Below are positions 1 through 64,000 of a stretch of DNA of 64,000 nucleotides, one piece after another. Location of the stretch: the NCBI GenBank assembly GCA_965231045.1, contig OZ246406.1:386208-450207 (forward strand), in the 5' to 3' direction. This DNA is from an uncultured Candidatus Saccharibacteria bacterium. GTDB taxonomy: Bacteria; Patescibacteriota; Saccharimonadia; Saccharimonadales; JAGQNJ01. Below the pieces are notes generated by a model. That model saw only the letters and a list, made by a program, of their open reading frames with translations, was not told where the DNA came from and made no database searches. Positions within the stretch are counted from its first letter, which is position 1, and every line of letters begins with the position of its first letter. Made by a program: the position numbers and the translations under genes.

Positions 1-1220
1 TTATTTTTATACCTGCTGGCACAGGTTTTGGCAGTCGACTCGAGATAGTAGATACGCTAGCCAGACTTGCTGCAATTGTAGGGTTGAGCCTAATATCAAT
101 AAGCATTATTCTTAGTGCGCGCTTCAAGTTGACTGATGGTTTATTCCACGGTTTAGATAAAAGTTATCGGGCACATCACATTATTGGCTGCCTGGCGTTA
201 ATAGCACTCTTACTTCATTCGGCCCTGATTACCTTAAAATATTCTCTTGTTTCATTGCCGGTTGGCTTCGACTTTCTAATAAACCTCAAAGACATCCCGC
301 TTCTATTTGGTAAAGTCGCATTGGTCACTATGATCGCCTCAATGATTGTCGCATTGTATATTTTCGTGCGTTATCAATGGTTCATATTAACTATGCGTAT
401 ATTAGGCGCTGTAGTATTTTTGGGCGGATATCATGCTCTTTTTGTAAGTGGAAGTGATCTACGAACAATTACACCGCTGTATATTTACATGTTGCTACTT
501 GGCGGAGCGGCTTCATTGATTTATATTTGGCGTTCAATATTTCACCGATCACTTCATAAGACCTATCAGTATCAAGTTGTTAGTGTTGAGCCAAGAGGCG
601 AAGTAACTGATATACATCTAAGTCCCTCGGGCGCCACACTACAACACTATGCGGGCCAGTTCGCATTTCTAAAATTTTATGACCATGTCAAAAAAGAACA
701 GCATCCTTTTACTATCAGTTCTGGATCAAGCGAACAAAACATGCGCTTTTGTATAAAAAAACTTGGTGACTTTACTCAGACGCTTCCCGAACTTAAGGCC
801 GGCGATAAAGTCAGCGTAGAAGGACCTTTTGGACAATTTAGTTTTACTAAAATGCCCTACACTAAACAAGTTTGGATTGCTGGCGGTATTGGTATTACGC
901 CTTTTTTGTCGATGGCCCATAGCCTACCAAGAAGTGGCTACAACATCGAATTATTTTGGAGCGTTACAAATAAAAACGAGGCGGTTTTTGCTGACGAACT
1001 ATATGAATTACAGGGTCAGCTACCAGGTCTTAAAGTAAATATCATAGCCACTGATTCACAAGGATATCTCACAGCTGATAAAGTCGCCCAAGTTAGTGGC
1101 ACCGGGAAAACAGATATCTTGCTTTGTGGTCCACCGCCAATGATGAAATCACTATCAGCCCAATTTAAGAAACTTGGCGTAACATCCGATCATATTCATT
1201 ACGAGGAGTTCAGTCTATGA
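1..1220 (+). CDS. NOX/ferric-reductase-family membrane flavocytochrome (5' partial, runs off window edge)
   Basis: Tracked ORF 84..1220 (TTG) stays open in frame back to nt 3, so the N-terminus is off-window. Multi-TM His-containing N-half, then FAD motif HPFTISS and NAD(P)H-type motifs GGIGITP and CGPPPM. Confidence 0.75.
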   Translation, partial: IFIPAGTGFGSRLEIVDTLARLAAIVGLSLISISIILSARFKLTDGLFHGLDKSYRAHHIIGCLALIALLLHSALITLKYSLVSLPVGFDFLINLKDIPLLFGKVALVTMIASMIVALYIFVRYQWFILTMRILGAVVFLGGYHALFVSGSDLRTITPLYIYMLLLGGAASLIYIWRSIFHRSLHKTYQYQVVSVEPRGEVTDIHLSPSGATLQHYAGQFAFLKFYDHVKKEQHPFTISSGSSEQNMRFCIKKLGDFTQTLPELKAGDKVSVEGPFGQFSFTKMPYTKQVWIAGGIGITPFLSMAHSLPRSGYNIELFWSVTNKNEAVFADELYELQGQLPGLKVNIIATDSQGYLTADKVAQVSGTGKTDILLCGPPPMMKSLSAQFKKLGVTSDHIHYEEFSL

Positions 1221-1678
1221 TGCGCCGACTAGTGGCAGTATCGCTTGTTTTGTACTTAGTATTTATGGTCTATATTTTTGTTGGCGGTCTAGTACTTAAA
1301 AGACAAAGCACAAGCCCAGCCACCAGAGTAAATAATCATCGTTCTGAAAATGAAGGCGAAAATGAATCTGAGGATGACGGAACTAAAACAACAGCCCCTA
1401 GTCAAACAACTCCACCAGCTGGAAGCAATAACAAATCCTACACTTCTAGCGAAGTCAGTTCACATAAATCCAAAAATGACTGCTGGTTAATTATTGAACG
1501 CAAGGTCTACGATGTGACCAAATTTATCCCAGATCACCCCGGAGGTGAACAGCAAATCGTACCTTATTGCGGTCAAGACGCTACAGATGCATTTGCTACT
1601 AAAGGTGGACAAGGTAGTCATTCCCAGACTGCTAACGATCTGTTAAGTCAGTACTTCATTGGTAATTTGCAAAAATAA
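1217..1678 (+). CDS. Membrane-anchored cytochrome b5-like heme-binding domain protein
   Basis: N-terminal TM helix, S/T/P/N-rich linker, C-terminal b5 signature DHPGGEQQIVPYCGQDATDAF. Start overlaps upstream stop (ATGA). Confidence 0.75.
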   Translation: MMRRLVAVSLVLYLVFMVYIFVGGLVLKRQSTSPATRVNNHRSENEGENESEDDGTKTTAPSQTTPPAGSNNKSYTSSEVSSHKSKNDCWLIIERKVYDVTKFIPDHPGGEQQIVPYCGQDATDAFATKGGQGSHSQTANDLLSQYFIGNLQK

Positions 1679-1697
1679 AACCGCTCGATAAGCGGTT
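1679..1697. terminator. Hairpin AACCGCT-cgata-AGCGGTT directly after the b5 stop codon
   Basis: 7-bp perfect stem beginning 1 nt after TAA. The flanking A-run on + gives a U-tract in the minus direction; the + side T-tract is weak. Confidence 0.4.
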
Positions 1698-1802
1698 ACT
1701 TTGGGAGACCATGCGCGCCCACCCGGCGGCGAGTGTATTTTTTGTTTTGTAGTTTTTGTTTCACGTGGCCGCCATGCGCACGGAATCTACTATAAGCATA
1801 AC

Positions 1803-3830
1803 CTAATTACCGATTATGTCAATGAAGGCATTCTCGTCAATCACCTTCGTTCCCAGCTTCTGGGCTTTAGCAACTTTACTGTTGCCAGGGTTTTCACCAA
1901 CCACCACATAAGTAGTGTCCTTACCTACACTTGATTGAAAAGTGCCACCAAGCGAGCGAATTTTTTCGGCAGCTTCTTCTCTCCCAAAGTTATCGAGCGT
2001 ACCTGTGATTACAAAACTGACTCCTGATAACTTCCCTCCAGTATGCGTTACTGATTTTGGTTTCACCCCATAATCTTCAAACTTTCCGAGAAGTTTTTGG
2101 TTTGAAGGCTCTGAAAACCATTCCACAATTGACTCAGCCACAACTTCACCTATACCTTCAACAGCACTTAATTCATCAATAGTTGCTTCTTGCAGTTTAT
2201 CCATAGACTTAAAGTTATTCGCCAGATCAATAGCTGTTTGTGAGCCAACATGACGAATTCCAAGCCCATAAATAAACCTAGCGAGTGGTGGGTTCTTTTT
2301 ATCGGCTATAGCATCGACAAGTTTTTGAGCTGAAACTTCAGCAAAGCGATCTAATCTCTCAACTTGTTCTTTTTTGAGTTTATAAATATCGGCTGTGTCT
2401 TTTATAAGTTCAGCTTGCTGTAAGGCAATCACATTTTTTTCGCCTAGACCTTCTATATCTAAGGCACCTTTACTGGCATAGTGCTCAATGCGCTTCCAAG
2501 ATCTTGATGGACAATGCTCATTAGGGCAACGCCAAACGGCTTCATCAGCTTTGTTTTTAACTAGCTTCGTATTACATTCTGGGCAATGCGAGGGCATTAC
2601 AAAAACTTTTTCCTTGCCAGTTCTAAGTTTTACTAGCGGCTCAACTATTTCAGGTATGATATCGCCGGCTTTATGAATAATTACGGTATCGCCAATCCGG
2701 ATGTCTTTGCGCTTAATTTCGCCCTCATTATGCAGGGTGGCCATTTGAACAGTACTGCCAGCCACAACTACAGGCTCTAGCATTGCGACAGGCGTAGCCG
2801 CACCTGTACGACCAATTGATACAAAAATGTCTTTGACCTTTGTGGTTGATTGCTCTGCAGGGTACTTATACGCTACAGCCGCCCTTGGTGCTTTGCCGAC
2901 AACTCCAAGCTCACGATAAACCTCTCGGTTATTTACTTTTACTACCAAGCCATCGGTATTAAAAGCCAGTTTATGGCGTTTCTCTTCCCATTCCTTAGCA
3001 AAATCTAACACATCCTTAGTTGAATGAAGTACGACCGCATCGTTATTTCTCAAAAAGCCAAGATCACTTATAACATCATAGGCAAATTTATGTGTTGGCA
3101 GCTCAGTTGGGTCGTTTCTGAGTAAATCGTAAGCTCTAAAGTGCAGTGGCCGTTCGGCGACTAGCTTTGGGTCAAGCTGACGAATTGTCCCGGCAGCCGT
3201 ATTACGAGGATTAGCAAATAATGCCTTGCCTTCAGCCTCGCGTCGTTTATTTAGCTTCTCAAAGTCTTTTTTGTACATTACAATTTCGCCACGAATTTCG
3301 GTGCGGCCCTCTAAAAACTTTACATGCTTGGCATTCTTGTTAAGCCTAAGAGGTACCGACTGAAGAGTTCGCACATTAAGTGTGACGTCTTCACCAACAA
3401 AACCATCACCACGAGTTACAGCGCGTTGCAGTAGTCCATTTTCATACACCAAAGCACAGGCAAAACCATCCATCTTTAGATCTACAAAATATTCTATCTT
3501 GGCCTTTGGAACCAACTTCTTTATTCGCACATCCCAAGCCTCGAGTTCGACCGCATCAAATACATCATTAAGACTAAGCATTCTCTCGGTGTGTTCAACT
3601 GATTTAAACTTAGCTGCGGGCGCACCTGCAACCCGCTGAGTTGGTGAGTCGGGTGTAATAAGCTCCGGGAATTGTTCTTCTAGTTGGGAAAGTTCATGCT
3701 TCAAACTATCAGCCGCGGCTTCGTCCATAATTGAACGGTCATTTACATGATATTCATAGCGATATTCGTTAATAAGCTCTCGAAGCTTTTCAATTCTTTT
3801 TTGGGCCTCGGATTTCGTTAAGGGCTTCAT
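1803..3830 (-). CDS. ligA: NAD-dependent DNA ligase
   Basis: 675 aa. Adenylation motif VDLKMDGFA, Zn-finger CPECNTKLV..CPNEHCP, HhH region and C-terminal BRCT-like tail. Confidence 0.95.
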   Translation of the reverse strand: MKPLTKSEAQKRIEKLRELINEYRYEYHVNDRSIMDEAAADSLKHELSQLEEQFPELITPDSPTQRVAGAPAAKFKSVEHTERMLSLNDVFDAVELEAWDVRIKKLVPKAKIEYFVDLKMDGFACALVYENGLLQRAVTRGDGFVGEDVTLNVRTLQSVPLRLNKNAKHVKFLEGRTEIRGEIVMYKKDFEKLNKRREAEGKALFANPRNTAAGTIRQLDPKLVAERPLHFRAYDLLRNDPTELPTHKFAYDVISDLGFLRNNDAVVLHSTKDVLDFAKEWEEKRHKLAFNTDGLVVKVNNREVYRELGVVGKAPRAAVAYKYPAEQSTTKVKDIFVSIGRTGAATPVAMLEPVVVAGSTVQMATLHNEGEIKRKDIRIGDTVIIHKAGDIIPEIVEPLVKLRTGKEKVFVMPSHCPECNTKLVKNKADEAVWRCPNEHCPSRSWKRIEHYASKGALDIEGLGEKNVIALQQAELIKDTADIYKLKKEQVERLDRFAEVSAQKLVDAIADKKNPPLARFIYGLGIRHVGSQTAIDLANNFKSMDKLQEATIDELSAVEGIGEVVAESIVEWFSEPSNQKLLGKFEDYGVKPKSVTHTGGKLSGVSFVITGTLDNFGREEAAEKIRSLGGTFQSSVGKDTTYVVVGENPGNSKVAKAQKLGTKVIDENAFIDIIGN

Positions 3831-4834
3831 AGCAACGACCTATAAAGTGCGTACATATAGCTGATGAGTAGCGGGACAAGGACCAAACTCATTATGAAAA
3901 ATACCCATTGTGCAATTACCGGGACTAACAGGATCGCCGGCAATGTAATAATTGCCAATAATAGAATTAGTGATATTGGCAATACTACTACTTTCCGCAT
4001 AACTGCCCAGCGCCGGAATCGTACAAGTTCACGGGCAGCCCTTAGAGCCTGCATTGGCCTTGTATCGGGCAGTGTCACGATAAACAATGCAAATATTGAT
4101 GATGAAACCATATATAACGACAGTAGGAGTAAAAGCCCGATAAACATGTACCACAGAACTTGCTCAGGAACGGTTGCAGCATACCCGCCTACAATCACAA
4201 AACTATAGAAAAAGTTGGCAAATACAATTGGTATAAGCTGCAAACTAATAATAAAAAGTACAATCAAAAAAGGTACAATCGGCGCCGCCCCCTTATAAAA
4301 TGAATCTTTAACAGTAGCTGTCTGTTTTGAGTTTGACTGAGTTTCCCGTAGCGCCCATATATAAGCCAGACTCACCAAAAGCAAGATGATTGTTTGGTAC
4401 ATACTGGCTGTCTCACCTTTTGTAGCACTCGCCGAACCAAGCAACAGACTAAAGATTGTCAGGCTGCTTCCCCATGTTTTAACACTCCCTGTAAAAAGTC
4501 CGTCTAAACTGTGTTTGAGTTGCACGACATTTAGGCCACCACTAAAACTCTTAACAAAAACAAAGACCAACAAGGCATATATGAGAGTAATGCCAATAAA
4601 TACCCGTTTGCGACGCAATAATTGGCTAAAGCCTTGCTTTGATAATTTCCAAACTGAGGGAATCTTTCCAAGCGGTGACTTAATGCGCTTATGCATTCGA
4701 AAGCTTTTATACTTTGGAGGCTTAAAAGTCCGAGCCGTATTGCGCTCAGCCTTGGTTTTGGTTGAAGTTTTAGTAACCGGAGATTTTTTAGGCATGGCTT
4801 CCCATTTCGTGAAGTTTTTTAATTCTATCGTCAA
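3827..4834 (-). CDS. Polytopic membrane protein, unknown function
   Basis: Basic N-terminus followed by several TM helices; no family recognised. Stop overlaps ligA start by 4 nt. Alternative start ATG at 4795 overlaps the htpX stop (ATGCCTAA). Confidence 0.6.
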   Translation of the reverse strand: MTIELKNFTKWEAMPKKSPVTKTSTKTKAERNTARTFKPPKYKSFRMHKRIKSPLGKIPSVWKLSKQGFSQLLRRKRVFIGITLIYALLVFVFVKSFSGGLNVVQLKHSLDGLFTGSVKTWGSSLTIFSLLLGSASATKGETASMYQTIILLLVSLAYIWALRETQSNSKQTATVKDSFYKGAAPIVPFLIVLFIISLQLIPIVFANFFYSFVIVGGYAATVPEQVLWYMFIGLLLLLSLYMVSSSIFALFIVTLPDTRPMQALRAARELVRFRRWAVMRKVVVLPISLILLLAIITLPAILLVPVIAQWVFFIMSLVLVPLLISYMYALYRSLL

Positions 4835-5657
4835 TTGGTGGATGTGTACTAAATAAATTGCTCATACTTTTGCCCTTCATAGGATTTGCAAAGTATAGGT
4901 GAGCAGTTGATGAGTTTTGTCGTTTGACACCACTCCCTGACTTTTTAATTTTCTCGAGTGCACTGGCTAGGGCATCGGGGTACCGTGTGGTAAGTGCTCC
5001 GGTTGCATCAGCCAAATATTCCCGTTTTCGTGAAATTGAAAGCTGGATCAACATAGCAATTACTGGTGCTAGAATTGCTGCAATAATACCAACAATAAAA
5101 AACACCTGGTTGTTATTATCGTCATCTCCAAACCAGGCCACACGAATCATTATATCGGCTAGAAGCGATACAACCGCGACAAGCGCGAAGGCTGCCATTG
5201 AAACCCGAATGTCATAATTTTTCACATGACCTAACTCGTGAGCCATTACTCCCTCAAGTTCCGTATCATTCATCATATCCAGCAACCCCGAAGTTGCACA
5301 TACTGCAGCACTCTGAGGATTTCTGCCCGTTGCAAATGCATTTGGTGCTGGATCATCGATAATACAAATTTTAGGCGTTGGCAGACCATCGGTTATGGCT
5401 AGATTCTCGACTATTCGATATAGCCGGGGATTATCGCGTTTTTGAATTTCATGGGCTCCATTTAGAGCCAATGCCATTCTTGAAGAACTATAGTAACTAA
5501 TCAGTGCATAGGTTAATGCGCCAGCTAGCACATATGGTGTTATTCGGACGTCGCCCATAAACTGGCTGAAGATCCATCCTAGAGCACTGACAAATACGAC
5601 AAAAATAATCATCATCAGTATAGTCTTGCGCTTGTTAGCTGCAATCTGGCTATACAC
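4788..5657 (-). CDS. htpX: Zinc metalloprotease HtpX (M48)
   Basis: HELGHVKNYD zinc motif, N-terminal and central TM helices, 289 aa. Confidence 0.9.
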   Translation of the reverse strand: MYSQIAANKRKTILMMIIFVVFVSALGWIFSQFMGDVRITPYVLAGALTYALISYYSSSRMALALNGAHEIQKRDNPRLYRIVENLAITDGLPTPKICIIDDPAPNAFATGRNPQSAAVCATSGLLDMMNDTELEGVMAHELGHVKNYDIRVSMAAFALVAVVSLLADIMIRVAWFGDDDNNNQVFFIVGIIAAILAPVIAMLIQLSISRKREYLADATGALTTRYPDALASALEKIKKSGSGVKRQNSSTAHLYFANPMKGKSMSNLFSTHPPIDDRIKKLHEMGSHA

Positions 5658-5679
5658 TCTCAGTTACCTCACTTGGATT

Positions 5680-6270
5680 TTATGACTTTTGTTCTTTGTC
5701 TTCGTCGTCAAAGTTAACGTCGGTTGGCTTTTCAATTGTTGTGCGCTCGTTTTCAGCAACATCAAAGAACTCACGTTCTTTAAAGCCAAGCATGCCAGCA
5801 AAGATGTTGGTTGGGAAAACTTTAATCTTAGTGTTTAGATCACGAACGGATCCGTTATAGAAACGTCGGCTTGCTTGAATTTTATCTTCAGTATCTACTA
5901 ATTCAGCCTGTAGATCTTGAAAGTTTTGGTTAGCTTTAAGATCTGGGTAAGCCTCAGCTACGGCAAACAGGCTCTTAAGAGCAGCCTGGAATTGGTTTTC
6001 TGCCTTGGCTGTTTCAGCTGGGCCTTTGTCCGTTGCGCTAACTACAGAAGCTCGGGCTTCGGTAACATTTTCAAAAACTGTCTTTTCGTGCTTGGCGTAA
6101 CCTTTTACAGTGTTGACCAAATTTGGGATCAAATCAGCACGTCGCTTGAGCTGGACGGTTATATCACTCCACGCTTCATCAACACGTACTTTTGCCTTAA
6201 CTAATCCATTATAAATTAATGCTACTGCCAGAAGTAATACGACTAAAACAGCAAGGATCACAAACATCAT
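5680..6270 (-). CDS. lemA: LemA family protein
   Basis: N-terminal TM plus the typical LemA N-terminus NGLVKAKVRVDEAWSDITVQLKRRADLIPNLV. Adjacent to the M48 protease, as is common. Confidence 0.9.
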   Translation of the reverse strand: MMFVILAVLVVLLLAVALIYNGLVKAKVRVDEAWSDITVQLKRRADLIPNLVNTVKGYAKHEKTVFENVTEARASVVSATDKGPAETAKAENQFQAALKSLFAVAEAYPDLKANQNFQDLQAELVDTEDKIQASRRFYNGSVRDLNTKIKVFPTNIFAGMLGFKEREFFDVAENERTTIEKPTDVNFDDEDKEQKS

Positions 6271-6325
6271 TCTAAATCTCCCTTATTTACCCTTATATTA
6301 TAGCACCTAATATCAACAAAAGTGC

Positions 6326-7405
6326 TTACAATTTATCTTTATTGAATGGGCTTTTCTTAGCCTCATTTTCGGCCAGAATATTTATGCTGACCGCGAGATC
6401 GGCTAGCTTATCTTTGCGCTTTAATTCCCCACCATCTACAGGAGCAATTGATCCACCTTTATTTATGCTGTCAATTACATACTTCAGTTGGTCTATTCGG
6501 TTGTTGGTCATGATTACTCTTGCAGTGAATAATATATCCAGTATCAAGTTGATGATTATGGCACCTATTATTATTGTTAATGTCACGCGCCGAGTGACCC
6601 GATTCAGGGTTTTATCATCCTTGGTAACAGAAGCAATAAAAAGTGATCCTTGTTTGTAAGCTCTGGTAACTTTATCGCCAGTTTCCGGATCTTTAGCGTT
6701 ATATATAGCACTCGGGACATTTGAGCTAACAAATACCTTGTTTTCGGCAACATCAGACTTTTTAGACCGCGTATCAAGCAACAAGCTACCTTGCTTATCA
6801 AGGAGTACAGTATATGAACCATCTCCCTGAACACTCTTATAAAAATCTTTCAAATCGTCGAAATTCACCAAGCCAATAACCACCCCCCAAACCTTACCAT
6901 TTACTTCAAGTGGGGATGCTACTGCAATTGTATTACGATCTGTTACTGGCGAAACTAATACCGGTGAGATAACAGTATCTTTTGATTCGATTGCTTGTTT
7001 AAAAAAAGCATTTGACGACAGCTGGTTGCCCATAGTTCGACTTGTGCCTTCGTTTTCTACGATTAATTTTCCGTCAGCACCATAGACGCCTATACGCTCA
7101 ACTGTATTTAGCTGATTTTTTATCCCATCCAGAATCCCAGTCGATTGAGCTAATCGTGGTGGGCTTTTATCTGTAGATAACTTAGCCAGATCGGAATTTT
7201 TGCTCAGCGCACTGATATTTTCTTGCACCAATTGAACGTACCCGTCAGCGGTAGCAGTAGCATAGGCTGTGGTTTCAACAAGATTATTTTTAGATTCTTG
7301 GCTAGAGACCGAGGTAATTTGGTGAATAATGATATAAGCCGCAACGATCGCTATCGCTACTAGAATAACTATACCTCTTCGCCAGTCTGTTTTTCGTATA
7401 TCCAT
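6326..7405 (-). CDS. Cache-like extracellular sensor domain protein with HAMP-like tail and no output domain
   Basis: TM1 (IVILVAIAIVAAYIII), about 250-aa extracytoplasmic domain, TM2, then about 65 cytoplasmic residues ending in a HAMP-like helix (KLADLAVSINILAENEA). Domain call by eye only. Confidence 0.5.
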   Translation of the reverse strand: MDIRKTDWRRGIVILVAIAIVAAYIIIHQITSVSSQESKNNLVETTAYATATADGYVQLVQENISALSKNSDLAKLSTDKSPPRLAQSTGILDGIKNQLNTVERIGVYGADGKLIVENEGTSRTMGNQLSSNAFFKQAIESKDTVISPVLVSPVTDRNTIAVASPLEVNGKVWGVVIGLVNFDDLKDFYKSVQGDGSYTVLLDKQGSLLLDTRSKKSDVAENKVFVSSNVPSAIYNAKDPETGDKVTRAYKQGSLFIASVTKDDKTLNRVTRRVTLTIIIGAIIINLILDILFTARVIMTNNRIDQLKYVIDSINKGGSIAPVDGGELKRKDKLADLAVSINILAENEAKKSPFNKDKL

Positions 7406-7467
7406 ACTTATTGCTTATGCTTAATAATAAGAATATAGCTGTACGCATAAATAAGCAATAAATTTCT

Positions 7468-7555
7468 TGGTGGGTAGGGAGGGACTCGAACCCTCAAGCC
7501 TTATTCAGGCAACGGATTTTAAGTCCGTCGCGTATACCAGTTCCGCCACCTACCC
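7468..7555 (-). tRNA. tRNA-Leu(TAA), CCA encoded
   Basis: Acceptor GGGTAGG/CCTACCC, anticodon arm ACGGA-CTTAAAA-TCCGT, long variable arm, T arm GAGGG-TTCGAGT-CCCTC. Confidence 0.9.
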
Positions 7556-7592
7556 TAATTCGGTTTGGAACGTTCTGATTATACCCCAGTAA

Positions 7593-7982
7593 CTATAAAA
7601 GTTTAAGAAGTTGTTTTGGAGTTTTTACAACTTTATCAATCAAACTATCACGGCAAGGATCCCCAGTAACTGGTGATAAGGCAAAAATTGGCTTGCCGAG
7701 TGCGGAAGCATAAGCCATCTCTAGCGTTACACTAACCCCAACATAATCATCTTTATTATAAACGTAGCAAACTTCACTTTTTCTAATCCAATCAAAGTGC
7801 TCTAGGGTTAAGCCCTTGAAAACTTTGCTGGTTATGTAGGGCGAACCAAGATCGGCGGTTTCCGGCAATGGCTCTTTGAAGCTCGGTTCAAAAACTAATA
7901 CGCCAGCTTTACTTAGCTCCTTACAGAAGGCATCGATTTGCTTGGCATATTTTTTTGAACCACACACAACTACCGATTTCAT
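7593..7982 (-). CDS. Nucleoside 2-deoxyribosyltransferase-like (Rossmann-like) small protein
   Basis: Likely start MKSVVVCGSKKY at 7982; the tracked extension to 8063 runs through a hairpin repeat. C-terminal EMAYASALGKPIFAL resembles NDT/YtoQ-type proteins. Weak call. Confidence 0.45.
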   Translation of the reverse strand: MKSVVVCGSKKYAKQIDAFCKELSKAGVLVFEPSFKEPLPETADLGSPYITSKVFKGLTLEHFDWIRKSEVCYVYNKDDYVGVSVTLEMAYASALGKPIFALSPVTGDPCRDSLIDKVVKTPKQLLKLL

Positions 7983-8007
7983 ATTAGAAGTGTACCAAAT
8001 GACTTCC

Positions 8008-8035
8008 CCGTTTTGCGAGAGGATTCGCAAAACGG
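8008..8035. repeat. 28-nt perfect hairpin CCGTTTTGCGA-GAGGAT-TCGCAAAACGG (copy 1)
   Basis: 11-bp stem and 6-nt loop; identical to 13484..13511. Confidence 0.9.
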
Positions 8036-8050
8036 AACTGAGCAAAGCCG

Positions 8051-8102
8051 GCAAAAAAGACAAGAACTCAAATCAAAACATGGTTACGATTTGAGTTCTG
8101 TC
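8051..8102 (-). terminator. Intrinsic terminator downstream of tRNA-Cys
   Basis: About 15-bp stem (GACAGAACTCAAATC / GATTTGAGTTCTTGTC, one bulge) followed on the minus strand by TTTTTT. Confidence 0.7.
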
Positions 8103-8122
8103 CACAAAGCCGAGCTTTGCGA

Positions 8123-8196
8123 TGGAGGCGCGGACGAGATTCGCACTCGTGTACAAGGTTTTGCAGACCTTTGCCTAACTCCTCGGCCACCGCGCC
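8123..8196 (-). tRNA. tRNA-Cys(GCA), CCA encoded
   Basis: Acceptor GGCGCGG/CCGCGCC, anticodon arm AAGGT-CTGCAAA-ACCTT, short D arm typical of Cys. Confidence 0.9.
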
Positions 8197-8219
8197 ATAC
8201 CACAGTTATTATACAGAAG

Positions 8220-8591
8220 TTACTTCTTTTTTTGACGATAAAAATAAGTTGCCGCTATTGCACTCACCCCAGTAAGTGTTGCCCCGCCAATGATTGCCGC
8301 TAGTTTGGGCGATACCAATCGATGACGATTTTCTTCATCATTTTCTTCCGCAATAACTATTTCCTCACCCTCAGTTACCTCAAGCACGCTTGGACCAACT
8401 ATTGTGTCTTCTTCATAAACCATGGCGTATTTATCAACAACCGATACCCTCAGCTGAGGATCACCGTCTGTTTCGGTTATTGATTCTATTGATAACTCGA
8501 ATTCTTCACCGTCAGAATGACGATGCAGTGAAAACCTGGCTGTCATGCCCTCAATAAGCCGTTGTCTATAAGTTAATTGTTCTTCTGACAT
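8220..8591 (-). CDS. Acidic hypothetical protein with C-terminal TM anchor and KKK tail
   Basis: 123 aa, no family recognised. Located 4 nt downstream of the NHL surface protein gene. Confidence 0.55.
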   Translation of the reverse strand: MSEEQLTYRQRLIEGMTARFSLHRHSDGEEFELSIESITETDGDPQLRVSVVDKYAMVYEEDTIVGPSVLEVTEGEEIVIAEENDEENRHRLVSPKLAAIIGGATLTGVSAIAATYFYRQKKK

Positions 8592-8595
8592 TTAA

Positions 8596-11043
8596 CTAAT
8601 TTGTACTTCGATGGTGATAGTATCTCTTAATTAGTGCAGCAATACCAGTCACACCTAAAACTATCATACTGTTTGCAACCCAACTAACTACATTCAGGCT
8701 GTCACCAGTACTTGCTAGAGTTGATGACGATCCTGATGAAAAAACCGACAATGAGCTAACTGCAAGGCCTACTGGATCAACAATTGTGCCATTAGAAGCG
8801 TTATCCATGTCCAGTACACCGCCATCGGTAATACTGTAGGTTAGTTTAAGAGCATGCTTGCCATTAACCGTTGTTTCCGTAATTGTGGCACCGCTTATAT
8901 CCCCATAAGTTTGAGTATTCGAGTTATATTTGCGCGCTCTTACTTGTGATGGTGTAAGGTCAGTAATATAAGTAATCGAAACTTGGTTTGTAGTCCCTGT
9001 ACCGACTGTTATACAAAAGTTCATTAGACCCCATGGGTAATATAAACTGTCCTGTGTTGCCAAACTATTAGCCGCTATTGACGAAGAGCAAGTTATTGTT
9101 GTGCCATTTGGGGCTAATAAAGTAACGTCAGATACGCCAATTCCCGTATTTCCTGGGCTACTTTGCACCGTACTAGTTACAGGTGTGTAACTGAATTTTT
9201 GGATACGACTATTGCCACCATCAACTACATAAAAATTATATCCAGTCGAATCAATTAATATCCCCTTTGGTGTAACAAATTGCCCATCTCCGGTACCATT
9301 AGTCCCCCATTGGCCTAGATAGTTACCGTTACTATCAAATTTTTGGATACGGCTATTTAAGGAATCCGAAACATAAAGATTTCCGTTTGTTTTATCAAGA
9401 ACAATCTGCAAAGGAGTATTAAACTGTCCGTTGCCAGAACCCGCCGTGCCCCACTTGGTCAAATAGTTACCGCTACTATCAAATTTTTGAACACGGTTAT
9501 TACCGGCTTCTGTAACATATATATTACCGCTTAGATCTATCATTACTGACGATGGCTGATTAAACTGTCCGTTGCCAGAACCCGCCGTGCCAAACTTGCT
9601 AATAAAGGTGCCTGTATTACTAAACTTATCTATTCGGTTGTTGTTTATGTCAGGTATGTATATGTTGCCTGCAGCATCAACTCCAAGTGATGTTACATTA
9701 GTATTGAAGTTTACCTGACCGTCGGCAGAACCCGTACTTGTGTTAAATGAAAGCAAGAAGTTACCGTTTTTATCAAACTTTTGTACATGGTCGACACCAG
9801 GATCAGCAATGATAACATCACCGTTTGGATCGACTGCAAACGCCGTTGGCCTATTAAACATGCCGGTTCCACTTCCTGGGTATTCCCACTTAGATAAGTA
9901 ATTGCCGGAGCTATCGAACTTCTCAATACGGTGGTTGTCTGTATCAGCAACATAAATGTTTCCTGACGAATCAGAGGTAATTCCACGAGGCGTCACATTG
10001 AACTTCCCATCTGAGCTCACGCCAATGGTGTTTATTTTCATAATAAACGTTCCGCTATTGTTAAATTTTTGCATTCGAAAGTTGTTTGGATCAGCAATGT
10101 ACACATTACCAGAGCTGTCAGAAGTCATTCCACTATATGTGGCACTCATTGCAAACTGACCATCAGCCCCACCGCTAGACCCCCACTTGGTTATAAAGTT
10201 ACCGGAGCTATCGAACTTTTGAATACGACTATTGCCATACTCTGTCGTAAAGACATTACCATTTACATCGACAGCCAGCCCAGTTGCTGTACTAAATTGT
10301 CCATTCCCAGATCCACTTGTGCCCCATTTACGTACAAAGACTCCTGAACTAGTAAACTGCTGCACGCGGTTATTCGAGGTGTCCATTACATAAACATTAT
10401 CTGTTGACGAGTTATAGCCTATATCGCGTGGTGAGCTAAACTGCCCATCGGCCGAGCCGCTCGTGCCCCACTTTCTTATAAATACGCCCGTGCTACTAAA
10501 CTCTTGTATACGGTTGTTACCTGTGTCCGCAACAAAGACATTGTTACTTACATCGGTAATAATCCCCTTCGGCACACTAAACTGCCCATCGGCCGAGCCA
10601 CTTGTGCCCCACTTTGTAATAAACGTACCTGCTGTATTAAATTTCTGGATACGACTGTTGTTCATGTCCGTGACATAAATATTATCGCTGGAATCAATTG
10701 TTAGGCCGCGTGGTGCATTAAATTGGCCATTACCTGACCCAGTAGAACCCCACTGTGTTAAATAGTTACCCGAACTATCAAACTTATTGATACGGTTGTT
10801 GGTTACGTCTGTAAGATAGATGTTGCCGCTGGAATCCCGCCCAACACCCGTGACACCACCAAGGGTAGAGTTACCAAAGCTGCCCCATTTTGAAGCAAAG
10901 CTAGGAACGTCTGTTGGTGCAGCATGAACCGTTTGCCCAAGCACAAAGCTCGTAAGAAATATGCTCGCAAACAATAAAGAAAAAAATTGTAATCGTATTT
11001 TACCGGTTTTTTTACCAAATACTAGGCTAGACAGTTTCACCAC
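8596..11043 (-). CDS. Secreted 12x NHL-repeat surface protein with LAxTG-type cell-wall sorting signal
   Basis: Signal/TM N-terminus. Twelve repeats of about 47 aa (..NNRIQKFDSSGNY.TKWGTSGSGNGQF..). ITDGGVLDMDNASNGTIVDP domain. C-terminal LASTG plus hydrophobic stretch plus basic tail (KRYYHHRSTN). Confidence 0.85.
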   Translation of the reverse strand: MVKLSSLVFGKKTGKIRLQFFSLLFASIFLTSFVLGQTVHAAPTDVPSFASKWGSFGNSTLGGVTGVGRDSSGNIYLTDVTNNRINKFDSSGNYLTQWGSTGSGNGQFNAPRGLTIDSSDNIYVTDMNNSRIQKFNTAGTFITKWGTSGSADGQFSVPKGIITDVSNNVFVADTGNNRIQEFSSTGVFIRKWGTSGSADGQFSSPRDIGYNSSTDNVYVMDTSNNRVQQFTSSGVFVRKWGTSGSGNGQFSTATGLAVDVNGNVFTTEYGNSRIQKFDSSGNFITKWGSSGGADGQFAMSATYSGMTSDSSGNVYIADPNNFRMQKFNNSGTFIMKINTIGVSSDGKFNVTPRGITSDSSGNIYVADTDNHRIEKFDSSGNYLSKWEYPGSGTGMFNRPTAFAVDPNGDVIIADPGVDHVQKFDKNGNFLLSFNTSTGSADGQVNFNTNVTSLGVDAAGNIYIPDINNNRIDKFSNTGTFISKFGTAGSGNGQFNQPSSVMIDLSGNIYVTEAGNNRVQKFDSSGNYLTKWGTAGSGNGQFNTPLQIVLDKTNGNLYVSDSLNSRIQKFDSNGNYLGQWGTNGTGDGQFVTPKGILIDSTGYNFYVVDGGNSRIQKFSYTPVTSTVQSSPGNTGIGVSDVTLLAPNGTTITCSSSIAANSLATQDSLYYPWGLMNFCITVGTGTTNQVSITYITDLTPSQVRARKYNSNTQTYGDISGATITETTVNGKHALKLTYSITDGGVLDMDNASNGTIVDPVGLAVSSLSVFSSGSSSTLASTGDSLNVVSWVANSMIVLGVTGIAALIKRYYHHRSTN
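9171..10866 (-). repeat. Intragenic tandem NHL coding repeats (period about 140 nt)
   Basis: Near-identical DNA blocks, e.g. ttaaactgtccgttgccagaacccgccgtgcc at about 9421 and about 9559; ctaaactgcccatcggccgagcc at about 10441 and about 10576. Confidence 0.8.
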
Positions 11044-11067
11044 TTATTTCCCCCATCAGTTGTTAAG

Positions 11068-11096
11068 ATTATAGCATGAACGGAATGAAGCTAGAA
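11068..11096 (-). promoter_or_regulatory. Candidate extended -10 promoter (TGCTATAAT) for the NHL gene
   Basis: Minus-strand TGCTATAAT about 24 nt upstream of the GTG start, with a GGGGGA SD between them. The -35 element is weak. Confidence 0.45.
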
Positions 11097-11112
11097 CTTA
11101 TGGCCTATGTCT

Positions 11113-11361
11113 TTATGTACGATTTTTGGTCTTGAGTCGCAAGTTGGCGACATATTGCTCGGCATCCATAGCCGGGTTGGCACACAAATAATTCATATGT
11201 TTATCGACAAAAGAGATCAAATTATCGGGATACTCACCGTTCGGTGTATAACTTGAGGTGGTGTTATGCGACTCACTAAGTACAATTTGTTGCAATTTTT
11301 GACGTATTTCTCTGCCCTCTTCTGAATTCAGGAAATCATTTCTTCGTTTATGTATTGGCAT
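11113..11361 (-). CDS. Small hypothetical protein (82 aa)
   Basis: ORF with GGAG SD (TAGGAGATAACGAATG); no family recognised. Confidence 0.5.
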   Translation of the reverse strand: MPIHKRRNDFLNSEEGREIRQKLQQIVLSESHNTTSSYTPNGEYPDNLISFVDKHMNYLCANPAMDAEQYVANLRLKTKNRT

Positions 11362-11564
11362 TCGTTATCTCCTAGAAGTTTGAACCATTTTGGCAAACTA
11401 TATAGGTATAGTATACGCCCTATTTTGACAATTTCCTAATCTCATATTATAACATATAAATCGATTCTGTCTTGGCGGTTAGTAAAGCAATTCCGGTTAT
11501 CCGCAACAATAGAACCACTTGGGCCTAGATGCTTGAAAGTTATCTAGGATTCATGGGGATTCTT

Positions 11565-12155
11565 TTACCCTACCGTGCCAGTTTTGACTTCTCCAGCTCG
11601 CTTATAGTTGGCCATGATTACGCCGCTTGGCGTTATGCTACCTTCTGTAAGCTTGAAAGCTGCTGGGATCGTGCCCTCGGCAAATAATTTTTGTCCCTGG
11701 CCAAGAGTTAACGGATAGGTTACAAGCCTAAGCTCATCGACTAAATCATTCTTAAGCAATAGTTGGTTCAACTTACCACTGCCCCAAACATGAAGGTCAG
11801 AGCCAGTTGAGGCTTTAAGCTTTTTAATATCTTCTAGGTTTTTAAGAAATACCGTATTCTTCCAGTCAGACTTTTCTACAGTATTGCTCAAAACGTATTT
11901 CATTCCGTCATTTATTCCTGGCCAAACGTCGGCATGCTCTGGCCAGTAGCTGGCAAATATCTCAAACGTCTTCCTGCCTAGCAGATACTCGGCGGGCTGC
12001 ATATTCTTTTGAAAAAAATCACTTCCATTATCATCAGCGTATGGTGCAGTCCACCCACCATATTTAAAACCACTTGAAGGATCTTCCTCTGGGCCGCCCG
12101 GAGCTTGCATTACTCCATCTAGAGTAATCATCGTTATAACAATTATCTTTCGCAT
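11565..12155 (-). CDS. Dihydrofolate reductase-family (RibD C-terminal domain) protein
   Basis: Likely start MRKIIVITMITLDGVMQAPGG. The tracked N-terminal extension to 12251 overlaps tRNA-Gly. Confidence 0.75.
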   Translation of the reverse strand: MRKIIVITMITLDGVMQAPGGPEEDPSSGFKYGGWTAPYADDNGSDFFQKNMQPAEYLLGRKTFEIFASYWPEHADVWPGINDGMKYVLSNTVEKSDWKNTVFLKNLEDIKKLKASTGSDLHVWGSGKLNQLLLKNDLVDELRLVTYPLTLGQGQKLFAEGTIPAAFKLTEGSITPSGVIMANYKRAGEVKTGTVG

Positions 12156-12206
12156 ATATTTATGATAACAAAACCAAATAAAAAACACTTCCTTAGAAGT
12201 GTATTT

Positions 12207-12283
12207 TGGTGCGGGTGAGGGGACTCTAACCCCTGGCCTCATCCTTGGCAAGGATGCGCTCTAAACAACTGAGCTACACCCGC
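12207..12283 (-). tRNA. tRNA-Gly(GCC), CCA encoded
   Basis: Acceptor GCGGGTG/CACCCGC, anticodon arm CATCC-TTGCCAA-GGATG, T arm AGGGG-TTAGAGT-CCCCT. Confidence 0.9.
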
Positions 12284-12398
12284 ATGGTATTGAGATAAAC
12301 CTACGGTTTTTCTCAACGCTCATCGGTTAAGCTGATCCTAACAAGTTAGGACAAGCTCGCTGCTCTTTTCCCTTTAAGTGGGTCCTGAACAGAGGGAA

Positions 12399-12427
12399 AT
12401 TATACCTGAGCACACTGTTTACTGCAA
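12399..12427 (-). promoter_or_regulatory. Sigma70-type promoter (TTGCAG-17-TATAAT) driving a long leader plus tRNA-Gly
   Basis: Minus strand -35 TTGCAG (12427..12422), 17-nt spacer, -10 TATAAT (12404..12399). Confidence 0.55.
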
Positions 12428-12474
12428 GCTGATAACGGTTTGCACTGACCAAATGCATATGAAAGAATGTAGAA

Positions 12475-13458
12475 GTGCCAGATTTAGAACCAGAACGATA
12501 TACCCATGGCTGGGAATTACCCAAGCGAGATATATTTTTTGAGCCAGAAGTTACTGGCTTTTTACAGGCTGATGCAGACGATGCCTGGCTAGATGAGCTT
12601 GTGACAATGAATAACTTTTATCAAGATGTCCCCGAACCAGTCATTGATTTGACAGTTATTGATCTTAGGGATCATGTTTTGGCCCAAAGATTAGCCGACG
12701 AGAAAAATGTGCAAAGGGAACCTGTACTTGTAAATGTTGCCAGCTCAAATGGTATTAACAGTAATGACCGTCCAGAAAATCCCTTCCCTAAGCCAGAGCC
12801 TTCTAGCCATCAAGCAAATGTAAATATTGCCCAGACGATGTTCGGCAGCAATGCCGTAGCACCATCTGAAGGTGAGAAACTCGCCAAAGTATTACGGCCA
12901 CGTCAGCCATGGCCGGCCGAGCTTGAAGTCGACGAAGAGCCTATTGACTTATATGAAGACCCGGACGACGAGCCTGTTTTTCCCAATGTAATTGATGAGC
13001 CGCTAGAAACAGTTGTTGAAACAATCGACACCAGTGAGCCGGCCCAAAAGCAAAGCTTTTTACGCCGAGTTCTTAATCGAATTCCACGGCGCACTCCAAA
13101 AGTTGAAAAATTGCCAAATCCGCGCCGCAGAAAGATTGGCGCAACAGTTGCCGGGGTTGCCTTAGCAGCTACAGTTATTGGTGTCGGATTTAGTGCAAAT
13201 GTCCTGCATAATCCTTTGGCGAGTAACGAACAAGCAACTCCGAGTATCTCAACCACTGTAGTGACTCATGATACATACCGATCGCCTACAACCAGCGTTG
13301 TTGCCGAAAAGCGATTTATTATGCCGATAATGACCATGGAACAGAAAACAGCGTTTGACACAATGTGTCAGTGGATCCAAGACCACCCGAATGCCACACA
13401 AGAAGAATTCAATAGAACTGTAGCTTTTGCCGAGCTTGTTGCGCAGCAAAACTCATAG
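12475..13458 (+). CDS. Hypothetical acidic/proline-rich protein with one TM helix
   Basis: 327-aa ORF with GTG start (uncertain). TM IGATVAGVALAATVIGVGF preceded by the RRRK patch; no family recognised. Confidence 0.55.
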   Translation: MPDLEPERYTHGWELPKRDIFFEPEVTGFLQADADDAWLDELVTMNNFYQDVPEPVIDLTVIDLRDHVLAQRLADEKNVQREPVLVNVASSNGINSNDRPENPFPKPEPSSHQANVNIAQTMFGSNAVAPSEGEKLAKVLRPRQPWPAELEVDEEPIDLYEDPDDEPVFPNVIDEPLETVVETIDTSEPAQKQSFLRRVLNRIPRRTPKVEKLPNPRRRKIGATVAGVALAATVIGVGFSANVLHNPLASNEQATPSISTTVVTHDTYRSPTTSVVAEKRFIMPIMTMEQKTAFDTMCQWIQDHPNATQEEFNRTVAFAELVAQQNS

Positions 13459-13483
13459 AACACAACCTCTATATATAAAGAAA

Positions 13484-13511
13484 CCGTTTTGCGAGAGGAT
13501 TCGCAAAACGG
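13484..13511. repeat. 28-nt perfect hairpin CCGTTTTGCGA-GAGGAT-TCGCAAAACGG (copy 2)
   Basis: Identical to 8008..8035. Followed on the minus strand by TTTCTTTAT. Confidence 0.9.
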
Positions 13512-13520
13512 AAGAGGAAG

Positions 13521-13577
13521 ACAAACAAAAGACCCTGCTTGATTTTGGCTACTTGTTCGCCGAAATTAAAGCAGGGT
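13521..13577 (-). terminator. Intrinsic terminator downstream of tRNA-Phe
   Basis: About 18-bp hairpin (ACCCTGCTT..GATTTTGGC / GCCGAAATT..AAGCAGGGT, one bulge), followed on the minus strand by CTTTTGTTTG. Confidence 0.7.
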
Positions 13578-13594
13578 TGGTGTTGTGTCTGACG

Positions 13595-13670
13595 TGGTGG
13601 CTCCTCCCAGACTCGAACTGGGGACACAAGGCTCTTCAGGCCTCTGCTCTACCAACTGAGCTAAAGAGCC
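13595..13670 (-). tRNA. tRNA-Phe(GAA), CCA encoded
   Basis: Acceptor GGCTCTT/AGGAGCC, anticodon arm GAGGC-CTGAAGA-GCCTT, T arm CCCAG-TTCGAGT-CTGGG. Confidence 0.9.
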
Positions 13671-13753
13671 ACGCTAGATTTAGATTATTAAGTTGTTGTC
13701 AGAAGAGCCAGTGTCCCCGGGGGACTAATATTCTCTGCTTTGCTACGCAATAA

Positions 13754-13795
13754 GCTCTTCAGGCCTCTGCTCTACCAACTGAGCTAAAGAGCCAC
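13754..13795 (-). pseudogene. Partial copy of tRNA-Phe (5' flank 2 nt plus positions 1-40)
   Basis: 42 nt identical to 13631..13672. Ends inside the 3' strand of the anticodon stem; no T arm or acceptor 3' strand follows. Confidence 0.8.
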
Positions 13796-13835
13796 AACCC
13801 CGTTATTCTACGAGAAAACAGGCATAAACTCAATA

Positions 13836-14150
13836 TTACTTCTTCTTGAAGCGATCTTTGTCCCTGGTCTCGAGCTTAGCGATAGCTTTTTGTAGGGGTT
13901 CGTCCATGTTTATATCAAAAGTATTGGCTAGGCAAAGTAGGCTGTACATAATATCAGCAATTTCATCCTCGAGCTTATCGTGAACTTCTCCTAACTTCTT
14001 TGGCTTGTCACCAAATTGGTGGTTTAAAATCCGCGAAACCTCACCAACTTCCTCAACAATACGTGCCAGCTGACTCAGTGGATGCCAATATGGCTTTTCA
14101 TACTTTTGTACACTGTCATCGATTTGTTTCTGGTAATCTTTAAGCGTCAT
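13836..14150 (-). CDS. MazG-like nucleotide pyrophosphohydrolase
   Basis: 104 aa. EEVGEVSRIL ... EDEIADIMYSLLCLANTFDINMDE pattern typical of small MazG/YpjD-type proteins. Confidence 0.8.
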   Translation of the reverse strand: MTLKDYQKQIDDSVQKYEKPYWHPLSQLARIVEEVGEVSRILNHQFGDKPKKLGEVHDKLEDEIADIMYSLLCLANTFDINMDEPLQKAIAKLETRDKDRFKKK

Positions 14151-14155
14151 GGTAG

Positions 14156-14791
14156 TTAGTTGGTGACCGCCAAGGGTTCATAAAAGAGTGTTATATCGGT
14201 TGGCCCACTGTAATTAATATCTACGGTTACTGGGCCTGGCGCAACGTGCGCCCCATCACCATACTGTGCATAGACTGTATATTTACCGGCTGGCAAGTTA
14301 AACGTATGAGAGCTACTTGCGCTTGATGAACTGGCCACAACTTGCCCGGTATTATCTTTGACGACTACGTTTGCAGAATATTCCCATTTGCAAAAACCAT
14401 TCGGGAACCCACAAGCCTGGCCACCTACATCAGTCTGAATACTAATATTGAGTACGCCTATTTCATGTGTATGGACGTTCATCGAATCGGTCTGCGTTGA
14501 GGTGCTTGTTGTGCCAGATGAACTACTTGATGCTGGAGTCGACGTTGAAACCTCAGCGCTTTTTTGCTGAGCCTGCGATGGATGACTGCGTGGTGTCGGC
14601 ATATCATTATTTGTAGCCGCGCCCAATACTTGCGCCTTTTCTTGTCTATTGTTAGCATTTGATTTTGTATACGGCTGAGCAGCAGATTGATCTTGGTGTG
14701 GTTGCTTGGCAAATACTAACCCCCCTCCAAGAACTAGCACAAAAAGGCTTAGCCCTCCAATTACACCAATTTTAAGCCAAGGTTTATTCAT
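14156..14791 (-). CDS. Membrane-anchored/secreted hypothetical protein with low-complexity linker
   Basis: N-terminal TM, Ser/Thr/Gln-rich region, beta-rich C-terminal domain of about 100 aa; no family recognised. Confidence 0.55.
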   Translation of the reverse strand: MNKPWLKIGVIGGLSLFVLVLGGGLVFAKQPHQDQSAAQPYTKSNANNRQEKAQVLGAATNNDMPTPRSHPSQAQQKSAEVSTSTPASSSSSGTTSTSTQTDSMNVHTHEIGVLNISIQTDVGGQACGFPNGFCKWEYSANVVVKDNTGQVVASSSSASSSHTFNLPAGKYTVYAQYGDGAHVAPGPVTVDINYSGPTDITLFYEPLAVTN

Positions 14792-14908
14792 CCACCTAAT
14801 TATCCTACCTGGCTAACAATTTGCAAGAGTAAGCAATATGTAAAAAACCTTGCTCCGGAAATTCTCACCCTTCCCCAGGTCGAGGATTTGAGCCAACATT
14901 CACCAATC

Positions 14909-14931
14909 AAAAAGCCCATCTTGTGATGGAC
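14909..14931 (-). terminator. Small intrinsic terminator after tRNA-Val
   Basis: Minus strand GTCCATC-ACAA-GATGGGC followed by TTTTTG. Confidence 0.5.
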
Positions 14932-14939
14932 TCATTGAT

Positions 14940-15016
14940 TGGTGGGCGCTGAGGGACTCGAACCCCCGACCCCCTCGGTGTAAACGAGATGCTCTAGCCA
15001 ACTGAGCTAAGCGCCC
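14940..15016 (-). tRNA. tRNA-Val(TAC), CCA encoded
   Basis: Acceptor GGGCGCT/AGCGCCC, anticodon arm TCTCG-TTTACAC-CGAGG, T arm GGGGG-TTCGAGT-CCCTC. Confidence 0.9.
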
Positions 15017-15066
15017 GGGTCATTTGATACCGATTGATAATACCTCTTAACAGAGGAAAAATCAAC

Positions 15067-15153
15067 TGGTGCGGACGAGAGGACTTGAACCTCCACAGGA
15101 TTGCTCCCACTACCCCCTCAAGGTAGCGCGTCTACCAATTCCGCCACGTCCGC
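15067..15153 (-). tRNA. tRNA-Leu(GAG), CCA encoded
   Basis: Acceptor GCGGACG/CGTCCGC, anticodon arm CTACC-TTGAGGG-GGTAG, long variable arm, T arm GGAGG-TTCAAGT-CCTCT. Confidence 0.9.
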
Positions 15154-15169
15154 ATAAACTAAGTTATAA

Positions 15170-15194
15170 AGGTTCAAGTCCTGGCTTGGCCACC
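15170..15194 (+). other. Orphan tRNA 3'-end-like fragment (T loop plus acceptor 3' strand)
   Basis: AGG-TTCAAGT-CCTGG-CTTGGCC-A-CC on the + strand, with no matching 5' half. Confidence 0.35.
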
Positions 15195-15273
15195 TTCGGC
15201 AGCCCCGAAACTTCATCTTTGCAAACAAGTTTGCAAGAGAAGGTTTCCTTGCGAATTGCCACTGGCTATTCTC

Positions 15274-15341
15274 ACCTCCACAGGATTGCTCCCACTACCC
15301 CCTCGAACGCAATCGCGTCTACCAATTCCGCCACGTCCGCA
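15274..15341 (-). pseudogene. Truncated, mutated copy of tRNA-Leu(GAG)
   Basis: A 28-nt block (acceptor 5' plus D arm) and a 31-nt block (anticodon 3' side to T-stem 5') are identical to the intact gene. The anticodon 5' stem is replaced (ATTGCGTTC for CTACCTT) and the T loop and 3' end are missing. Confidence 0.75.
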
Positions 15342-15387
15342 GGTATAACCATTATATCCTACAGATTACAGAGTTAAAATCAAGACT

Positions 15388-17025
15388 CTAGCTTTTTGGC
15401 AGGTGATCGTAGAGATGCTCCATGGAGTATTCTTCGCGGAGCAGTGGCTTGATGTCTTCCAGATTGACGTTAATTTTCACACCAGGATTCAGCGTGCCGT
15501 AAGGGTCAAAAATTTGTTTAATCTTGCCAAACAATTCATAGACATCATCACCATAGAGTCTTTTTAGGTATGGTGCGCGCAGTCGCCCATCACTATGTTC
15601 ACCACTAGTGCTTCCACCAAGGCTAATCACTAATGAATAGTAGTCCTCAATGATCTTGAAAACTTTCTGCCGGTCACCAACCAAACTTAGATCAAGGAAG
15701 GGCTGCATGTGCAGATTGGCATTACCAGCGTGCCCCCAAATTGCGATATTAAGGTGATATTTGTTGAAGATTTCATACACACCGTTTAGGTATTGGCTAA
15801 ACTTCTCGAGTGGAACAATACCATCCTCAATAATCGGTAGAGCTTTCATGTTGCCTTCAGTGTGCGAAATAACGGCGGCCGCACTATGTCGAATTTTCCA
15901 TAGCTTTTCCTTGGCCTCAGCTTCGGTCTCCATCTGATATTCACAATTGTGCTTTTCAAGTATTTTGATTGCTCGTTTGGACATTTTCTTGCGAGTTCGG
16001 TCGCTAACATTATCAAACTCAATCAGCACAATAAGCTTGTGGAATGGCTTATCAACTATGCCTTTGAGCTGGTTTGGATTGTGTTTGTCGATAAAGTTGA
16101 GTAGATTGTCATCGACAACTTCCAGAGCACTTGGCATCTCTGGCAAAGCCCGAAGTTCTTCAACAACTTTTTCGGCCGTATCAATGTCGTTAAACATGGC
16201 TGCGATCAAAACAGTGTCTGGATTATAGGCTTCTGTAGAAAGTGTTATTTCACTAACTATGCCTAGTGTGCCCTGTGAGCCAACAAAAAGTGGCGTTAGA
16301 TCAAAACTGCCGTCTTTGCGCTTAACATCGTAAATGTCGTAACCAGCTGAGTTCTTGGTTACATCCAAATGAATACCCTTAATAATCTCGTTATTTTCAT
16401 CAATTAGCTTGTCTAATGCTCTGTAGATTTCGCCCTCGAAACTAGACAGCCCCATCTTTTTGCTAAGTTCGCGCTTATTTAAACGACGAGTTTCAATAAC
16501 TTCCCCATTCGCCAGCACTACTCTAAGCCCCTGTACATAATCACGGGTATTACCGTACTTTATGGTTTTCTCTCCCGCGGCGTTGTTGGCTACGGCTCCG
16601 CCAAGCGTGCAAAACTCAATTGAGGAAGGGTATGGTGGCAAAAATCGGCCATGGGTGTGAAGTGTCTGCTGTAATTTTCCGTAGACTACTCCTGGTTGAA
16701 CGACCACTGTTTCCTTGCGACCATCAAGTTCCAGTAACTTATTCATATGGGCTGGTGTAACTAAAATAATTCCGCTACCAACTGCCGCCCCAGCCTGGTC
16801 ACTACCTGCACCACGAGCCGTGATCGGAATAACTCGTCCTCGCTCAGCTAGTTGCCAAGTAAACCGGGCAGTTTTACGAATGTCATTTTCGTTTTGCGGA
16901 TACACAATCATGTTTGGCATAACGGTAAAGACACCACCATCGGTCGAGAAGTATCTCCGAGCGTCATTGGAGGTCATTACCTCCCCTAATAAATGTTCCT
17001 GTAAGTAATGAGCAACTTTATTCAT
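15388..17025 (-). CDS. FAD-linked oxidase (GlcD/D-lactate dehydrogenase-like)
   Basis: 545 aa. N-terminal FAD_binding_4-like region (ITARGAGSDQAGAAVG) and C-terminal FAD-oxidase-like domain (GSTSGEHSDGRLR). Confidence 0.8.
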   Translation of the reverse strand: MNKVAHYLQEHLLGEVMTSNDARRYFSTDGGVFTVMPNMIVYPQNENDIRKTARFTWQLAERGRVIPITARGAGSDQAGAAVGSGIILVTPAHMNKLLELDGRKETVVVQPGVVYGKLQQTLHTHGRFLPPYPSSIEFCTLGGAVANNAAGEKTIKYGNTRDYVQGLRVVLANGEVIETRRLNKRELSKKMGLSSFEGEIYRALDKLIDENNEIIKGIHLDVTKNSAGYDIYDVKRKDGSFDLTPLFVGSQGTLGIVSEITLSTEAYNPDTVLIAAMFNDIDTAEKVVEELRALPEMPSALEVVDDNLLNFIDKHNPNQLKGIVDKPFHKLIVLIEFDNVSDRTRKKMSKRAIKILEKHNCEYQMETEAEAKEKLWKIRHSAAAVISHTEGNMKALPIIEDGIVPLEKFSQYLNGVYEIFNKYHLNIAIWGHAGNANLHMQPFLDLSLVGDRQKVFKIIEDYYSLVISLGGSTSGEHSDGRLRAPYLKRLYGDDVYELFGKIKQIFDPYGTLNPGVKINVNLEDIKPLLREEYSMEHLYDHLPKS

Positions 17026-17237
17026 ACACCTCTTTCATCCCATTGGTCAAAGCATAACTATCTTGTAGTTATGATAGCACAAAGATCACTGCCAATAATC
17101 AAATTCTGATTGTTTTGACAATATACATGGAATATTTAAGCCACCCTCTGTTTTATCCGGCGCAGTTTTGTAAACTCAACCTATAGTGAAAACAGATAGT
17201 CACGTGATATACTTTTAACAATAAAAAGGAAACAAAA

Positions 17238-18071
17238 ATGAATCCAAATAATAATGATCCAACCAGTACTCAGCCGGGTAGCGTATCGCCCAACACGCCT
17301 ACACAAATTCAGCAGCCACAAATCACACCACAACAACCTCAACCTACTCAGCCAGTTCAGCCCGTTCAACCTGTTGTCCCTCCTTCTCAACAAGCACCTG
17401 CTTTTGGATCACAACCTAAAAGGCACACAGCTCTTAAAGTTATTCTTATTGTTGTTGGCGTTATCATAGGGTTGTTCATCTTACTTGCCATACTTGGAGC
17501 ATTTCTTGATAAATCGGGTAATAGCTCAAGTACGGGCACTAATAAGCCAAACAACTCTAAAGCTAGCGCGTTTAGCAACTCAGAACTTTCGGACTTAAAA
17601 GCATTTGGTGACCAAGTGTTGCAGCCTATTAAGACTGGAGATTATGGTACCGCGTATGCCAATGCCTCAGACGTATTTAAGAAGGCCGTCCCACGGGGTT
17701 CAGCAAATTACAATCAAGCCTTTGGTGCTCTAAAGTTATTTCTCGTCAGCTCTGACACTGGTCAGCCAATGAAGTTGGTATATATTGGCAAGGCAAGCAC
17801 TGATAGCGATAGTGGTAAAAATGAATACAGTATACTCTATCTGATACCCGGAAAGTCGTATACGAATCCCAGTGGTCAGACTACATCTGGAGATAGTTAT
17901 ATCTCGGTTCTAGTAACTGCCGACAGAAAACACTTTGACTCAGTTCTACCAATGGCCACAGCTGACACTGCAAAAGCCGCCGCCGACCAAATGGTTGCCC
18001 CACTGGAAGCTGCTTTTAAGGTAAATTACCCGTCAGTGGCACCACGAACTACCCTTGAAGCCCAAAACTAA
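17238..18071 (+). CDS. Hypothetical bitopic membrane protein with Pro/Gln-rich N-terminus
   Basis: AAGGA SD upstream. PQ-rich cytoplasmic head, TM (ALKVILIVVGVIIGLFILLAILGAF), extracytoplasmic domain of about 170 aa. Confidence 0.55.
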   Translation: MNPNNNDPTSTQPGSVSPNTPTQIQQPQITPQQPQPTQPVQPVQPVVPPSQQAPAFGSQPKRHTALKVILIVVGVIIGLFILLAILGAFLDKSGNSSSTGTNKPNNSKASAFSNSELSDLKAFGDQVLQPIKTGDYGTAYANASDVFKKAVPRGSANYNQAFGALKLFLVSSDTGQPMKLVYIGKASTDSDSGKNEYSILYLIPGKSYTNPSGQTTSGDSYISVLVTADRKHFDSVLPMATADTAKAAADQMVAPLEAAFKVNYPSVAPRTTLEAQN

Positions 18072-18081
18072 GCAGTAAGTC

Positions 18082-18783
18082 TCACCTAATCTGGTGAATA
18101 AACTCGTTACAAAGGTTGATGAAGTTATCAAGTTGTTGTGTGCTGTTAAGTTCTCCAGGGTAATAAAAACTAACAAAGTTATTATTAAACTGTATAGCAA
18201 TATCTTGATAGCCATCAATAAGTCGCGCCATCTCATTCGGTGGAAAAAGTTCAAAAATTGTTTGATCTTGCTGCTTGGTATATATAGTAAACTTGCTTGC
18301 GAACTCAGTACCTTCTAATGAAAATCTGTCTTTTGCATTAAACGGGCTAGGTACAATCTCATATTTATTAAAGTAATTCGTCAATAACAATAAGTTTGGC
18401 AGCTGTCTTGAGGCTTGCAGCTCATATACAGTCAAACTTATCGGATAATTAATAAACTGAGTCGGGTCCGCCTTGTCTTGTACTTGTGCAATGAAGTTTA
18501 AATTAAAGAGCGAGGCTGTTGAGTTGTTGACTGGAATTGTAACTAAATTGGTGGCATTTTGTACCACACTAATTGTGTGGACAGTCCCCTTAATTTGGCG
18601 CTTATCCATTACGGGAGAGAAACCATACTGGTGGGTTGAGGCATAACCTTGCAACACACTCGTTGTTTGTGAGGTGGGCTTCATTTTATTTTTGTAGTAT
18701 TTTATTAGGAATATGATGCCTATAATAGCCGGGCCAAAAACTATAGTAATAGCGGTTATAGCAAAAAGAATAACAAAGATCAT
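18082..18783 (-). CDS. Hypothetical membrane protein (N-terminal TM)
   Basis: Likely start MIFVILFAITA at 18783, overlapping the stop of an upstream 36-codon ORF (TAATG). The tracked ORF extends to 18822 (TTG). Confidence 0.55.
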   Translation of the reverse strand: MIFVILFAITAITIVFGPAIIGIIFLIKYYKNKMKPTSQTTSVLQGYASTHQYGFSPVMDKRQIKGTVHTISVVQNATNLVTIPVNNSTASLFNLNFIAQVQDKADPTQFINYPISLTVYELQASRQLPNLLLLTNYFNKYEIVPSPFNAKDRFSLEGTEFASKFTIYTKQQDQTIFELFPPNEMARLIDGYQDIAIQFNNNFVSFYYPGELNSTQQLDNFINLCNEFIHQIR

Positions 18784-18893
18784 TACTTTTTCATGCCTTT
18801 TAGGCCCCACATTATCAGCCAAACACCAAAACCTATGGCTCCAAGGATAATAAGCGCCATTATGATAAAAATACTGATATTTACAATTGCCAT
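18783..18893 (-). CDS. Candidate 36-aa hydrophobic mini-protein
   Basis: ATG..TAA ORF MAIVNISIFIIMALIILGAIGFGVWLIMWGLKGMKK, below the track cutoff. Single TM; stop overlaps the next start. Confidence 0.35.
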   Translation of the reverse strand: MAIVNISIFIIMALIILGAIGFGVWLIMWGLKGMKK

Positions 18894-18998
18894 GTTGAAA
18901 CTATACTAAAATTCTTGTGCTATAAAAAGGATTATGAGTAGATATAACGGACTCACCTTTTAACTATTACGCAAAAAAGATACAATTATCCTTGATAT

Positions 18999-19085
18999 GG
19001 GGATGTGGCGGAATTGGTAGACGCGCTACGTTCAGGACGTAGTGAGCTTTTGCTCGTGGAGGTTCAAGTCCTCTCATCCCCACCA
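18999..19085 (+). tRNA. tRNA-Leu(CAG), CCA encoded
   Basis: Acceptor GGGGATG/CATCCCC, anticodon arm CTACG-TTCAGGA-CGTAG, long variable arm, T arm GGAGG-TTCAAGT-CCTCT. Confidence 0.9.
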
Positions 19086-20876
19086 TTAATCACTTTTGAG
19101 TTTTTCGCGGGTCATCCAGTTTTGAACATTAGTGTAGCGATCGGCTGGCGTATTCATAATCCTTGGGTTGAAATTGTAAATCGTATCTTGGCTAATGTAC
19201 AAAAATCTTGGTTGGTAGAATGCAATAGCTGGGACGTCATTGCGCCAAGCGTCAAGAAATGCTTTATATTTGACGGCTCTTAGGACTGGGTCAACACGAG
19301 CCCGACCACCTTCCAGCGATGCATCGGCCACGTTTGACTTATATTCCGAGAAGTTTAAGCGATTAGCCGAGCGTGGATCAGCCTGTGAGCTATGCCAGTA
19401 AGCAAAAACATCTGGATCAGTTCCAACAGAGATTCCGTACAATAATGCATCGTAATTATGGAAGGCAATTGTTGATTGCAAGTCACTCTCCTGTTGTAAA
19501 ATAACCTGAGCATCCACGCCTACCTCACGCCATTGACGTTGTAGAGATTGCGTAACGTAAGAATATTGGCTATTGCTCTGTGAATAAAGTTGAAAGCTTA
19601 ATTTTTTGCCGTTTTTAACACGAATACCGTCTGGTCCAACAACCCAACCAGCTTGATCCAACGTTTTTTTGGCATCATCAACGTTTGTGGAAATTTCTAC
19701 CAACGTTGGGCTATAGCCGATATCAGACTTAATAAATGGGCTGTTAGCAGATACTACCGGGTAGCCCAAGCCATTACGAATTTCTTGCTCATTAGTGGCC
19801 AGAGCTAGTGCCCGGCGAACTGTTTTGTCTTGCAAAATATCTTGAGAAGTTCGGAAGAATACCATCACCTCCCCTGTTAATGGAATGTTGTATTCCAATC
19901 GATTTGGATCCTTGGGCAAATTATCAGGCATTGTTTCTAGTCCAGCCATTGCCGAAAGCTCATCATTCTTAAATGCTTGAGTCATTCTGCCTTCATCGTG
20001 AAAGGCTCGTATAGTAAAGTGATCCAGCTTAGGAGCGCCATCATAATAGGCTGGGTTGGGAACCAGTCCAACTTGCTCTTCTCTTGTGTCTGGAGTATCA
20101 CCTCGAACTTCTACGGCGTCCCACTTAAAAGGACCGGAGCCAATTGGCTTGGCACTGTTAAAAGCAATCGAACGGAGCTGAGTGGCTGGTATATTGCTCA
20201 GTAAATGTTCAGGGACTATTCCGTTGGTTAGTGAGTGAGGAAACGATACTAAACCATGTGGCAAAGTAAAAACAATTGTTCGAGAATCTTTGGCGACAAT
20301 TTTTACACCCTGCCAGTTGGTAAAAAGCGGCGACTTAGCATCGGGGTTTTGAATCGTATTGTAAGTAAAGATTACGTCTTTGGATGTTAAATCATAACCG
20401 TCCTGCCATTTAAGGTCAGGCTTAAGGGTAATTGTAAAAGTCTCGGCCTTTGGATCGATATCAAGCCTTTCGGCAAGATCACCAACTAACTGGTTATTAC
20501 TGTCGTATTTCATGAGCCCAGAAAAAACCAATCTTGAAACAGCCGTATCAACCGAACCCGTGGCATACATCGGGTTAGCATTAGTGAACGAGCCCTTAAT
20601 ACCTTCTGTGAATACACCACCTGGGGTTGGTTGAAGTGTTAAGTATTGCTTTGAAAGTGACCTAACCTGAAGCACTACACCGCCGATTAGCAAAATTAAT
20701 AGCGCCAGCCACGCAGCAACAAATCGCCTAACACCAACCAAACGATTGAGTCGTTTGAAAAAATGTTGCTCTAAGCCTTGCTCAGCTTGAACACCAATGT
20801 TCTCTACATGTTTTTGGCTTCGCCTAAAACGTCGGCGCCATCGCAATTTAGTTTTACGGTCCACCATATATTTCAA
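19086..20876 (-). CDS. ABC transporter substrate-binding protein, family 5 (peptide/nickel type), TM-anchored
   Basis: 596 aa. Basic N-terminus plus TM, then a long periplasmic-binding-type domain. The stop codon abuts the 3' end of tRNA-Leu(CAG). Confidence 0.75.
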   Translation of the reverse strand: MKYMVDRKTKLRWRRRFRRSQKHVENIGVQAEQGLEQHFFKRLNRLVGVRRFVAAWLALLILLIGGVVLQVRSLSKQYLTLQPTPGGVFTEGIKGSFTNANPMYATGSVDTAVSRLVFSGLMKYDSNNQLVGDLAERLDIDPKAETFTITLKPDLKWQDGYDLTSKDVIFTYNTIQNPDAKSPLFTNWQGVKIVAKDSRTIVFTLPHGLVSFPHSLTNGIVPEHLLSNIPATQLRSIAFNSAKPIGSGPFKWDAVEVRGDTPDTREEQVGLVPNPAYYDGAPKLDHFTIRAFHDEGRMTQAFKNDELSAMAGLETMPDNLPKDPNRLEYNIPLTGEVMVFFRTSQDILQDKTVRRALALATNEQEIRNGLGYPVVSANSPFIKSDIGYSPTLVEISTNVDDAKKTLDQAGWVVGPDGIRVKNGKKLSFQLYSQSNSQYSYVTQSLQRQWREVGVDAQVILQQESDLQSTIAFHNYDALLYGISVGTDPDVFAYWHSSQADPRSANRLNFSEYKSNVADASLEGGRARVDPVLRAVKYKAFLDAWRNDVPAIAFYQPRFLYISQDTIYNFNPRIMNTPADRYTNVQNWMTREKLKSD

Positions 20877-20885
20877 ATACTCTTC

Positions 20886-21098
20886 TTAAGTAACGATGCC
20901 TAATATAATTGATGCAACGAAAACAAATGCTGCCACGATTGTCATCTGAAAAATCGTTTTATCTGAGCCGCGCCGTACGGTATTGACCTCTGCACCACCA
21001 CCAAAACCGGCACCAAGTGAAGCACCGCGAGTTTGAATCAAGATCAAAAACACCATAATTACTGCTGATCCGATAGTTACATAGTTATAAACTGTCAT
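20886..21098 (-). CDS. secG: Preprotein translocase subunit SecG
   Basis: 70 aa, two TM helices flanking a Gly-rich loop (LIQTRGASLGAGFGGGAE). Confidence 0.8.
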   Translation of the reverse strand: MTVYNYVTIGSAVIMVFLILIQTRGASLGAGFGGGAEVNTVRRGSDKTIFQMTIVAAFVFVASIILGIVT

Positions 21099-21469
21099 TA
21101 TTCGTCCTTTTCCTCCAACACTGTTGTCACTATATAGTTTAACAGTCCTATGATGATACCTGCAACCATGGCTGCACCAAAACCACCAAGCTTTAGTGGC
21201 TCATACAACTTACTGACCAGCCAAAGTGTAAACCCATTAATAACTACCATGAAAAGCCCGAGGCTAAAAAGCAGTGCTGGCAATGAAAACAAAACCAAGA
21301 TTGGTTTTATAAAAGTATTAATAATCGCTAGTAGAAGGCTAGCAAGTGCAATTGCTTCTATGTGACCACCGTAGGTAATACGATCACTACCCAGAACAAC
21401 CGTAGCCAACCATATACCAGCCGCACTAACGGCCCAACGAACAGCAAAGCGAACTAATGGATTTTTCAT
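21098..21469 (-). CDS. Phage-holin-IV/DUF360 (YvlD-like) membrane protein
   Basis: Four TM helices with INTFIKPILVLFSLPALLFSLGLF pattern. Likely start MKNPLVRF; the tracked GTG at 21499 lies inside the upstream gene. Confidence 0.7.
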   Translation of the reverse strand: MKNPLVRFAVRWAVSAAGIWLATVVLGSDRITYGGHIEAIALASLLLAIINTFIKPILVLFSLPALLFSLGLFMVVINGFTLWLVSKLYEPLKLGGFGAAMVAGIIIGLLNYIVTTVLEEKDE

Positions 21470-21476
21470 AATAAAC

Positions 21477-22715
21477 TTAAGCTTTATTGTACCGCGCACC
21501 TAAAGTAATCGGCAAGTCAGCACTTATAACTTTAATGCCGTCGCTCTGAATTACGACGTCGTCCTCAGTACGAATACCTATTTTTTCACTTGGAATATAT
21601 ATACCTGGTTCAACAGTCATAACCATGTTTTTTTCAAATGGTTTAGAATAATCCGCCGCATCATGTGTGTCTAGACCCATCATATGTGATGTCATGTGCG
21701 GGAAGTGTTTTCTGATATTTCGTCTGTTAATTCGCTTGATAACACCGAGTTTCTTTAGAACTTGGCCCATGTATTCCTCGACTTGTTGCTCGTATTCACG
21801 CATGGTTACACCTGGCTTAATTATGCTTTTAGCGTAATTAGAAACTTCGTTCACAGCGTCAAAAACTTCTTTTTGGCGGCGCGACATCCTTGGGCCAATC
21901 GACAAAGTCCTGGAAATATCCGCCGAATAATTACTAACCTCAGCTCCAATATCAACCAAAATAAGTTCGCCCTTGGTTAAAGGTCCATTGTTCTTCATTG
22001 GGTGGATTTGGCATGTATCTTTTCCTGTACCTACGACCGAATGAAAGGCGTTGCCGTCTGCACCACGCTTGCGAAAGCCACCGTCGATTGCCGCCTCAAT
22101 TTCATATTCGTGAGCATAGTTTTTATACCAACCCTCAACAAAAATCTCTTTCAAGGTGTCACAAGTAATATCGACTGCTCTTTGTATGGCATCAAGCTCG
22201 GGACGCTGTTTGACCATGCGCATTTGAGCCATAGTCAGCCGAATGTCATCAACCTGCATAGCCGGAACACGCCGTTTCATCTTTTGAATCATTTGTCGCC
22301 GTGCTGGATTCGCTGTAATCCCAAAATGACGATCAACCATTGGCAACAAAGTACTAACCTTTTTGGTTTTATTTAATTGCTTGGTAAGTTTTTGCCAACC
22401 TTTTCGGGAATCAAGTATCTGATCAATGCCAGATATTCTACTAAGGGATTTGTCGTTTATCTCACCATCAAAGATATCTTTTACCCAATGTCGGTTTGGC
22501 TTAATAAGATACGTCTGTCGTTCAGCAATAACCAAAACGAAGTTAGGTTCATCGATACCAGTCAAATACCAAAAATTACTATCTTGCCTAAACGGAAAAC
22601 TTGAGTCACCACTACGTTGTAGCTCGTTATTGGCTGCAATAACAATCAGCTTAGTATCAACTCTTTTTAAGAGCTCCTTGCGGTTTTGAGTAAAAAAGTC
22701 TTTAGAAAATGTCAT
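21477..22715 (-). CDS. pepP: Xaa-Pro aminopeptidase (M24B)
   Basis: 412 aa. Metal-ligand context VDIGAEVSNYSADISRT, HMTSHMMGLDTHD, TVEPGIY..IRTED. Confidence 0.85.
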   Translation of the reverse strand: MTFSKDFFTQNRKELLKRVDTKLIVIAANNELQRSGDSSFPFRQDSNFWYLTGIDEPNFVLVIAERQTYLIKPNRHWVKDIFDGEINDKSLSRISGIDQILDSRKGWQKLTKQLNKTKKVSTLLPMVDRHFGITANPARRQMIQKMKRRVPAMQVDDIRLTMAQMRMVKQRPELDAIQRAVDITCDTLKEIFVEGWYKNYAHEYEIEAAIDGGFRKRGADGNAFHSVVGTGKDTCQIHPMKNNGPLTKGELILVDIGAEVSNYSADISRTLSIGPRMSRRQKEVFDAVNEVSNYAKSIIKPGVTMREYEQQVEEYMGQVLKKLGVIKRINRRNIRKHFPHMTSHMMGLDTHDAADYSKPFEKNMVMTVEPGIYIPSEKIGIRTEDDVVIQSDGIKVISADLPITLGARYNKA

Positions 22716-22745
22716 TAATTAATGCAGTATAGCACCTTAAAATTG

Positions 22746-24254
22746 TTATGCTTTATCTTTTTTATAGGCACGAATGTATTGACGTAAAATTGTCGCCTTT
22801 TTCTCACCAATTAATTTTTCAAGCTCCATTTGACGAGCCTGCATTACACCTTTCATCGAACCAAAAGTTCTAAGTAGCTTTTTGCGAGTCGAGGGGCCGA
22901 TGGTTGGTATGTCATCCAACAAACTACTTGTCTGCCTCTGGCGCTTTAGAACCGTATGATAGCTGACTGCAAATCTATGTGATTCATCCCGTATACGTTG
23001 CAGAAGTTTCACGCTTGGATGGCTGTGGGGCAAACGAACCAATACAAACTTATCGGTTTTTGTCTGCTTTGCCTGGAGGCGATTAACTTCATCCTCATTT
23101 AAAATAACATTCGATTTTTGGGGGTCGATGACAATTTCTTCCTCTCGCTTCGCAAGACCAATCATCGGAATCTGTGAGTAACCAAGACCATCCCGGGCTG
23201 CAATAGCTGCACCCAGCTGGCCCTTACCTCCATCGATCAAAAACAAATCCGGCAAACCCCAATCCTTGACGTTTTTCTCGCTTAAACGCCGCGTGATCGC
23301 CTCATTCATATGTGCAAAGTCATCGTTGCCTAAAATTCGCATTTTGAATTTTCGGTATGAAGCTTTGTGTGGCAGGCCGTTAGTAAACACAACCATGCTA
23401 GCAACGTTGTCAGTTCCACTCATATGGCTAATATCGTAGCCCTCGATACGCCGCGGAGGTGTTACCAACCCCAATATTTCGCATAATCCAGCCAGGCCTT
23501 CGTCTTTGCTAATGTCCATAAACTCTTGATCGCTAAAGATAATCTGCTTGCCTAGACCTTTAAGGGCAAAGAGTTGATTACGCAGCTTAGCAGCTTTTTC
23601 ATAATCCTTGGTTTTTGCGGCCTGGTTCATTTCTTTTTCGATTTGCCTAACAAGTTTTACTCGCTCACCTTTTAGATACGCAATTAATTTCTTTAGCATG
23701 TTTCTGTAGTCTTCGAGATTGGTCTTGTTCTCTTCAATCCCTGGGCACAGCCCAAGATGATATTGCAAACAGGCTCGTTTAGGAATCGTCCCTGTATGTG
23801 TCGAGTAAGGAAAAGCTCTTCTAAGATAATTTAAAGCTCGCCTAACGCTATTGGCGTTAAAATATGGCCCAAAGTACATCGCATCGTCATCAAGTGGACG
23901 ACGCGTAATGGTGACAGTGGGGTGCTCACTCTTATAAGTTATACGTACATAAGCCGTACTTTTATCATCACGAAGTAAAATGTTATATCTAGGTTGGTAA
24001 CGTCGAACGAGCTCAGCCTCCAAAAATAAGGCATCCATCTCACTATCAACTGTGATCCACTCCACATCGGCAATTTCCGCCACCAAGGCTTCGGTCTTTG
24101 GGTCAAACGGTCGACTTTTTTGAAAGTACTGTCGAACTCTATTTCGTAATACTGCGGCCTTGCCAACATAAATAATCTGTCCTTTGGCATTTTTGTGTAA
24201 ATATACGCCAGGATCTTTGGGGAGCTGCTGTAACTTTTTCTCCAGATTACTCAT
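22746..24254 (-). CDS. uvrC: Excinuclease ABC subunit C (compact form)
   Basis: GIY-YIG N-terminus (PGVYLHKN..IIYVGKA), UVR-like helix, endonuclease domain, C-terminal HhH (IGPSTRKKLLRTFGS). Confidence 0.9.
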   Translation of the reverse strand: MSNLEKKLQQLPKDPGVYLHKNAKGQIIYVGKAAVLRNRVRQYFQKSRPFDPKTEALVAEIADVEWITVDSEMDALFLEAELVRRYQPRYNILLRDDKSTAYVRITYKSEHPTVTITRRPLDDDAMYFGPYFNANSVRRALNYLRRAFPYSTHTGTIPKRACLQYHLGLCPGIEENKTNLEDYRNMLKKLIAYLKGERVKLVRQIEKEMNQAAKTKDYEKAAKLRNQLFALKGLGKQIIFSDQEFMDISKDEGLAGLCEILGLVTPPRRIEGYDISHMSGTDNVASMVVFTNGLPHKASYRKFKMRILGNDDFAHMNEAITRRLSEKNVKDWGLPDLFLIDGGKGQLGAAIAARDGLGYSQIPMIGLAKREEEIVIDPQKSNVILNEDEVNRLQAKQTKTDKFVLVRLPHSHPSVKLLQRIRDESHRFAVSYHTVLKRQRQTSSLLDDIPTIGPSTRKKLLRTFGSMKGVMQARQMELEKLIGEKKATILRQYIRAYKKDKA

Positions 24255-24281
24255 GTGCTAAATATTATAGATCAAGCCGGA

Positions 24282-25175
24282 CTAAGAAACCTTGGCTGTC
24301 TGCTTCTGGCAGGCTGGCAGGTCACAAAATGTCTGCTTGGTAGCACAATCTTCGCAAACCAATACTAAACGATTACATGCGACATTGTTGCAATTAATGT
24401 AGTTACTAGTTTTGTTGCCACAGTGAATGCACTCGGCAATATCTTTGGATTTATCCGAAAATCTATGACTCATACGATCGTCAAAAATATATAGTGCACC
24501 CTCCCATAGTCCATCATCGCCAAATTTTTCACCATATTTCACAATTCCGCCATCAATTTGATATACCTCTTTGAATCCCCGCTTTTTCATAAGACTGCTG
24601 AGTACTTCACAGCGAATTCCACCCGTGCAATAGGTTACTACCGGCTTATCTTTGATATCTTGATACTTATCGCTTTCGAGTTCTTTTTTGAAGTCGCGTG
24701 TTGTTTTGGTGTCAGGTACGATGGCATTTTTGAATCTACCAACTTGAGCTTCGTAGGCATTCCGGCCGTCAAAAAATACGACTTCATCGCCACGTTCTTC
24801 AACAAGTTTATGTAACTGCTCTGGTTTTAGGTGTTTGCCACCACCCACAACACCCTTTTCATCAACCTCAATCTCATCCCCGGCGTGAAAAGTTACCAGT
24901 TCTGGACGAACCTTAACACTTAGTCGCGGAAATTCCTTACCCGTCCCATCACTCCATTTATACATAATTCCTTTGAATAGGATCGATCGATTCATTTCCC
25001 GTTTATATTCGCGCAGATTTTCGATATCACCACCAAGCGTGCCGTTAATTCCGTGTTTGCTAATAATTATGCGACCTTTTAGTTGCAAACGATTACACAG
25101 CTCTCGCTGCCAACGCATAGTTATGCTTGGATCGCTAACCGGAACAAACTTATAGTAAAGTATTACTTTTTGCAT
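24282..25175 (-). CDS. trhO: Rhodanese-domain protein, UPF0176/TrhO-like tRNA U34 hydroxylase
   Basis: Active-site loop YCTGGIRCE and Cys-rich C-terminus (CIHCGNK..CNNVACN..CEDC). Confidence 0.8.
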   Translation of the reverse strand: MQKVILYYKFVPVSDPSITMRWQRELCNRLQLKGRIIISKHGINGTLGGDIENLREYKREMNRSILFKGIMYKWSDGTGKEFPRLSVKVRPELVTFHAGDEIEVDEKGVVGGGKHLKPEQLHKLVEERGDEVVFFDGRNAYEAQVGRFKNAIVPDTKTTRDFKKELESDKYQDIKDKPVVTYCTGGIRCEVLSSLMKKRGFKEVYQIDGGIVKYGEKFGDDGLWEGALYIFDDRMSHRFSDKSKDIAECIHCGNKTSNYINCNNVACNRLVLVCEDCATKQTFCDLPACQKQTAKVS

Positions 25176-25204
25176 CGGCCTAAGTATAAAACATTACCGA
25201 TATT

Positions 25205-25234
25205 TTGTCATCTGTTGACAAGAGGTGATATAAT
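25205..25234 (+). promoter_or_regulatory. Promoter TTGTCA-18-(TGa)TATAAT with overlapping inverted repeats
   Basis: -35 at 25205..25210, extended -10 TGATATAAT ending at 25234. TGTCA-N5-TGACA (25206..25220) and GTTGACAA/TTGTCAAC (25214..25221 / 25242..25249) bracket the -10. Confidence 0.55.
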
Positions 25235-25270
25235 ATTTGAATTGTCAACTAAAGGAAAGGAGCGATAAAA

Positions 25271-25330
25271 ATGAAGACATTAAAAACAACTGGCGTATTT
25301 TTCGCTCCTATGCGTGAGTGCGTCCTTTAA
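25271..25330 (+). CDS. Candidate 19-codon leader ORF (MKTLKTTGVFFAPMRECVL)
   Basis: AAGGAG SD 8 nt upstream of the ATG, about 35 nt downstream of the promoter, 66 nt upstream of the first ABC exporter gene. Confidence 0.35.
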   Translation: MKTLKTTGVFFAPMRECVL

Positions 25331-25396
25331 TTCTCGATTACCTAAATCAAAACATTCAACCTATAAACATATCAATTAAAAGCAGCGGAGACTGCA

Positions 25397-27181
25397 ATGA
25401 GTAAACAACGAAGTATCAATATTGATATTCTCAAACAATTCTGGCGATTCACTAGGCCTAACAAGCTGCTCTTTTGGGTAAGTACTATTGGTGCTGCCCT
25501 TGCTGTGGTTATTCAAAATGTCTTACCGCCCTTTGTTGTAGCCAAAGCGTTTAACCGACTGCAGTTTTTGTATGGCAATCATCAAGCTATCTATTTTAAG
25601 GATTTCTTGCCTTACATTTTGCTATATGCCGGATTACTATTTACTGGTTTTGTTATTTGGCGTGTACAGGTCGTCAGCACATGGGTGTACGAAACTTACG
25701 CCATGCAAAGAATCATGGATCATATCTTTAATCACCTACAGCACCAAAGTAGTCGTTTTCATGCCGATAGGTTTGGTGGTGCCCTTGTATCTCAAAGCAA
25801 TAAATTTGTTGGTGCTTATGAACGAATAATGGATGACTTCACTTGGAGTGTCACACCTAGTGTTTCAGCTTATGTAATTTCGGTTGGTATTTTATTCTTT
25901 GTAAATCCGCTCTATGCCATAGTACTAATTCTGTTTACAGCACTCTACTTCTTAATTATGTACAAGAGGATGCGTAAGCAGATGCCCCTTGACCGAGCGC
26001 TTGCCTCTAGTGAAAGTGATCGGACGGCTAAACTTGCTGACAATATTACTAATGTCGCTACGGTTCGGGCTTTTGCTGGCGAAAAGCAGGAGTCTGCTAT
26101 CTTTCATAAACAGACCACCATTACTGCCAATAAAAACTTTGTTTTACTCCGAGTTGCTGCCATAAATGATCTTATTGCCCACTCGGGAACTATGACAATG
26201 AACATATTGGCATTTTCATTCGGATTAATAGCCGTGACCGTATTTAATGCGCCTGTTGGTGTTTTATATTTAGCACTGACCTATACGCTAGCGATTGTCA
26301 TGAACTTATGGGAATCTCGAAGAATCATGCGGAACTTTAACCGTGCGATGGGTGACGCTAACGACATGGCTGAGATAATGAAAATTACGCCTGAGATTCG
26401 TGATCTCGATAATCCTGACGTACTCAGAGTTAACAAAGGTGCTATTGCGTTTGACAACGTGACTTTTAGCTACAAAGACAATAACACTTCTGAAGTTTTC
26501 AAGAACTTGTCATTTGAGCTTAACGGTGGAGACAAAGTTGGTCTAGTCGGCCCGAGCGGTGGTGGCAAGACAACTATCACAAGCCTTCTGCTTCGCTTTG
26601 CTGATATTCAAAAGGGCTCCATCAAAATTGACGGTCAAGATATTTCTAAGGTGGCCCAAGAAGATTTGCGTAGTTACATTGCATATGTACCCCAGGATCC
26701 TTTAATGTTCCATCGCACTATCGCCGATAACATACGTTACGGAAATCCTGAGGCAACTCAGCACGAAGTGGAAGCGGTTGCTAAATTAGCGCATGCTCAT
26801 GAGTTCATTAAAGATATGCCCGACGGTTACAAAACGTTGGTCGGAGAGCGTGGTATCAAGCTCAGTGGTGGTCAACGTCAACGTATTGCAATTGCGCGGG
26901 CTATGCTTAAAGACGCCCCGATTTTGGTTCTAGATGAAGCAACAAGTGCTTTGGACTCCCAAAGCGAAAAGCTAATTCAAGATGCTCTTTGGAAACTTAT
27001 GGAAGGTCGAACTTCCCTGGTAATCGCCCACCGTTTGAGTACCATCCAACATATGGATCGCATTATTGTTCTAGATAATGGTAAGGTTGTCGAACAAGGT
27101 AATCATAAGCAATTACTCGCTAGAAAAGGTCTTTATGCTAAACTCTGGGCTCACCAGTCAGGAGGCTTCCTTGAAGACTAA
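25397..27181 (+). CDS. ABC exporter, fused permease/ATPase (type I exporter half-transporter)
   Basis: Six-TM N-half. Walker A GPSGGGKTT, signature LSGGQRQR, Walker B ILVLDEATSALD, H-loop AHRLST. Confidence 0.9.
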   Translation: MSKQRSINIDILKQFWRFTRPNKLLFWVSTIGAALAVVIQNVLPPFVVAKAFNRLQFLYGNHQAIYFKDFLPYILLYAGLLFTGFVIWRVQVVSTWVYETYAMQRIMDHIFNHLQHQSSRFHADRFGGALVSQSNKFVGAYERIMDDFTWSVTPSVSAYVISVGILFFVNPLYAIVLILFTALYFLIMYKRMRKQMPLDRALASSESDRTAKLADNITNVATVRAFAGEKQESAIFHKQTTITANKNFVLLRVAAINDLIAHSGTMTMNILAFSFGLIAVTVFNAPVGVLYLALTYTLAIVMNLWESRRIMRNFNRAMGDANDMAEIMKITPEIRDLDNPDVLRVNKGAIAFDNVTFSYKDNNTSEVFKNLSFELNGGDKVGLVGPSGGGKTTITSLLLRFADIQKGSIKIDGQDISKVAQEDLRSYIAYVPQDPLMFHRTIADNIRYGNPEATQHEVEAVAKLAHAHEFIKDMPDGYKTLVGERGIKLSGGQRQRIAIARAMLKDAPILVLDEATSALDSQSEKLIQDALWKLMEGRTSLVIAHRLSTIQHMDRIIVLDNGKVVEQGNHKQLLARKGLYAKLWAHQSGGFLED

Positions 27182-28946
27182 AAAAACTCCTAAAAATCAT
27201 GCAGCACTGAAGTCTTTTTTTGCATACATGCGCGGTCACAAGCTTAAGTTCGTAATTGTAATGAGCAGTTTCTTTGTGGCAAGCGTACTGTTGGCGCTTG
27301 TACCAATTTATATTGGTAAGTTAACCGGAGCTTTAGCGCATAATCCAGTTCAGAAACATGAAGCCATTATTTTTACGATAACTCTTATTGCACTAAGTAC
27401 TGGGCATAATCTTACTTGGCGGCTTAGTGAATACTTATATTTGAAGCTTATAAAACCGATGAGCTATTTATATGAGAATATGCTTTTTGAAAAAACCATT
27501 CGTCAGCCATACCCCTACTTTGTCGATAAATTTACTGGAAAGATGTCTTCGTACATAAGAACGATCAGTCAGGAGTTTCATGATTTTCTTGATAACCTTT
27601 GCTTTAACTACATCGCTCAGTTTGTGGGCTTTATTGCGCTGGCAGTGATTTTGGCATCAATTAACTGGCAGACGGGTGCAATTTTTGCATTTGGGGCTCT
27701 GGGAATAGTCTTGGTCGGTAAGCTAGCACTAGAAAATAGTACTGAAAAAGAACGAATTGCTGCAGATGTACAATCAACAAAAAACGGAAAGATTGTTGAT
27801 ATAGTTGCTAACTTCGTAAATGTAAAGTCATTCAGAACAGAATCAGTCGAGACCCAAACTGTCAAAGAAGAGCAACAAAAGACTATAGAAAGTGCCAGTA
27901 AATCTTATGTTGCAGAAGTAATACTCTGGGCATCAACATCATTTTTTGTACGTGATTTAATGTGGCCTCTGACTATTAGTCTTAATGTTTATCTTTTCTT
28001 ACATGGCCAACTAACTATTGCTCAGCTGGCAACGATGCTATCAGCAATCTTAATATTTACCACAACAATTTGGGATACTATTTGGTTTACCTCTCAATTT
28101 AACCTCAAGATGGCTCGTGCCGAAGAAGCACATTCCTATTTGTTTGGTCAACAAATCTTACAAGATGTCAGCGTCCCTATTGATAACCCCGACATACCAA
28201 AGTTTGAACATCAATTTACTATGCAAAATTTACACTTTGCATATCCAGATAAGCCAGACGTGCCAGTTTTATCAGATATTAGTTTATCTATTAAAAAGGG
28301 TGAGAAAATCGGCATCGTCGGTAAAAGCGGTAGTGGCAAAACAACCCTTACAAAATTGCTGCTTGATTATTACAAAATTGACAAAAATGAGCTAGAGATT
28401 GACGGCAAACCGATTTCAACTGCTGAAATTGCGCAACTAATTTCATATGTTCCACAAGATACTAGTCTATTTCATAGAACCATAGCCGAAAACATTGCTT
28501 ATGCAGCTAAACGTACAGTTTCACAAAGTGAAATTGTAAAAGCTGCCAAGCAAGCACATGCCCATGAATTTATTGACCAAATTAGCAATAAGTATGAAGC
28601 CTTAGTCGGTGAACGAGGAGTTAAACTATCGGCTGGGCAACGGCAACGTATCGCCATTGCAAGGGCATTTTTGGACGACAAACCGATCCTAATTTTGGAT
28701 GAAGCCACAAGTGCATTAGATAGTGAAAGCGAAATCTTAGTCCAACAAGCCTTAGAGGCACTATGGGAACACAAAACAGTTATTGCCATAGCGCATCGTT
28801 TATCCACACTCAGACAAATGGACCGCATTATTGTACTTGAAGATGGTAAAATTATCGAAGAAGGTAGTCATAAGAAACTCCTAGATAGTAAGGGTCACTA
28901 TGCGAAATTGTGGGCACATCAAAGTGGTGGATTTTTGGAGGACTAA
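27171..28946 (+). CDS. ABC exporter, fused permease/ATPase (paralog; probable heterodimer partner)
   Basis: Walker A GKSGSGKTT, signature LSAGQRQR, ILILDEATSALD. Start proposed at TTG 27171, 5 nt after AGGAGG (tracked ORF from 27078; ATG 27135 is an alternative). Confidence 0.9.
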   Translation: MKTKKTPKNHAALKSFFAYMRGHKLKFVIVMSSFFVASVLLALVPIYIGKLTGALAHNPVQKHEAIIFTITLIALSTGHNLTWRLSEYLYLKLIKPMSYLYENMLFEKTIRQPYPYFVDKFTGKMSSYIRTISQEFHDFLDNLCFNYIAQFVGFIALAVILASINWQTGAIFAFGALGIVLVGKLALENSTEKERIAADVQSTKNGKIVDIVANFVNVKSFRTESVETQTVKEEQQKTIESASKSYVAEVILWASTSFFVRDLMWPLTISLNVYLFLHGQLTIAQLATMLSAILIFTTTIWDTIWFTSQFNLKMARAEEAHSYLFGQQILQDVSVPIDNPDIPKFEHQFTMQNLHFAYPDKPDVPVLSDISLSIKKGEKIGIVGKSGSGKTTLTKLLLDYYKIDKNELEIDGKPISTAEIAQLISYVPQDTSLFHRTIAENIAYAAKRTVSQSEIVKAAKQAHAHEFIDQISNKYEALVGERGVKLSAGQRQRIAIARAFLDDKPILILDEATSALDSESEILVQQALEALWEHKTVIAIAHRLSTLRQMDRIIVLEDGKIIEEGSHKKLLDSKGHYAKLWAHQSGGFLED

Positions 28947-30752
28947 ATGTCTGAGGTAACTGAATCTATTCCGCTCAAAAGAAATATCGGCTTAAGCCTT
29001 CGTATGTTCAAAGTAGCTCTGCAGATTCGCCTCAGTGCTGTATTGATTTATTTTTGTGGAGCGATTCTAGAAATCGGTGGTTCAATTGCGATTATTTATG
29101 CGTCTGCAAAACTCGGAGCCTTGCTGGCAAATTTTGTGGCAACTGGCAGCACAAAAGATATTTGGCTGTGGGTATGGGCGGATATATTGGCAACCGTGAT
29201 AACATCGCTGGGCTTCTTCTTTATGTCATACGGCAAACGATTGCTGTATTTTGCTTACGTTCGCTGGTCTACGAATGGCTTCTTGACTACTCTATGCCGC
29301 ATTGATATTGCTGACTTTTACTCAAAAAATATTCGTAACAATATCAACAAAGTTGGGGCTGGTTATATTTGGCAAATGCCTAATCTATCTGATGCAAATC
29401 TTGATCTGGTGTATGGTGTTTTGCGTTTTGTCGCAATAACAGTTGTTGTGTCGCAAATTACCTGGTGGATAGTGCCATTGATCGCCCTATTTTTAATTCC
29501 AAGTTTAATCGGCGAAGGTCGTTTGGCAAAACTCCAATGGTTCGTTTGGGATACAAAGGGTGACCAACGACATGTCTTTTGGGGGCTCGACAACATCATC
29601 AAAAAAGCCAAGGGCCAAATGGAACTGCGGAGTTCGCAGGCCACAAATTATGTTCTGCATAAAATCGATAAAATGAATGACGTCTTCTATAAAGAGCAAG
29701 AAGGAAAATATCGCAAAGCGAATAAGGTTCTTGTCTTGACTAAAATTTTAGAAGTTGCCGGCACAGGCATAGGCTCAATAGTACTAGTTAAGCAGTTGCT
29801 GGCTCGCGCTATTTCACTAGAGCGTTACTTCTTCTTATCAGGAGCGTTAATTCGAATTGGTGGTGCACTTAATAACATTTTTGGAACGCTTACTCGAATG
29901 CAAGAAGGATTACTGTTTGCTGATAGCTACTTTGCACTCATTGATCGTCAACCGAGACTTGTTGATGAACTCCATGCTCCAGCTTTAACAGACAAGAAGG
30001 CACCGGAAATTGTTTTTGAGAATGTAAGCTTCACCTACCCTGGTCAACATAAACCGGTATTTACAGATCTAAATCTTGAGATTAAAGCTGGTGAGCATAT
30101 TGCAATTGTTGGCGAGAATGGTGCCGGTAAAAGCACCTTAATCAAGCTGCTACTTAGGTTTTATCAACCAACTAGTGGTCGAATATTAATAAATGGGCAA
30201 GATTTGCAAACCATCGAAATCGACAGTTGGTATACACAATTAGCAACTCTATTCCAAGAGTTCAATCAGTACCCACTACCGATTGATGAAAATATTGAAA
30301 TCGGCCGAGCTGATAAACAGGGTGATAAAAGTCGTTTGAATAAGGCTGCTGAACTTGGTGGAGTTGATGAAATGGTTAAAGATTATGAACACGGTTGGGA
30401 CACAGTACTTGATAGCAGTTTCAAAAAAGGCATAGAACCGAGCGGAGGCCAATGGCAGCGTGTTGCATTGGCGCGGGCATTTTATCGCCAAGCTAAGCTC
30501 ATAATTTTGGATGAACCAACATCGGCAATTGATGCCCAGGCTGAGTATAAAATATTCAACTCAATTTTTGATCAATACAAAGATAAATCAGCCCTGATTG
30601 TTAGCCACCGGTTTAGCACAGTTCGTCGAGCCGATAGAATTATCGTAGTTGATAGCGGTAAGATTATTGAGGAAGGTAGCCATCAGGAATTGATGAAGCA
30701 AAAAGGTTTATATCACGACTTGTTCAGCAAACAAGCCGAAGGCTATAAGTAG
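28947..30752 (+). CDS. ABC exporter, fused permease/ATPase (third, more divergent)
   Basis: Walker A GENGAGKST, signature PSGGQWQR, IILDEPTSAIDAQ, SHRFST. The ATG follows the upstream TAA directly. Confidence 0.9.
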   Translation: MSEVTESIPLKRNIGLSLRMFKVALQIRLSAVLIYFCGAILEIGGSIAIIYASAKLGALLANFVATGSTKDIWLWVWADILATVITSLGFFFMSYGKRLLYFAYVRWSTNGFLTTLCRIDIADFYSKNIRNNINKVGAGYIWQMPNLSDANLDLVYGVLRFVAITVVVSQITWWIVPLIALFLIPSLIGEGRLAKLQWFVWDTKGDQRHVFWGLDNIIKKAKGQMELRSSQATNYVLHKIDKMNDVFYKEQEGKYRKANKVLVLTKILEVAGTGIGSIVLVKQLLARAISLERYFFLSGALIRIGGALNNIFGTLTRMQEGLLFADSYFALIDRQPRLVDELHAPALTDKKAPEIVFENVSFTYPGQHKPVFTDLNLEIKAGEHIAIVGENGAGKSTLIKLLLRFYQPTSGRILINGQDLQTIEIDSWYTQLATLFQEFNQYPLPIDENIEIGRADKQGDKSRLNKAAELGGVDEMVKDYEHGWDTVLDSSFKKGIEPSGGQWQRVALARAFYRQAKLIILDEPTSAIDAQAEYKIFNSIFDQYKDKSALIVSHRFSTVRRADRIIVVDSGKIIEEGSHQELMKQKGLYHDLFSKQAEGYK

Positions 30753-30828
30753 ACCATTATAACCCCCTGGGTTGGGTTGTTTCTTGATAAAATCACCTAC
30801 AAATAAATAACATAAAAAGCGAGCATTC

Positions 30829-30888
30829 TAGTTTTAGCAGCGTCAGGCGAAGTGCAGGGCTTTAGCCCGAAACGCACTGCTAAAACTA
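30829..30888. terminator. Long compound hairpin between convergent ABC and L25 genes
   Basis: 12-bp perfect outer stem TAGTTTTAGCAG/CTGCTAAAACTA enclosing GGGCT-TT-AGCCC. No clean U-tract on either side. Confidence 0.4.
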
Positions 30889-30901
30889 TGTATGCGAGCG
30901 A

Positions 30902-31564
30902 CTATTCTTCTTCGGAAGGTTCTTTACTCTCGCCACCCTCAGATGATTCACCTTCTTCACCTTCAGCTGCTTCCTCAGCCTCAGCTTCTTCAGACATTTG
31001 AGCCTTGGTTTCTTCAACGGTCGCAATTGGGTGTTCAGCTTCGGTCAATATTTCGATGCCAGCTGGTACTTTAATGTCGGCCACAGTAATCTTGTCGCCA
31101 ATCTCGGCTAGACTACTTGGGTCGACGGTTAGCTCATCGACAAGATCTTTTGGTAGAGCCTCAATTTCAACGGCATCGAGCTGGCGAATAACCATGAGAC
31201 CGGCTTTCTCGGCTGGAATTTCGGCATCCTCGACAAAGTGTATTGGCACTTCTGTCTTTTGTTTCTCGTCTTGTTTGATGGCGTTAAACACAACGTGGCG
31301 CAGTTGATTTTTCTTAGGTTCAAAATCAACACTCCTGATCAAAGCCATATATTTTTTGTCACCAACCTGTATCATAACTGGGTGGTGCTTTCCAGCTTGC
31401 TTATAAACTTTTAGAACTTCAATAGCAGGCCCGCTAACAATAACGGATTCCTGGCCATGATTATGTATGACCGCAGGTGTCTGACCCTCACGACGTAACT
31501 TATTTAGACCTTTACCCACCACATCACGCTTCTCTAGCGTTAGTGTAATAGTGTCTTGACTCAA
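30902..31564 (-). CDS. rplY: 50S ribosomal protein L25/general stress protein Ctc
   Basis: N-terminal L25 fold (KLRREGQTPAVIHNHG), Ctc-type extension and acidic tail. TTG start with GGAGGG SD. Confidence 0.9.
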   Translation of the reverse strand: MSQDTITLTLEKRDVVGKGLNKLRREGQTPAVIHNHGQESVIVSGPAIEVLKVYKQAGKHHPVMIQVGDKKYMALIRSVDFEPKKNQLRHVVFNAIKQDEKQKTEVPIHFVEDAEIPAEKAGLMVIRQLDAVEIEALPKDLVDELTVDPSSLAEIGDKITVADIKVPAGIEILTEAEHPIATVEETKAQMSEEAEAEEAAEGEEGESSEGGESKEPSEEE

Positions 31565-31602
31565 CTGATACCCTCCGTACGTTTTGGTAAATTAATACTT
31601 AT

Positions 31603-31611
31603 ATTATAGCA
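31603..31611 (-). promoter_or_regulatory. Extended -10 element TGCTATAAT for rplY
   Basis: Minus-strand TGCTATAAT about 38 nt upstream of the TTG start; weak -35. Confidence 0.45.
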
Positions 31612-31641
31612 TAATTGTTATCAAATTTTTAGGCATAAATT

Positions 31642-31650
31642 TGCTATAAT
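31642..31650 (+). promoter_or_regulatory. Extended -10 element TGCTATAAT for dedA (leaderless-type spacing)
   Basis: TATAAT ends 8 nt before the ATG at 31659 and no SD is possible. Confidence 0.5.
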
Positions 31651-31658
31651 GAAACAGC

Positions 31659-32309
31659 ATGTTTAGCCCAGAACACATTATCCAAAGTGGTGGCCTAATT
31701 TTAGTGGCGGCTATTGTTTTTGCTGAGTCAGGTTTATTGGTTGGGTTCTTCTTGCCCGGTGATACATTATTATTCGCTGTGGGCTTAGCTGCATCTCTAG
31801 GGCAACTTCCTTTAGTTCTTACAATTGCCATTCTATCAGCAGCCGCAGTTATTGGTGACAACGTCGGATATAGTATCGGTCGGCGCATGGGTCCACGCTT
31901 ATTCAAGAAAAAAGATAGCTTGTTTTTCCAACATGAGCATATCGAACGAGCTGAACGTTTCTATGAAAAACACGGTGGCAAAACAATAATTATGGCTCGT
32001 TTCACCCCAGTTGTTCGTACTTTTGCACCAGTCGTAGCCGGTATAGGTAAAATGGATCGTAAACGTTTTATGGGCTTCAATATCGTCGGCGGCGTACTTT
32101 GGTGTACAACCATGGTTTTACTTGGCTACTATTTAGGCAGCAAGATTCCTCACCTTGATAAATACATAGAATGGGTACTACTTGGCGTGGTTGTCTTAAG
32201 CCTGGGGCTATCTTTTGCTCACATAGTCAAAGAAAAAAAATCTCGTGATATTCTAAAAGCCAAGTTTAAAAACGCTTGGAGTACTGTTTTTCTTAATCGA
32301 AAAGTCTAG
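31659..32309 (+). CDS. dedA: DedA/SNARE-associated family membrane protein
   Basis: VFAESGLLVGFFLPGDTLLF and ARFTPVVRTFAPVVAG motifs. Confidence 0.85.
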   Translation: MFSPEHIIQSGGLILVAAIVFAESGLLVGFFLPGDTLLFAVGLAASLGQLPLVLTIAILSAAAVIGDNVGYSIGRRMGPRLFKKKDSLFFQHEHIERAERFYEKHGGKTIIMARFTPVVRTFAPVVAGIGKMDRKRFMGFNIVGGVLWCTTMVLLGYYLGSKIPHLDKYIEWVLLGVVVLSLGLSFAHIVKEKKSRDILKAKFKNAWSTVFLNRKV

Positions 32310-32667
32310 CACGGCCCATTGAAGGGTGCGAAAACTTAGCAATGTCTCGATATGGGTTTTTGTGCATTAAAACTGTTGCGAGTACATGCAAAGTGTCTGT
32401 ATCAGGCGATTGCAAATTTGCAGCGATAATTCTAGTTGCATCTCGCCAGTTGTCTGTATCTACGGCACCTGTTGGCTCAATATTGTAATCTTCGAGTGCT
32501 CTTTCGTATAAGCCTTTGGCAAGCATAGCAGATTGCCCACTTTCTTCGGCTACAGCGTAACAACCAACAACAATATTTCGTTCGCCAATTACTTCAAGTT
32601 TGGGTGTATGGGCAACTGCTCGTTGCTCAGCAAACACTTCTAGGGAGCTCTCAGCAAAAGATTTCAT
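32293..32667 (-). CDS. Hypothetical protein (124 aa)
   Basis: ORF 2 nt downstream of uvrA; no family recognised. Its 3' end overlaps the convergent dedA by 17 nt. Confidence 0.5.
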   Translation of the reverse strand: MKSFAESSLEVFAEQRAVAHTPKLEVIGERNIVVGCYAVAEESGQSAMLAKGLYERALEDYNIEPTGAVDTDNWRDATRIIAANLQSPDTDTLHVLATVLMHKNPYRDIAKFSHPSMGRARLFD

Positions 32668-32669
32668 CG

Positions 32670-35480
32670 CTATAATAATTTCTTTAAAAATTGGCCAGTG
32701 TAGGAGTCTTTGACTTTGGCAACTTGTTCAGGGGTACCTTCAGCAATAACACCCCCACCACCGGCACCACCTTCTGGCCCCATATCAATTAGATGATCAG
32801 CCGATTTGATTACATCCAAGTTGTGTTCAATGATAATCATGCTGTTACCAGCCTCAACAAGTGCATGCAAAACTTGTAAAAGCTTTTCGACATCAGCAAT
32901 ATGCAAACCAGTCGTTGGTTCATCGAGTATGTATAAAGTTCGTCCTGTGGCACGTCTAGAAAGCTCGGTTGCAAGTTTGATACGCTGTGCCTCACCGCCA
33001 CTAAGAGTGGTAGCCGGCTGGCCAAGAGCAATGTAGCCAAGACCAACATCAACTAAAGTTTGTAGTTTGCGCGCTATTGCTGGCACATTTGAGAAAAACT
33101 CTAAGGCTTGTTCGCAAGTCATTTCTAGAACATCGCTAATTGTTTTACCTTTGTAGTGGATCTCTAAGGCTTCGCGATTGTAGCGCTTGCCCTTACATTC
33201 CTCACATGGCACATAAACATCGGGCAAAAAGTGCATCTCGATTTTGATAATTCCATCGCCGGCGCAGTTTTCACAGCGACCGCCTTTGACATTAAAGCTA
33301 AACCGACCAGGGCTATAACCGCGAACCTTAGCCTCTGGCACGCTAGCAAACAACTCTCTAATAGGCGTAAATAGCCCTGTATAGGTTGCAGGATTAGAAC
33401 GTGGCGTGCGACCAATTGGTGATTGGTCAATGATAATCGCTTTGTCCAAATGCTCTATACCCTGGATTTCGTCGTGTCGGCCCGGCACGGTATTTGCGCG
33501 GTGTAATCTAGCAGTTAATTCCTTGGCCAAAATATCATTAATGAGTGAGGACTTGCCAGAACCCGAAACCCCACTAACTACAACGAGTTTTCCGAGTGGA
33601 ATCGACACATCAATGTTTTTGAGGTTGTGTTCATTAGCACCTTTAACAACTAGTTCCTTGCCATTACCCGCACGTCGCTTACTAGGTGTTTTTATGGATT
33701 TTGAGCCACGCAGGTACTGACCAGTGATACTCTTTTCGACTTTGGCCACATCACTCGGATGCCCCTCCGCTACTATCTCGCCACCATGTATACCAGCACC
33801 AGGGCCAATATCTATAAGATGATCGGCTGTACGAATAGTCTCCTCGTCATGCTCAACAACAATAACTGTATTCCCCAGATCGCGTAGGTGTTTCAGGGTG
33901 TTTATAAGCCGGTCGTTATCACGCTGATGTAAGCCAATTGATGGCTCATCCAAAACATACAAAACGCCCATTAGCCCTGAGCCAATTTGAGTTGCTAAAC
34001 GAATTCGCTGGGCCTCACCGCCAGATAGTGTTACAGCACTACGCGCCAGCGACAAATAATTCAAACCAACATCCACCAAAAACGATAGTCTAGCGTTTAC
34101 TTCCTTAAGGATTTGCTTAGCGATATGGGCTTCTTTATCGCTAAGTTTTAGTTTATTCATAAATACTAGTGCATCGTCGATTGATAATTCACAAATGTCC
34201 ATGATAGATTTATCGGCAATAGTTACGGCTAGCACTTCTGGCTTAAGTCGTCGCCCATTGCAGGCGTGACACGGTCGTTCTTGCATAAAACGCTCGATAT
34301 CTCGGCGCATAAAGTCACTCTCGGTTTCTTTGTGACGTCGTTCAAGATTTGGAATAACTCCTTCGTAAGTTGTCTCAAATGCTCGTCCACCACCAAGGCT
34401 AACCCGGAATTTTTCGTTGCCTGTTCCATATAACAAAACATCAATATCTGATTGTTTGAGCTCACCAGTTGGAACATGCAAACTAAAACCATAACGATCG
34501 GCTACGGCCTGCATCTTTTTCATGTACCAAGCATCGGTATTTACTCTGTTATATGGACGGATTGCGCCTTCAGCAATAGTCAAACGTCCATTTGGAATCA
34601 CAAGTTCGGGGTCAACCTCCAGCCGGCTGCCAAGTCCAGTACAGGTTGGGCAAGCACCGTGTGGTGAGTTAAAACTAAAGGTCCTTGGCTCCAACTCCGG
34701 AATGGCTACATCAGGGTGATCAATACAGGCGTACATAAGACTATGTGATGCATCATATTTAGTATCGGCATTATGAACCGTGAGTTTGCCGTCAGCAATA
34801 TCCAGTGCTTGTTCAACGGATTGAGTTAAACGTCCTCGGCTGTCTTCGTTATTTACTAAACGGTCAACAACAATTTCAATAGTGTGTTTTTTGGCCTTAT
34901 CCAGCTCTGGGAATTCATCTAGTGCATAAATAACATTATCAACTCTTGCCCGGGCAAAACCGGCACGCATATATTGTTCTGGAATATGTTCAAAAGCTCC
35001 CTTTTTATCGATAACTACAGGGGCCAAAATGATAAGTTTAGCGTTTTCAGGATTGCCGGCTACTTGATCAACAATTGCCGCTGTTGTTTGACGAGCAACT
35101 GATTTTCCGCAAACTGGGCAGTGCGGTACACCGATGCGGGCAAATAACAATCTCAGGTAATCATAAATCTCGGTTACCGTCGCGACGGTCGAGCGAGGAT
35201 TACGACTAGTTGATTTTTGATCAATGCTAATTGCTGGGCTAAGCCCGTCTATCTGATCAACATCGGGTTTTTCCATCAAGCCTAAGAACTGTCTGGCGTA
35301 TGAGCTTAGACTCTCTACGTAACGACGCTGTCCTTCGGCGTAAATAGTGTCAAAAGCCAGGCTTGACTTCCCTGAGCCAGACAAACCAGTTATTACGACA
35401 AGTTTTTCTCGAGGAATGGTAACATTGACGTTTTTGAGGTTGTGCTCACGAGCACCTTTGACAATAATATTCTCACTCAT
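32670..35480 (-). CDS. uvrA: Excinuclease ABC subunit A
   Basis: 936 aa. Two ABC modules ([18 protein letters not shown]; two LSGGEAQR signatures) and Zn-finger Cys clusters. Confidence 0.95.
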
Positions 35481-35625
35481 AAGTCGATTAATTATACAGA
35501 AAAACAGAGATATTTTCTAGTCTCTGACACCTAGTAACTATTAAATAGCATAACCATTACAAGAATATTGTTGACATAATAGCAAATAGATGTAAAGTAT
35601 AGTTAAAGATAACCAGAGGTGGCTT

Positions 35626-35805
35626 ATGCTAGACTTCATCGTTCTCGGCGATATTCCAGGTACACATTTACAGATCACGTTTGCGTGGGTTGTATTCTTT
35701 GTACTCGTCGGGCTAATCACAGTTGATTATAAGATTCATCGACATCACAAAAATACCGAAGCGCGGGCAGAACGTGTGGAAGTTATTCGCCCTGGTCAGG
35801 TATAA
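35626..35805 (+). CDS. Candidate 59-aa single-TM protein
   Basis: GAGGTGG SD 5 nt upstream of the ATG. MLDFIVLGDIPGTHLQITFAWVVFFVLVGLITVDYKIHRHHK.. Preceded by TTGACA-16-TAAAGT. Below the track cutoff; overlaps the sbcB 3' end by 23 nt. Confidence 0.45.
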   Translation: MLDFIVLGDIPGTHLQITFAWVVFFVLVGLITVDYKIHRHHKNTEARAERVEVIRPGQV

Positions 35806-37219
35806 GACTTTCGCCGTATAACCTAAGCTCTTCTAAGAGATATTGTTGCTTTTGACTTAATCTAGCCTGCTGGGAGAGTTCTTGGATTGTATTAAAGTAC
35901 TGGGCTAATCGATTATCTTTACCACCAACTAACTTAAGTTCGCGGTAGCGTTCCCAAGTTTTTCGTTCATCAACAGTTAATTCCTTTGGGAAATTTCGTG
36001 CTTTGTACAAAGGCCAAAGAGCAACGAGTCGTTTATCATTGAATTGATTTTCAATATCTTCAAGTTTTGAAATTTCTGTACTATGAATTTTGTTCATTAA
36101 CTTTTTATCAGAATCATTTATAAACCCATCGTAAAGTTGAGTATCAACAGTCTGTTCAGTCTCGATCAGTCTGGCTTGTTGTTTTTTATCCAAGATTTCT
36201 AAGGCTTTCATAAGATTTTGCACAAACTCTGGGTGTTTTTTAAGAATACTTCGGTGCTTTTCTATTTGTTTTAGATCAATATTAAGTCGTTTTTGAGCCG
36301 ATTCATCTAACACTCCTAGTGGTGCTACCGCCGGGCAACGATTATACTGCAGCGTCTTCACTGGTAGACGAGGTTCTGGATCATCCCAGGCACGAGTCCA
36401 ATACGTCACAATTTCCTCTGGAGATAGTTCAACAAAATCTTCGGGATTAACGCGTAGATCATATACGAGAGCTCCTTGCCTAGCCGGATGATCAGCGATT
36501 TTTAAGGCAATCGTAGTTTTTTCGTACTCACTGGAGTATTTACCACTGGAATAAACAAACGGCTGGCCACTACCAACAAGATCCGCAATTTTCTTTTTGT
36601 CACGCATATTCAGCAAATACTCAAATAACTTTGGTTGTTTATCTCTTATCATTCGGGCAACATCTATAGTTGCATAGACATCACTCAGAGCATCATGGGC
36701 GTTAGAGTGTTCAAGCTTATTGAGGCTAGTTAGAAGTTCCAGGCGATTACTAGCCTTGCCATCGCTGGACACTGGCCACTTTATGCCGTCAGGCCTAAGA
36801 GCCCGAGTCATACGCACCACATCTAGTAAATCCCAGCGCGAACGTCCATCTTTCCACTGCCACTCATAGGCATCATAATAATTTCTATACTGCAAAAAGC
36901 GCATGAACTCATCATCAAAGCGTACCGAGTTAAAGCCGACGAAAATTGTATCTGGAGTGGCAATTTCCTTGCTAAAAATCTCGAGAAATTCAACTTCTGT
37001 TAAACCATCGGCTTTTGTCGTTTGAGGCGTAATACCGGTAACCAAAATTGCACCTGGATCAGGCAAGGTATCATCGGTCATTTTGATCAAAAAGTTGTGC
37101 GGCTCACCGATAGGTTTAAGATCCATATCGACTCGCTGACCACCAAATTGCATAATCCGCGCTTCCCTAGGATTAAAGCCGGATGTCTCAAGATCGTAAA
37201 AATATAGCGTCTGACTCAT
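35783..37219 (-). CDS. sbcB: Exodeoxyribonuclease I-like (DEDDh 3'-5' exonuclease)
   Basis: 478 aa. ExoI-type N-terminus FYDLETSGFNP..IMQFGG, H-x4-D (NAHDALSD). Length fits ExoI. Confidence 0.75.
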   Translation of the reverse strand: MSQTLYFYDLETSGFNPREARIMQFGGQRVDMDLKPIGEPHNFLIKMTDDTLPDPGAILVTGITPQTTKADGLTEVEFLEIFSKEIATPDTIFVGFNSVRFDDEFMRFLQYRNYYDAYEWQWKDGRSRWDLLDVVRMTRALRPDGIKWPVSSDGKASNRLELLTSLNKLEHSNAHDALSDVYATIDVARMIRDKQPKLFEYLLNMRDKKKIADLVGSGQPFVYSSGKYSSEYEKTTIALKIADHPARQGALVYDLRVNPEDFVELSPEEIVTYWTRAWDDPEPRLPVKTLQYNRCPAVAPLGVLDESAQKRLNIDLKQIEKHRSILKKHPEFVQNLMKALEILDKKQQARLIETEQTVDTQLYDGFINDSDKKLMNKIHSTEISKLEDIENQFNDKRLVALWPLYKARNFPKELTVDERKTWERYRELKLVGGKDNRLAQYFNTIQELSQQARLSQKQQYLLEELRLYGESLIPDQGE

Positions 37220-37223
37220 CAGA

Positions 37224-38510
37224 CTAGTATTCTAACGCACCAATCTCAGGATCGCCAATTTGTATATTTGTACCGGGATCAATTTTCTTGCGCTCAATTT
37301 CGTGCATAATGCCCATTTTGCGCATAATATCACGGATTCTCTGCACGGCGTGCTGGTTGCTAAAGTCGGTTCGTTTCGCAAAACGCTCAATTTTCGCACC
37401 AGTTAGTACCCATCGATCAGCTTGATTTGCTAATTTCCAGCTAGTGTCTGGGGTTGTTAGACGAATAATTGGTAATCCTTCAGCTTCTTTAGGCTTCTTT
37501 TTGGCCTGTTTTTGTCGTTCTTTTTGAGCTATTTTATACAGTTGATAAATAAACGCTTTTACGCCGAGTTTACTTTTGGATGAAATTGCAAAGAATGGTG
37601 TACGAGCCGGTGCAACTTTTTTAAGCTTGGCCAGCTGATCGTCAACTATTTGTTCATCTAAACCATCAATTTTGGTAAGCACCACCACTTGGGGGCGCTT
37701 GGCAAGATTCTTATCATAATCGGCCAGTTCTTTCTGAATTGTTTTGTATGCCGTAGCTACATCTTCAAGATAGGCGTCGACAAGATGAACAAGCACACTA
37801 GTCCGCTCGATGTGCTTTAAGAATTCATCGCCCAGGCCTTTGCCCTGACTTGCGCCTTCTATAAGTCCAGGAATATCAGCTACCAGCAAACTATGCTTGT
37901 TATCAACGTCGACGACTCCTAAATTAGGGGTAAGCGTTGTAAATGGATAATTAGCGATCTCTGGTCGTGCGTTACTGATAGTTGCGAGTAATGTTGATTT
38001 ACCAGCGTTTGGCAAGCCTACCAAACCAACATCTGCAATCATCTTAAGCTCCAAACCAATCTCAAGTTGTTCGCCCTTTTCGCCCTTTTCGGCGACTTTT
38101 GGGGCTTGACGAGTAGAACTCACAAAATGCGCATTACCAAACCCACCTTTGCCACCGAGAGCAATAACCGCTTGTTGTCCGTCCTCAGTAAGATCGGCGA
38201 TAACTTCACCAGTTTCAAATTTGGAAACTACAGTCCCGACCGGTACATCCACAAATAAATCATGACCATTCTTGCCATGTCTTTTGCGCTTTGAACCAGA
38301 TTCGCCAGATGTAGCCTTTAAGAGTTTGTGATAACGGTACGTAGCTAATGTGTCTTGGTTTCGGCTAGCTCGAACAATTACATCGCCACCGTCACCACCG
38401 TCACCACCATCTGGACCACCACGATCAACATATATCTCATGTCGAAAACTGACGGCGCCATTGCCGCCGTCACCTGCTTGTACCATAACTTTAGTTTTAT
38501 CAACAAACAT
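37224..38510 (-). CDS. obg: GTPase Obg/CgtA
   Basis: Gly-rich Obg fold (GDGGNGAVSFR..GGPDGGDGGDGG), G1 GLPNAGKST, G3 DIPG, G4 TKID, C-terminal OCT-like domain. Confidence 0.95.
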   Translation of the reverse strand: MFVDKTKVMVQAGDGGNGAVSFRHEIYVDRGGPDGGDGGDGGDVIVRASRNQDTLATYRYHKLLKATSGESGSKRKRHGKNGHDLFVDVPVGTVVSKFETGEVIADLTEDGQQAVIALGGKGGFGNAHFVSSTRQAPKVAEKGEKGEQLEIGLELKMIADVGLVGLPNAGKSTLLATISNARPEIANYPFTTLTPNLGVVDVDNKHSLLVADIPGLIEGASQGKGLGDEFLKHIERTSVLVHLVDAYLEDVATAYKTIQKELADYDKNLAKRPQVVVLTKIDGLDEQIVDDQLAKLKKVAPARTPFFAISSKSKLGVKAFIYQLYKIAQKERQKQAKKKPKEAEGLPIIRLTTPDTSWKLANQADRWVLTGAKIERFAKRTDFSNQHAVQRIRDIMRKMGIMHEIERKKIDPGTNIQIGDPEIGALEY

Positions 38511-38687
38511 ATTACCCTAATTCTAAGGGAAAATTACAACATTTACCAGGGGTGGCTATAAAATTCTGGAAAGAGAAGGCCTGTTTCGCCAAAAGCGAAT
38601 TCGGATTCACTCCGAAAAGGCCGATGAGAAACCTGTGCCGGAGGTCCTATTTGCGTAGCAAATGGGCCGCGCAGAGGTGTCTCAATT

Positions 38688-39836
38688 CTAGTATATGTAA
38701 CCGTAACCTGCAGCTTGAGCTGGTGAAAGCGTACGACTACTAACACGGCCCCAACCCATAACGTTCATTTCACTTACATGAACTGTACCGTCTGGATCAA
38801 CAGATTCAACAAAACCAACGTGTCCATAATAATCTCGTGGTGGTGTCCAAATAACCGCGCCAGCTTGTGGCACATTACCAACACCTAAACCAGCCCGCTG
38901 AGCCAATATTTTCCAAGTACTAGCGTTACCTAAGTTGCTTGGAACAGGGCGGCCGATTTGAGAACGACGATTGGCGGCCCACCAAGTACAGTATCCATAG
39001 TCATAACCGTTAGATCCGTAAATTGGTCCACCGCCCCAGGCAAATCCACCACCAAGTGCAATATTAGAGACCGATGGTCGACCAGCAGCTGTTGGGGGGA
39101 CACCATTTGGGATAACAATATATTCACCTATAGGCAGTCCAGCAATTTCAGTGTCGTTAAAGGCCACGATTTGGTCTTGCTGGGCCCGATATTTTGATGC
39201 CAAACTATCTACAGTATCACCAGCCTTTACCTGATAAACGATACCATTGATTGGCGAGATGATAATCTCCTTGCCCGGTGTCAAAGTATCGCCAGTTAGA
39301 CCATTTGACCAACGGACAGTATCAGAAGTAATACCAAACTGTGCCGCCACGGATGTAACAGTATCACCAGCCTTTACCACATACTTCTTAATGTCCTTTC
39401 TGGACTTAAGACCAGCGGCAATAACCTGTGGTTTAGTAGTGATAACATCGTCTGAGGAAGTGATGGTTAGCTGAGCATTCTCCGTATCAGCCTTGTTTGT
39501 AACAGAGGTGGCTTCAGGTAAACCAACTACCCGGGCAACGTGTACAGCAATATCGGCAGATGATATTTGATCAAGAGGGTTCTGGGCTACTTCGGTGTTA
39601 GAGCTAGCCACAAGGTGTTGACTTGAAGCCTGCCCCTTACCAGATTGACGGGTAACAAACGATATAACTAGAACCAGAATTAACAGATTAGCTGCTAAAA
39701 GACTATAACGAATAGTACGCCTACGGTACTTCTTAGAGAAGGCACGTCGGTACCATTGGCGTTGTTTTAGATCTGATTGTATATCTGATAATCGAGCTGT
39801 TAAATCTCGATTAAGAGATTGGGGTGTAGTACGAAT
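38688..39836 (-). CDS. Peptidoglycan hydrolase: signal anchor plus 2x LysM plus CHAP
   Basis: LysM repeats (YVVKAGDTVTSVAAQFG; YQVKAGDTVDSLASKY) and a CHAP Cys/His context (YCTWWAANRR..GHVGFVE). The tracked start GTG 39611 omits an in-frame basic patch plus TM. Start proposed at ATT 39836 (uncertain). Confidence 0.75.
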   Translation of the reverse strand: MRTTPQSLNRDLTARLSDIQSDLKQRQWYRRAFSKKYRRRTIRYSLLAANLLILVLVISFVTRQSGKGQASSQHLVASSNTEVAQNPLDQISSADIAVHVARVVGLPEATSVTNKADTENAQLTITSSDDVITTKPQVIAAGLKSRKDIKKYVVKAGDTVTSVAAQFGITSDTVRWSNGLTGDTLTPGKEIIISPINGIVYQVKAGDTVDSLASKYRAQQDQIVAFNDTEIAGLPIGEYIVIPNGVPPTAAGRPSVSNIALGGGFAWGGGPIYGSNGYDYGYCTWWAANRRSQIGRPVPSNLGNASTWKILAQRAGLGVGNVPQAGAVIWTPPRDYYGHVGFVESVDPDGTVHVSEMNVMGWGRVSSRTLSPAQAAGYGYIY

Positions 39837-40006
39837 ACAATTTCTCCCGGTACACGAAACATAGGACAGAGTGTACCGATTGTTTTAACTGGTTATTAAT
39901 GATTTTTGCAAGAATCGACCTCTTGGCTTTCTCTAAACATCCAGTTAAAACGCAACTTATTTCATCTGTTATACCTCTATAACTTAGATATAAGTTGCTA
40001 GAGAAG

Positions 40007-40035
40007 AGTATAGCAAATTTTAGGGCGAACTACAA
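40007..40035 (-). promoter_or_regulatory. Promoter TTGTAG-17-(TGC)TATACT for the LysM-CHAP gene
   Basis: Minus strand -35 at 40035..40030, -10 at 40012..40007, with TGC immediately upstream. Confidence 0.55.
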
Positions 40036-40069
40036 TGTTTTTCATGCTTAACTACCTCTGTTGGGGAGA

Positions 40070-41113
40070 TTATTGGCAAAGCTTTTTACAGTGGTCTCTT
40101 GTCAATTGTTCGTGCTCTTGGATGGTATTTGAAAAGTACGTCTTTCCATCGTCGCCAGCCACAAAGAACAGATAATCGGTGCCGGCTGGTGAAACTACAG
40201 CTGCCAAGTCCTTATCTGTTACGTTGCTTATCGGTCCAGGAGGCAGCCCTGTATGCAGACGAGTGTTATAGGGTGAGTCATAAGTTAATGAGGGTGATTT
40301 ACCATCAAGAATTGAGCCATAAAACGCCGTAACATCAGATTCAAGCTTCATGCCACTTCTCATACGCTTTAGGAATACCTGAGCTACAACCGGCTTATCC
40401 TCGGGGTTACTAACTTCACTGTCAATAATTGATGCAAGTGTTATCCCCTGATGTAAGGTTAACCCCTGTTTTGCTATACCCTGTCTAATAGTTGGCGTTA
40501 AGCGTTTTTGCATCTCGTCTAGAGAAGCCATAACAATCTGCTTTGGAGTTGTTTCTGAGGTTTTTTGGAACGATTCAGGATATAAATAGCCTTCAAGACT
40601 TGCCCCAGCTGGTTTATCAACTAAGGCTGGATGATTGGGATAATTTTCGGGCTTTAGTGCCTCATCGACATCAGCAGGTTTAAAACCACTGTTAATTAGA
40701 GCTGCCCGAACTTGATCAATACGCTTACCTGGTAAAATTGTTACCAAATCAGTGGCAACCTCACCTTTAGCGATGACCTCAGCTATTTCTGAAGTACTTT
40801 GACTTGGGGTAAACGAATAAGTTCCGGCCTTAAGTGAATCTCGAAGATTATGGCTGCGAACATACCATTCAAATGCCCACGTTTGTCGGATAAGTCCCGC
40901 ATCTTTAAGATCTTTGGAGATCTCTTGAACTGATGCGCCCTCGGGTACAGTTATTAACTTTTGCGTCTGGAGGTTACTCACAGGTTGCAAACTAGCATTA
41001 TAGGCTCTACGAACAGCAAATATTGAACCGAGCAAAATAACTGCTGCAATAGCGCAGAGAATAACGAATCGTGATATCCATTTACGTTTGGTATTTGGGG
41101 TTACATCTTTCAT
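40070..41113 (-). CDS. mltG: Endolytic murein transglycosylase MltG (YceG-like)
   Basis: Likely start MKDVTPNTKRKW; the tracked extension overlaps ruvX. N-terminal TM, LysM-like GTYSF segment, catalytic-region LASIIDSEV. Confidence 0.85.
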   Translation of the reverse strand: MKDVTPNTKRKWISRFVILCAIAAVILLGSIFAVRRAYNASLQPVSNLQTQKLITVPEGASVQEISKDLKDAGLIRQTWAFEWYVRSHNLRDSLKAGTYSFTPSQSTSEIAEVIAKGEVATDLVTILPGKRIDQVRAALINSGFKPADVDEALKPENYPNHPALVDKPAGASLEGYLYPESFQKTSETTPKQIVMASLDEMQKRLTPTIRQGIAKQGLTLHQGITLASIIDSEVSNPEDKPVVAQVFLKRMRSGMKLESDVTAFYGSILDGKSPSLTYDSPYNTRLHTGLPPGPISNVTDKDLAAVVSPAGTDYLFFVAGDDGKTYFSNTIQEHEQLTRDHCKKLCQ

Positions 41114-41120
41114 AGTGCCC

Positions 41121-41534
41121 CTAAAGTATCTCAGAATGTAGGTAATCTTCCAAAATCTGTCTAGCTGCCACCATATCAATGTCTTCTTTTTTGTACGGTT
41201 TCTTACCCTGTTTTAACTCCTGCTCAGCTATCACAGAAGTCACAGCTTCATCTTGAAATACATAGTCTATTTTAAGCTTGTCTTGAAAGGTTTTACTGAA
41301 CTCTCTAACATAAGTCGTCTGAGCTGTTTCCTGACCCTCTAGCCCTCTTGGCAGTCCAATCACAACTGTATCTACATGATTTTCCTCAATCAGTTCTTTG
41401 AGCTTATCAAATAGGTCTTCATCGTTGATAAGAGTAGTTAGTGGAGACGCCATACGGGCAATACTATTGGCCAAAGCTACTCCAATTCTGCGTTGTCCCA
41501 CATCTAGAGCCAAGATGTATTTGGGTTCAGCCAT
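41121..41534 (-). CDS. ruvX: Holliday junction resolvase-like RuvX (YqgF)
   Basis: ILALDVGQRRIGVALAN N-terminus, 137 aa. Confidence 0.9.
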   Translation of the reverse strand: MAEPKYILALDVGQRRIGVALANSIARMASPLTTLINDEDLFDKLKELIEENHVDTVVIGLPRGLEGQETAQTTYVREFSKTFQDKLKIDYVFQDEAVTSVIAEQELKQGKKPYKKEDIDMVAARQILEDYLHSEIL

Positions 41535-43216
41535 TAATTCGCCTTTTGTAGCACTATGGTGATTTTACTGGTTTTCTTTGGAGTTTTACTAACCCAGAAC
41601 GGGCTATAGCTAACTTCGACATCTTTAACACCAGGGATTTCTTTAATAGTATTCTCTGTATCACCCTTCTTCTTGCCGGCTATATCATTCTTAAGCTGAT
41701 TTTCATCTATCTTAGGGCCAACTGCCAATTGAGTACTAATGGTTAGGGATGTATCGCCATTGCCCTCAGTTTTGACGACTTTATATTTAGCATCTTTAAA
41801 GCCGTAATCTTGAATCTGCTGTTTATTACTGTCGATTTCAGAACTCATTGACTTATCAATAACCTTCTTAAGATCATCTTCCTTTACGCCAATCATCTGA
41901 TAGGTGCCCTTGCTAGTCACCGTAACTTGTGAACCTTCTTGATCAACATCCGGGCTAACCGTAACGGCAGCATCTTTGAGCGTAAAGGTATCTGTCAAGG
42001 CCAGGTAACCTTGGTCTTCTAGATTTTTCTTGAGTTGTTGTTTGGCTGCCTCGTCGGTATTTGATAGTTTAGCCTTAGCAGCATCGACATCAGATTGTGA
42101 GACAACTGTGACGACTTTGCTCGTCCCCCCACTTGCGCTCCCAGTTGCAGACACATCACTTCGTCCAGCAACTGCAAAAGTCGCCGACCCGACATTTGAG
42201 CCTTCTCCGGAGTTTTGAGCAGTTATACCAACTGAACCTGACTTAAAGTTGATACATCCACCAGATATGCTTTCGAAGCTAAAACTAGCTGCCGAGCTGG
42301 TCGTAAAGCCAATGTTATTCACAGTTAAGACTGTCCCTGCGGGCACACTTGCAGGTGTACTGAGTCCTGTGCAATTCTTGGCAGTCATCGTAACCGTTCC
42401 GGATGCTTTACTACCGACGTCTTTCTTGCCGGTAGCCGGGGCAGATTGGCTATCAGATTTAGGTGATTGGGCAACTTTGGATGGAACTACTGAGTTACTT
42501 TCGTCAACACTTTGAGCACTTGCACTAGCCGTAAAGTTTACTTGGGTGTCTTTGCTTGATGTGTCAGTTTTAATCGTTACTTTGGCCTTTGGTAAAACAA
42601 AAAAGGCAAATATACATAAGACTATCAGGGCAATAATTCCGCCACCGATTAAGAAAAGCCGCTTGCGGAACTGGTCAAAATTAGGAATTTTATTCTTTTT
42701 GTCCTTCTTATTTTTGGCTTTTTTGGCTTTGCCCGCGGCTACGCCTGCTCCTGCAGCATCTTCAACTGGTGCATCGTTATCAACTTCGATAGTCTCTTCG
42801 GGCTGTTGAGTTGTACTCTTGGTCGCTAACTCACCAACAGTTTGTGTCGCATCAATCTCGCCAGTTTCAGCTTCTGAACTTTCTGGCACATCTTCAGCGG
42901 GCTCATCCGCTGGCACAGTTTCATCAGGTGGCTGAGGAACTTCTGGCTTGGTTTGGAGATTTTTAGCAACGTATACACCTGCGGCTCCAGCCAGAGGCAT
43001 GAGCCCAGCTTCAGAAGTAATCAAAACTAGATTCTTATCAGCATTGTCAGCTGCCCGCTTTAAGAGTTTCATATTTACAACACTTTGCAATACAGTCGCC
43101 CTTTTAGGCAAAACCAAGGCTACAATTTTGGAATTACTGGCCTGAACTTTATCAATGATGGCGGTTATTTCGTCATCAATGTCTATATAAATTGTGTCCT
43201 TTTCTGCAGAACTCAT
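41534..43216 (-). CDS. Bitopic membrane protein, unknown function
   Basis: Cytoplasmic head of about 95 aa, acidic/Pro linker, KKxK patch plus TM (LFLIGGGIIALIVLCIFAFFVL), Ser/Thr-rich ectodomain of about 350 aa. Stop overlaps the ruvX start. Confidence 0.6.
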   Translation of the reverse strand: MSSAEKDTIYIDIDDEITAIIDKVQASNSKIVALVLPKRATVLQSVVNMKLLKRAADNADKNLVLITSEAGLMPLAGAAGVYVAKNLQTKPEVPQPPDETVPADEPAEDVPESSEAETGEIDATQTVGELATKSTTQQPEETIEVDNDAPVEDAAGAGVAAGKAKKAKNKKDKKNKIPNFDQFRKRLFLIGGGIIALIVLCIFAFFVLPKAKVTIKTDTSSKDTQVNFTASASAQSVDESNSVVPSKVAQSPKSDSQSAPATGKKDVGSKASGTVTMTAKNCTGLSTPASVPAGTVLTVNNIGFTTSSAASFSFESISGGCINFKSGSVGITAQNSGEGSNVGSATFAVAGRSDVSATGSASGGTSKVVTVVSQSDVDAAKAKLSNTDEAAKQQLKKNLEDQGYLALTDTFTLKDAAVTVSPDVDQEGSQVTVTSKGTYQMIGVKEDDLKKVIDKSMSSEIDSNKQQIQDYGFKDAKYKVVKTEGNGDTSLTISTQLAVGPKIDENQLKNDIAGKKKGDTENTIKEIPGVKDVEVSYSPFWVSKTPKKTSKITIVLQKAN

Positions 43217-43379
43217 GTAATAACACCTTTCGCATACGAAAAGTTCATATTGTTAATGCAACTTAATTGTTCTTGCGACAAAGAGTACCTGTGCGTACTG
43301 TGCGAAACAAAACAACTAATTTGCTTAGCAAATGGGCTTTGTAGTAGAAACGGTATTGTTATATGAGTTCTAGCCATAC

Positions 43380-44693
43380 TTATACTTGTAACATCCTATC
43401 AATTTTTGCGCGAATCGAACTTCCAGAATTATTAGCATCTTGCTGCAGTGTATCAAGGCCAACCCTAAGTAATCCCATCGCTGTTATAAAGGTGTGGTCG
43501 TTCACCGTACCCGTCTTATCAACTATACCGACAACTTGATTTGGTTGAATATGCTGAACGACTGGCTTACGTGTAAATGGTAGTTCTCGGTGCCATTGCT
43601 CGGTTTCAAGTTTATCCATGAGCATGTCCAAAGATGAACCACCTCCACAAAGTAGAAGACGATTGGGTAGATGATCCAGCTGATCAAACTCACTCAGGGC
43701 AAGCTCAACACCACTAATCCAAACATCCAAGGTTTTGCGCAGGGCATCACGTGTAGGTTTAATTTTATCTGGGGCAATTTTATGAGTTGAAAGACCTAGC
43801 TTCAATTCTTCGGCTTCACCAAAATCAACACTCATTTCACGTTCAACCGATCGGGTGTACGCCCGACCGCCAATTCCAAACATCTTGGTACCTTGCACGC
43901 CACCATCATTAATAACCGCGATATCAGTTGTACCACCACCAACATCCATAAGAATTGCGCTCATACTTGAGCCACTATCATCACCAATTACCGAACGAGC
44001 AACGGCAAATGGTTCGGCAGCGACAGCCAGTAGATCAAGGTCGAGTTCTTGAGCCGTGCGTTCCAGCGCCCCAATGTGTATCAGTGGCGCGAAAGCCGTA
44101 TATAGCTGTACGATGACGTCACGTCCCTGAAAACCTATTGGATTAGTGACTTTATAACCATCAATTTCAATGCCAACTAACGCACTGTTAACCAGTCGAA
44201 TATCAACTTCTTTGCCACCTAGCTCCCATGCCAAAGTTTTCCGGGCTTTTTTCTCGGCCTTTTCTTGCACCAGGTGAATGATTTTTTCAACTTCTTCAAG
44301 TGATAGAGGCTTTTCGGCGTTACTTCGCCTAGCCTTAACAGTAGTGGTCGTACCTTTTACAAGCTCGCCGGCAATACCAATTACCACCGTCCGGGCGCTT
44401 ACCCCCGCTTGTTGCTCAGCCTCATTAAGAGCTTTATCACAATTGGCGACTACACCTTGAATATCAGCTACTGCTCCGGCTTGCATATCACCCAGATTTT
44501 GGTGAGCTCGTCCAACACCAATAATTTGAGCTCCCTCACTGTCAAACTTAGCAATCAAAGCCTTAACAAACTCTGTTCCGATATCCAGAGCGACAATGTA
44601 TTTATCATTTTTTTGTTTGCCTACAGACTTGACCTGTTTAAGGCTCTTTATTTTATCAAGCATAACTTCTTTTATTTTAACATAAGAAGCCAA
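43380..44693 (-). CDS. Actin/HSP70-fold ATPase, FtsA/PilM-like
   Basis: Phosphate-1 ALDIGTEFVKA, phosphate-2/adenosine DVGGGTTDIAV, C-terminal LCGGGSSL; 437 aa. Confidence 0.65.
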   Translation of the reverse strand: MASYVKIKEVMLDKIKSLKQVKSVGKQKNDKYIVALDIGTEFVKALIAKFDSEGAQIIGVGRAHQNLGDMQAGAVADIQGVVANCDKALNEAEQQAGVSARTVVIGIAGELVKGTTTTVKARRSNAEKPLSLEEVEKIIHLVQEKAEKKARKTLAWELGGKEVDIRLVNSALVGIEIDGYKVTNPIGFQGRDVIVQLYTAFAPLIHIGALERTAQELDLDLLAVAAEPFAVARSVIGDDSGSSMSAILMDVGGGTTDIAVINDGGVQGTKMFGIGGRAYTRSVEREMSVDFGEAEELKLGLSTHKIAPDKIKPTRDALRKTLDVWISGVELALSEFDQLDHLPNRLLLCGGGSSLDMLMDKLETEQWHRELPFTRKPVVQHIQPNQVVGIVDKTGTVNDHTFITAMGLLRVGLDTLQQDANNSGSSIRAKIDRMLQV

Positions 44694-44715
44694 GTTAAAA
44701 GAGTTAGCTTTCAGC

Positions 44716-45099
44716 TTACTTTAAGGTTGTGCGAGGTTTTGGTATGAAGGGGCGAAGCGGCATTCGAGTTTCAACTATCCCCAACATTGCTCGATCCGTT
44801 AGATCGGCAGATGTAATCGCTATGTGTCCCATAACTATGGCTTCGCCAAGTGCAATATCTACCTCGTTGTCTTTAGCATATAGATTTAAGCTCTCAGGCA
44901 AGATGCTATTACGTACCAAACTAGCAATAGCACCAAATTCCCGGCGATCCCAAATAACTTCAAGAGAAAACCGACCTAGATCGTTTGGTTTTCCAGTACC
45001 AAAATACTCACCAGACAAATATTGCCTCATATCAGTAGGCTTAAGCGCGTATTCACTGACGCAAACTTCATCAAAATGTTCACCAAAAGTTCTTGGCAT
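44716..45099 (-). CDS. Hypothetical protein (127 aa)
   Basis: ORF with GAGGAAA SD-like sequence upstream; no family recognised. Confidence 0.5.
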   Translation of the reverse strand: MPRTFGEHFDEVCVSEYALKPTDMRQYLSGEYFGTGKPNDLGRFSLEVIWDRREFGAIASLVRNSILPESLNLYAKDNEVDIALGEAIVMGHIAITSADLTDRAMLGIVETRMPLRPFIPKPRTTLK

Positions 45100-45176
45100 T
45101 TTTCCTCACTTCTTAGAAACAGAGGTAAAGTATACGCTTTTTTATGGCTATTGCAATACTTGCTTTTATGCGGCGA

Positions 45177-45203
45177 ATTCCAGCGCTAGATGCTTCTTCT
45201 TTG
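45177..45203. repeat. Direct repeat copy A (displaced alaS 3'-end fragment)
   Basis: 27 nt identical to 45336..45362. Read on the minus strand it continues as ..KEEASSAGIRRIKAS.., mimicking the AlaRS C-terminus. Confidence 0.85.
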
Positions 45204-45255
45204 CACTTGCTTTCGAAATAAATTCGAATCCGCTTTACAGCGGACCGCTCACTTC

Positions 45256-45283
45256 CCCCAAGTTGAATCCTCTCAACTTGGGG
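45256..45283. repeat. 28-nt perfect hairpin CCCCAAGTTGA-GAGGAT-TCAACTTGGGG (as read on the minus strand)
   Basis: 11-bp stem and 6-nt loop. Same GA-GAGGAT-TC apex as the 8008 and 13484 hairpins, but with an entirely different, fully compensated stem. Confidence 0.85.
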
Positions 45284-45307
45284 ACCCCTCATTTTGCAAC
45301 ACTTTTA

Positions 45308-47287
45308 CTACTTGAGTACAGCCTTTATTCTACGTATTCCAGCGCTAGATGCTTCTTCTTTGACAATATGGAAGCGCTTGCCATCTTCGGCGAGTTGGCC
45401 GGTACGATCAACATGTGGCCCCCCACAAATTTCATAACTAAATGGCTTGTCGTCTTTTTTGCCTTGCATACGGTAGATTTTGATCACGTCACCATAGCGA
45501 TCACCAAAATGTCCCAGTGGTTTGAGTTTCTCCAGAGCGTATTTCTTAGGGTGCTCTTCAAATGTTACTGTCAGATCTTTATCGATCTGTTCGTTGACCA
45601 TATCTTCAACTTTTTGGAGTTGCTCAGCTGTAACCTTTTCTGGATGGCTAAAATCAAAACGTAGACGTTCTTCGGTAATATTTGAGCCGTGTTGAACGAC
45701 ATGATCGCCCAATGTTCGGCGCAAACTTTCATACATCAAATGCGTAGCGGTGTGGTACTTCTTGTGAATATCTTTTTGGCCGCCCAAACCGCCCTTGAAA
45801 GTTCCTTTGCTGGCAGTTTGCGAACGAGTTCTCTGTTCAATCATTTCGAAATCAAAATCTTTTTTCCAGTTCTTATCGATACTGATGTTTTGTATGGCTG
45901 CTTCTTCTAGACTGAGCTCTGGTGGAAAGCCAAAAGTATCGTATAGCTTGAATATATCTTTTCCCGTAAGCAGCGGCCCTTGCTCCATGGTGTAAAACTC
46001 TTTTGAAGAAGACGTTACCTTGGCAGCTTCCATTTTTTCTGAAACTTGGCCATCTTTTTTCCACCCAAGCTTATCTAGTTTATTAAATTCTCGGAGTCCC
46101 TTTCGTAGTGTTTGGCGGAAGGTTTTTTCTTCTTTAACTAGTGTTTCGATAATCTCAGCCTTGTTTTTTTCGACTTCTGGAAAGTCTTTTTCATATAGTT
46201 CGGCAATAACCGGCACTACATCCTGCAAGAAATTCTGCTCAATACCCAGGTCAAAGGCGAAGCGAATAGCCCGTCGAAGTAGTCGGCGCATCACGTAACC
46301 TTGCTCTTTGTTGCTTGGTTTTACACCATCAACGGCTAGGAAAGTTGCCCCGCGTAAGTGATCAGCAATTACCCGCATGCTGTTGGTGTGGCTCTCATAA
46401 GTTTTGCCACTTAGTTTTTCTAAGCTTTCGATAATTGGCCAAAGTACACTGATCTTAAAAACATCCGGGCTATCAATAGCTGCCGCCGCAATTCGTTCCA
46501 AACCGCCGCCAAAATCGATATTTGGCTTTTCCAACTCTTCGAAGCCTTTGTCGGTTCGACGATATTGCATGAATACTTGATTACCGATTTCCATAAATCG
46601 CCCCGAGTCACTTGCAGGATGAGGCTTACCATAACCTTCGGCATGATTCTGTTCACCAAAATCATAAAATACTTCACTATCCGGGCCACAGGGATCGCCT
46701 ATAGGAGTTTTATTGAGTCCACCACCACGACTCCACCAGTTCTCACCATCATCATAAAAGAAAATTCGCTCGCCAGGCTTTATCCCCCGCTTATCACCAT
46801 CGGCTTGAGAGCCAATCTCTACAATCTTGGCATCAATACCCTTTTTCTTGAATTGTTCTTGCCAAATTTTGGCCGCTTCATCATCACGTGGGATGCCGTG
46901 TGACTTATCACCAATAAAACAACTGACATAAAGTTTGTTTGGATCAAGTCCAACTATCTCTGTTAAATATTCAAAAAACCAGGCAATTTGTTCTTTTTTG
47001 AAGTAGTCACCCATGCTCCAGTTACCAAGCATTTCGAAGAAAGTCGTGTGGCGATTATCGCCAACGTCTTCGATATCCATGGCTCGAATACAGGTTTGGC
47101 TATCTGCCAGTCGAATACCGTCAGGGTGTTTTTCGCCAAGTAAGTAGCGAATTAATGGCTGCATACCACTACCTGTAAACAAGGTAGTTGGATCGTTATC
47201 GGGCACCAAAAGAGCACGCGGGATAATTACGTGGTCGCGTTTTTTGAAGAATTCTAAATAAGCATTGCGAATATCTTGTGCATTCAT
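45308..47287 (-). CDS. alaS: Alanine--tRNA ligase (short form, no C-Ala domain)
   Basis: 659 aa. Class II catalytic core, editing-domain H..H / CGG.H motifs (HTATHLM, ICGGPHV). Ends just after GIRRIKAV. Confidence 0.95.
   Translation of the reverse strand: MNAQDIRNAYLEFFKKRDHVIIPRALLVPDNDPTTLFTGSGMQPLIRYLLGEKHPDGIRLADSQTCIRAMDIEDVGDNRHTTFFEMLGNWSMGDYFKKEQIAWFFEYLTEIVGLDPNKLYVSCFIGDKSHGIPRDDEAAKIWQEQFKKKGIDAKIVEIGSQADGDKRGIKPGERIFFYDDGENWWSRGGGLNKTPIGDPCGPDSEVFYDFGEQNHAEGYGKPHPASDSGRFMEIGNQVFMQYRRTDKGFEELEKPNIDFGGGLERIAAAAIDSPDVFKISVLWPIIESLEKLSGKTYESHTNSMRVIADHLRGATFLAVDGVKPSNKEQGYVMRRLLRRAIRFAFDLGIEQNFLQDVVPVIAELYEKDFPEVEKNKAEIIETLVKEEKTFRQTLRKGLREFNKLDKLGWKKDGQVSEKMEAAKVTSSSKEFYTMEQGPLLTGKDIFKLYDTFGFPPELSLEEAAIQNISIDKNWKKDFDFEMIEQRTRSQTASKGTFKGGLGGQKDIHKKYHTATHLMYESLRRTLGDHVVQHGSNITEERLRFDFSHPEKVTAEQLQKVEDMVNEQIDKDLTVTFEEHPKKYALEKLKPLGHFGDRYGDVIKIYRMQGKKDDKPFSYEICGGPHVDRTGQLAEDGKRFHIVKEEASSAGIRRIKAVLK
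45336..45362. repeat. Direct repeat copy B (inside alaS 3' coding end)
   Basis: 27 nt identical to 45177..45203. Confidence 0.85.
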
Positions 47288-47330
47288 ATCTGTTACATTC
47301 TACCAGAATATTGTATTATTTATAGCTTTC

Positions 47331-47359
47331 TTGCAGACGCTATTGCAGCTATGTACAAT
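47331..47359 (+). promoter_or_regulatory. Promoter TTGCAG-17-TACAAT
   Basis: -35 at 47331..47336, -10 at 47354..47359, pointing into the riboswitch-like leader. Confidence 0.55.
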
Positions 47360-47377
47360 GAACTTATTAACAATTCA

Positions 47378-47478
47378 AAAATATAAAGAGTGCGGGGAGA
47401 GATCTAGCTTGTTGATCCGCCGGCAACCTAGCGAAAGCTAAGGTGCTCCATCTAGCCCATTGTTGGGAAAGATATTGG
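47378..47478 (+). promoter_or_regulatory. Candidate SAM-I-class riboswitch aptamer
   Basis: J1/2 AAGAG; P2 GCGG..CCGC with GGAGA/UUGAU k-turn-like bulges; P3 GGCAACC/GGUGCU capped by UAGC-GAAA-GCUA; CUAG/CUAG pseudoknot option; P4 CCCA-UUGU-UGGG; J4/1 AAA; P1 AAUAU/AUAUU. Confidence 0.6.
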
Positions 47479-47487
47479 TGTGGAATC

Positions 47488-47524
47488 ATCCTTTCTCGGC
47501 AAATTGTAGAAAGGATTTTTTATT
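47488..47524 (+). terminator. Intrinsic terminator (riboswitch expression platform)
   Basis: ATCCTTTCT-cggcaaattgt-AGAAAGGAT followed by TTTTTTATTT. The 5' arm can pair instead with aptamer GGGAAAGAT (47465..47473). Confidence 0.75.
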
Positions 47525-47526
47525 TC

Positions 47527-48003
47527 ATGTCTCTGACCACTGAGCGTCAACCACGTTTACCCTACCCTGAACACCAACCTGGATTTGGCTTTGTTGATCT
47601 TGTATCGCTAATAGTAGAACGTAGTTTTAGCCCCGAACTTCTAAAGAAAAGCGATATTTCTTTTCCTGACGTGGCAGTAACTCTAGGCACATGTGTGATT
47701 GGGCAAGAAGTTCGAACAACTCGCATAGGCGCCGTCGACTCGATTGGTGAAGGTACTGTTATTGAGGTCGGAGCACATATTGGACGAAATGTTAGTATTG
47801 GTAGCAATAGTGTGCTTGGTGCGGGTGTTATCCTGGAACACGAGTCAACAGCTTGCAATCAGGTGATCATGGAAGAAGGCTCTGCCCTACGAATTGGCGC
47901 TGTTGCTAATGATCGAGCTCATCTTGGTGAGCGTTCGGAATTAAGTTACGACGCGGTACTTGATGCAGGCGATAAACTATTACCGGGTGAGATCAGATAC
48001 TAG
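47527..48003 (+). CDS. Left-handed beta-helix (hexapeptide-repeat) protein, unknown function
   Basis: Start MSLTTERQ just after the terminator U-tract. Imperfect [LIV]-G-x4 hexads (IGAVDSIGEGTVIEVGAHIGRNVSIGSNSVLGAGVIL). The tracked N-terminal extension covers the leader RNA. Confidence 0.6.
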   Translation: MSLTTERQPRLPYPEHQPGFGFVDLVSLIVERSFSPELLKKSDISFPDVAVTLGTCVIGQEVRTTRIGAVDSIGEGTVIEVGAHIGRNVSIGSNSVLGAGVILEHESTACNQVIMEEGSALRIGAVANDRAHLGERSELSYDAVLDAGDKLLPGEIRY

Positions 48004-49057
48004 AGATTATCCCACCACCTAAACATATATCTTTGTCATAAAAAACAGCTGATTGACCAGAAGTGACAGCTCGGATCGGTTGACTAAGCTTAACTTGTAA
48101 AGCTTTTCCGTTATGTTTAATTTCAGCTTCCACAAGTGGGGCACGATAACGAGTACGAACACTTAACTTGCTAAGTTTAGGTTCTTCATTTATCCAGTGT
48201 ACGTCTGTTAATTTTAGCTCATCGCTCCACAGGTTTTCATCATCCAAATTGGTGCTAACATATACTTCGTTCTTTTTCATATCCTTGCCAATTACGTAGT
48301 AAGGCAGTCCCCCTCCCACGTCTAAACCGTGCCTCTGTCCAATAGTGTAGAAAATCGCACCTTCGTGCTGACCGATTATTTTCCCGTTTTCATCAATAAT
48401 ATTGCCTGGTTTCGTCTTAACATAATTGCCTAAGAAATCTTTGATGCCTACTTTGCCAACAAAACAAATTCCCTGACTATCTTTCTTATCCGCAGTCACG
48501 AGTCCAAGTTTTTTAGCCATGGCCCGAACTTCGGCTTTAGTCTTAAAATCACCGATTGGCATTAAGCTTTTTTTGAGTGCATCCTCTGTTACACGATACA
48601 AAAAGTACGTCTGATCTTTATCGGTATTTTTGGCCGTCAATAATTTACCATCTTTTATGCGAGCATAGTGTCCGGTCGCAATCATGTCGGCGCCGTCTTC
48701 AAGGGCAGTTTGCAAAAACAACTTAAACTTAACTTCTTGATTACACATAATATCAGGGTTTGGCGTTCGGCCGGCATTGTACTCTTCAATCATGTAATCA
48801 ACGACTTTGTGGCGATATTCTTTCTCAAAATCATACATTTTAAACGGAATCCCCAGTTGTACTGCCACGCGCTTTGCATCCTGATAATCTTCTTTCCATG
48901 GACAATGATGCCCTGGCAAATCTTGGCTCCAGTTTTTCATATACACGCCCGTGACGTCATAGCCATGCTGCTTTAGCAGTGCTGCAGTGACGGAGCTATC
49001 AACTCCACCAGACAATCCAACGTAGACTTTTTTCGCCATAGTCGGATATTGTAGCAT
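47993..49057 (-). CDS. mnmA: tRNA-specific 2-thiouridylase MnmA
   Basis: PP-loop VYVGLSGGVDSSV. Start MLQYPTMAKK preceded by GAGGTG. The tracked 92-aa N-terminal extension is antisense to the HD gene. Confidence 0.9.
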   Translation of the reverse strand: MLQYPTMAKKVYVGLSGGVDSSVTAALLKQHGYDVTGVYMKNWSQDLPGHHCPWKEDYQDAKRVAVQLGIPFKMYDFEKEYRHKVVDYMIEEYNAGRTPNPDIMCNQEVKFKLFLQTALEDGADMIATGHYARIKDGKLLTAKNTDKDQTYFLYRVTEDALKKSLMPIGDFKTKAEVRAMAKKLGLVTADKKDSQGICFVGKVGIKDFLGNYVKTKPGNIIDENGKIIGQHEGAIFYTIGQRHGLDVGGGLPYYVIGKDMKKNEVYVSTNLDDENLWSDELKLTDVHWINEEPKLSKLSVRTRYRAPLVEAEIKHNGKALQVKLSQPIRAVTSGQSAVFYDKDICLGGGIISSI

Positions 49058-49096
49058 TTTCACCTCTGTTTTTCCAGTGTCTGTTATGATGGACTC

Positions 49097-49756
49097 ATGA
49101 GTGATCTTCAAGCTATCCAGAAAACAGCGGATTACGTTAGGGAGAAATTTAGTGGTGAGGGCACCGGCCACGACTGGTGGCACATGTATCGTGTATGGCA
49201 AACAGCCAAAACTATCGCCAAGAAAGAAGGTGGTGACCTGCTTGTTGTTGAACTTGGAGCATTGCTTCATGATATTGATGATTGGAAATTTAATAACGGT
49301 GACAGTAGTAAAGGTGCGATGGTAGCTAGACAATGGCTCGAGAGTTTAAATGTTAAATCAGAAGTTATTGATGAAGTATCGTTTATTGTTGAACATATCT
49401 CGTTTAAGGGTGGAACAAACCAAACGCCAATGCGTACTTTAGAGGGAAAAATTGTCCAAGATGCCGATAGATTGGATGCACTTGGAGCAATTGGGATCGC
49501 CCGAACATTTGCCTATGGAGGGTCTGCGGGTCGAGAAATATACAATCCAAATGTTGCGCCAAAAGAGTATCAATCGTTAACCGAGTTTAAGAATCAAATC
49601 AAAGATAACCACACCATTAATCATTTTTACGAAAAATTGTTGTTACTTAAAGACAAAATGAATACCAAGACAGGCAAGTCTATGGCGATGCAAAGACATA
49701 AATATATGGAAGCTTATCTCAAAGAATTCTACGCCGAGTGGGACGGTAAAATCTAA
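49097..49756 (+). CDS. HD-domain phosphohydrolase
   Basis: HDWWHMYRV .. LHDIDDWK .. DADRLDALGAIG motifs. Confidence 0.8.
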   Translation: MSDLQAIQKTADYVREKFSGEGTGHDWWHMYRVWQTAKTIAKKEGGDLLVVELGALLHDIDDWKFNNGDSSKGAMVARQWLESLNVKSEVIDEVSFIVEHISFKGGTNQTPMRTLEGKIVQDADRLDALGAIGIARTFAYGGSAGREIYNPNVAPKEYQSLTEFKNQIKDNHTINHFYEKLLLLKDKMNTKTGKSMAMQRHKYMEAYLKEFYAEWDGKI

Positions 49757-50072
49757 ACATCTAAAAATATTGTCACTGAATCACTTTTGACGTGCATGAT
49801 GCCTCGAGCGATTCTGATTCGTTTCTCTTCGTTGAAAGCGCGTACAATTAGGTCGCAAGGATTTAGCAAAGTTATAAATTTATGGTGTCCTGGCAAAACA
49901 TCAAACGGACCAGTGTTATTGACCGCACTGATACTATCAGCTTCACCATCATAATAAACCTTGAACGGCGAATGAATCTTGACGCTTAGGAGTTTGCTCT
50001 TGGTTTTTGTAGCACTTTTTGATCGACCATCGTCGACTATCTGACCTGTGCTGGCATCTTGTCGTAAAGCCA

Positions 50073-50073
<1 letters not shown>
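49753..50073 (-). CDS. atpC: F-type ATPase subunit epsilon
   Basis: 106 aa, beta-sandwich pattern (GPFDVLPGHHKFITLL). 1-nt overlap with atpD. Confidence 0.8.
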
Positions 50074-52221
<2,148 letters not shown>

Positions 52222-52225
<4 letters not shown>

Positions 52226-53652
52226 CGCTTAATCTCCACTAGGCTTTTGCCTCGAAGTTCCTCAAGAATTTCGGTGTATTTAACATCATCTGTTACTTTT
52301 TCTGCATATTCTGGTGCAGCCAGTTTTAAAGCTTGTATATCAATCACCTGTCCTTCGCCACTATTTATGACAATATCGAGCATTAACTGTTGCGCCATTA
52401 CAGAATAGAGTTCGCTTGCGCTTTGCTCCAAAACACTCAATATATGCTTGCCTCGTTCAAGATTTTGGCGTGCTTCAAGGGCCAACTCAGACCCAAAATG
52501 AGCAAATTCTTGAGCTTGTCGATATACTGCCATTGCCTTAAGGATTTGGGAGGTAAGTTTTTTCTGGCGATCATTGTGACCTCGGCCACCTACACGGGTG
52601 ACGCTAAGGCCAAGATTGACTGCAGGGCGAATGCCTTCTCGGAAAACATCCATATCTAAAATCCACTGTCCGTCAGTAATCGACATGATATTGGTTGGCA
52701 GATAAGCCGTAATGTCACCGTCAGGGACTAATACCAAAGCAATACTTGTTAGGGTTTTGTGAGTTTTCTTAATTTTTCCAGCGCGTTCTAGTAGTGATGA
52801 ATGAGCATGGAACATATCGCCTGGGTACGAATCACGTCCTGGGCTGGTGCCTGAAATAAGTGCAATTTCTCGAAATGTGTAGGCATGAGATGTAAGATCG
52901 TCGTAAATAACAGTTGCATCTTGGTTACATTCCTTCCATAAATACTCACCCATTGCACAGGCAACATATGGTGCAAGATAGCTCATTACCAACGAATCAA
53001 AAATTGTCGATACAATAACTATGCTTTTCTTTATTGCCCCTGTGGATTCTAATTTAGTCAGCAATGTATCGACGTCACTACGACGCTTACTGATTAACAC
53101 ATAGATAACAATCTCGTCCTTATCAACCTGGTTAGTTGTCAGTTGAGCAGCCAAGGTACTTTTGCCTGATTTACTATCACCCAAAATTGCAATACGTTGA
53201 CCTTTCACCAGTGGGAATACCGAATCAATCACTGTAACACCAGTTTCAAGTTGAGTATCAAGTTGTTCTCTTTCATGTATTGGTGGAGCCTCAGCAAACA
53301 CTGGCACAACAGCATCAGCTGAAATTGTTCCCTTACCATCCAATGGTTCACCCGTAACGGATATTACCCGGCCAATAAAGCCCTTGCCTACTTTGCAGAC
53401 TAGATCGGTATGCTGGATAACTGCTACCATCCCAATCTGTAAAGGTGAATTTCCTAGGTGTAAAACCAGCACATAATCAGGGTAAACATGATGAACAAAA
53501 CCTTTGCTCCCATCCTCGAACATAATCAATGATCGAATATTTACCGGGTGTAAACCTTTCACCTTAATCAAAAAACGATTCACACCGATAACTTCACCCA
53601 CAGGATTGCCGGAGTCAATAAGTTGCTTAAAATGCGTACTCTGGCTACTCAT
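52222..53652 (-). CDS. atpA: F-type ATPase subunit alpha (short, 476 aa)
   Basis: P-loop GDSKSGKST, conserved SITDGQWIL and RPAVNLGLSVTRVG. Confidence 0.9.
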
Positions 53653-54139
53653 TTTCGCCCTTCACCTCTTTTATCAGCAAGTCTTGTTTTGAGCTCAAGT
53701 ATTGACGAAGGCTAAAATCAAATTGTTTATTGCTGGTCCTAACTACACAACCGGCGGCAATACTGGGCTGTAAACCAACTTGAACAAGTAAGGTTTGATG
53801 AATTTCGGTACGTAGCCACTTAATCAGCTTCTTCATGAATGCCGGCGATGGCGTAGTTGCAAAACTAATATGGATTGATGGGGCGGCTGTGGCAACTTTT
53901 TCGATAAGATTGGTCAATTTTTCTCTGTCAGAAACGTGCAAAAGGTTATAGCCTAATGTAGTGGCCAGCTCTTCGGTCTGTGGGCTAAGCTTTGGCAGCG
54001 TGGCCTGCTTACCTCCCTTGCGCAGTTTATATTGATGCATTACATCATTAAGTTCTTCTAACTCATGTCTAACTCGAATTACATCAGCTTTTCCTGTTAT
54101 TGCGACTGGTAGTATCTGTTTTTCAGCCACGCTGATCAT
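53645..54139 (-). CDS. atpH: F-type ATPase subunit delta (OSCP-like)
   Basis: Operon position, and C-terminal GCVVRTSNKQFDFSLRQYL resembling the OSCP C-terminus. Otherwise divergent. Confidence 0.6.
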   Translation of the reverse strand: MISVAEKQILPVAITGKADVIRVRHELEELNDVMHQYKLRKGGKQATLPKLSPQTEELATTLGYNLLHVSDREKLTNLIEKVATAAPSIHISFATTPSPAFMKKLIKWLRTEIHQTLLVQVGLQPSIAAGCVVRTSNKQFDFSLRQYLSSKQDLLIKEVKGENE

Positions 54140-54801
54140 GCCCCGCTTTTGATATCTTCAAGTATTTCTTTCTTATTGGCTTCCAAATCTCCGATGATAT
54201 ATTCCAACTGATCCTCGAGGTCTATCTGATCACCTATGGCCGCTACGACATAATGATTCACTATTTCAGACATATTTTTTTCAAATCGGCCAATCAAACG
54301 CTCTTTTTCTGATGTAACTTCCTTCTTAAGTTCTTCGCCCAAAATTTCTCTCTGTTGTTCTATGGCAACTCTCGTCTTTTCGATTGATTCAGTAGCTAGC
54401 TTTTTAGCATCAGTTATCGACTGCTCGTACTTGGCAAACTCCTCACGTAACGTTCGGGTAATTTCTTGCTTCATGTACTCGTTTAGCTCTGATGTAGTAA
54501 GCCTAAGGTCTTGCTGCAAGAACATAGCATTTTCACCAATAATTTTCTCAAAATGAAGTCGCCCACGATTTCGCAGTTCTTCTCTAAATTCATCATTGAA
54601 GATATGTTCTATATCTTGTTCGGTATCTTGCAAGAGTTTAGCATCAAGCCCTGTTGGGTGATGCTTATCAAGTGTATGGGCAGGTTTGGAAGAGTCATGC
54701 TGAGCATGATCATGATGAGATAACCTGATAGCGTTCCAAATAAACGCAGCTGTAGCCGCTAAAACAGTTGCTATTATTAGTACTAATTGCCAGAGTTCCA
54801 C
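54136..54801 (-). CDS. atpF: F-type ATPase subunit b-like (long, 221 aa)
   Basis: Single N-terminal TM plus long charged coiled coil, first gene of the operon. GTG start with GAGGGTGG upstream. Confidence 0.6.
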   Translation of the reverse strand: MELWQLVLIIATVLAATAAFIWNAIRLSHHDHAQHDSSKPAHTLDKHHPTGLDAKLLQDTEQDIEHIFNDEFREELRNRGRLHFEKIIGENAMFLQQDLRLTTSELNEYMKQEITRTLREEFAKYEQSITDAKKLATESIEKTRVAIEQQREILGEELKKEVTSEKERLIGRFEKNMSEIVNHYVVAAIGDQIDLEDQLEYIIGDLEANKKEILEDIKSGA

Positions 54802-54880
54802 GTTTGTATGTGCCCACCCTCAAGTGCTTATGGCTATAATCTAGTTAAACTATAGCTTAAAAACAGTAGTAAGGGAAGGT

Positions 54881-56026
54881 CTATTGGAGGCTTTTTTGTA
54901 GATTTTCTACAGTGTATACAATGTCATCTTTTTTTGTGCCACGACCCATGCTAAAACGTAGACTACTTTGGGCCTGTTTATCGCTCAGTCCAATAGCATG
55001 TAAGACGTGTGAAACTTCTTCGTTACTAGCACTGCAAGCTGATCCAGTTGCGCATTGTATACCGCGCTCGTCCAGAACCATTAGTAAACGTTCGTTATCT
55101 TGACCATCAATCGTTAGATGTACATTATTTGGCAATCGGTATTCAACCGAGCCATTGACGGTTACTCCGACTATTTTTTCTGCCAAGTTAATAAATTGTC
55201 TCTGAAGTTCTTCTAACCTTTTCACTTCTGATTGGCGCATTTCTTGGGAAATTTGAAGGGCTTTTGCAAAACCCATAACATTTGCCACGCCCTCAGTTCC
55301 ACTACGAAAGCCCTTTTCTTGCCCACCACCCAAAATTAGGGGCTGCAGATTAACATTTGCAGCTTTGTAGAGAACCCCACTTTGTTTTGGACCATAAATC
55401 TTACCCCCGTTTAAGGTCATAAGATCAACTCCCAGCCGATGTATATGCAGATCAAGATAATTAGCCGCCTGACAAGCATCAGTGTGCAAATACAAGGGAT
55501 GAGTGTTACCTTGTTTTTTACGCTCAGCACGAACTTTTTCAACGATTTTTGCCAGTTCACGAATTGGTTGAATGGTGCCGATTTCGTTATTAGCGTACAT
55601 GACACTTATCAGCACAGTTTTATTGGTAATTTTCTTCTCCAGATCGATTAAATCAATTCGGCCATCGGGACGAACTCTTACTTCTTCGGTATCGAACTGA
55701 GCGGCAGGCTTTAGAACCGATTCATGCTCAATAGCACTGACAAGTATGTGCCCACCAGGGTATTGACGCATTACTCCGGCTATTGCTAAGTTATTAGCTT
55801 CTGTGCCACCAGCCGTGAAGATAATTTCTTCACTTTTTGCGCCAAGTTGGTGGGCAACACTAGCCCTTGCAGTCTCGATGTCCTTAGAAACTTTTTGCGA
55901 AGCCAGGTAAAGTGCCGATGGATTATAAAAATCATCTGTAAAGTATGGCTGCATGACAGACATAACCTTTGGGTCTACGGGCGTAGCCGCGGCGTAATCG
56001 AGATAAACATTCCTTTTCATACTCAT
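54881..56026 (-). CDS. Cysteine desulfurase (class V aminotransferase, NifS/IscS-like)
   Basis: FTAGGTEANN, HTDACQA, and the active-site Cys loop ATGSACSAS. Confidence 0.9.
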   Translation of the reverse strand: MSMKRNVYLDYAAATPVDPKVMSVMQPYFTDDFYNPSALYLASQKVSKDIETARASVAHQLGAKSEEIIFTAGGTEANNLAIAGVMRQYPGGHILVSAIEHESVLKPAAQFDTEEVRVRPDGRIDLIDLEKKITNKTVLISVMYANNEIGTIQPIRELAKIVEKVRAERKKQGNTHPLYLHTDACQAANYLDLHIHRLGVDLMTLNGGKIYGPKQSGVLYKAANVNLQPLILGGGQEKGFRSGTEGVANVMGFAKALQISQEMRQSEVKRLEELQRQFINLAEKIVGVTVNGSVEYRLPNNVHLTIDGQDNERLLMVLDERGIQCATGSACSASNEEVSHVLHAIGLSDKQAQSSLRFSMGRGTKKDDIVYTVENLQKSLQ

Positions 56027-56161
56027 ACTCTACCTTAAGACATCTCACGCATTAGCGCCAGAACCAATTTCTCTTCGAGCAGCAGATCGAAAACGTATCT
56101 GAAATACGTTGAGTGAGCAGCCGCAGAAGAAAATTGTGTTATGGGTCAATGCGTGGGTGTC

Positions 56162-56530
56162 TTAAACGAAGTTGTAGATTTCGCTCTTAATTCGTTTGTT
56201 ATATAACTCGGCCGCCTGGTAAAGGTGTTGGGCTTCTTGCAAAGTTACGTGTTGATAGTGATTACCGTTTTGAGATTTCAAGATACCGGTTGGACGGACA
56301 TCATACCTTGTAGTCATGATTCGATAATTACCTGTCTCATCAGTCCACTCTTCGTGCCACACCCAAGTATGTCGATCAAGACAAAAGAACTCGCGGCGGT
56401 GACCTTTAGGCACTGGTCCGAATAACTGACCACCAATTCTTGCCTCATGACGCATGAATTTCTGTCGCAATTTCGTACGACGATCTTCTTCCTTCTGCGG
56501 GCTTAAACTTTGGATAAATTTCTTAATCAT
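56162..56530 (-). CDS. Hypothetical protein (122 aa)
   Basis: GGAGGTGG SD upstream; Trp/His-rich core (HTWVWHEEWTDETGNY); no family recognised. Confidence 0.5.
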   Translation of the reverse strand: MIKKFIQSLSPQKEEDRRTKLRQKFMRHEARIGGQLFGPVPKGHRREFFCLDRHTWVWHEEWTDETGNYRIMTTRYDVRPTGILKSQNGNHYQHVTLQEAQHLYQAAELYNKRIKSEIYNFV

Positions 56531-56542
56531 GATCCACCTCCT

Positions 56543-56953
56543 TTACGCAGCAAGCGTAAAATCATCACCAATCTGCGTTGGCTCTTCAGGTCCACCTAAA
56601 GCATTAGCAACGTTCTGTTGGGCTGTTGCTAGGTCAATATTCGCATTCAATACTGGGCTAACCTCAACTTTTTGGGCAACTTCTTGGCTAGCGACAGCAG
56701 CATAGGTATCAGTAACTACAGGTTGCTCGGCTACTTCTTGTTGTGGTGTAACTTCGGCGACTTTTGGGGTCTCGAGTGATCGTAGCTCAGCACCATAAGT
56801 ATCAGGGATTACACTTTTGAGTAACTGTAGACCAGCACCAGCTTCAGCAAGCTGACTATGAACGATCTCACCAACTTCTCCAGGGATGTTGTTTGGAAGA
56901 TACTCGTGTGAGTATGGATCTGAGGTTTGTGATTGGTTCGTCTGTGGTGCCAT
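56543..56953 (-). CDS. Hypothetical acidic low-complexity protein (136 aa)
   Basis: ORF in an operon-like array downstream of tatD; no family recognised. Confidence 0.45.
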   Translation of the reverse strand: MAPQTNQSQTSDPYSHEYLPNNIPGEVGEIVHSQLAEAGAGLQLLKSVIPDTYGAELRSLETPKVAEVTPQQEVAEQPVVTDTYAAVASQEVAQKVEVSPVLNANIDLATAQQNVANALGGPEEPTQIGDDFTLAA

Positions 56954-56971
56954 ATGGCGCTTGGTTACTCC

Positions 56972-57787
56972 TTATATCAGGTTAAATAGTCCCTTGGCGT
57001 TGTGCGTGGTGGCGGCAGCAATTTCCTCGAGGGTTTCTCCCCTCAAGCTGCTTAAAAACTCCGCTGTATCACGTACATGCTTAGGCTTGCAGATTGTACC
57101 ACGAAAGGGGGCAGGAGTCAAGAATGGCGCATCTGTTTCAAGCACCATTTTGTCCAAGGGGACAGCCCTGGCAGCCGCAAGCTGATCTTGATCTTTTGTG
57201 AAGGTCATTATGCCATTTAAACCTATATAAAGCCCTCTATTAAGACATTTGTCAAGAACCTTGGTATTTGCCGTGAAGCTATGAACTACGCCCCTAATGC
57301 CCTGAAAATGGCTCAAAATGGCAAAAAAATCATCAAAAGCATCACGAACATGAAAAATTAACGGCAAATTATGTTTTGTAGCCAAATCCAACTGAAATTC
57401 CAGTATTTCATGCTGATGTTTTTTTGGTGAGTGTTCGTAATAGTAGTCCAGACCGCACTCGCCAACCGCAACAATTTTGGGTTTAGTGACCAAACTTTTG
57501 AAATCATCAAGGTGTTGGTTACTATTATGATCTTGCGATTCGTGGGGATGAATGCCAATACTTGCCCAACACTTTGGCTGATCTTGCACCAAATCAACGG
57601 CTAACTTGCTATCTTGAAGTGTGGTACCAACGCAAATAAGGCGTGTTACGCCAGCTTGTTTTGCCTCTTCAATTAACTCCTTCGGATCATCAATCCCAGC
57701 TTTGTGCCACTTATTGTGCATGAATTCATCGCCTTCGAGTTTGGCGGATGCTTCGTGAATGTGGCAGTGAGTATCAGTTAGCTGCAT
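56972..57787 (-). CDS. tatD: TatD-family metal-dependent hydrolase
   Basis: Likely start MQLTDTHCHI, overlapping the metG end by 14 nt. Later His/Asp ligands (GIHPH, GECGLDY, HVRDA, VHSF, ETDAP). Confidence 0.85.
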   Translation of the reverse strand: MQLTDTHCHIHEASAKLEGDEFMHNKWHKAGIDDPKELIEEAKQAGVTRLICVGTTLQDSKLAVDLVQDQPKCWASIGIHPHESQDHNSNQHLDDFKSLVTKPKIVAVGECGLDYYYEHSPKKHQHEILEFQLDLATKHNLPLIFHVRDAFDDFFAILSHFQGIRGVVHSFTANTKVLDKCLNRGLYIGLNGIMTFTKDQDQLAAARAVPLDKMVLETDAPFLTPAPFRGTICKPKHVRDTAEFLSSLRGETLEEIAAATTHNAKGLFNLI

Positions 57788-59258
57788 TTTGGGCTGGTGG
57801 TTGAGGTTGCGCCACAGACTCTGGAGCAGTTTCGTGTTTTGGAAAAAGTGTTCCCTTAATTGGACGAACAACACCTTCTTCGAAAACATGTCGAACCTTC
57901 ACCGCTGTTTCTGGCATAAATGGTTCCAGCATATCTGCAATTTCAATCAGACAACTAGCTTGATAGGCTAACACTTCTTTTAGATGTTCTTCATCCTTGT
58001 TCTTGGCTAATTCCCACGGCTTTTCTTCGTCGATATATTGATTAAGCCCCCGAACTTGTTCCCAAACTTCATCAAGTGCTCGGTCAAACTTGCAATCATC
58101 AATTGCTTTTTGATACTGAGCGGTATCGTGCTTGGGTGGTGGTATATCGCCAATTATTCCCTGTTGATACTTGGTAATCATGGCCGCTGTGCGCTGAACA
58201 GCATTACCAAGCTCGTTAGCTAGTTCATTGTTGTATGAAGCTTCTAATTTATCCCAAGAAAAATCACCATCGTCATAGCTCGGCACATGCCTTAGGAAAA
58301 AGTAACGAAAAGCATCTGTGCCATAGCGACTAATAATTTCTGACGGCGGGATAACATTCCCCAGACTTTTACTCATTTTTTTATCATCTACAGTAATAAA
58401 TCCGTGGACGTAAAGAGTTTGTGGCAGTGGCAAGCCAAGGGCTAGCAGCATGCCAGGCCAGATTGCGGCGTGGAAACGAGTGATATCCTTACCAATAACC
58501 TGAACGTTTGCTGGCCAAAAGTCTTTGAAATCCTTATGCTCAGGGTAGCCCAGCACCGTTATATAGTTCATTAACGCTTCAAACCAAACATACATTACTT
58601 GGCTCGGATCGCCGGGTACTGGGATGCCCCAGCTAATTTTTTCTTTTGGTCGAGAAATACTGATATCCTCGAGACCGTCTTTGATAACATTGAGGATTTC
58701 GTGTTTACGACTGGCTGGAATAATTCGGAATGTACCCTTCTCGATAGCCTCTTTAATTTTCGGTGCATAAGTTGTGAGTTTGAAGAAGTAATTGTCTTCC
58801 TTAAGTTTTTCGTATGGTCGGTTGTGATGAGGGCAAACATTTTTGTTCTCTTTCGCTACGGCCTCTGTTACAAAGCTTTCACAACCTGTGCAATACAATC
58901 CCTCGTAACTACCCTTGTAAATGTCTTTTTCGAGGTTTTTCCAGATAATTTGGGCTCGTTGCTCATGACCTTTGTCGGTTGTACGAATGAATCGATCATT
59001 ACTAATGTTAAGTTCTTTCTGTAATTCGCGGAATCGTTGGCTCATTTGATCAGCAAAAGCCTGGGGTTCTAGGCCGAGTTCTTTGGCTTTTTCGGCAATT
59101 TTGCCACCATGCTCATCTGTTCCAGTGCTAAACAGGGTCGGAGTTTTGTTGGCCCGCGCTGATCGCGCCAAAACGTCAGCCAATAAAAATTCAAGAGCGT
59201 GCCCAATATGAGGGTCGCCGTTTACATATGGAATCGAGGTTGTTACGTAGTAATTCAC
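57774..59258 (-). CDS. metG: Methionine--tRNA ligase
   Basis: HIGH-type PYVNGDPHIGH, KMSKS, and Zn knuckle CTGCE..CPHH. Confidence 0.95.
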   Translation of the reverse strand: MNYYVTTSIPYVNGDPHIGHALEFLLADVLARSARANKTPTLFSTGTDEHGGKIAEKAKELGLEPQAFADQMSQRFRELQKELNISNDRFIRTTDKGHEQRAQIIWKNLEKDIYKGSYEGLYCTGCESFVTEAVAKENKNVCPHHNRPYEKLKEDNYFFKLTTYAPKIKEAIEKGTFRIIPASRKHEILNVIKDGLEDISISRPKEKISWGIPVPGDPSQVMYVWFEALMNYITVLGYPEHKDFKDFWPANVQVIGKDITRFHAAIWPGMLLALGLPLPQTLYVHGFITVDDKKMSKSLGNVIPPSEIISRYGTDAFRYFFLRHVPSYDDGDFSWDKLEASYNNELANELGNAVQRTAAMITKYQQGIIGDIPPPKHDTAQYQKAIDDCKFDRALDEVWEQVRGLNQYIDEEKPWELAKNKDEEHLKEVLAYQASCLIEIADMLEPFMPETAVKVRHVFEEGVVRPIKGTLFPKHETAPESVAQPQPPAQNAAN

Positions 59259-59270
59259 TGGAGTAGTGTA

Positions 59271-59696
59271 TCAAGTATCAAAGAGCTTGTGAATCTGTTC
59301 TTGCTCTTCGACTGATAGAGACTTGAACATTTCAATCTCATGAATCATAGCTTTTTTATATAATTCATCGTCTTTTGTCCTAGGCAACACATGAAAATGC
59401 ACGTGATCGATCTTAATGCGACCTTGTGGCAAAAATGGTCGATAATGTTGGCGAATATCTACTCCATCCGCCAGATCTGAACTAAGCAATCTTGATTCTA
59501 CCCATTTGATCTCATCAAAAATTGCCAAAATCTCATCACTTGTTAGTTCATCAGGTTTTTCAACGTGACGATTCGGAATGACTAAAGTATGCCCCTTAAC
59601 CAATCTAGGGTTAGAAAGAAACGTCGTCGTAAGTTTGGATTTTCGTATAACCCGACTCTTCTCAGAATCACTAGCAAGATCACAAAACGGACACAT
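59271..59696 (-). CDS. HIT-family hydrolase
   Basis: Histidine triad HVHFHVLPR. Confidence 0.85.
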   Translation of the reverse strand: MCPFCDLASDSEKSRVIRKSKLTTTFLSNPRLVKGHTLVIPNRHVEKPDELTSDEILAIFDEIKWVESRLLSSDLADGVDIRQHYRPFLPQGRIKIDHVHFHVLPRTKDDELYKKAMIHEIEMFKSLSVEEQEQIHKLFDT

Positions 59697-59714
59697 ACTA
59701 GTAGTTTAGCAATT

Positions 59715-60359
59715 TTACTTGCCGTGTTCGATTAATTCCCATCCACTACTGCAATATCCATGGTCAGCACAGTCTTTTGGTGAATAAGTCGGTAAGTTCG
59801 AAACGACCGTTAAGGATCTGTTTGGATATACCGGGCCATATTCATCCTGCAAATACTTCAATAATGGAAGTCTTTGGGCAATATATAGAATTCTCACTTC
59901 TTCTACGCCTAGTTGTATGGCAAGTTCCCCTAGCCGAAATGTCGTACTGCCTGTAGTACCAATATCGTCAAATATTTCTAACGTTTGTATTTCTCCGCTC
60001 GACAATATCTCCTTGGTGTAATCAGTCATGTTAACTTCGCGCGTCACAGGGTCCTTTTTGGTAACCAGTAGTCTAGTGCGTGACTTATATTTTTCCTGCA
60101 TTTTAGCAAGTAAATCAAAACCAATCCCAGTTGTACCATTGGCTACCGTTAATAGCGCATTAGGATCTCCCCAATCATGGATATTGTCAGCTGCAGCCTC
60201 TAATACTTCACCGTAAACTGGCATATCTGGGCTTATTGCGCCCCAATCAAATTTCTGGCCATGGTCTTTATCGGCGAATTCATGGTGGATTCCCACGGGG
60301 TCTACAAATCCTGGAACTGCCAATAAATGATCTGCTAGCTCCATCATTGATACTGCCAT
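59715..60359 (-). CDS. Type I phosphoribosyltransferase-fold protein, substrate unknown
   Basis: PRPP-binding loop LEIFDDIGTTGSTT; strong AAGGAGGG SD. Confidence 0.6.
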   Translation of the reverse strand: MAVSMMELADHLLAVPGFVDPVGIHHEFADKDHGQKFDWGAISPDMPVYGEVLEAAADNIHDWGDPNALLTVANGTTGIGFDLLAKMQEKYKSRTRLLVTKKDPVTREVNMTDYTKEILSSGEIQTLEIFDDIGTTGSTTFRLGELAIQLGVEEVRILYIAQRLPLLKYLQDEYGPVYPNRSLTVVSNLPTYSPKDCADHGYCSSGWELIEHGK

Positions 60360-60424
60360 AATCCCTCCTTTTGTTAGATTTATGTTACACGTCTATTTGT
60401 GTATAAGCAAAAGGGTTACTTATA

Positions 60425-60453
60425 TTGATTTTTGTAAGTATTAGTGGTATAAT
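60425..60453 (+). promoter_or_regulatory. Promoter TTGATT-17-TATAAT with leaderless-type spacing
   Basis: -10 ends 8 nt before the ATG at 60462; no SD. Confidence 0.55.
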
Positions 60454-60461
60454 AGTACTCT

Positions 60462-61241
60462 ATGTATTTGGTTGGAAATATCCCTAACAACACTGATGCC
60501 GTAGAAATCGACCCCGCTGTTCATCAACAGTATGTTGATTTATTCGGCGGGTTACCTCGTTCGACCAAAGTTCAGGCTAAAATTGAACGGAATGCCGAGG
60601 ATGCTGCAAGCGGTGCGCTAGGTGCAAATTTTGATCGACTGGCTGCTGCCCGTTTTGTGCTAGCTCGCAGTATATGTGATCTTAGTACTGGCGCTATGGC
60701 CGATGAAACAGCTGGGCTCGTATACGGACAAGCCGAAGAGAATTATGTTAATACCATCCTAGGTGTTATGCAGCATGGTGCTGTTTTGGCTCGTGAACGG
60801 GTTAAGGATACTGTCGTAGTTTCACCTGGCGAAGCCTATCGACTTGGTAGTGGCATGGTGTTAAGGCAAGAAACTATTGATCGTATTCGCGCCCTCAACA
60901 ACGGCTTCATGAATGCTTTCAGTGAAACCGGAGCCCAATTACCACCCACGCAACGCATGTTTCGCTACATTAAATATGTTGCAAAATATCCGGAACGACC
61001 AAGTCATGTTTTGCTTAAGGATTCTGTCGCGTCTGATGTGCCAGCCGCTGAAGTAGCTTACGGTAACCAAGCCATGCAAAGATATTTCGAGAGTTTTGAT
61101 AGAAGTGTTGGGCAAAATTGGAAATCTGGTGTTGAGCCAGATTTAGCATTCTTTATGGATGAAGCCGTTGATGAAGTAGTCCTAGGCGACCTAGTTAGAG
61201 AAGCCGCCGCCACTCAAGAAGCATTAGAGGGGGCACTTTAA
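60462..61241 (+). CDS. Hypothetical protein (259 aa)
   Basis: Long ORF, Ala/Val/Gly-rich soluble protein; no family recognised. Confidence 0.55.
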   Translation: MYLVGNIPNNTDAVEIDPAVHQQYVDLFGGLPRSTKVQAKIERNAEDAASGALGANFDRLAAARFVLARSICDLSTGAMADETAGLVYGQAEENYVNTILGVMQHGAVLARERVKDTVVVSPGEAYRLGSGMVLRQETIDRIRALNNGFMNAFSETGAQLPPTQRMFRYIKYVAKYPERPSHVLLKDSVASDVPAAEVAYGNQAMQRYFESFDRSVGQNWKSGVEPDLAFFMDEAVDEVVLGDLVREAAATQEALEGAL

Positions 61242-61837
61242 TGTCATACAATGATGGCTATCCCTCCCCTGAGGAATGCGTTGATATTGCAGCATCTGAA
61301 GTTGTTTTAGATGGTTTCATTGTTGACGGTACAATCGTCGAGCCAGATTCAACCCGTTATGCTCTTGTCGAGATTATGATGCACGAGAGACCAGCTTCAA
61401 GAGGACCAGAATTTTATAAACTAATGGGTTATTATATTGATCACGTTAGTGACCTAGCCACTCTTGCAACTGTCCGGGCTTCAGCCAGACTTGGACAAGA
61501 AGGTCTAGGTATGTGGCCTTATGAGTTAACAAGACAAGTTGGTGGGCTGGTCTGTGGCCATGAAGCAGTTCAAGTCAGTCGAAGCATTAACGCGTGGGCA
61601 GATTACATATTTGAAGAATACGTACCGACGGATCATAACAAACTAGATGGCATAAGCTCATATACTGATCACGTATTATATAGACCGACCTTTGAAAGAA
61701 TTGTAGAAGAAGCTGGCGGCCAGGAAGTCCAAGATCATAACGATTATTTCAGCCATATGACCAGGGCAATTCCATATACTATTTTTGGATTTATGAAAAT
61801 TTACGAAAAAATGCTTCAGGGACGAGAATCTAATTAA
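61241..61837 (+). CDS. Hypothetical protein (198 aa)
   Basis: Start overlaps the upstream stop (TAATG); no family recognised. The 3' end overlaps the convergent trehalase by 4 nt. Confidence 0.55.
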   Translation: MSYNDGYPSPEECVDIAASEVVLDGFIVDGTIVEPDSTRYALVEIMMHERPASRGPEFYKLMGYYIDHVSDLATLATVRASARLGQEGLGMWPYELTRQVGGLVCGHEAVQVSRSINAWADYIFEEYVPTDHNKLDGISSYTDHVLYRPTFERIVEEAGGQEVQDHNDYFSHMTRAIPYTIFGFMKIYEKMLQGRESN

Positions 61838-63117
61838 GTTTTACGGTCTATATATTCCTGACAAAATAATTCAAAGATTGCATTAGTCCAACCAAAACCT
61901 GTTTGTGATGGATAAACCCCCTTCTGAGGTGGTTTGTCAGGCTGAACAACATTATACTTTTCCAAAAAAACATGGTGTTTTCTAAACCAATCAAGATTGG
62001 TCTTAAGCCACTTCATAGCAATCCGACGAGCCTCCTTGTGATAGCCGTATCTCTCTAAGCCTTTTACAGCTATAAAGTGCAAAGGAGCCCAACCATTGGG
62101 ATAGGCCCATTGAGTTGGCGTGGTTGTGCTCATTATATTTGTTGGTACACGCTGATTAAGTTGTTGGTCGGTAGCCGCCAGGCCGCCCTTAAACTCAAAC
62201 TTTTTCATATTGCGTACAATATCGGCAGCCTGCTCGTTACTGACCATGCCAGCCCACATCGGGTAAAAAGTTGCTAATGAGCTAACGTTGCCCCGCTTTT
62301 CTTTGACATAGTTGTAGTCATAGTACATTTGCCGACTAGGACTCCACATGAGTTCATCGACGGTTAACTTTCGAACCGCCGCCTTTTCTGACCAAGTGTT
62401 GGCTTTTTCTTTATTCCCAAATATCAACTCTGCTCGGGCAAAGTCTGTTTCGTATTTATACAGCAAAGCGTTCAGATCAATCGGCAAATAATTAAGTGCC
62501 TTGCGGCTAAATCTCGGCGTCATATCCCAGCCACTCTCGGTCTCAGCTAGATCATGAAGGTAATTAATATCATAGTAACGGCTTAGTCCGCGGTACACTT
62601 GTCGAGCATGCGGCTTAACAGTGCCCATCCAAACAGTTTGATATTCGTCCTGAGCACGATCAATATTAGTCTTTAGCCACTTTTTGTCTTTGCCATAACG
62701 CTCAAACACTTCAAATATAAACGTTGTTAGAAACGGTGGCTGAGATCGTCCCATTAGATAGGTTCGTGATGCATTCGGAATCATCCTGAAGCGTTTTTGC
62801 AAACTGATTAGGTCGTCTAAAATTCCCTCAACCAAAGATTGATGCTCCTTATCAAGCAAGCCTTGTATCATAAAGAAACTGTCCCAGTAATATAACTCGT
62901 TGAAATCAAACTCGTGACCCTCCTCATATGCCGGAACTAAATAAGGCTTAGGCAATCCAAGTAATGCCCCATCGTCTTTAGGATGAGTTCGCTTGAGCTT
63001 AAACCAGTAGTTGTCTATATACTCGCGAGCCTTTACAACATCGTGGGCACTGAGTTCTGGAACCCTGGCGTTTGAAATAAGTAAATTTTTGGCGGTGTCT
63101 TTGGCTTTTGATAACAT
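61834..63117 (-). CDS. Alpha,alpha-trehalase (GH37)
   Basis: GH37 signature contexts ELYYWDSFF and QWAYPNGWAPL; 427 aa. Confidence 0.85.
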   Translation of the reverse strand: MLSKAKDTAKNLLISNARVPELSAHDVVKAREYIDNYWFKLKRTHPKDDGALLGLPKPYLVPAYEEGHEFDFNELYYWDSFFMIQGLLDKEHQSLVEGILDDLISLQKRFRMIPNASRTYLMGRSQPPFLTTFIFEVFERYGKDKKWLKTNIDRAQDEYQTVWMGTVKPHARQVYRGLSRYYDINYLHDLAETESGWDMTPRFSRKALNYLPIDLNALLYKYETDFARAELIFGNKEKANTWSEKAAVRKLTVDELMWSPSRQMYYDYNYVKEKRGNVSSLATFYPMWAGMVSNEQAADIVRNMKKFEFKGGLAATDQQLNQRVPTNIMSTTTPTQWAYPNGWAPLHFIAVKGLERYGYHKEARRIAMKWLKTNLDWFRKHHVFLEKYNVVQPDKPPQKGVYPSQTGFGWTNAIFELFCQEYIDRKT

Positions 63118-63173
63118 GTATATCTCCAGACTAACAGATCAACCCGTAGTCAAGTCAAGCAAAGTGCTTAAAG

Positions 63174-63791
63174 TTATCCTCTTAATGCAACATCAGCTGG
63201 CATTGAAGGTATCATATCAACAGGCTGTAATGAAATCGTTTTAGGAAGAGCTTCGTTCACTATACCTTTTATAACTCGTAGGGCTTTGGAGTCGTTATCT
63301 ACCATCTCACCAATTGGTATGCCTGGCCTAGCAAAACGCATCCATGAAAAATCTGAATATGGCAATATGTCTTCGACTGTTGCGATAATACCCTGTCTGG
63401 CTGCAAGTATTTCTGATTGGCTATCGCGGGTAAGATCAATAATCGGCAAGGCTCCCTTTGCCCCTCTAGGAACAGCTCCCACGCCCTCAACCTCAACTTC
63501 TAATGGTTGTAACAGCGACGGCATTTTTTCAATTATGTGTTTTTGAACCTCTGCTGTTGGCTTGCTCACACCAGACTTACCTTTTGTCTCAGAACGCTCA
63601 ATTAACCGCACCAGCCAATAGTCATAAAGGTGAAACACCCGCTCATATCTTCGCAAAGTTTGTTTAAGATCGTCTGTAACTTCGTCATTATAGCTGCGTC
63701 CAATATGCAGGCCCGATTCATTTAAGTAATACTCACGGTATTCGCGAGGGCTAAACTCAGCAGGGTTTTTGGTTTTAATTCGTCTCGTCAT
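63174..63791 (-). CDS. Hypothetical protein (205 aa)
   Basis: ORF only; no family recognised. Confidence 0.5.
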   Translation of the reverse strand: MTRRIKTKNPAEFSPREYREYYLNESGLHIGRSYNDEVTDDLKQTLRRYERVFHLYDYWLVRLIERSETKGKSGVSKPTAEVQKHIIEKMPSLLQPLEVEVEGVGAVPRGAKGALPIIDLTRDSQSEILAARQGIIATVEDILPYSDFSWMRFARPGIPIGEMVDNDSKALRVIKGIVNEALPKTISLQPVDMIPSMPADVALRG

Positions 63792-63835
63792 ATTCGAGGA
63801 CTATACAATATCTAAGCAAGTGATTCTACTAATGC

Positions 63836-64000
63836 TTAGGGACGTTGGGGCGGTGCACCTTGCATTTGGCCAGGTGGTTTTACGGCCATACTCCTAAAAC
63901 AACTAGCTGAATATGGAAAATCCTGAGTCATAACGTAGTGATAGGTAGTAACTTTTTTGCCATCGACTTGTAGCTCGCTCACAATACCATGGCACTCATC
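63836..64000 (-). CDS. 3' end of a CDS running off the window (54 codons visible)
   Basis: Open frame from nt 64000 down to TAA at 63838..63836 (..VDGKKVTTYHYVMTQDFPY..PPQRP*). No function inferable. Confidence 0.3.
   Translation of the reverse strand, partial: DECHGIVSELQVDGKKVTTYHYVMTQDFPYSASCFRSMAVKPPGQMQGAPPQRP

Follow-up and report, generated by a model that had tools for sequence, protein, structure and literature searches.

Why should an identical 28-nt hairpin lie beside two different tRNA genes of a Saccharibacteria genome, each time just past what looks like a terminator? In the window, by which we mean the whole 64,000-nt stretch of DNA analysed here, the sequence CCGTTTTGCGAGAGGATTCGCAAAACGG occurs exactly twice on the plus strand, at 8008-8035 and 13484-13511, and it was matched in none of 100 shuffled sequences. 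The two copies are direct repeats 5476 bp apart and, as an earlier note on this DNA had claimed, they agree at 28 of 28 positions, or over 30 nt when the following AA is counted, after which the shared sequence ends. The order described for the minus strand, a tRNA gene (Cys or Phe) followed by a terminator-like hairpin, a spacer and the 28-mer, is likewise correct; the spacer, put at about 20 nt, has that length at the Phe locus but measures about 27 nt at the Cys locus. Scanning the window for any 11-bp stem around GAGGAT brought up a third site that had gone unnoticed, at 45256-45283 on the minus strand, in which the same loop is carried by a perfect 11-bp stem of unrelated sequence. GAGGAT/ATCCTC hexamers are present only 22 times in the window, and 3 of the 22 lie within perfect 11-bp stems. 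A covariance model run over the window at full sensitivity and with no filters returned exactly these three sites, at 59, 50 and 41 bits, with the best unrelated site at 11 bits. The three loci comprise the following features.

8008..8035, plus strand: hairpin 1, copy 1; 11-bp stem CCGTTTTGCGA/TCGCAAAACGG, loop GAGGAT; 50 bits.
8042..8120, no strand assigned: hairpin 2 of copy 1, core 8063-8099; occupies the gap from hairpin 1 to the tRNA-Cys 3' end.
8123..8196, minus strand: tRNA-Cys (GCA), its 3' end abutted by the two-hairpin unit.
13484..13511, plus strand: hairpin 1, copy 2; same sequence as copy 1; 59 bits.
13512..13521, plus strand: purine-rich linker of copy 2, AAGAGGAAGA; family consensus GAAGAGGAG.
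13516..13593, no strand assigned: hairpin 2 of copy 2, core 13531-13578; ends 1 nt short of the tRNA-Phe 3' end.
13595..13670, minus strand: tRNA-Phe (GAA), its 3' end abutted by the two-hairpin unit.
45256..45283, minus strand: hairpin 1, 'type 2', CCCCAAGTTGA-GAGGAT-TCAACTTGGGG, with GGGGT before and GAAGTGAG after; 40.9 bits.
45214..45244, minus strand: small terminator-like hairpin TCCGCT-GTAA-AGCGGA with a T-rich tail, as read from the sequence.

On the minus strand, hairpin 1 of copy 1 comes after tRNA-Cys and hairpin 2, with the ATG (7982) of an ORF (7593..7982) 25 nt further downstream, and the hairpin 2 in between has a T-rich tail on this strand (TGTCTTTTTTGCC), which makes it terminator-like for tRNA-Cys. 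Copy 2 begins 25 nt past the stop codon of a plus-strand ORF (12475..13458) and, read on the minus strand, stands past the tRNA-Phe terminator with TTTCTTTATA as the next sequence. Its hairpin 2, unrelated in sequence to that of copy 1, is A-rich on the 5' flank and T-rich on the 3' flank and thus resembles a bidirectional terminator; the whole unit (13484-13594) has a folding energy of -54.1 kcal/mol on the plus strand versus -43.2 kcal/mol on the minus strand. The type-2 hairpin lies on the sense strand of alaS, 24 nt past its stop codon, and the small terminator-like hairpin, 11 nt further on, takes the place that hairpin 2 has in the other copies.

Beyond the window, we found about 45 further copies in public genomes and metagenomes, chiefly in Saccharibacteria assemblies. 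The genome scan used the pattern CGTTTTGCGA-N6-TCGCAAAACG, in which 10 bp of each arm were fixed and the loop was unspecified, and matched 22 contigs, 14 of them with members of the hairpin family. These 14 come from 11 MAGs labelled Saccharibacteria or Saccharimonadales and from one assembly each labelled as a Patescibacteria group, Binatia and Dehalococcoidia, the last two being probably mis-binned, to judge from the flanks. Their loop reads GAGGAT in 12 cases, TAGGAT in one and GGGGAT in one, with the same orientation relative to the flanks in all; the remaining matches are unrelated perfect palindromes with other centres, such as a multi-copy repeat in Dinghuibacter and a pair in Mycobacterium. 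For metagenomes, the pattern was TTGCGAGAGGATTCGCAA, which fixed the loop and the inner 6 bp but left the outer 5 bp free; it matched 51 contigs, about 37 of them real, in which the outer stem varies by compensated changes (CCGTTTT/AAAACGG, CAATTTT/AAAATTG, CAAATTT/AAATTTG, CCGATTT/AAATCGG, CCGCTTT/AAAGCGG, CAATCTT/AAGATTG and others). Free of ascertainment bias are the loop in the genome scan and the outer 5 bp in the metagenome scan, and nothing else; the type-2 and L028b copies came from a loop-only scan. Across 48 distinct sequences, 98.9% of the cells are paired and two-sided changes occur at 11 of the 11 pairs, a result reached in none of 500 shuffles. Even the two copies on the single contig of locus L028 differ by compensated changes, and the type-2 stems that the loop-only scan found at L020, L045/L048 and in the window, with GGGGT before them, retain the 11 bp and the loop despite a wholly different sequence. 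Tandem hairpins with the same loop occur at L020 and L045. All members of the family have GAGGAT, TAGGAT or GGGGAT as the loop and 11 bp in the stem, and the purine-rich 3' flank of hairpin 1 follows the consensus GAAGAGGAG. As the stem covaries while the loop, the 11 bp and the purine-rich flank are kept, the constraint falls on hairpin length, loop and 3' flank and not on the sequence of the arms.

Two ways of dismissing the motif had been allowed for, namely that it might be confined to its two sites and absent from relatives, or that the assembly had produced the repeat. Neither holds, as the motif is present in many relatives and recurs across many independent assemblies, which together with the shuffled controls disposes of chance and of an assembly artefact. 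In Rfam 15, only tRNAs and a SAM riboswitch scored above the gathering threshold in the window, nothing appeared over the hairpins at E values up to 10, and 20 related loci gave no match; with no known RNA family matched and nothing found on the motif in a literature search, the hairpin family is previously uncatalogued. A small ORF was rejected as an explanation, since the ORFs over the hairpins have unrelated flanks and the NTG codons past the SD-like linker open no conserved ORF (at L028 the frame stops after 3 codons). We also rejected mimicry of a tRNA T-arm or minihelix and of the sarcin-ricin loop (common CGAGAGGA), because these similarities are lost in the type-2 copies.

At Saccharibacteria tRNA loci, a conserved and directional unit of two hairpins is found, and the 28-nt hairpin is the first of these, hairpin 1. 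In the GAGGAT sense, the order is hairpin 1, the purine linker, a long irregular hairpin 2, often with a CUUG-type apex, and then a tRNA gene or a displaced tRNA fragment, the base of hairpin 2 touching the end of the tRNA gene. Although none of the search patterns called for a tRNA, about 40 of about 44 copies that could be evaluated border on a tRNA gene or a fragment of one, and the adjoining tRNAs represent more than 15 different species. Sixteen copies, both 28-mers included, face the 3' end of an opposite-strand tRNA at a distance of 73-89 nt (arrangement A, the window type), and 12 face the 5' end of a same-strand tRNA at 74-90 nt (arrangement B, the leader type), so that the unit is always directed at the tRNA end, from either side. 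One extra leader-type copy stands just 10 nt from its tRNA and has no hairpin 2. At 8 additional loci an exact 13-25-nt tRNA-end fragment follows 82-90 nt past the unit, the full tRNA gene lying another 213-448 nt on. Both arrangements are found in one genome at L015 and at L044, where the order is tRNA, hairpin 2, hairpin 1 (AUCCUC sense), GTA, leader-type hairpin, AGAGGAG, hairpin 2 and next tRNA. In the leader-type hairpins of these two loci and of L026 the outer stem CAATTTTG...CAAAATTG and AGAGGAG are kept and the loop is larger and of other sequence; the GAGGAU loop is therefore not indispensable for the leader.

Hairpin 2 has only the CUUG-type apex and the ...GACG end in common between the two arrangements, and profile-HMM searches run both ways found no significant homology between the two forms. 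Pairing of its apex (ACUUGA) with the T-loop (UCAAGU) was considered and rejected, as the apex does not change with the T-loop of the neighbouring tRNA (UUCGAAU at L028). The likeness of the apex to a rolling-circle nick site (CTTGAT) we treat as chance: a CUUG tetraloop fits better, and no replication-protein family was detected among ten neighbouring ORFs. The earlier reading of the locus had seen neither that the hairpin is half of a two-hairpin unit, nor that the unit also serves as a tRNA 5' leader, nor the third copy with its different stem.

The position of hairpin 1 in the window arrangement, directly past a terminator-like hairpin 2, raises the question of whether it is an auxiliary terminator or insulator, which would reinforce the tRNA terminator or stop read-in transcription and need no specific recognition. 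Tandem terminators are common after stable-RNA genes, and the 13484 copy, with its tail TTTCTTTATA, is indeed terminator-like on the minus strand. It is, however, the only one of the two 28-mers that qualifies, the 8008 copy having no T-tract, and 23 window-type loci average about 3 T in the 10 nt past hairpin 1 on the tRNA strand, while the tail on the other strand is purine-rich. An invariant loop and an invariant stem length of 11 bp are moreover needless for a plain terminator, and in the leader arrangement the hairpin stands between promoter and tRNA, where termination would be counter-productive. For these reasons we regard an auxiliary terminator as quite unlikely, and we reject a simple intrinsic terminator on account of the fixed loop and stem length and the lack of a family-wide U-tract. 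The suspicion voiced in the earlier note, that the hairpin is probably not just a terminator, is thus borne out: the loop is conserved while the stem covaries, and no consistent U-tract exists across the family on either strand.

The fixed geometry could alternatively belong to a promoter or operator. On the tRNA strand the 5' arm would supply a -35-like TTGCGA and the loop with the 3' arm a 17-nt spacer (6 + 11 = 17, which would account for the constant dimensions) ahead of a -10 element, or the palindrome would be an operator for a dimeric regulator. By a criterion of A2, T6 and at least 4 of 6 matches, for which chance is roughly estimated at about 7-12% per locus, a -10-like hexamer occurs 17-19 nt past TTGCGA in 7 of 23 window-type loci as against 0 of 13 leader-type loci, for example TAAAAT at L010, 33 nt ahead of the next tRNA, and TACAAT at L044. 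The 28-mers of the window, though, have GGAAGT and TTTCTT in that place and a promoter scan there found none, copy 2 is directed at the 3' end of a convergent gene, and the scheme fits neither the leader-type nor the type-2 copies; the type-2 arms contain no TTGCGA. Nor does a promoter require a palindrome. We consider a promoter or operator function very improbable.

A further reading, which we hold unlikely, is that of DNA that is mobile or takes part in recombination. The unit, or just its hairpin 1, would be a non-autonomous element or a recombination site, copied to tRNA gene ends, and an HUH-type enzyme or a tyrosine recombinase, for instance, would recognise it as a single-stranded or cruciform hairpin with an adjacent motif. 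Its constant polarity towards the tRNA end from either side would be expected if the near-palindromic acceptor stem were the target, and it adjoins more than 15 tRNA species, with a different partner in the same tRNA cluster of related genomes (Leu(gag) at L010, Val at L044, Phe in the window). The loci are recombination hot spots, with displaced tRNA fragments, insertions of 80-450 nt and, at L019, tandem 281-bp units. The copies at 8008 and 13484 are identical at 30 of 30 positions, a tyrosine-recombinase core site has the same 11-6-11 geometry, and the hairpin with its conserved adjacent motif resembles the recognition sites of HUH enzymes. Yet the same two copies have no common sequence beyond the 30 nt, neither terminal inverted repeats nor target duplications were observed, and the stem covaries locus by locus, even within the L028 contig, which implies long-term selection on each copy. 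The arms of types 1 and 2 differ wholly within one genome, making an arm-binding recombinase unlikely, and the fixed promoter distance in the leader arrangement fits an integrated function. The neighbouring genes include no integrase or transposase: in the ten neighbouring ORFs that were tested, no recombinase, transposase or replication-protein family was detected, the matches being to NHL-repeat, RibD_C, MazG and dCache. Viral contigs contained no match, even to a relaxed 18-base pattern, and a phage or viral attachment site was rejected on this ground; an integron attC site was rejected as well, there being no R''/R' core sites and no cassette array.

The proposal that the hairpin is the end of a miniature mobile element finds no support here, given that no transposase or recombinase gene lies nearby and that the window copies have only the 30-nt hairpin in common and not the rest of the unit, whose ends (hairpin 1 and ...GACG) are not inverted repeats of each other as those of a MITE would be. 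Of the three possibilities raised in the earlier note, a REP-like element, a protein-binding hairpin and the end of a mobile element, the protein-binding hairpin is the most plausible.

Another reading takes the hairpin as a dif-like Xer site and the 5.5-kb segment between the direct copies as an element integrated at dif. Its length of 28 bp, the 11-6-11 geometry and the direct orientation of copies 5476 bp apart agree with this, but the cumulative GC skew falls monotonically across 8-13.5 kb with no switch, and the window has three copies in its 64 kb, with several per contig elsewhere. In the family, the arms vary and the centre is constant, the reverse of dif behaviour, and to our knowledge the hairpin bears no resemblance to the dif consensus. 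The segment between the copies contains no recombinase, and it does contain tRNA-Cys and tRNA-Gly, part of a tRNA cluster conserved in relatives. The GC skew and the copy number effectively refute the dif reading.

On which strand, then, and in which form does the unit act? At no fewer than 8 loci of arrangement B, a promoter of the form TTGACW-17-TAWAAT ends 27-32 nt upstream of hairpin 1, which makes the unit the 5' leader of the tRNA transcript. The consensus structure of hairpin 2 in this arrangement contains 30 G-U pairs versus 1 A-C pair, a bias that is direct evidence that the hairpin folds as RNA in the GAGGAU sense. In arrangement A, where hairpin 2 is flanked by A-rich sequence on the 5' side and T-rich sequence on the 3' side, G-U and A-C pairs are nearly even (26 versus 18), and this hairpin fits a bidirectional terminator common to unit and tRNA. 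In 18 of 22 window-type and 13 of 17 leader-type units, it is on the GAGGAU strand that the segment past hairpin 1 has the more stable fold, an asymmetry that may be due in part to an excess of G over C. The frequent hairpin 2 apex A-CUUGA-U forms a CUUG-type loop on the GAGGAU strand only, in both arrangements, and the wobble pairs of hairpin 1 favour the same strand 3 to 1, in numbers too few to decide. Most leader-type copies have AGGAG or GGAGG, an SD core, in the linker, and the 16S 3' end at L047 reads GGAUUACCUCCUUUCU (...ACCUCCUUUCU).

Within the window, 2 of the 3 copies lie in the GAGGAU sense 24-25 nt past a stop codon and just ahead of a terminator (ORF 12475..13458 and alaS), and the GAGGAU strand of copy 1 is antisense to the start of ORF 7593..7982, with no promoter predicted around it for this sense. 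Most arrangement-A loci are like copy 1 in that the neighbour on the side of hairpin 1 is a gene or tRNA on the tRNA strand, so that there is no upstream gene to give a GAGGAU-sense transcript, and no consistent promoter for this sense was found in window-type loci. The missing source of a GAGGAU-sense transcript in most arrangement-A loci is the main weakness of an RNA model. At L035, L006, L010 and L015, moreover, the unit stands between two co-oriented tRNAs and is probably transcribed in the opposite, AUCCUC sense. Compensatory changes preserve the helix of hairpin 1 across homologues, as is characteristic of structured cis-acting or small RNAs. A symmetric protein-binding DNA palindrome could give the same covariation pattern, a possibility rendered less likely by the complete difference of arm sequences within one genome.

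Weighing these observations, we tentatively prefer the explanation that the unit is a structured RNA element of tRNA-locus transcripts, acting in the GAGGAU sense and recognised through its loop and 3' flank. For the window arrangement we infer that RNA rather than DNA is the active form, and, for the unit in general, that the loop is read by a trans-acting factor and that its role is in stabilisation or processing. The GAGGAU loop and the 3' purine tract GAAGAGGAG would be read together by one factor, either a protein or the CCUCC tail of 16S rRNA; as they lie one helical turn apart, both would face the same side. Where a transcript ends at a tRNA boundary, such an element may mark its non-coding part or make that part more stable. 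In the leader arrangement, transcription of the unit would start at the sigma-70-type promoter, and RNase P would free the unit from the tRNA. In the window arrangement, it faces the tRNA 3' end, and there it would have the bidirectional terminator in common with the tRNA and form the 3' end of convergent transcripts, putatively the mRNA of ORF 12475..13458 for copy 2 and the alaS mRNA for copy 3.

A bolder variant, which we rate as distinctly improbable, makes the unit a binding module for a CsrA-like or analogous global RNA-binding regulator or for the 30S anti-SD tail, with tRNA leaders, trailers and some mRNA 3' ends (alaS) as dispersed decoys. These decoys would couple tRNA-operon transcription to post-transcriptional control in minimal-genome symbionts. 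In another version of the idea, GAGGAU loops on mRNA 3' ends would form kissing complexes with AUCCUC loops on tRNA read-through transcripts.

Three features of the hairpin family are unusual: a stem of fixed length and free sequence that bears an invariant loop, the mirror arrangements towards tRNA ends, and the occurrence in a lineage with nearly unknown RNA biology. Saccharibacteria and other Patescibacteria have tiny genomes, and their non-coding RNA and transcript processing are almost unknown; the hairpin offers a testable handle on how tRNA transcripts are organised, processed or regulated in Saccharibacteria. If a protein reads the loop, the motif provides the bait sequence for finding that protein. 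Through the family, the tRNA loci of these genomes are also seen to be unusually fluid, containing tRNA fragments out of place and small insertions that are conserved.

Among known systems, REP/BIME, Correia elements and Rickettsia palindromic elements are similar to the hairpin in being short intergenic palindromes, several per genome and often beside terminators, and the head-to-head pairs at L015 and L044 are REP/BIME-like. The stem is nevertheless perfect, where REP stems are imperfect, copy number is low, and linkage to tRNA ends and polarity are strict; what is conserved is the loop, and not the stem or a 5' GTAG, which the foot of the hairpin does not contain, and the stem covaries between copies in one contig. 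The suggestion of a REP-like element is accordingly not sustained, as the window holds only 3 copies in 64 kb, fixed in position relative to tRNA gene ends and not scattered. We reject a classical REP or MITE for the low copy number, the fixed position, the mere 30 nt in common and the compensated differences at L028. A REP element would also have a cognate RAYT (Y1 HUH) transposase in its genome; the analysis covered ten neighbouring ORFs on this point, and none of them matched a transposase family.

A second comparison is with the external and internal transcribed spacers of bacterial tRNA operons that serve functions of their own. In E. coli, 3'ETS-leuZ reportedly acts as an sRNA sponge, and the tyrT operon is said to have the rtT RNA, with RtT an Rfam family, and 178-bp repeats. 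The unit is similarly a non-coding structured sequence attached to tRNA genes, and both are released, or releasable, by tRNA processing; the tyrT repeats carry a 19-nt tRNA 3' fragment, and the tandem repeat at L019 likewise has a 19-nt tRNA 3' fragment. The unit has no sequence or Rfam relationship to either and, unlike them, spans many tRNA species and genomes, with an invariant loop, a fixed 11-bp stem and two mirror arrangements.

The antitermination hairpins of lambda nut boxB and rrn leaders have loops of GAAGA or GAAAA on a 5-bp stem. Like these, hairpin 1 of the leader arrangement is promoter-proximal, presents a purine-rich loop (GAGGA versus GAAGA/GAAAA) and lies in the leader of a stable RNA, and a boxA-like CGTCCTTAACAAA is found near the unit at L028, L041 and L046. 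On the other hand, the stem has 11 bp rather than 5 bp, most loci contain no boxA, and the mirror arrangement past tRNAs is without counterpart in these systems.

The 5' mRNA stabilisers of Gram-positive bacteria combine a 5'-proximal stem-loop with an SD-like 'STAB-SD' GAAAGGAGG, as in cryIIIA of B. thuringiensis. The leader arrangement is comparable: about 20-25 nt separate the predicted transcription start from the hairpin, after which comes AAGAGGAG or GAAAGGAGG, a complement of the 16S tail CCUCCUUUC. It differs in that the unit precedes a tRNA and not an mRNA, that the window copies lie outside 5' leaders and that known stabilisers have no invariant loop.

CsrA/RsmE sites present GGA in a hexaloop, for example ACGGAU in hcnA, with a SELEX consensus of RUACARGGAUGU, and a second GGA lies at a distance of 10-63 nt. 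In the hexaloop GAGGAU, positions 3-5 are GGA and position 6 is U, and in copy 2 and most leader-type copies a second GGA follows about 19 nt downstream in the single-stranded linker (AGAGGAG). Departing from the CsrA pattern, about half of the window-type copies lack the second GGA (GAAGAGCAG, GAAAAGCGT), which is absent or degenerate in copy 1 (linker GAACTGAGC), and the 11-bp stem is much longer than in typical CsrA sites. A tblastn search with CsrA of E. coli and B. subtilis detected no csrA when the window was searched together with about 0.5 Mb of locus sequence, a span far short of whole genomes; csrA has been reported as expressed in ultra-small groundwater prokaryotes (PMC9938205). 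By resemblance only, then, the candidate modes of reading the element would be a CsrA/Rsm-type site or a 5'-stabiliser interaction with the 16S tail.

Two tRNA genes in the window are each accompanied by a partial copy of themselves, which lies immediately upstream of the intact gene and is separated from it by an insert of 81 nt in the case of tRNA-Phe and of ~118 nt in the case of tRNA-Leu(gag). One promoter is predicted ahead of each pair of copy and gene, that of the tRNA-Leu(gag) pair from a reading of the sequence, and Rfam returned a weak tRNA match of 21 bits at 13722-13793.

13754-13795, second copy of the 5' 42 nt of tRNA-Phe, duplicating 13631-13672
13833-13805, predicted promoter of the tRNA-Phe pair (TTGAGT-17-TAGAAT)
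15274-15341, second copy of ~66 nt from the tRNA-Leu(gag) 5' end, duplicating 15089-15154
~15348-15353, TATAAT of the predicted promoter of the tRNA-Leu(gag) pair

Conserved structured motifs are common to the insertions of 80-450 nt by which tRNA genes are split or duplicated in the window (15155-15273, minus strand) and in contigs from our scans for the 28-nt GAGGAU-loop hairpin (hairpin 1), namely L034 (1553-1870), L030, L003, L038, L039 and L006. The first motif consists of GAGA, a hairpin of the form ...CC-WGUG-GG... and UCGCAAGGGAAYCUUC...GAAGUUCNGGGGUCGCGGAACGUGACC, and is often accompanied by a UUGCAAA-CUUG-UUUGCAA hairpin; the second, GCGCAGGAA-N-UUCCGAGCA, is also found in the 16S leader of L047. 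The insertion points recur behind T54 of the T-loop (after GGT) or behind the D-stem. The motifs have no match in Rfam and may represent either a family of spacer RNAs or a small tRNA-targeting element.

A -10 box (TATAAT, TATACT or TAAAAT) with (C)CTCTGTT 4-6 nt downstream of it forms a promoter signature that recurs ahead of tRNAs and at least one protein gene. On the minus strand of the window the signature stands at ~12392-12410 and ~45122-45135, and many further loci share it (L026, L027, L029, L033, L038, L051, L053, L061 and L062).

12284-12400, minus strand, tRNA-Gly(gcc) leader with a TATAAT-CCCTCTGTT start, a linker-like tract AAAAGAGCAGCGAGC and a UCCUAA-CUUG-UUAGGA hairpin

This leader looks like a degenerate form of the unit, composed of hairpin 1, a purine-rich linker and the long hairpin 2, that serves elsewhere as a tRNA 5' leader, here without the GAGGAU hairpin.

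A further duplication involves alaS (45308..47287, minus strand), as the final 42 nt of its coding sequence are present at both 45162-45203 and 45321-45362 (88% identity, spacing 159 bp), and by our translation either copy encodes KEEASSAGIRRIKA. Between the two copies lie a hairpin 1 with a different stem (45256-45283) and its terminator. The resident 3' end appears to have been displaced by a foreign one carrying its own 3' UTR, the old end remaining. Just past the start of alaS lies a riboswitch.

47378-47478, plus strand, SAM riboswitch (RF00162, 49.6 bits)

Perfect palindromes with the same 10-bp arms and other centres (AACGTT, TAGCTA) were unrelated to hairpin 1; they came from a Dinghuibacter MAG (L002, L004, L005, L014, L017, L018, L021, L022) and Mycobacterium (L007, L008). 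The Dinghuibacter palindrome is long, multi-copy and located at contig ends, and so probably breaks the assembly. The Saccharibacteria-type unit occurs on MAG contigs labelled Binatia (L011, which has the same sequence as the metagenome contigs L052 and L064) and Dehalococcoidia (L019), probably mis-binned Saccharibacteria contigs.

Repeats were found in a protein gene of the window and on L019.

8596..11043, minus strand, secreted NHL-repeat beta-propeller protein (815 aa), its gene containing nine internal DNA repeats of ~141-144 bp (family D1)

On L019 (2950-3652), at least three tandem units of ~281 bp each comprise a 19-nt fragment of the tRNA-Leu(tag) 3' end, then hairpin 2, then hairpin 1 with the loop GGGGAT, and ~130 nt, an arrangement similar to the tyrT/rtT repeat structure of E. 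coli.

Follow-up and report, generated by a model that had tools for sequence, protein, structure and literature searches.

A SAM-I riboswitch leader upstream of a small, fast-evolving beta-helix protein gene in Candidatus Saccharibacteria

Because a SAM-I (S-box) riboswitch typically precedes a gene for metabolism or transport of methionine, cysteine or SAM, a leader of this type in front of a gene with no known link to these functions raises the question of what is being regulated and why. Such a leader is present in the 64-kb stretch of Candidatus Saccharibacteria DNA analysed here (hereafter the window), where it precedes a gene for an LbH (hexapeptide-repeat) protein that is not a known Met/Cys/SAM gene. 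The ultra-small, epibiotic Saccharibacteria have a drastically reduced metabolism, few of their regulators have been characterised, and the phylum is thought to be without amino-acid biosynthesis. We consider that the region is very probably a genuine and ordinary SAM-I riboswitch, with promoter and leader spanning 47354-47526, which acts as an OFF switch on the LbH gene. Coordinates are those of the window, and features are on the + strand unless stated otherwise.

A cmscan search of the whole window on both strands against Rfam 15 gave a match to RF00162 (SAM-I/S-box) at 47378-47478 (+), with 49.6 bits and an E-value of 2.3e-8. The match covers model positions 1-108 of 108, and is therefore full length, and its margin over the curated gathering score of 44.4 bits is about 5 bits. 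This is the single riboswitch match in the window; the other Rfam matches at gathering thresholds are seven tRNAs. Within clan CL00012, RF00162 has the highest score at the aptamer, so that the overlapping, lower-scoring matches to the clan's other families were left out, and in a permissive rescan of 47250-47650 RF00162 stayed the best of the clan, the remaining matches being noise with E of about 2. The original prediction, made from the letters of the DNA, had proposed an element of the SAM-I class, and this identity is borne out by the significant covariance-model match.

The landmarks proposed there are all present in the proposed order, and a consensus alignment places each of them correctly, including J4/1-P1 GAAAGAUAU and the short P4. 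The aptamer (47378..47478) is composed of P1-P4, with a k-turn-type P2 and with GGCAACC/GGUGC in P3. Read along the sequence, J1/2 AAGAG is at 47386-47390; P2 pairs GCGG (47392-47395) with CCGC (47417-47420); P3 pairs GGCAACC(U) (47422-47429) with (A)AGGUGCU (47440-47447) and is capped by AGC-GAAA-GCU; P4 pairs CCCA (47456-47459) with UGGG (47464-47467); and a short, A-U P1 joins 47380-47384 with 47472-47476. A pseudoknot option is provided by CUAG at 47404-47407 and CUAG at 47452-47455. At the level of sequence, every consensus position of junctions and contacts is kept, namely J1/2 AAGAG, GGCAACC/GGUGC, GAAAGAUA and the A-U/U-A pairs of P1, and the residues that we take to contact SAM were assigned from established SAM-I structures. 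J1/2 AAGAG, GCAACC/GGUGC and the P1 pairs beside J4/1 GAAAGAU have high posterior probability and are invariant across orthologs. Non-canonical positions are confined to the outermost part of P1, and this helix amounts in effect to 5 A-U pairs. The k-turn-type motif GGAGA/UGAU of P2 and the CUAG/CUAG pseudoknot option are invariant in nine of nine leaders, and are thus without covariation.

On the 5' side, a promoter TTGCAG-17-TACAAT had been proposed, and these hexamers with their 17-nt spacing are present. The -10 hexamer TACAAT (47354..47359) varies in none of the orthologous leaders that were aligned, and the -10 box of most Saccharibacteria SAM-I leaders reads TAnAAT, so that a role of TACAAT as a promoter element appears likely from sequence. 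The -35 part of the proposal fared less well, since the -35-like TTGCAG (47331-47336) is weak, with three of six consensus matches, and has no conservation among orthologs. Between the -10 box and P1 there is a conserved motif TTAACAA (47367..47373), which 60 of 80 SAM-I leaders of Saccharibacteria, metK leaders among them, carry immediately before the aptamer. No pairing partner was found for this motif; its use as a P1 extension or as a partner of the terminator loop was rejected, because 3' flanks and loops are not conserved. A simple consensus scan for promoters and terminators listed neither the proposed promoter nor the proposed terminator, the former because its -35 matches at three of six positions and the latter because its loop has 11 nt. 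These misses reflect limits of the scan and are no evidence against either element.

The 3' part of the leader forms an intrinsic terminator that is also an SD-sequestering hairpin (47488..47525). The predicted 9-bp terminator with U-tract is present: its arms AUCCUUUCU (47488-47496) and AGAAAGGAU (47508-47516) are followed by TTTTTTATTT, with the U-tract at 47516-47521 and a further UUU at 47523-47525; the sequence after the 3' arm reads UUUUUUAUUU and the ATG is at 47527. Folded alone, the hairpin has -10.4 kcal/mol, with 9 bp, of which 3 are G-C, and an 11-nt loop, and its stem is kept across leaders with G-U and compensatory changes at the stem base. An SD-like AAAGGA (47510..47515) lies inside the 3' arm, which overturns the earlier statement that the gene has no SD. 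The distance from AAAGGA to the ATG is 11 nt in the window and 6-7 nt in most orthologous and metK leaders, which end in the pattern GAAAGGAT(A)TTTTT-ATG.

When the nascent RNA 47455-47505 was folded, the MFE structure was a 12-bp antiterminator of -15.1 kcal/mol, in which UUGUUGGGAAAG (47460-47471) pairs with CUUUCUCGGCAA (47491-47502). It takes the P4 3' strand and J4/1 on one side and the terminator 5' arm and loop on the other, and is therefore mutually exclusive with P4/P1 and with the terminator, while the fold of the full leader consists of P2, P3, P4 and the terminator. An equivalent antiterminator was found in the nascent-RNA folds of eight of nine homologous leaders, where the sequences are almost invariant and the pairing thus has no support from covariation. 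Regarding the original prediction, its terminator/antiterminator OFF logic holds, as it refolds in the window and in these eight homologs, but the register that it gave, GGGAAAGAU/AUCCUUUCU, is mismatched, and the best register is UUGUUGGGAAAG/CUUUCUCGGCAA with 12 bp and about -15 kcal/mol. Because the terminator hairpin is modest and was unlisted by the scan, control could be mainly translational.

Conservation of the leader was analysed on contigs of ten distinct LbH family members. An RF00162 match stands immediately 5' of the LbH gene at 14 loci, with 41.0-57.1 bits. These loci represent the 10 distinct members, whose protein identity ranges from 97% down to about 30%, and nine of the ten are above gathering, the tenth (L014, 41.0 bits) being below it; one more locus (L013), with 124 nt of upstream sequence only, is outside the count. 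Every ortholog or distant homolog that could be tested accordingly has the SAM-I match 5' of its gene. The original prediction had named the lack of a covariance-model match and the absence of the leader before orthologs as refuting outcomes, and both are contradicted by these results. When the SAM-I structure with the terminator was laid over nine non-identical leaders, nucleotides were paired in 96.4% of cells, in comparison with 40-49% when the partners were slid by 1-3 columns. Nine pairs have changed on both sides, a value reached by none of 500 shuffles; such double changes affect one pair in P1, two in P2 and four in P3, and P4 is invariant. P2, P3, P4 and the terminator also emerge, independently, from RNAalifold. 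Between the window and the locus L001, the leader is identical at 182 of 187 nt (about 97%), and in the LbH coding sequence 96 of 477 nt differ (about 80% identical).

A wider view was obtained with a pattern built on the 3' half of the aptamer, which is lineage-specific; the pattern matched in 92 GTDB species representatives, and among the matches listed, almost all are labelled Candidatus Saccharibacteria or Saccharimonadales, which places the window in a TM7 genome. In the 80 loci with a readable downstream ORF, metK is downstream in 62, and the other downstream ORFs encode Cys/Met PLP enzymes, homocysteine S-methyltransferase, a PAPS-reductase-like gene, LuxR-type genes and several unknowns, so that the typical SAM-I gene context, which is missing in the window, is found at the sister leaders. 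The LbH family is downstream at three of the 92 pattern loci (L033, L048 and L100). Since the layout TAnAAT, TTAACAA, aptamer and ATCCTTTC...GAAAGGAT(A)TTTTT-ATG is common to all these leaders, the LbH leader is a standard Saccharibacteria SAM-I leader. The metK leaders have the same variant GGUGCUCCAUCUAGCCC...GGGRAAGAUAU and an essentially identical design, and differ in that they precede SAM synthetase, whereas the leader in the window precedes a family of 150-190-aa LbH proteins.

Well-known SAM-I examples are the yitJ and metI leaders of Bacillus subtilis and the metF aptamer of Thermoanaerobacter tengcongensis (PDB 2GIS). With the SAM-I/S-box family (RF00162) the window element shares the four-way junction P1-P4 with k-turn-type P2, the P3 GGCAACC/GGUGC, J1/2 AAGAG and J4/1 GAAAGAU, the complementarity of P2 loop and J3-4 for a pseudoknot, and an OFF platform whose antiterminator uses the 3' side of the aptamer. 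In contrast to known members, its P1 is short and all A-U with 4-5 pairs, P3 and P4 are short as well, the terminator 3' arm doubles as SD and thereby combines transcriptional and translational control, the host is of a Patescibacteria lineage, and the gene is not a known Met/Cys/SAM gene. The short A-U P1 and the terminator arm doubling as SD are phylum-wide traits and do not make a new class.

On this basis the switch may be pictured as follows. At high SAM, the ligand would bind the four-way-junction aptamer and lock P1 (47380-47384 with 47472-47476) and P4, so that AUCCUUUCU (47488-47496) would be left free to pair with AGAAAGGAU (47508-47516); the hairpin with its U-tract would then terminate transcription and, because its 3' arm contains the SD-like AAAGGA, would also hide the ribosome-binding site in read-through RNA. 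At low SAM, the P4-3'/J4-1 segment 47460-47471 would pair with 47491-47502, the terminator would be blocked, the SD would be exposed and the LbH protein would be made. The SAM-dependent OFF direction is suggested by membership of the SAM-I family and by the metK context, and the ligand is almost certainly SAM, because in the phylum most aptamers of this type stand before metK or genes for Cys/Met enzymes. By this SAM OFF-switch logic, the LbH protein would therefore be a low-SAM-induced member of the Saccharibacteria SAM regulon, beside metK and the Cys/Met enzymes.

The regulated ORF (47527..48003) encodes 158 aa and is a real gene under purifying selection, because its divergence is biased to third codon positions, it has a Hexapep match and its LbH model is confident. 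Differences at the first, second and third positions number 26/13/57 against L001 and 66/42/103 against L003. Pfam Hexapep matches the protein with 35.6 bits (cut-off 27) and matches 14 of 15 family members. The best AF2 model, calculated from the 15-sequence family alignment, has a pLDDT of 88 (the other four, 52-63) and consists of a helix at residues 22-40 and an LbH that runs without interruption from 50 to 158, keeps a strict six-residue period and contains no insertion loop. The gene is monocistronic and usually lies between a divergent alaS and a convergent, abutting mnmA. Between genomes in which the flanking AlaRS and MnmA are 65-84% identical, the LbH protein is 30-50% identical.

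The gene product had been called an orphan hexapeptide-repeat protein, and this description stands: apart from weak matches Pfam gives Hexapep only, no curated subfamily is reached, and a word-indexed search of 5.8 billion proteins found only three relatives, with 97, 78 and 50% identity. When 1.84 billion cluster representatives were searched exhaustively with phmmer, a few more relatives of 150-190 aa came to light, with about 30-50% identity, which cover also the N-terminal non-repeat part. The phmmer matches of the N-terminal part to the giant proteins P0014 and P0019 were rejected as spurious, as these consist of repeated MBG domains and the pairwise E is 0.015. A profile search of the 5.8 billion proteins returned mostly generic LbH proteins and a sole addition (P0054), and separated family members at 173-203 bits from generic LbH proteins at 89 bits or less. 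None of the 74 pattern matches in a GTDB genome scan with the close-ortholog alignment (A2), and none of the 259 in a JGI metagenome scan (alignment A6), was confirmed as family; the family is rare, because these scans yielded no confirmed members. Its size as reached here is about 15 clusters, and the named members are Saccharibacteria MAGs. Residues invariant in the family are L53, E138, Y141 and P153, and the conserved patch has a single His, H105, which 11 of 15 members keep and the rest replace by N, T or F.

The convergent neighbour mnmA (47993..49039, - strand), for tRNA 2-thiouridine synthase, was identified by the NCBIfam MnmA equivalog with 442 bits. Its 3' end shares 11 nt (47993-48003) with that of the LbH gene, stop included, and its true start is at about 49039, since orthologs have 348 aa and the 446-aa ORF is over-extended. 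The original prediction had described the window as devoid of sulfur-amino-acid biosynthesis; LbH is indeed not a known Met/SAM gene, but the window is not wholly free of sulfur genes, as mnmA encodes a tRNA 2-thiouridylase. Other genes in the window are a short AlaRS, FtsA/PilM-like genes and an F-ATPase, a set that fits the Saccharibacteria lineage. The convergent LbH/mnmA order recurs in most loci; an exception is L048, where a 196-aa unknown gene and LysRS follow the riboswitch/LbH unit and no mnmA is found there. We regard mnmA as probably context and not part of the switch.

Several other explanations of the locus have to be weighed against these data. A chance resemblance to SAM-I without regulatory role would draw on the modest score margin over gathering and nothing else; it is already refuted by the comparative data, with the E-value of 2.3e-8 in the window, independent matches at 14 homologous loci, the covariation, and a leader conserved far above the adjoining coding sequence, and its probability is negligible. 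It is also very improbable, though a little less so, that the SAM-I scaffold has come to prefer another ligand, such as SAH or a different adenosyl compound. The regulated gene without a recognised methionine link, the unusually short P1 and the score barely over gathering would agree with such a shift, but the consensus ligand-contact positions are all kept, and at 62 Saccharibacteria loci this very aptamer variant, its short P1 and its expression platform included, stands before metK. A position upstream of metK is the signature context of SAM sensing.

One may further suppose that the true output is low-SAM read-through running antisense into the mnmA 3' end and lowering mnmA, with the LbH ORF being secondary. 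The 11-nt overlap of the two 3' ends, the recurrence of the convergent abutting order in most family loci, and the result of the simple scan, which found no terminator-like site after the LbH gene, speak for this supposition, as does a precedent, since S-box-controlled antisense RNAs are known from the ubiG-mccBA operon of Clostridium acetobutylicum. On the other hand, purifying selection acts on the LbH ORF, whose product is modelled with confidence, L048 keeps the riboswitch/LbH unit without mnmA downstream, several loci have a gap and not an overlap between the two genes, and abutting convergent genes are ordinary in compact genomes, so that we judge the antisense output to be improbable. 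An OFF switch acting on the LbH gene itself is the reading we keep.

What the LbH protein does can be approached by comparison with known LbH proteins. It may be an atypical, minimal acyl/acetyl-transferase or acyl-CoA-binding protein in sulfur-amino-acid/SAM supply, a proposal to which we give somewhat less than an even chance. With LbH acyltransferases (CysE, LpxA/LpxD, PglD/NeuD-type sugar N-acetyltransferases and DapH) it has in common the hexapeptide repeats and, as predicted here, the LbH fold, and the best matches of a sequence-profile search of PDB are LpxD, LpxA and small sugar N-acetyltransferases, via the repeats only. However, its matches are confined to the generic repeats and are far below every curated cut-off: no curated LbH subfamily of NCBIfam was reached, the best being LpxD with 34 bits against a cut-off of 207 and others lower. 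Pfam detected no SATase_N, LpxD N-terminal or NeuD N-terminal accessory domain, and besides Hexapep gave weak LbH_EIF2B and GMPPB_C matches. Acyltransferase active sites are usually built by insertion loops or a C-terminal extension. Against the acyltransferase proposal, the AF2 model is a bare helix without insertion loops or C-terminal tail, the protein evolves much faster than its neighbours, and the patch His, H105, a merely putative counterpart of a catalytic His, is not invariant.

Gamma-carbonic-anhydrase-like LbH proteins (YrdA/PaaY/CaiE) are of similar size and give the best superpositions (E. coli YrdA, 3tio; TM 0.5-0.55, rmsd 1.9-3.9 A over about 120 residues). The window family differs from them in having an N-terminal helix, where that group typically has a C-terminal one, and as to the three Zn-binding histidines, no invariant His was found at any column of the family alignment (A3), in which H84 is Q in P0003 and varies elsewhere. 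Foldseek against PDB supports no functional assignment, because it gave generic LbH matches only, with E of about 1e-3 to 1e-4 (at least 3e-4) and TM of 0.55 or less. PADLOC gave no match for the protein, and PHROGs gave an unannotated generic LbH family only.

About as plausible as the acyltransferase proposal, and likewise short of an even chance, is a non-catalytic beta-helix that serves as scaffold, regulator or adaptor and modulates another protein when SAM is scarce. Non-catalytic LbH domains are exemplified by eIF2B-epsilon, dynactin p25/p27 and the CcmM/N type. This would be consistent with LbH_EIF2B being the next-best Pfam family after Hexapep in 14 of 15 members (DCTN5 in two), with the bare and regular helix of the AF2 model, with invariants (L53, E138, Y141, P153) that include no His or Asp, and with the fast sequence divergence. 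It is weakened by the fact that a stand-alone LbH protein of bacteria is in most cases an acyltransferase or similar to gamma-carbonic anhydrase, by a gene context that points to no interaction partner, and by a polar patch, E104/H105, R122 and E138/Y141/D142, which the hexapeptide register would place on one face and which could be a catalytic or ligand site. A role that is neither of the two takes the smaller remainder. An acyl/acetyl-transferase would fit a regulon with sulfhydrylase-type enzymes and a PAPS-reductase-like gene.

More broadly, and with slightly greater reserve than for either of these two roles, the LbH family may be an unrecognised, Saccharibacteria-specific component of SAM/methionine homeostasis, either a minimal O-acetyltransferase replacing MetX/CysE or a non-enzymatic factor. 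If the former is true, it would act upstream of the sulfhydrylases that these organisms keep under SAM-I control; if the latter, it would re-tune SAM use, for example by MetK or tRNA modification, in an epibiont starved of host methionine.

In the searchable literature, we found no description of natural riboswitches of Saccharibacteria, and full-text searches gave no paper linking SAM riboswitches and Saccharibacteria. In the Patescibacteria papers whose mentions of riboswitches were checked, these concern synthetic, theophylline or engineered inducible tools. New here is the regulated LbH family and, apparently, a record of SAM riboswitches that occur naturally in Saccharibacteria. The compact native leader could also be put to use for ligand-responsive expression, and workers on Patescibacteria report a lack of such tools (PMC11665869).

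The aptamer is a regular SAM-I member, and the unusual part is its target, a small, fast-evolving beta-helix protein. The analysis documents a uniform SAM-I design across the phylum, with terminator and SD sequestration, and outlines a phylum SAM regulon composed of metK, Cys/Met PLP enzymes, homocysteine methyltransferase, a PAPS-reductase-like gene, LuxR-type genes and unknowns. A riboswitch is a dependable guide to what a gene does, since one that stays behind a SAM sensor over deep divergence is almost certainly required at low SAM. The rare, fast-evolving beta-helix protein stands out as a concrete candidate, open to testing, for a function missing from methionine/SAM economy, and if its part in SAM/methionine homeostasis is true, the strict coupling to SAM-I would reveal a new metabolic step in Saccharibacteria.

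The left-handed beta-helix (LbH) protein encoded behind the SAM-I leader (window 47527-48003) shares only 30-50% identity with its counterparts in four homologous loci (L003, L007, L010 and L014), whereas the flanking AlaRS (45308-47287) and MnmA (47993-49333) are 65-84% identical across the same genomes. Because of this difference, the LbH protein is judged to be evolving unusually fast, behind a riboswitch leader that is almost invariant. For two LbH homologs, P0005 (189 aa, L007 3375-3944) and P0008 (165 aa, L010 4001-4498), the public gene calls begin within the SAM-I aptamer or the terminator, or directly at one of them, and therefore both proteins have probably been called with N-termini that are too long. 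Since no obvious ATG is present 3' of the U-tract in the L010 leader, a non-canonical start is possible for the homolog of this locus.

The interval between the -10 box and P1 carries a motif, TTAACAA(Y)TTR, just 5' of the aptamer, which lies at 47367-47373 in the window and recurs in the loci matched by the lineage-specific aptamer pattern (L015-L106). Of 80 SAM-I leaders from Saccharibacteria, 60 carry it, irrespective of the downstream gene, and no obvious pairing partner for it was seen in these leaders. The motif may be a signal for transcription start or of the initial transcribed region, or a protein-binding site.

For the convergent neighbor mnmA, the longest window ORF (47993-49333, minus strand) starts with TTG and encodes 446 aa, as against approximately 348 aa for its orthologs, and is over-extended by about 98 codons. 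The extra part reads antisense to the divergent gene for an HD-domain phosphohydrolase (49097-49756, plus strand), and this accounts for the conservation that tblastn seems to show for it. Directly after mnmA in one of the genomes with the LbH gene (GCA_964629815.1, locus L014) comes a gene for a cysteine-desulfurase-like class-V aminotransferase (5541-6686). Cysteine desulfurase is the usual sulfur donor for MnmA, and sulfur-relay genes thus adjoin the SAM-controlled LbH gene in this genome.

Elsewhere in the 64-kb window, seven tRNA genes (six on the minus and one on the plus strand), two or three of them with long variable arms, are clustered within about 12 kb (7471-19082), and no rRNA was found. 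ORFs of 560 aa (41534-43216) and 127 aa (44716-45099), both on the minus strand, adjoin RuvX-like and FtsA-like genes and have no Pfam or NCBIfam match. Their positions are kept in the related contig L001 (556 and 127 aa), and they are lineage-specific uncharacterized proteins.

Among the other SAM-I-controlled genes of Saccharibacteria, one protein family of at least 280 aa (L045, L051, L056 and L064) has no Pfam match at E <= 1e-3 and bears a VTRWFDTNTFYRQP motif. Since this resembles KWFDTNYHY, a motif of the cobalamin-independent methionine synthase MetE, the family may represent a divergent MetE-like enzyme. Genes without a known methionine link also lie behind SAM-I aptamers; two encode LuxR/GerE-type HTH proteins of about 185-196 aa (L015 and L039), and the others encode proteins of 194 aa (L019), 101 aa (L020) and more than 250 aa (L090), which give no Pfam match. 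These genes are further uncharacterized members of the Saccharibacteria SAM regulon.
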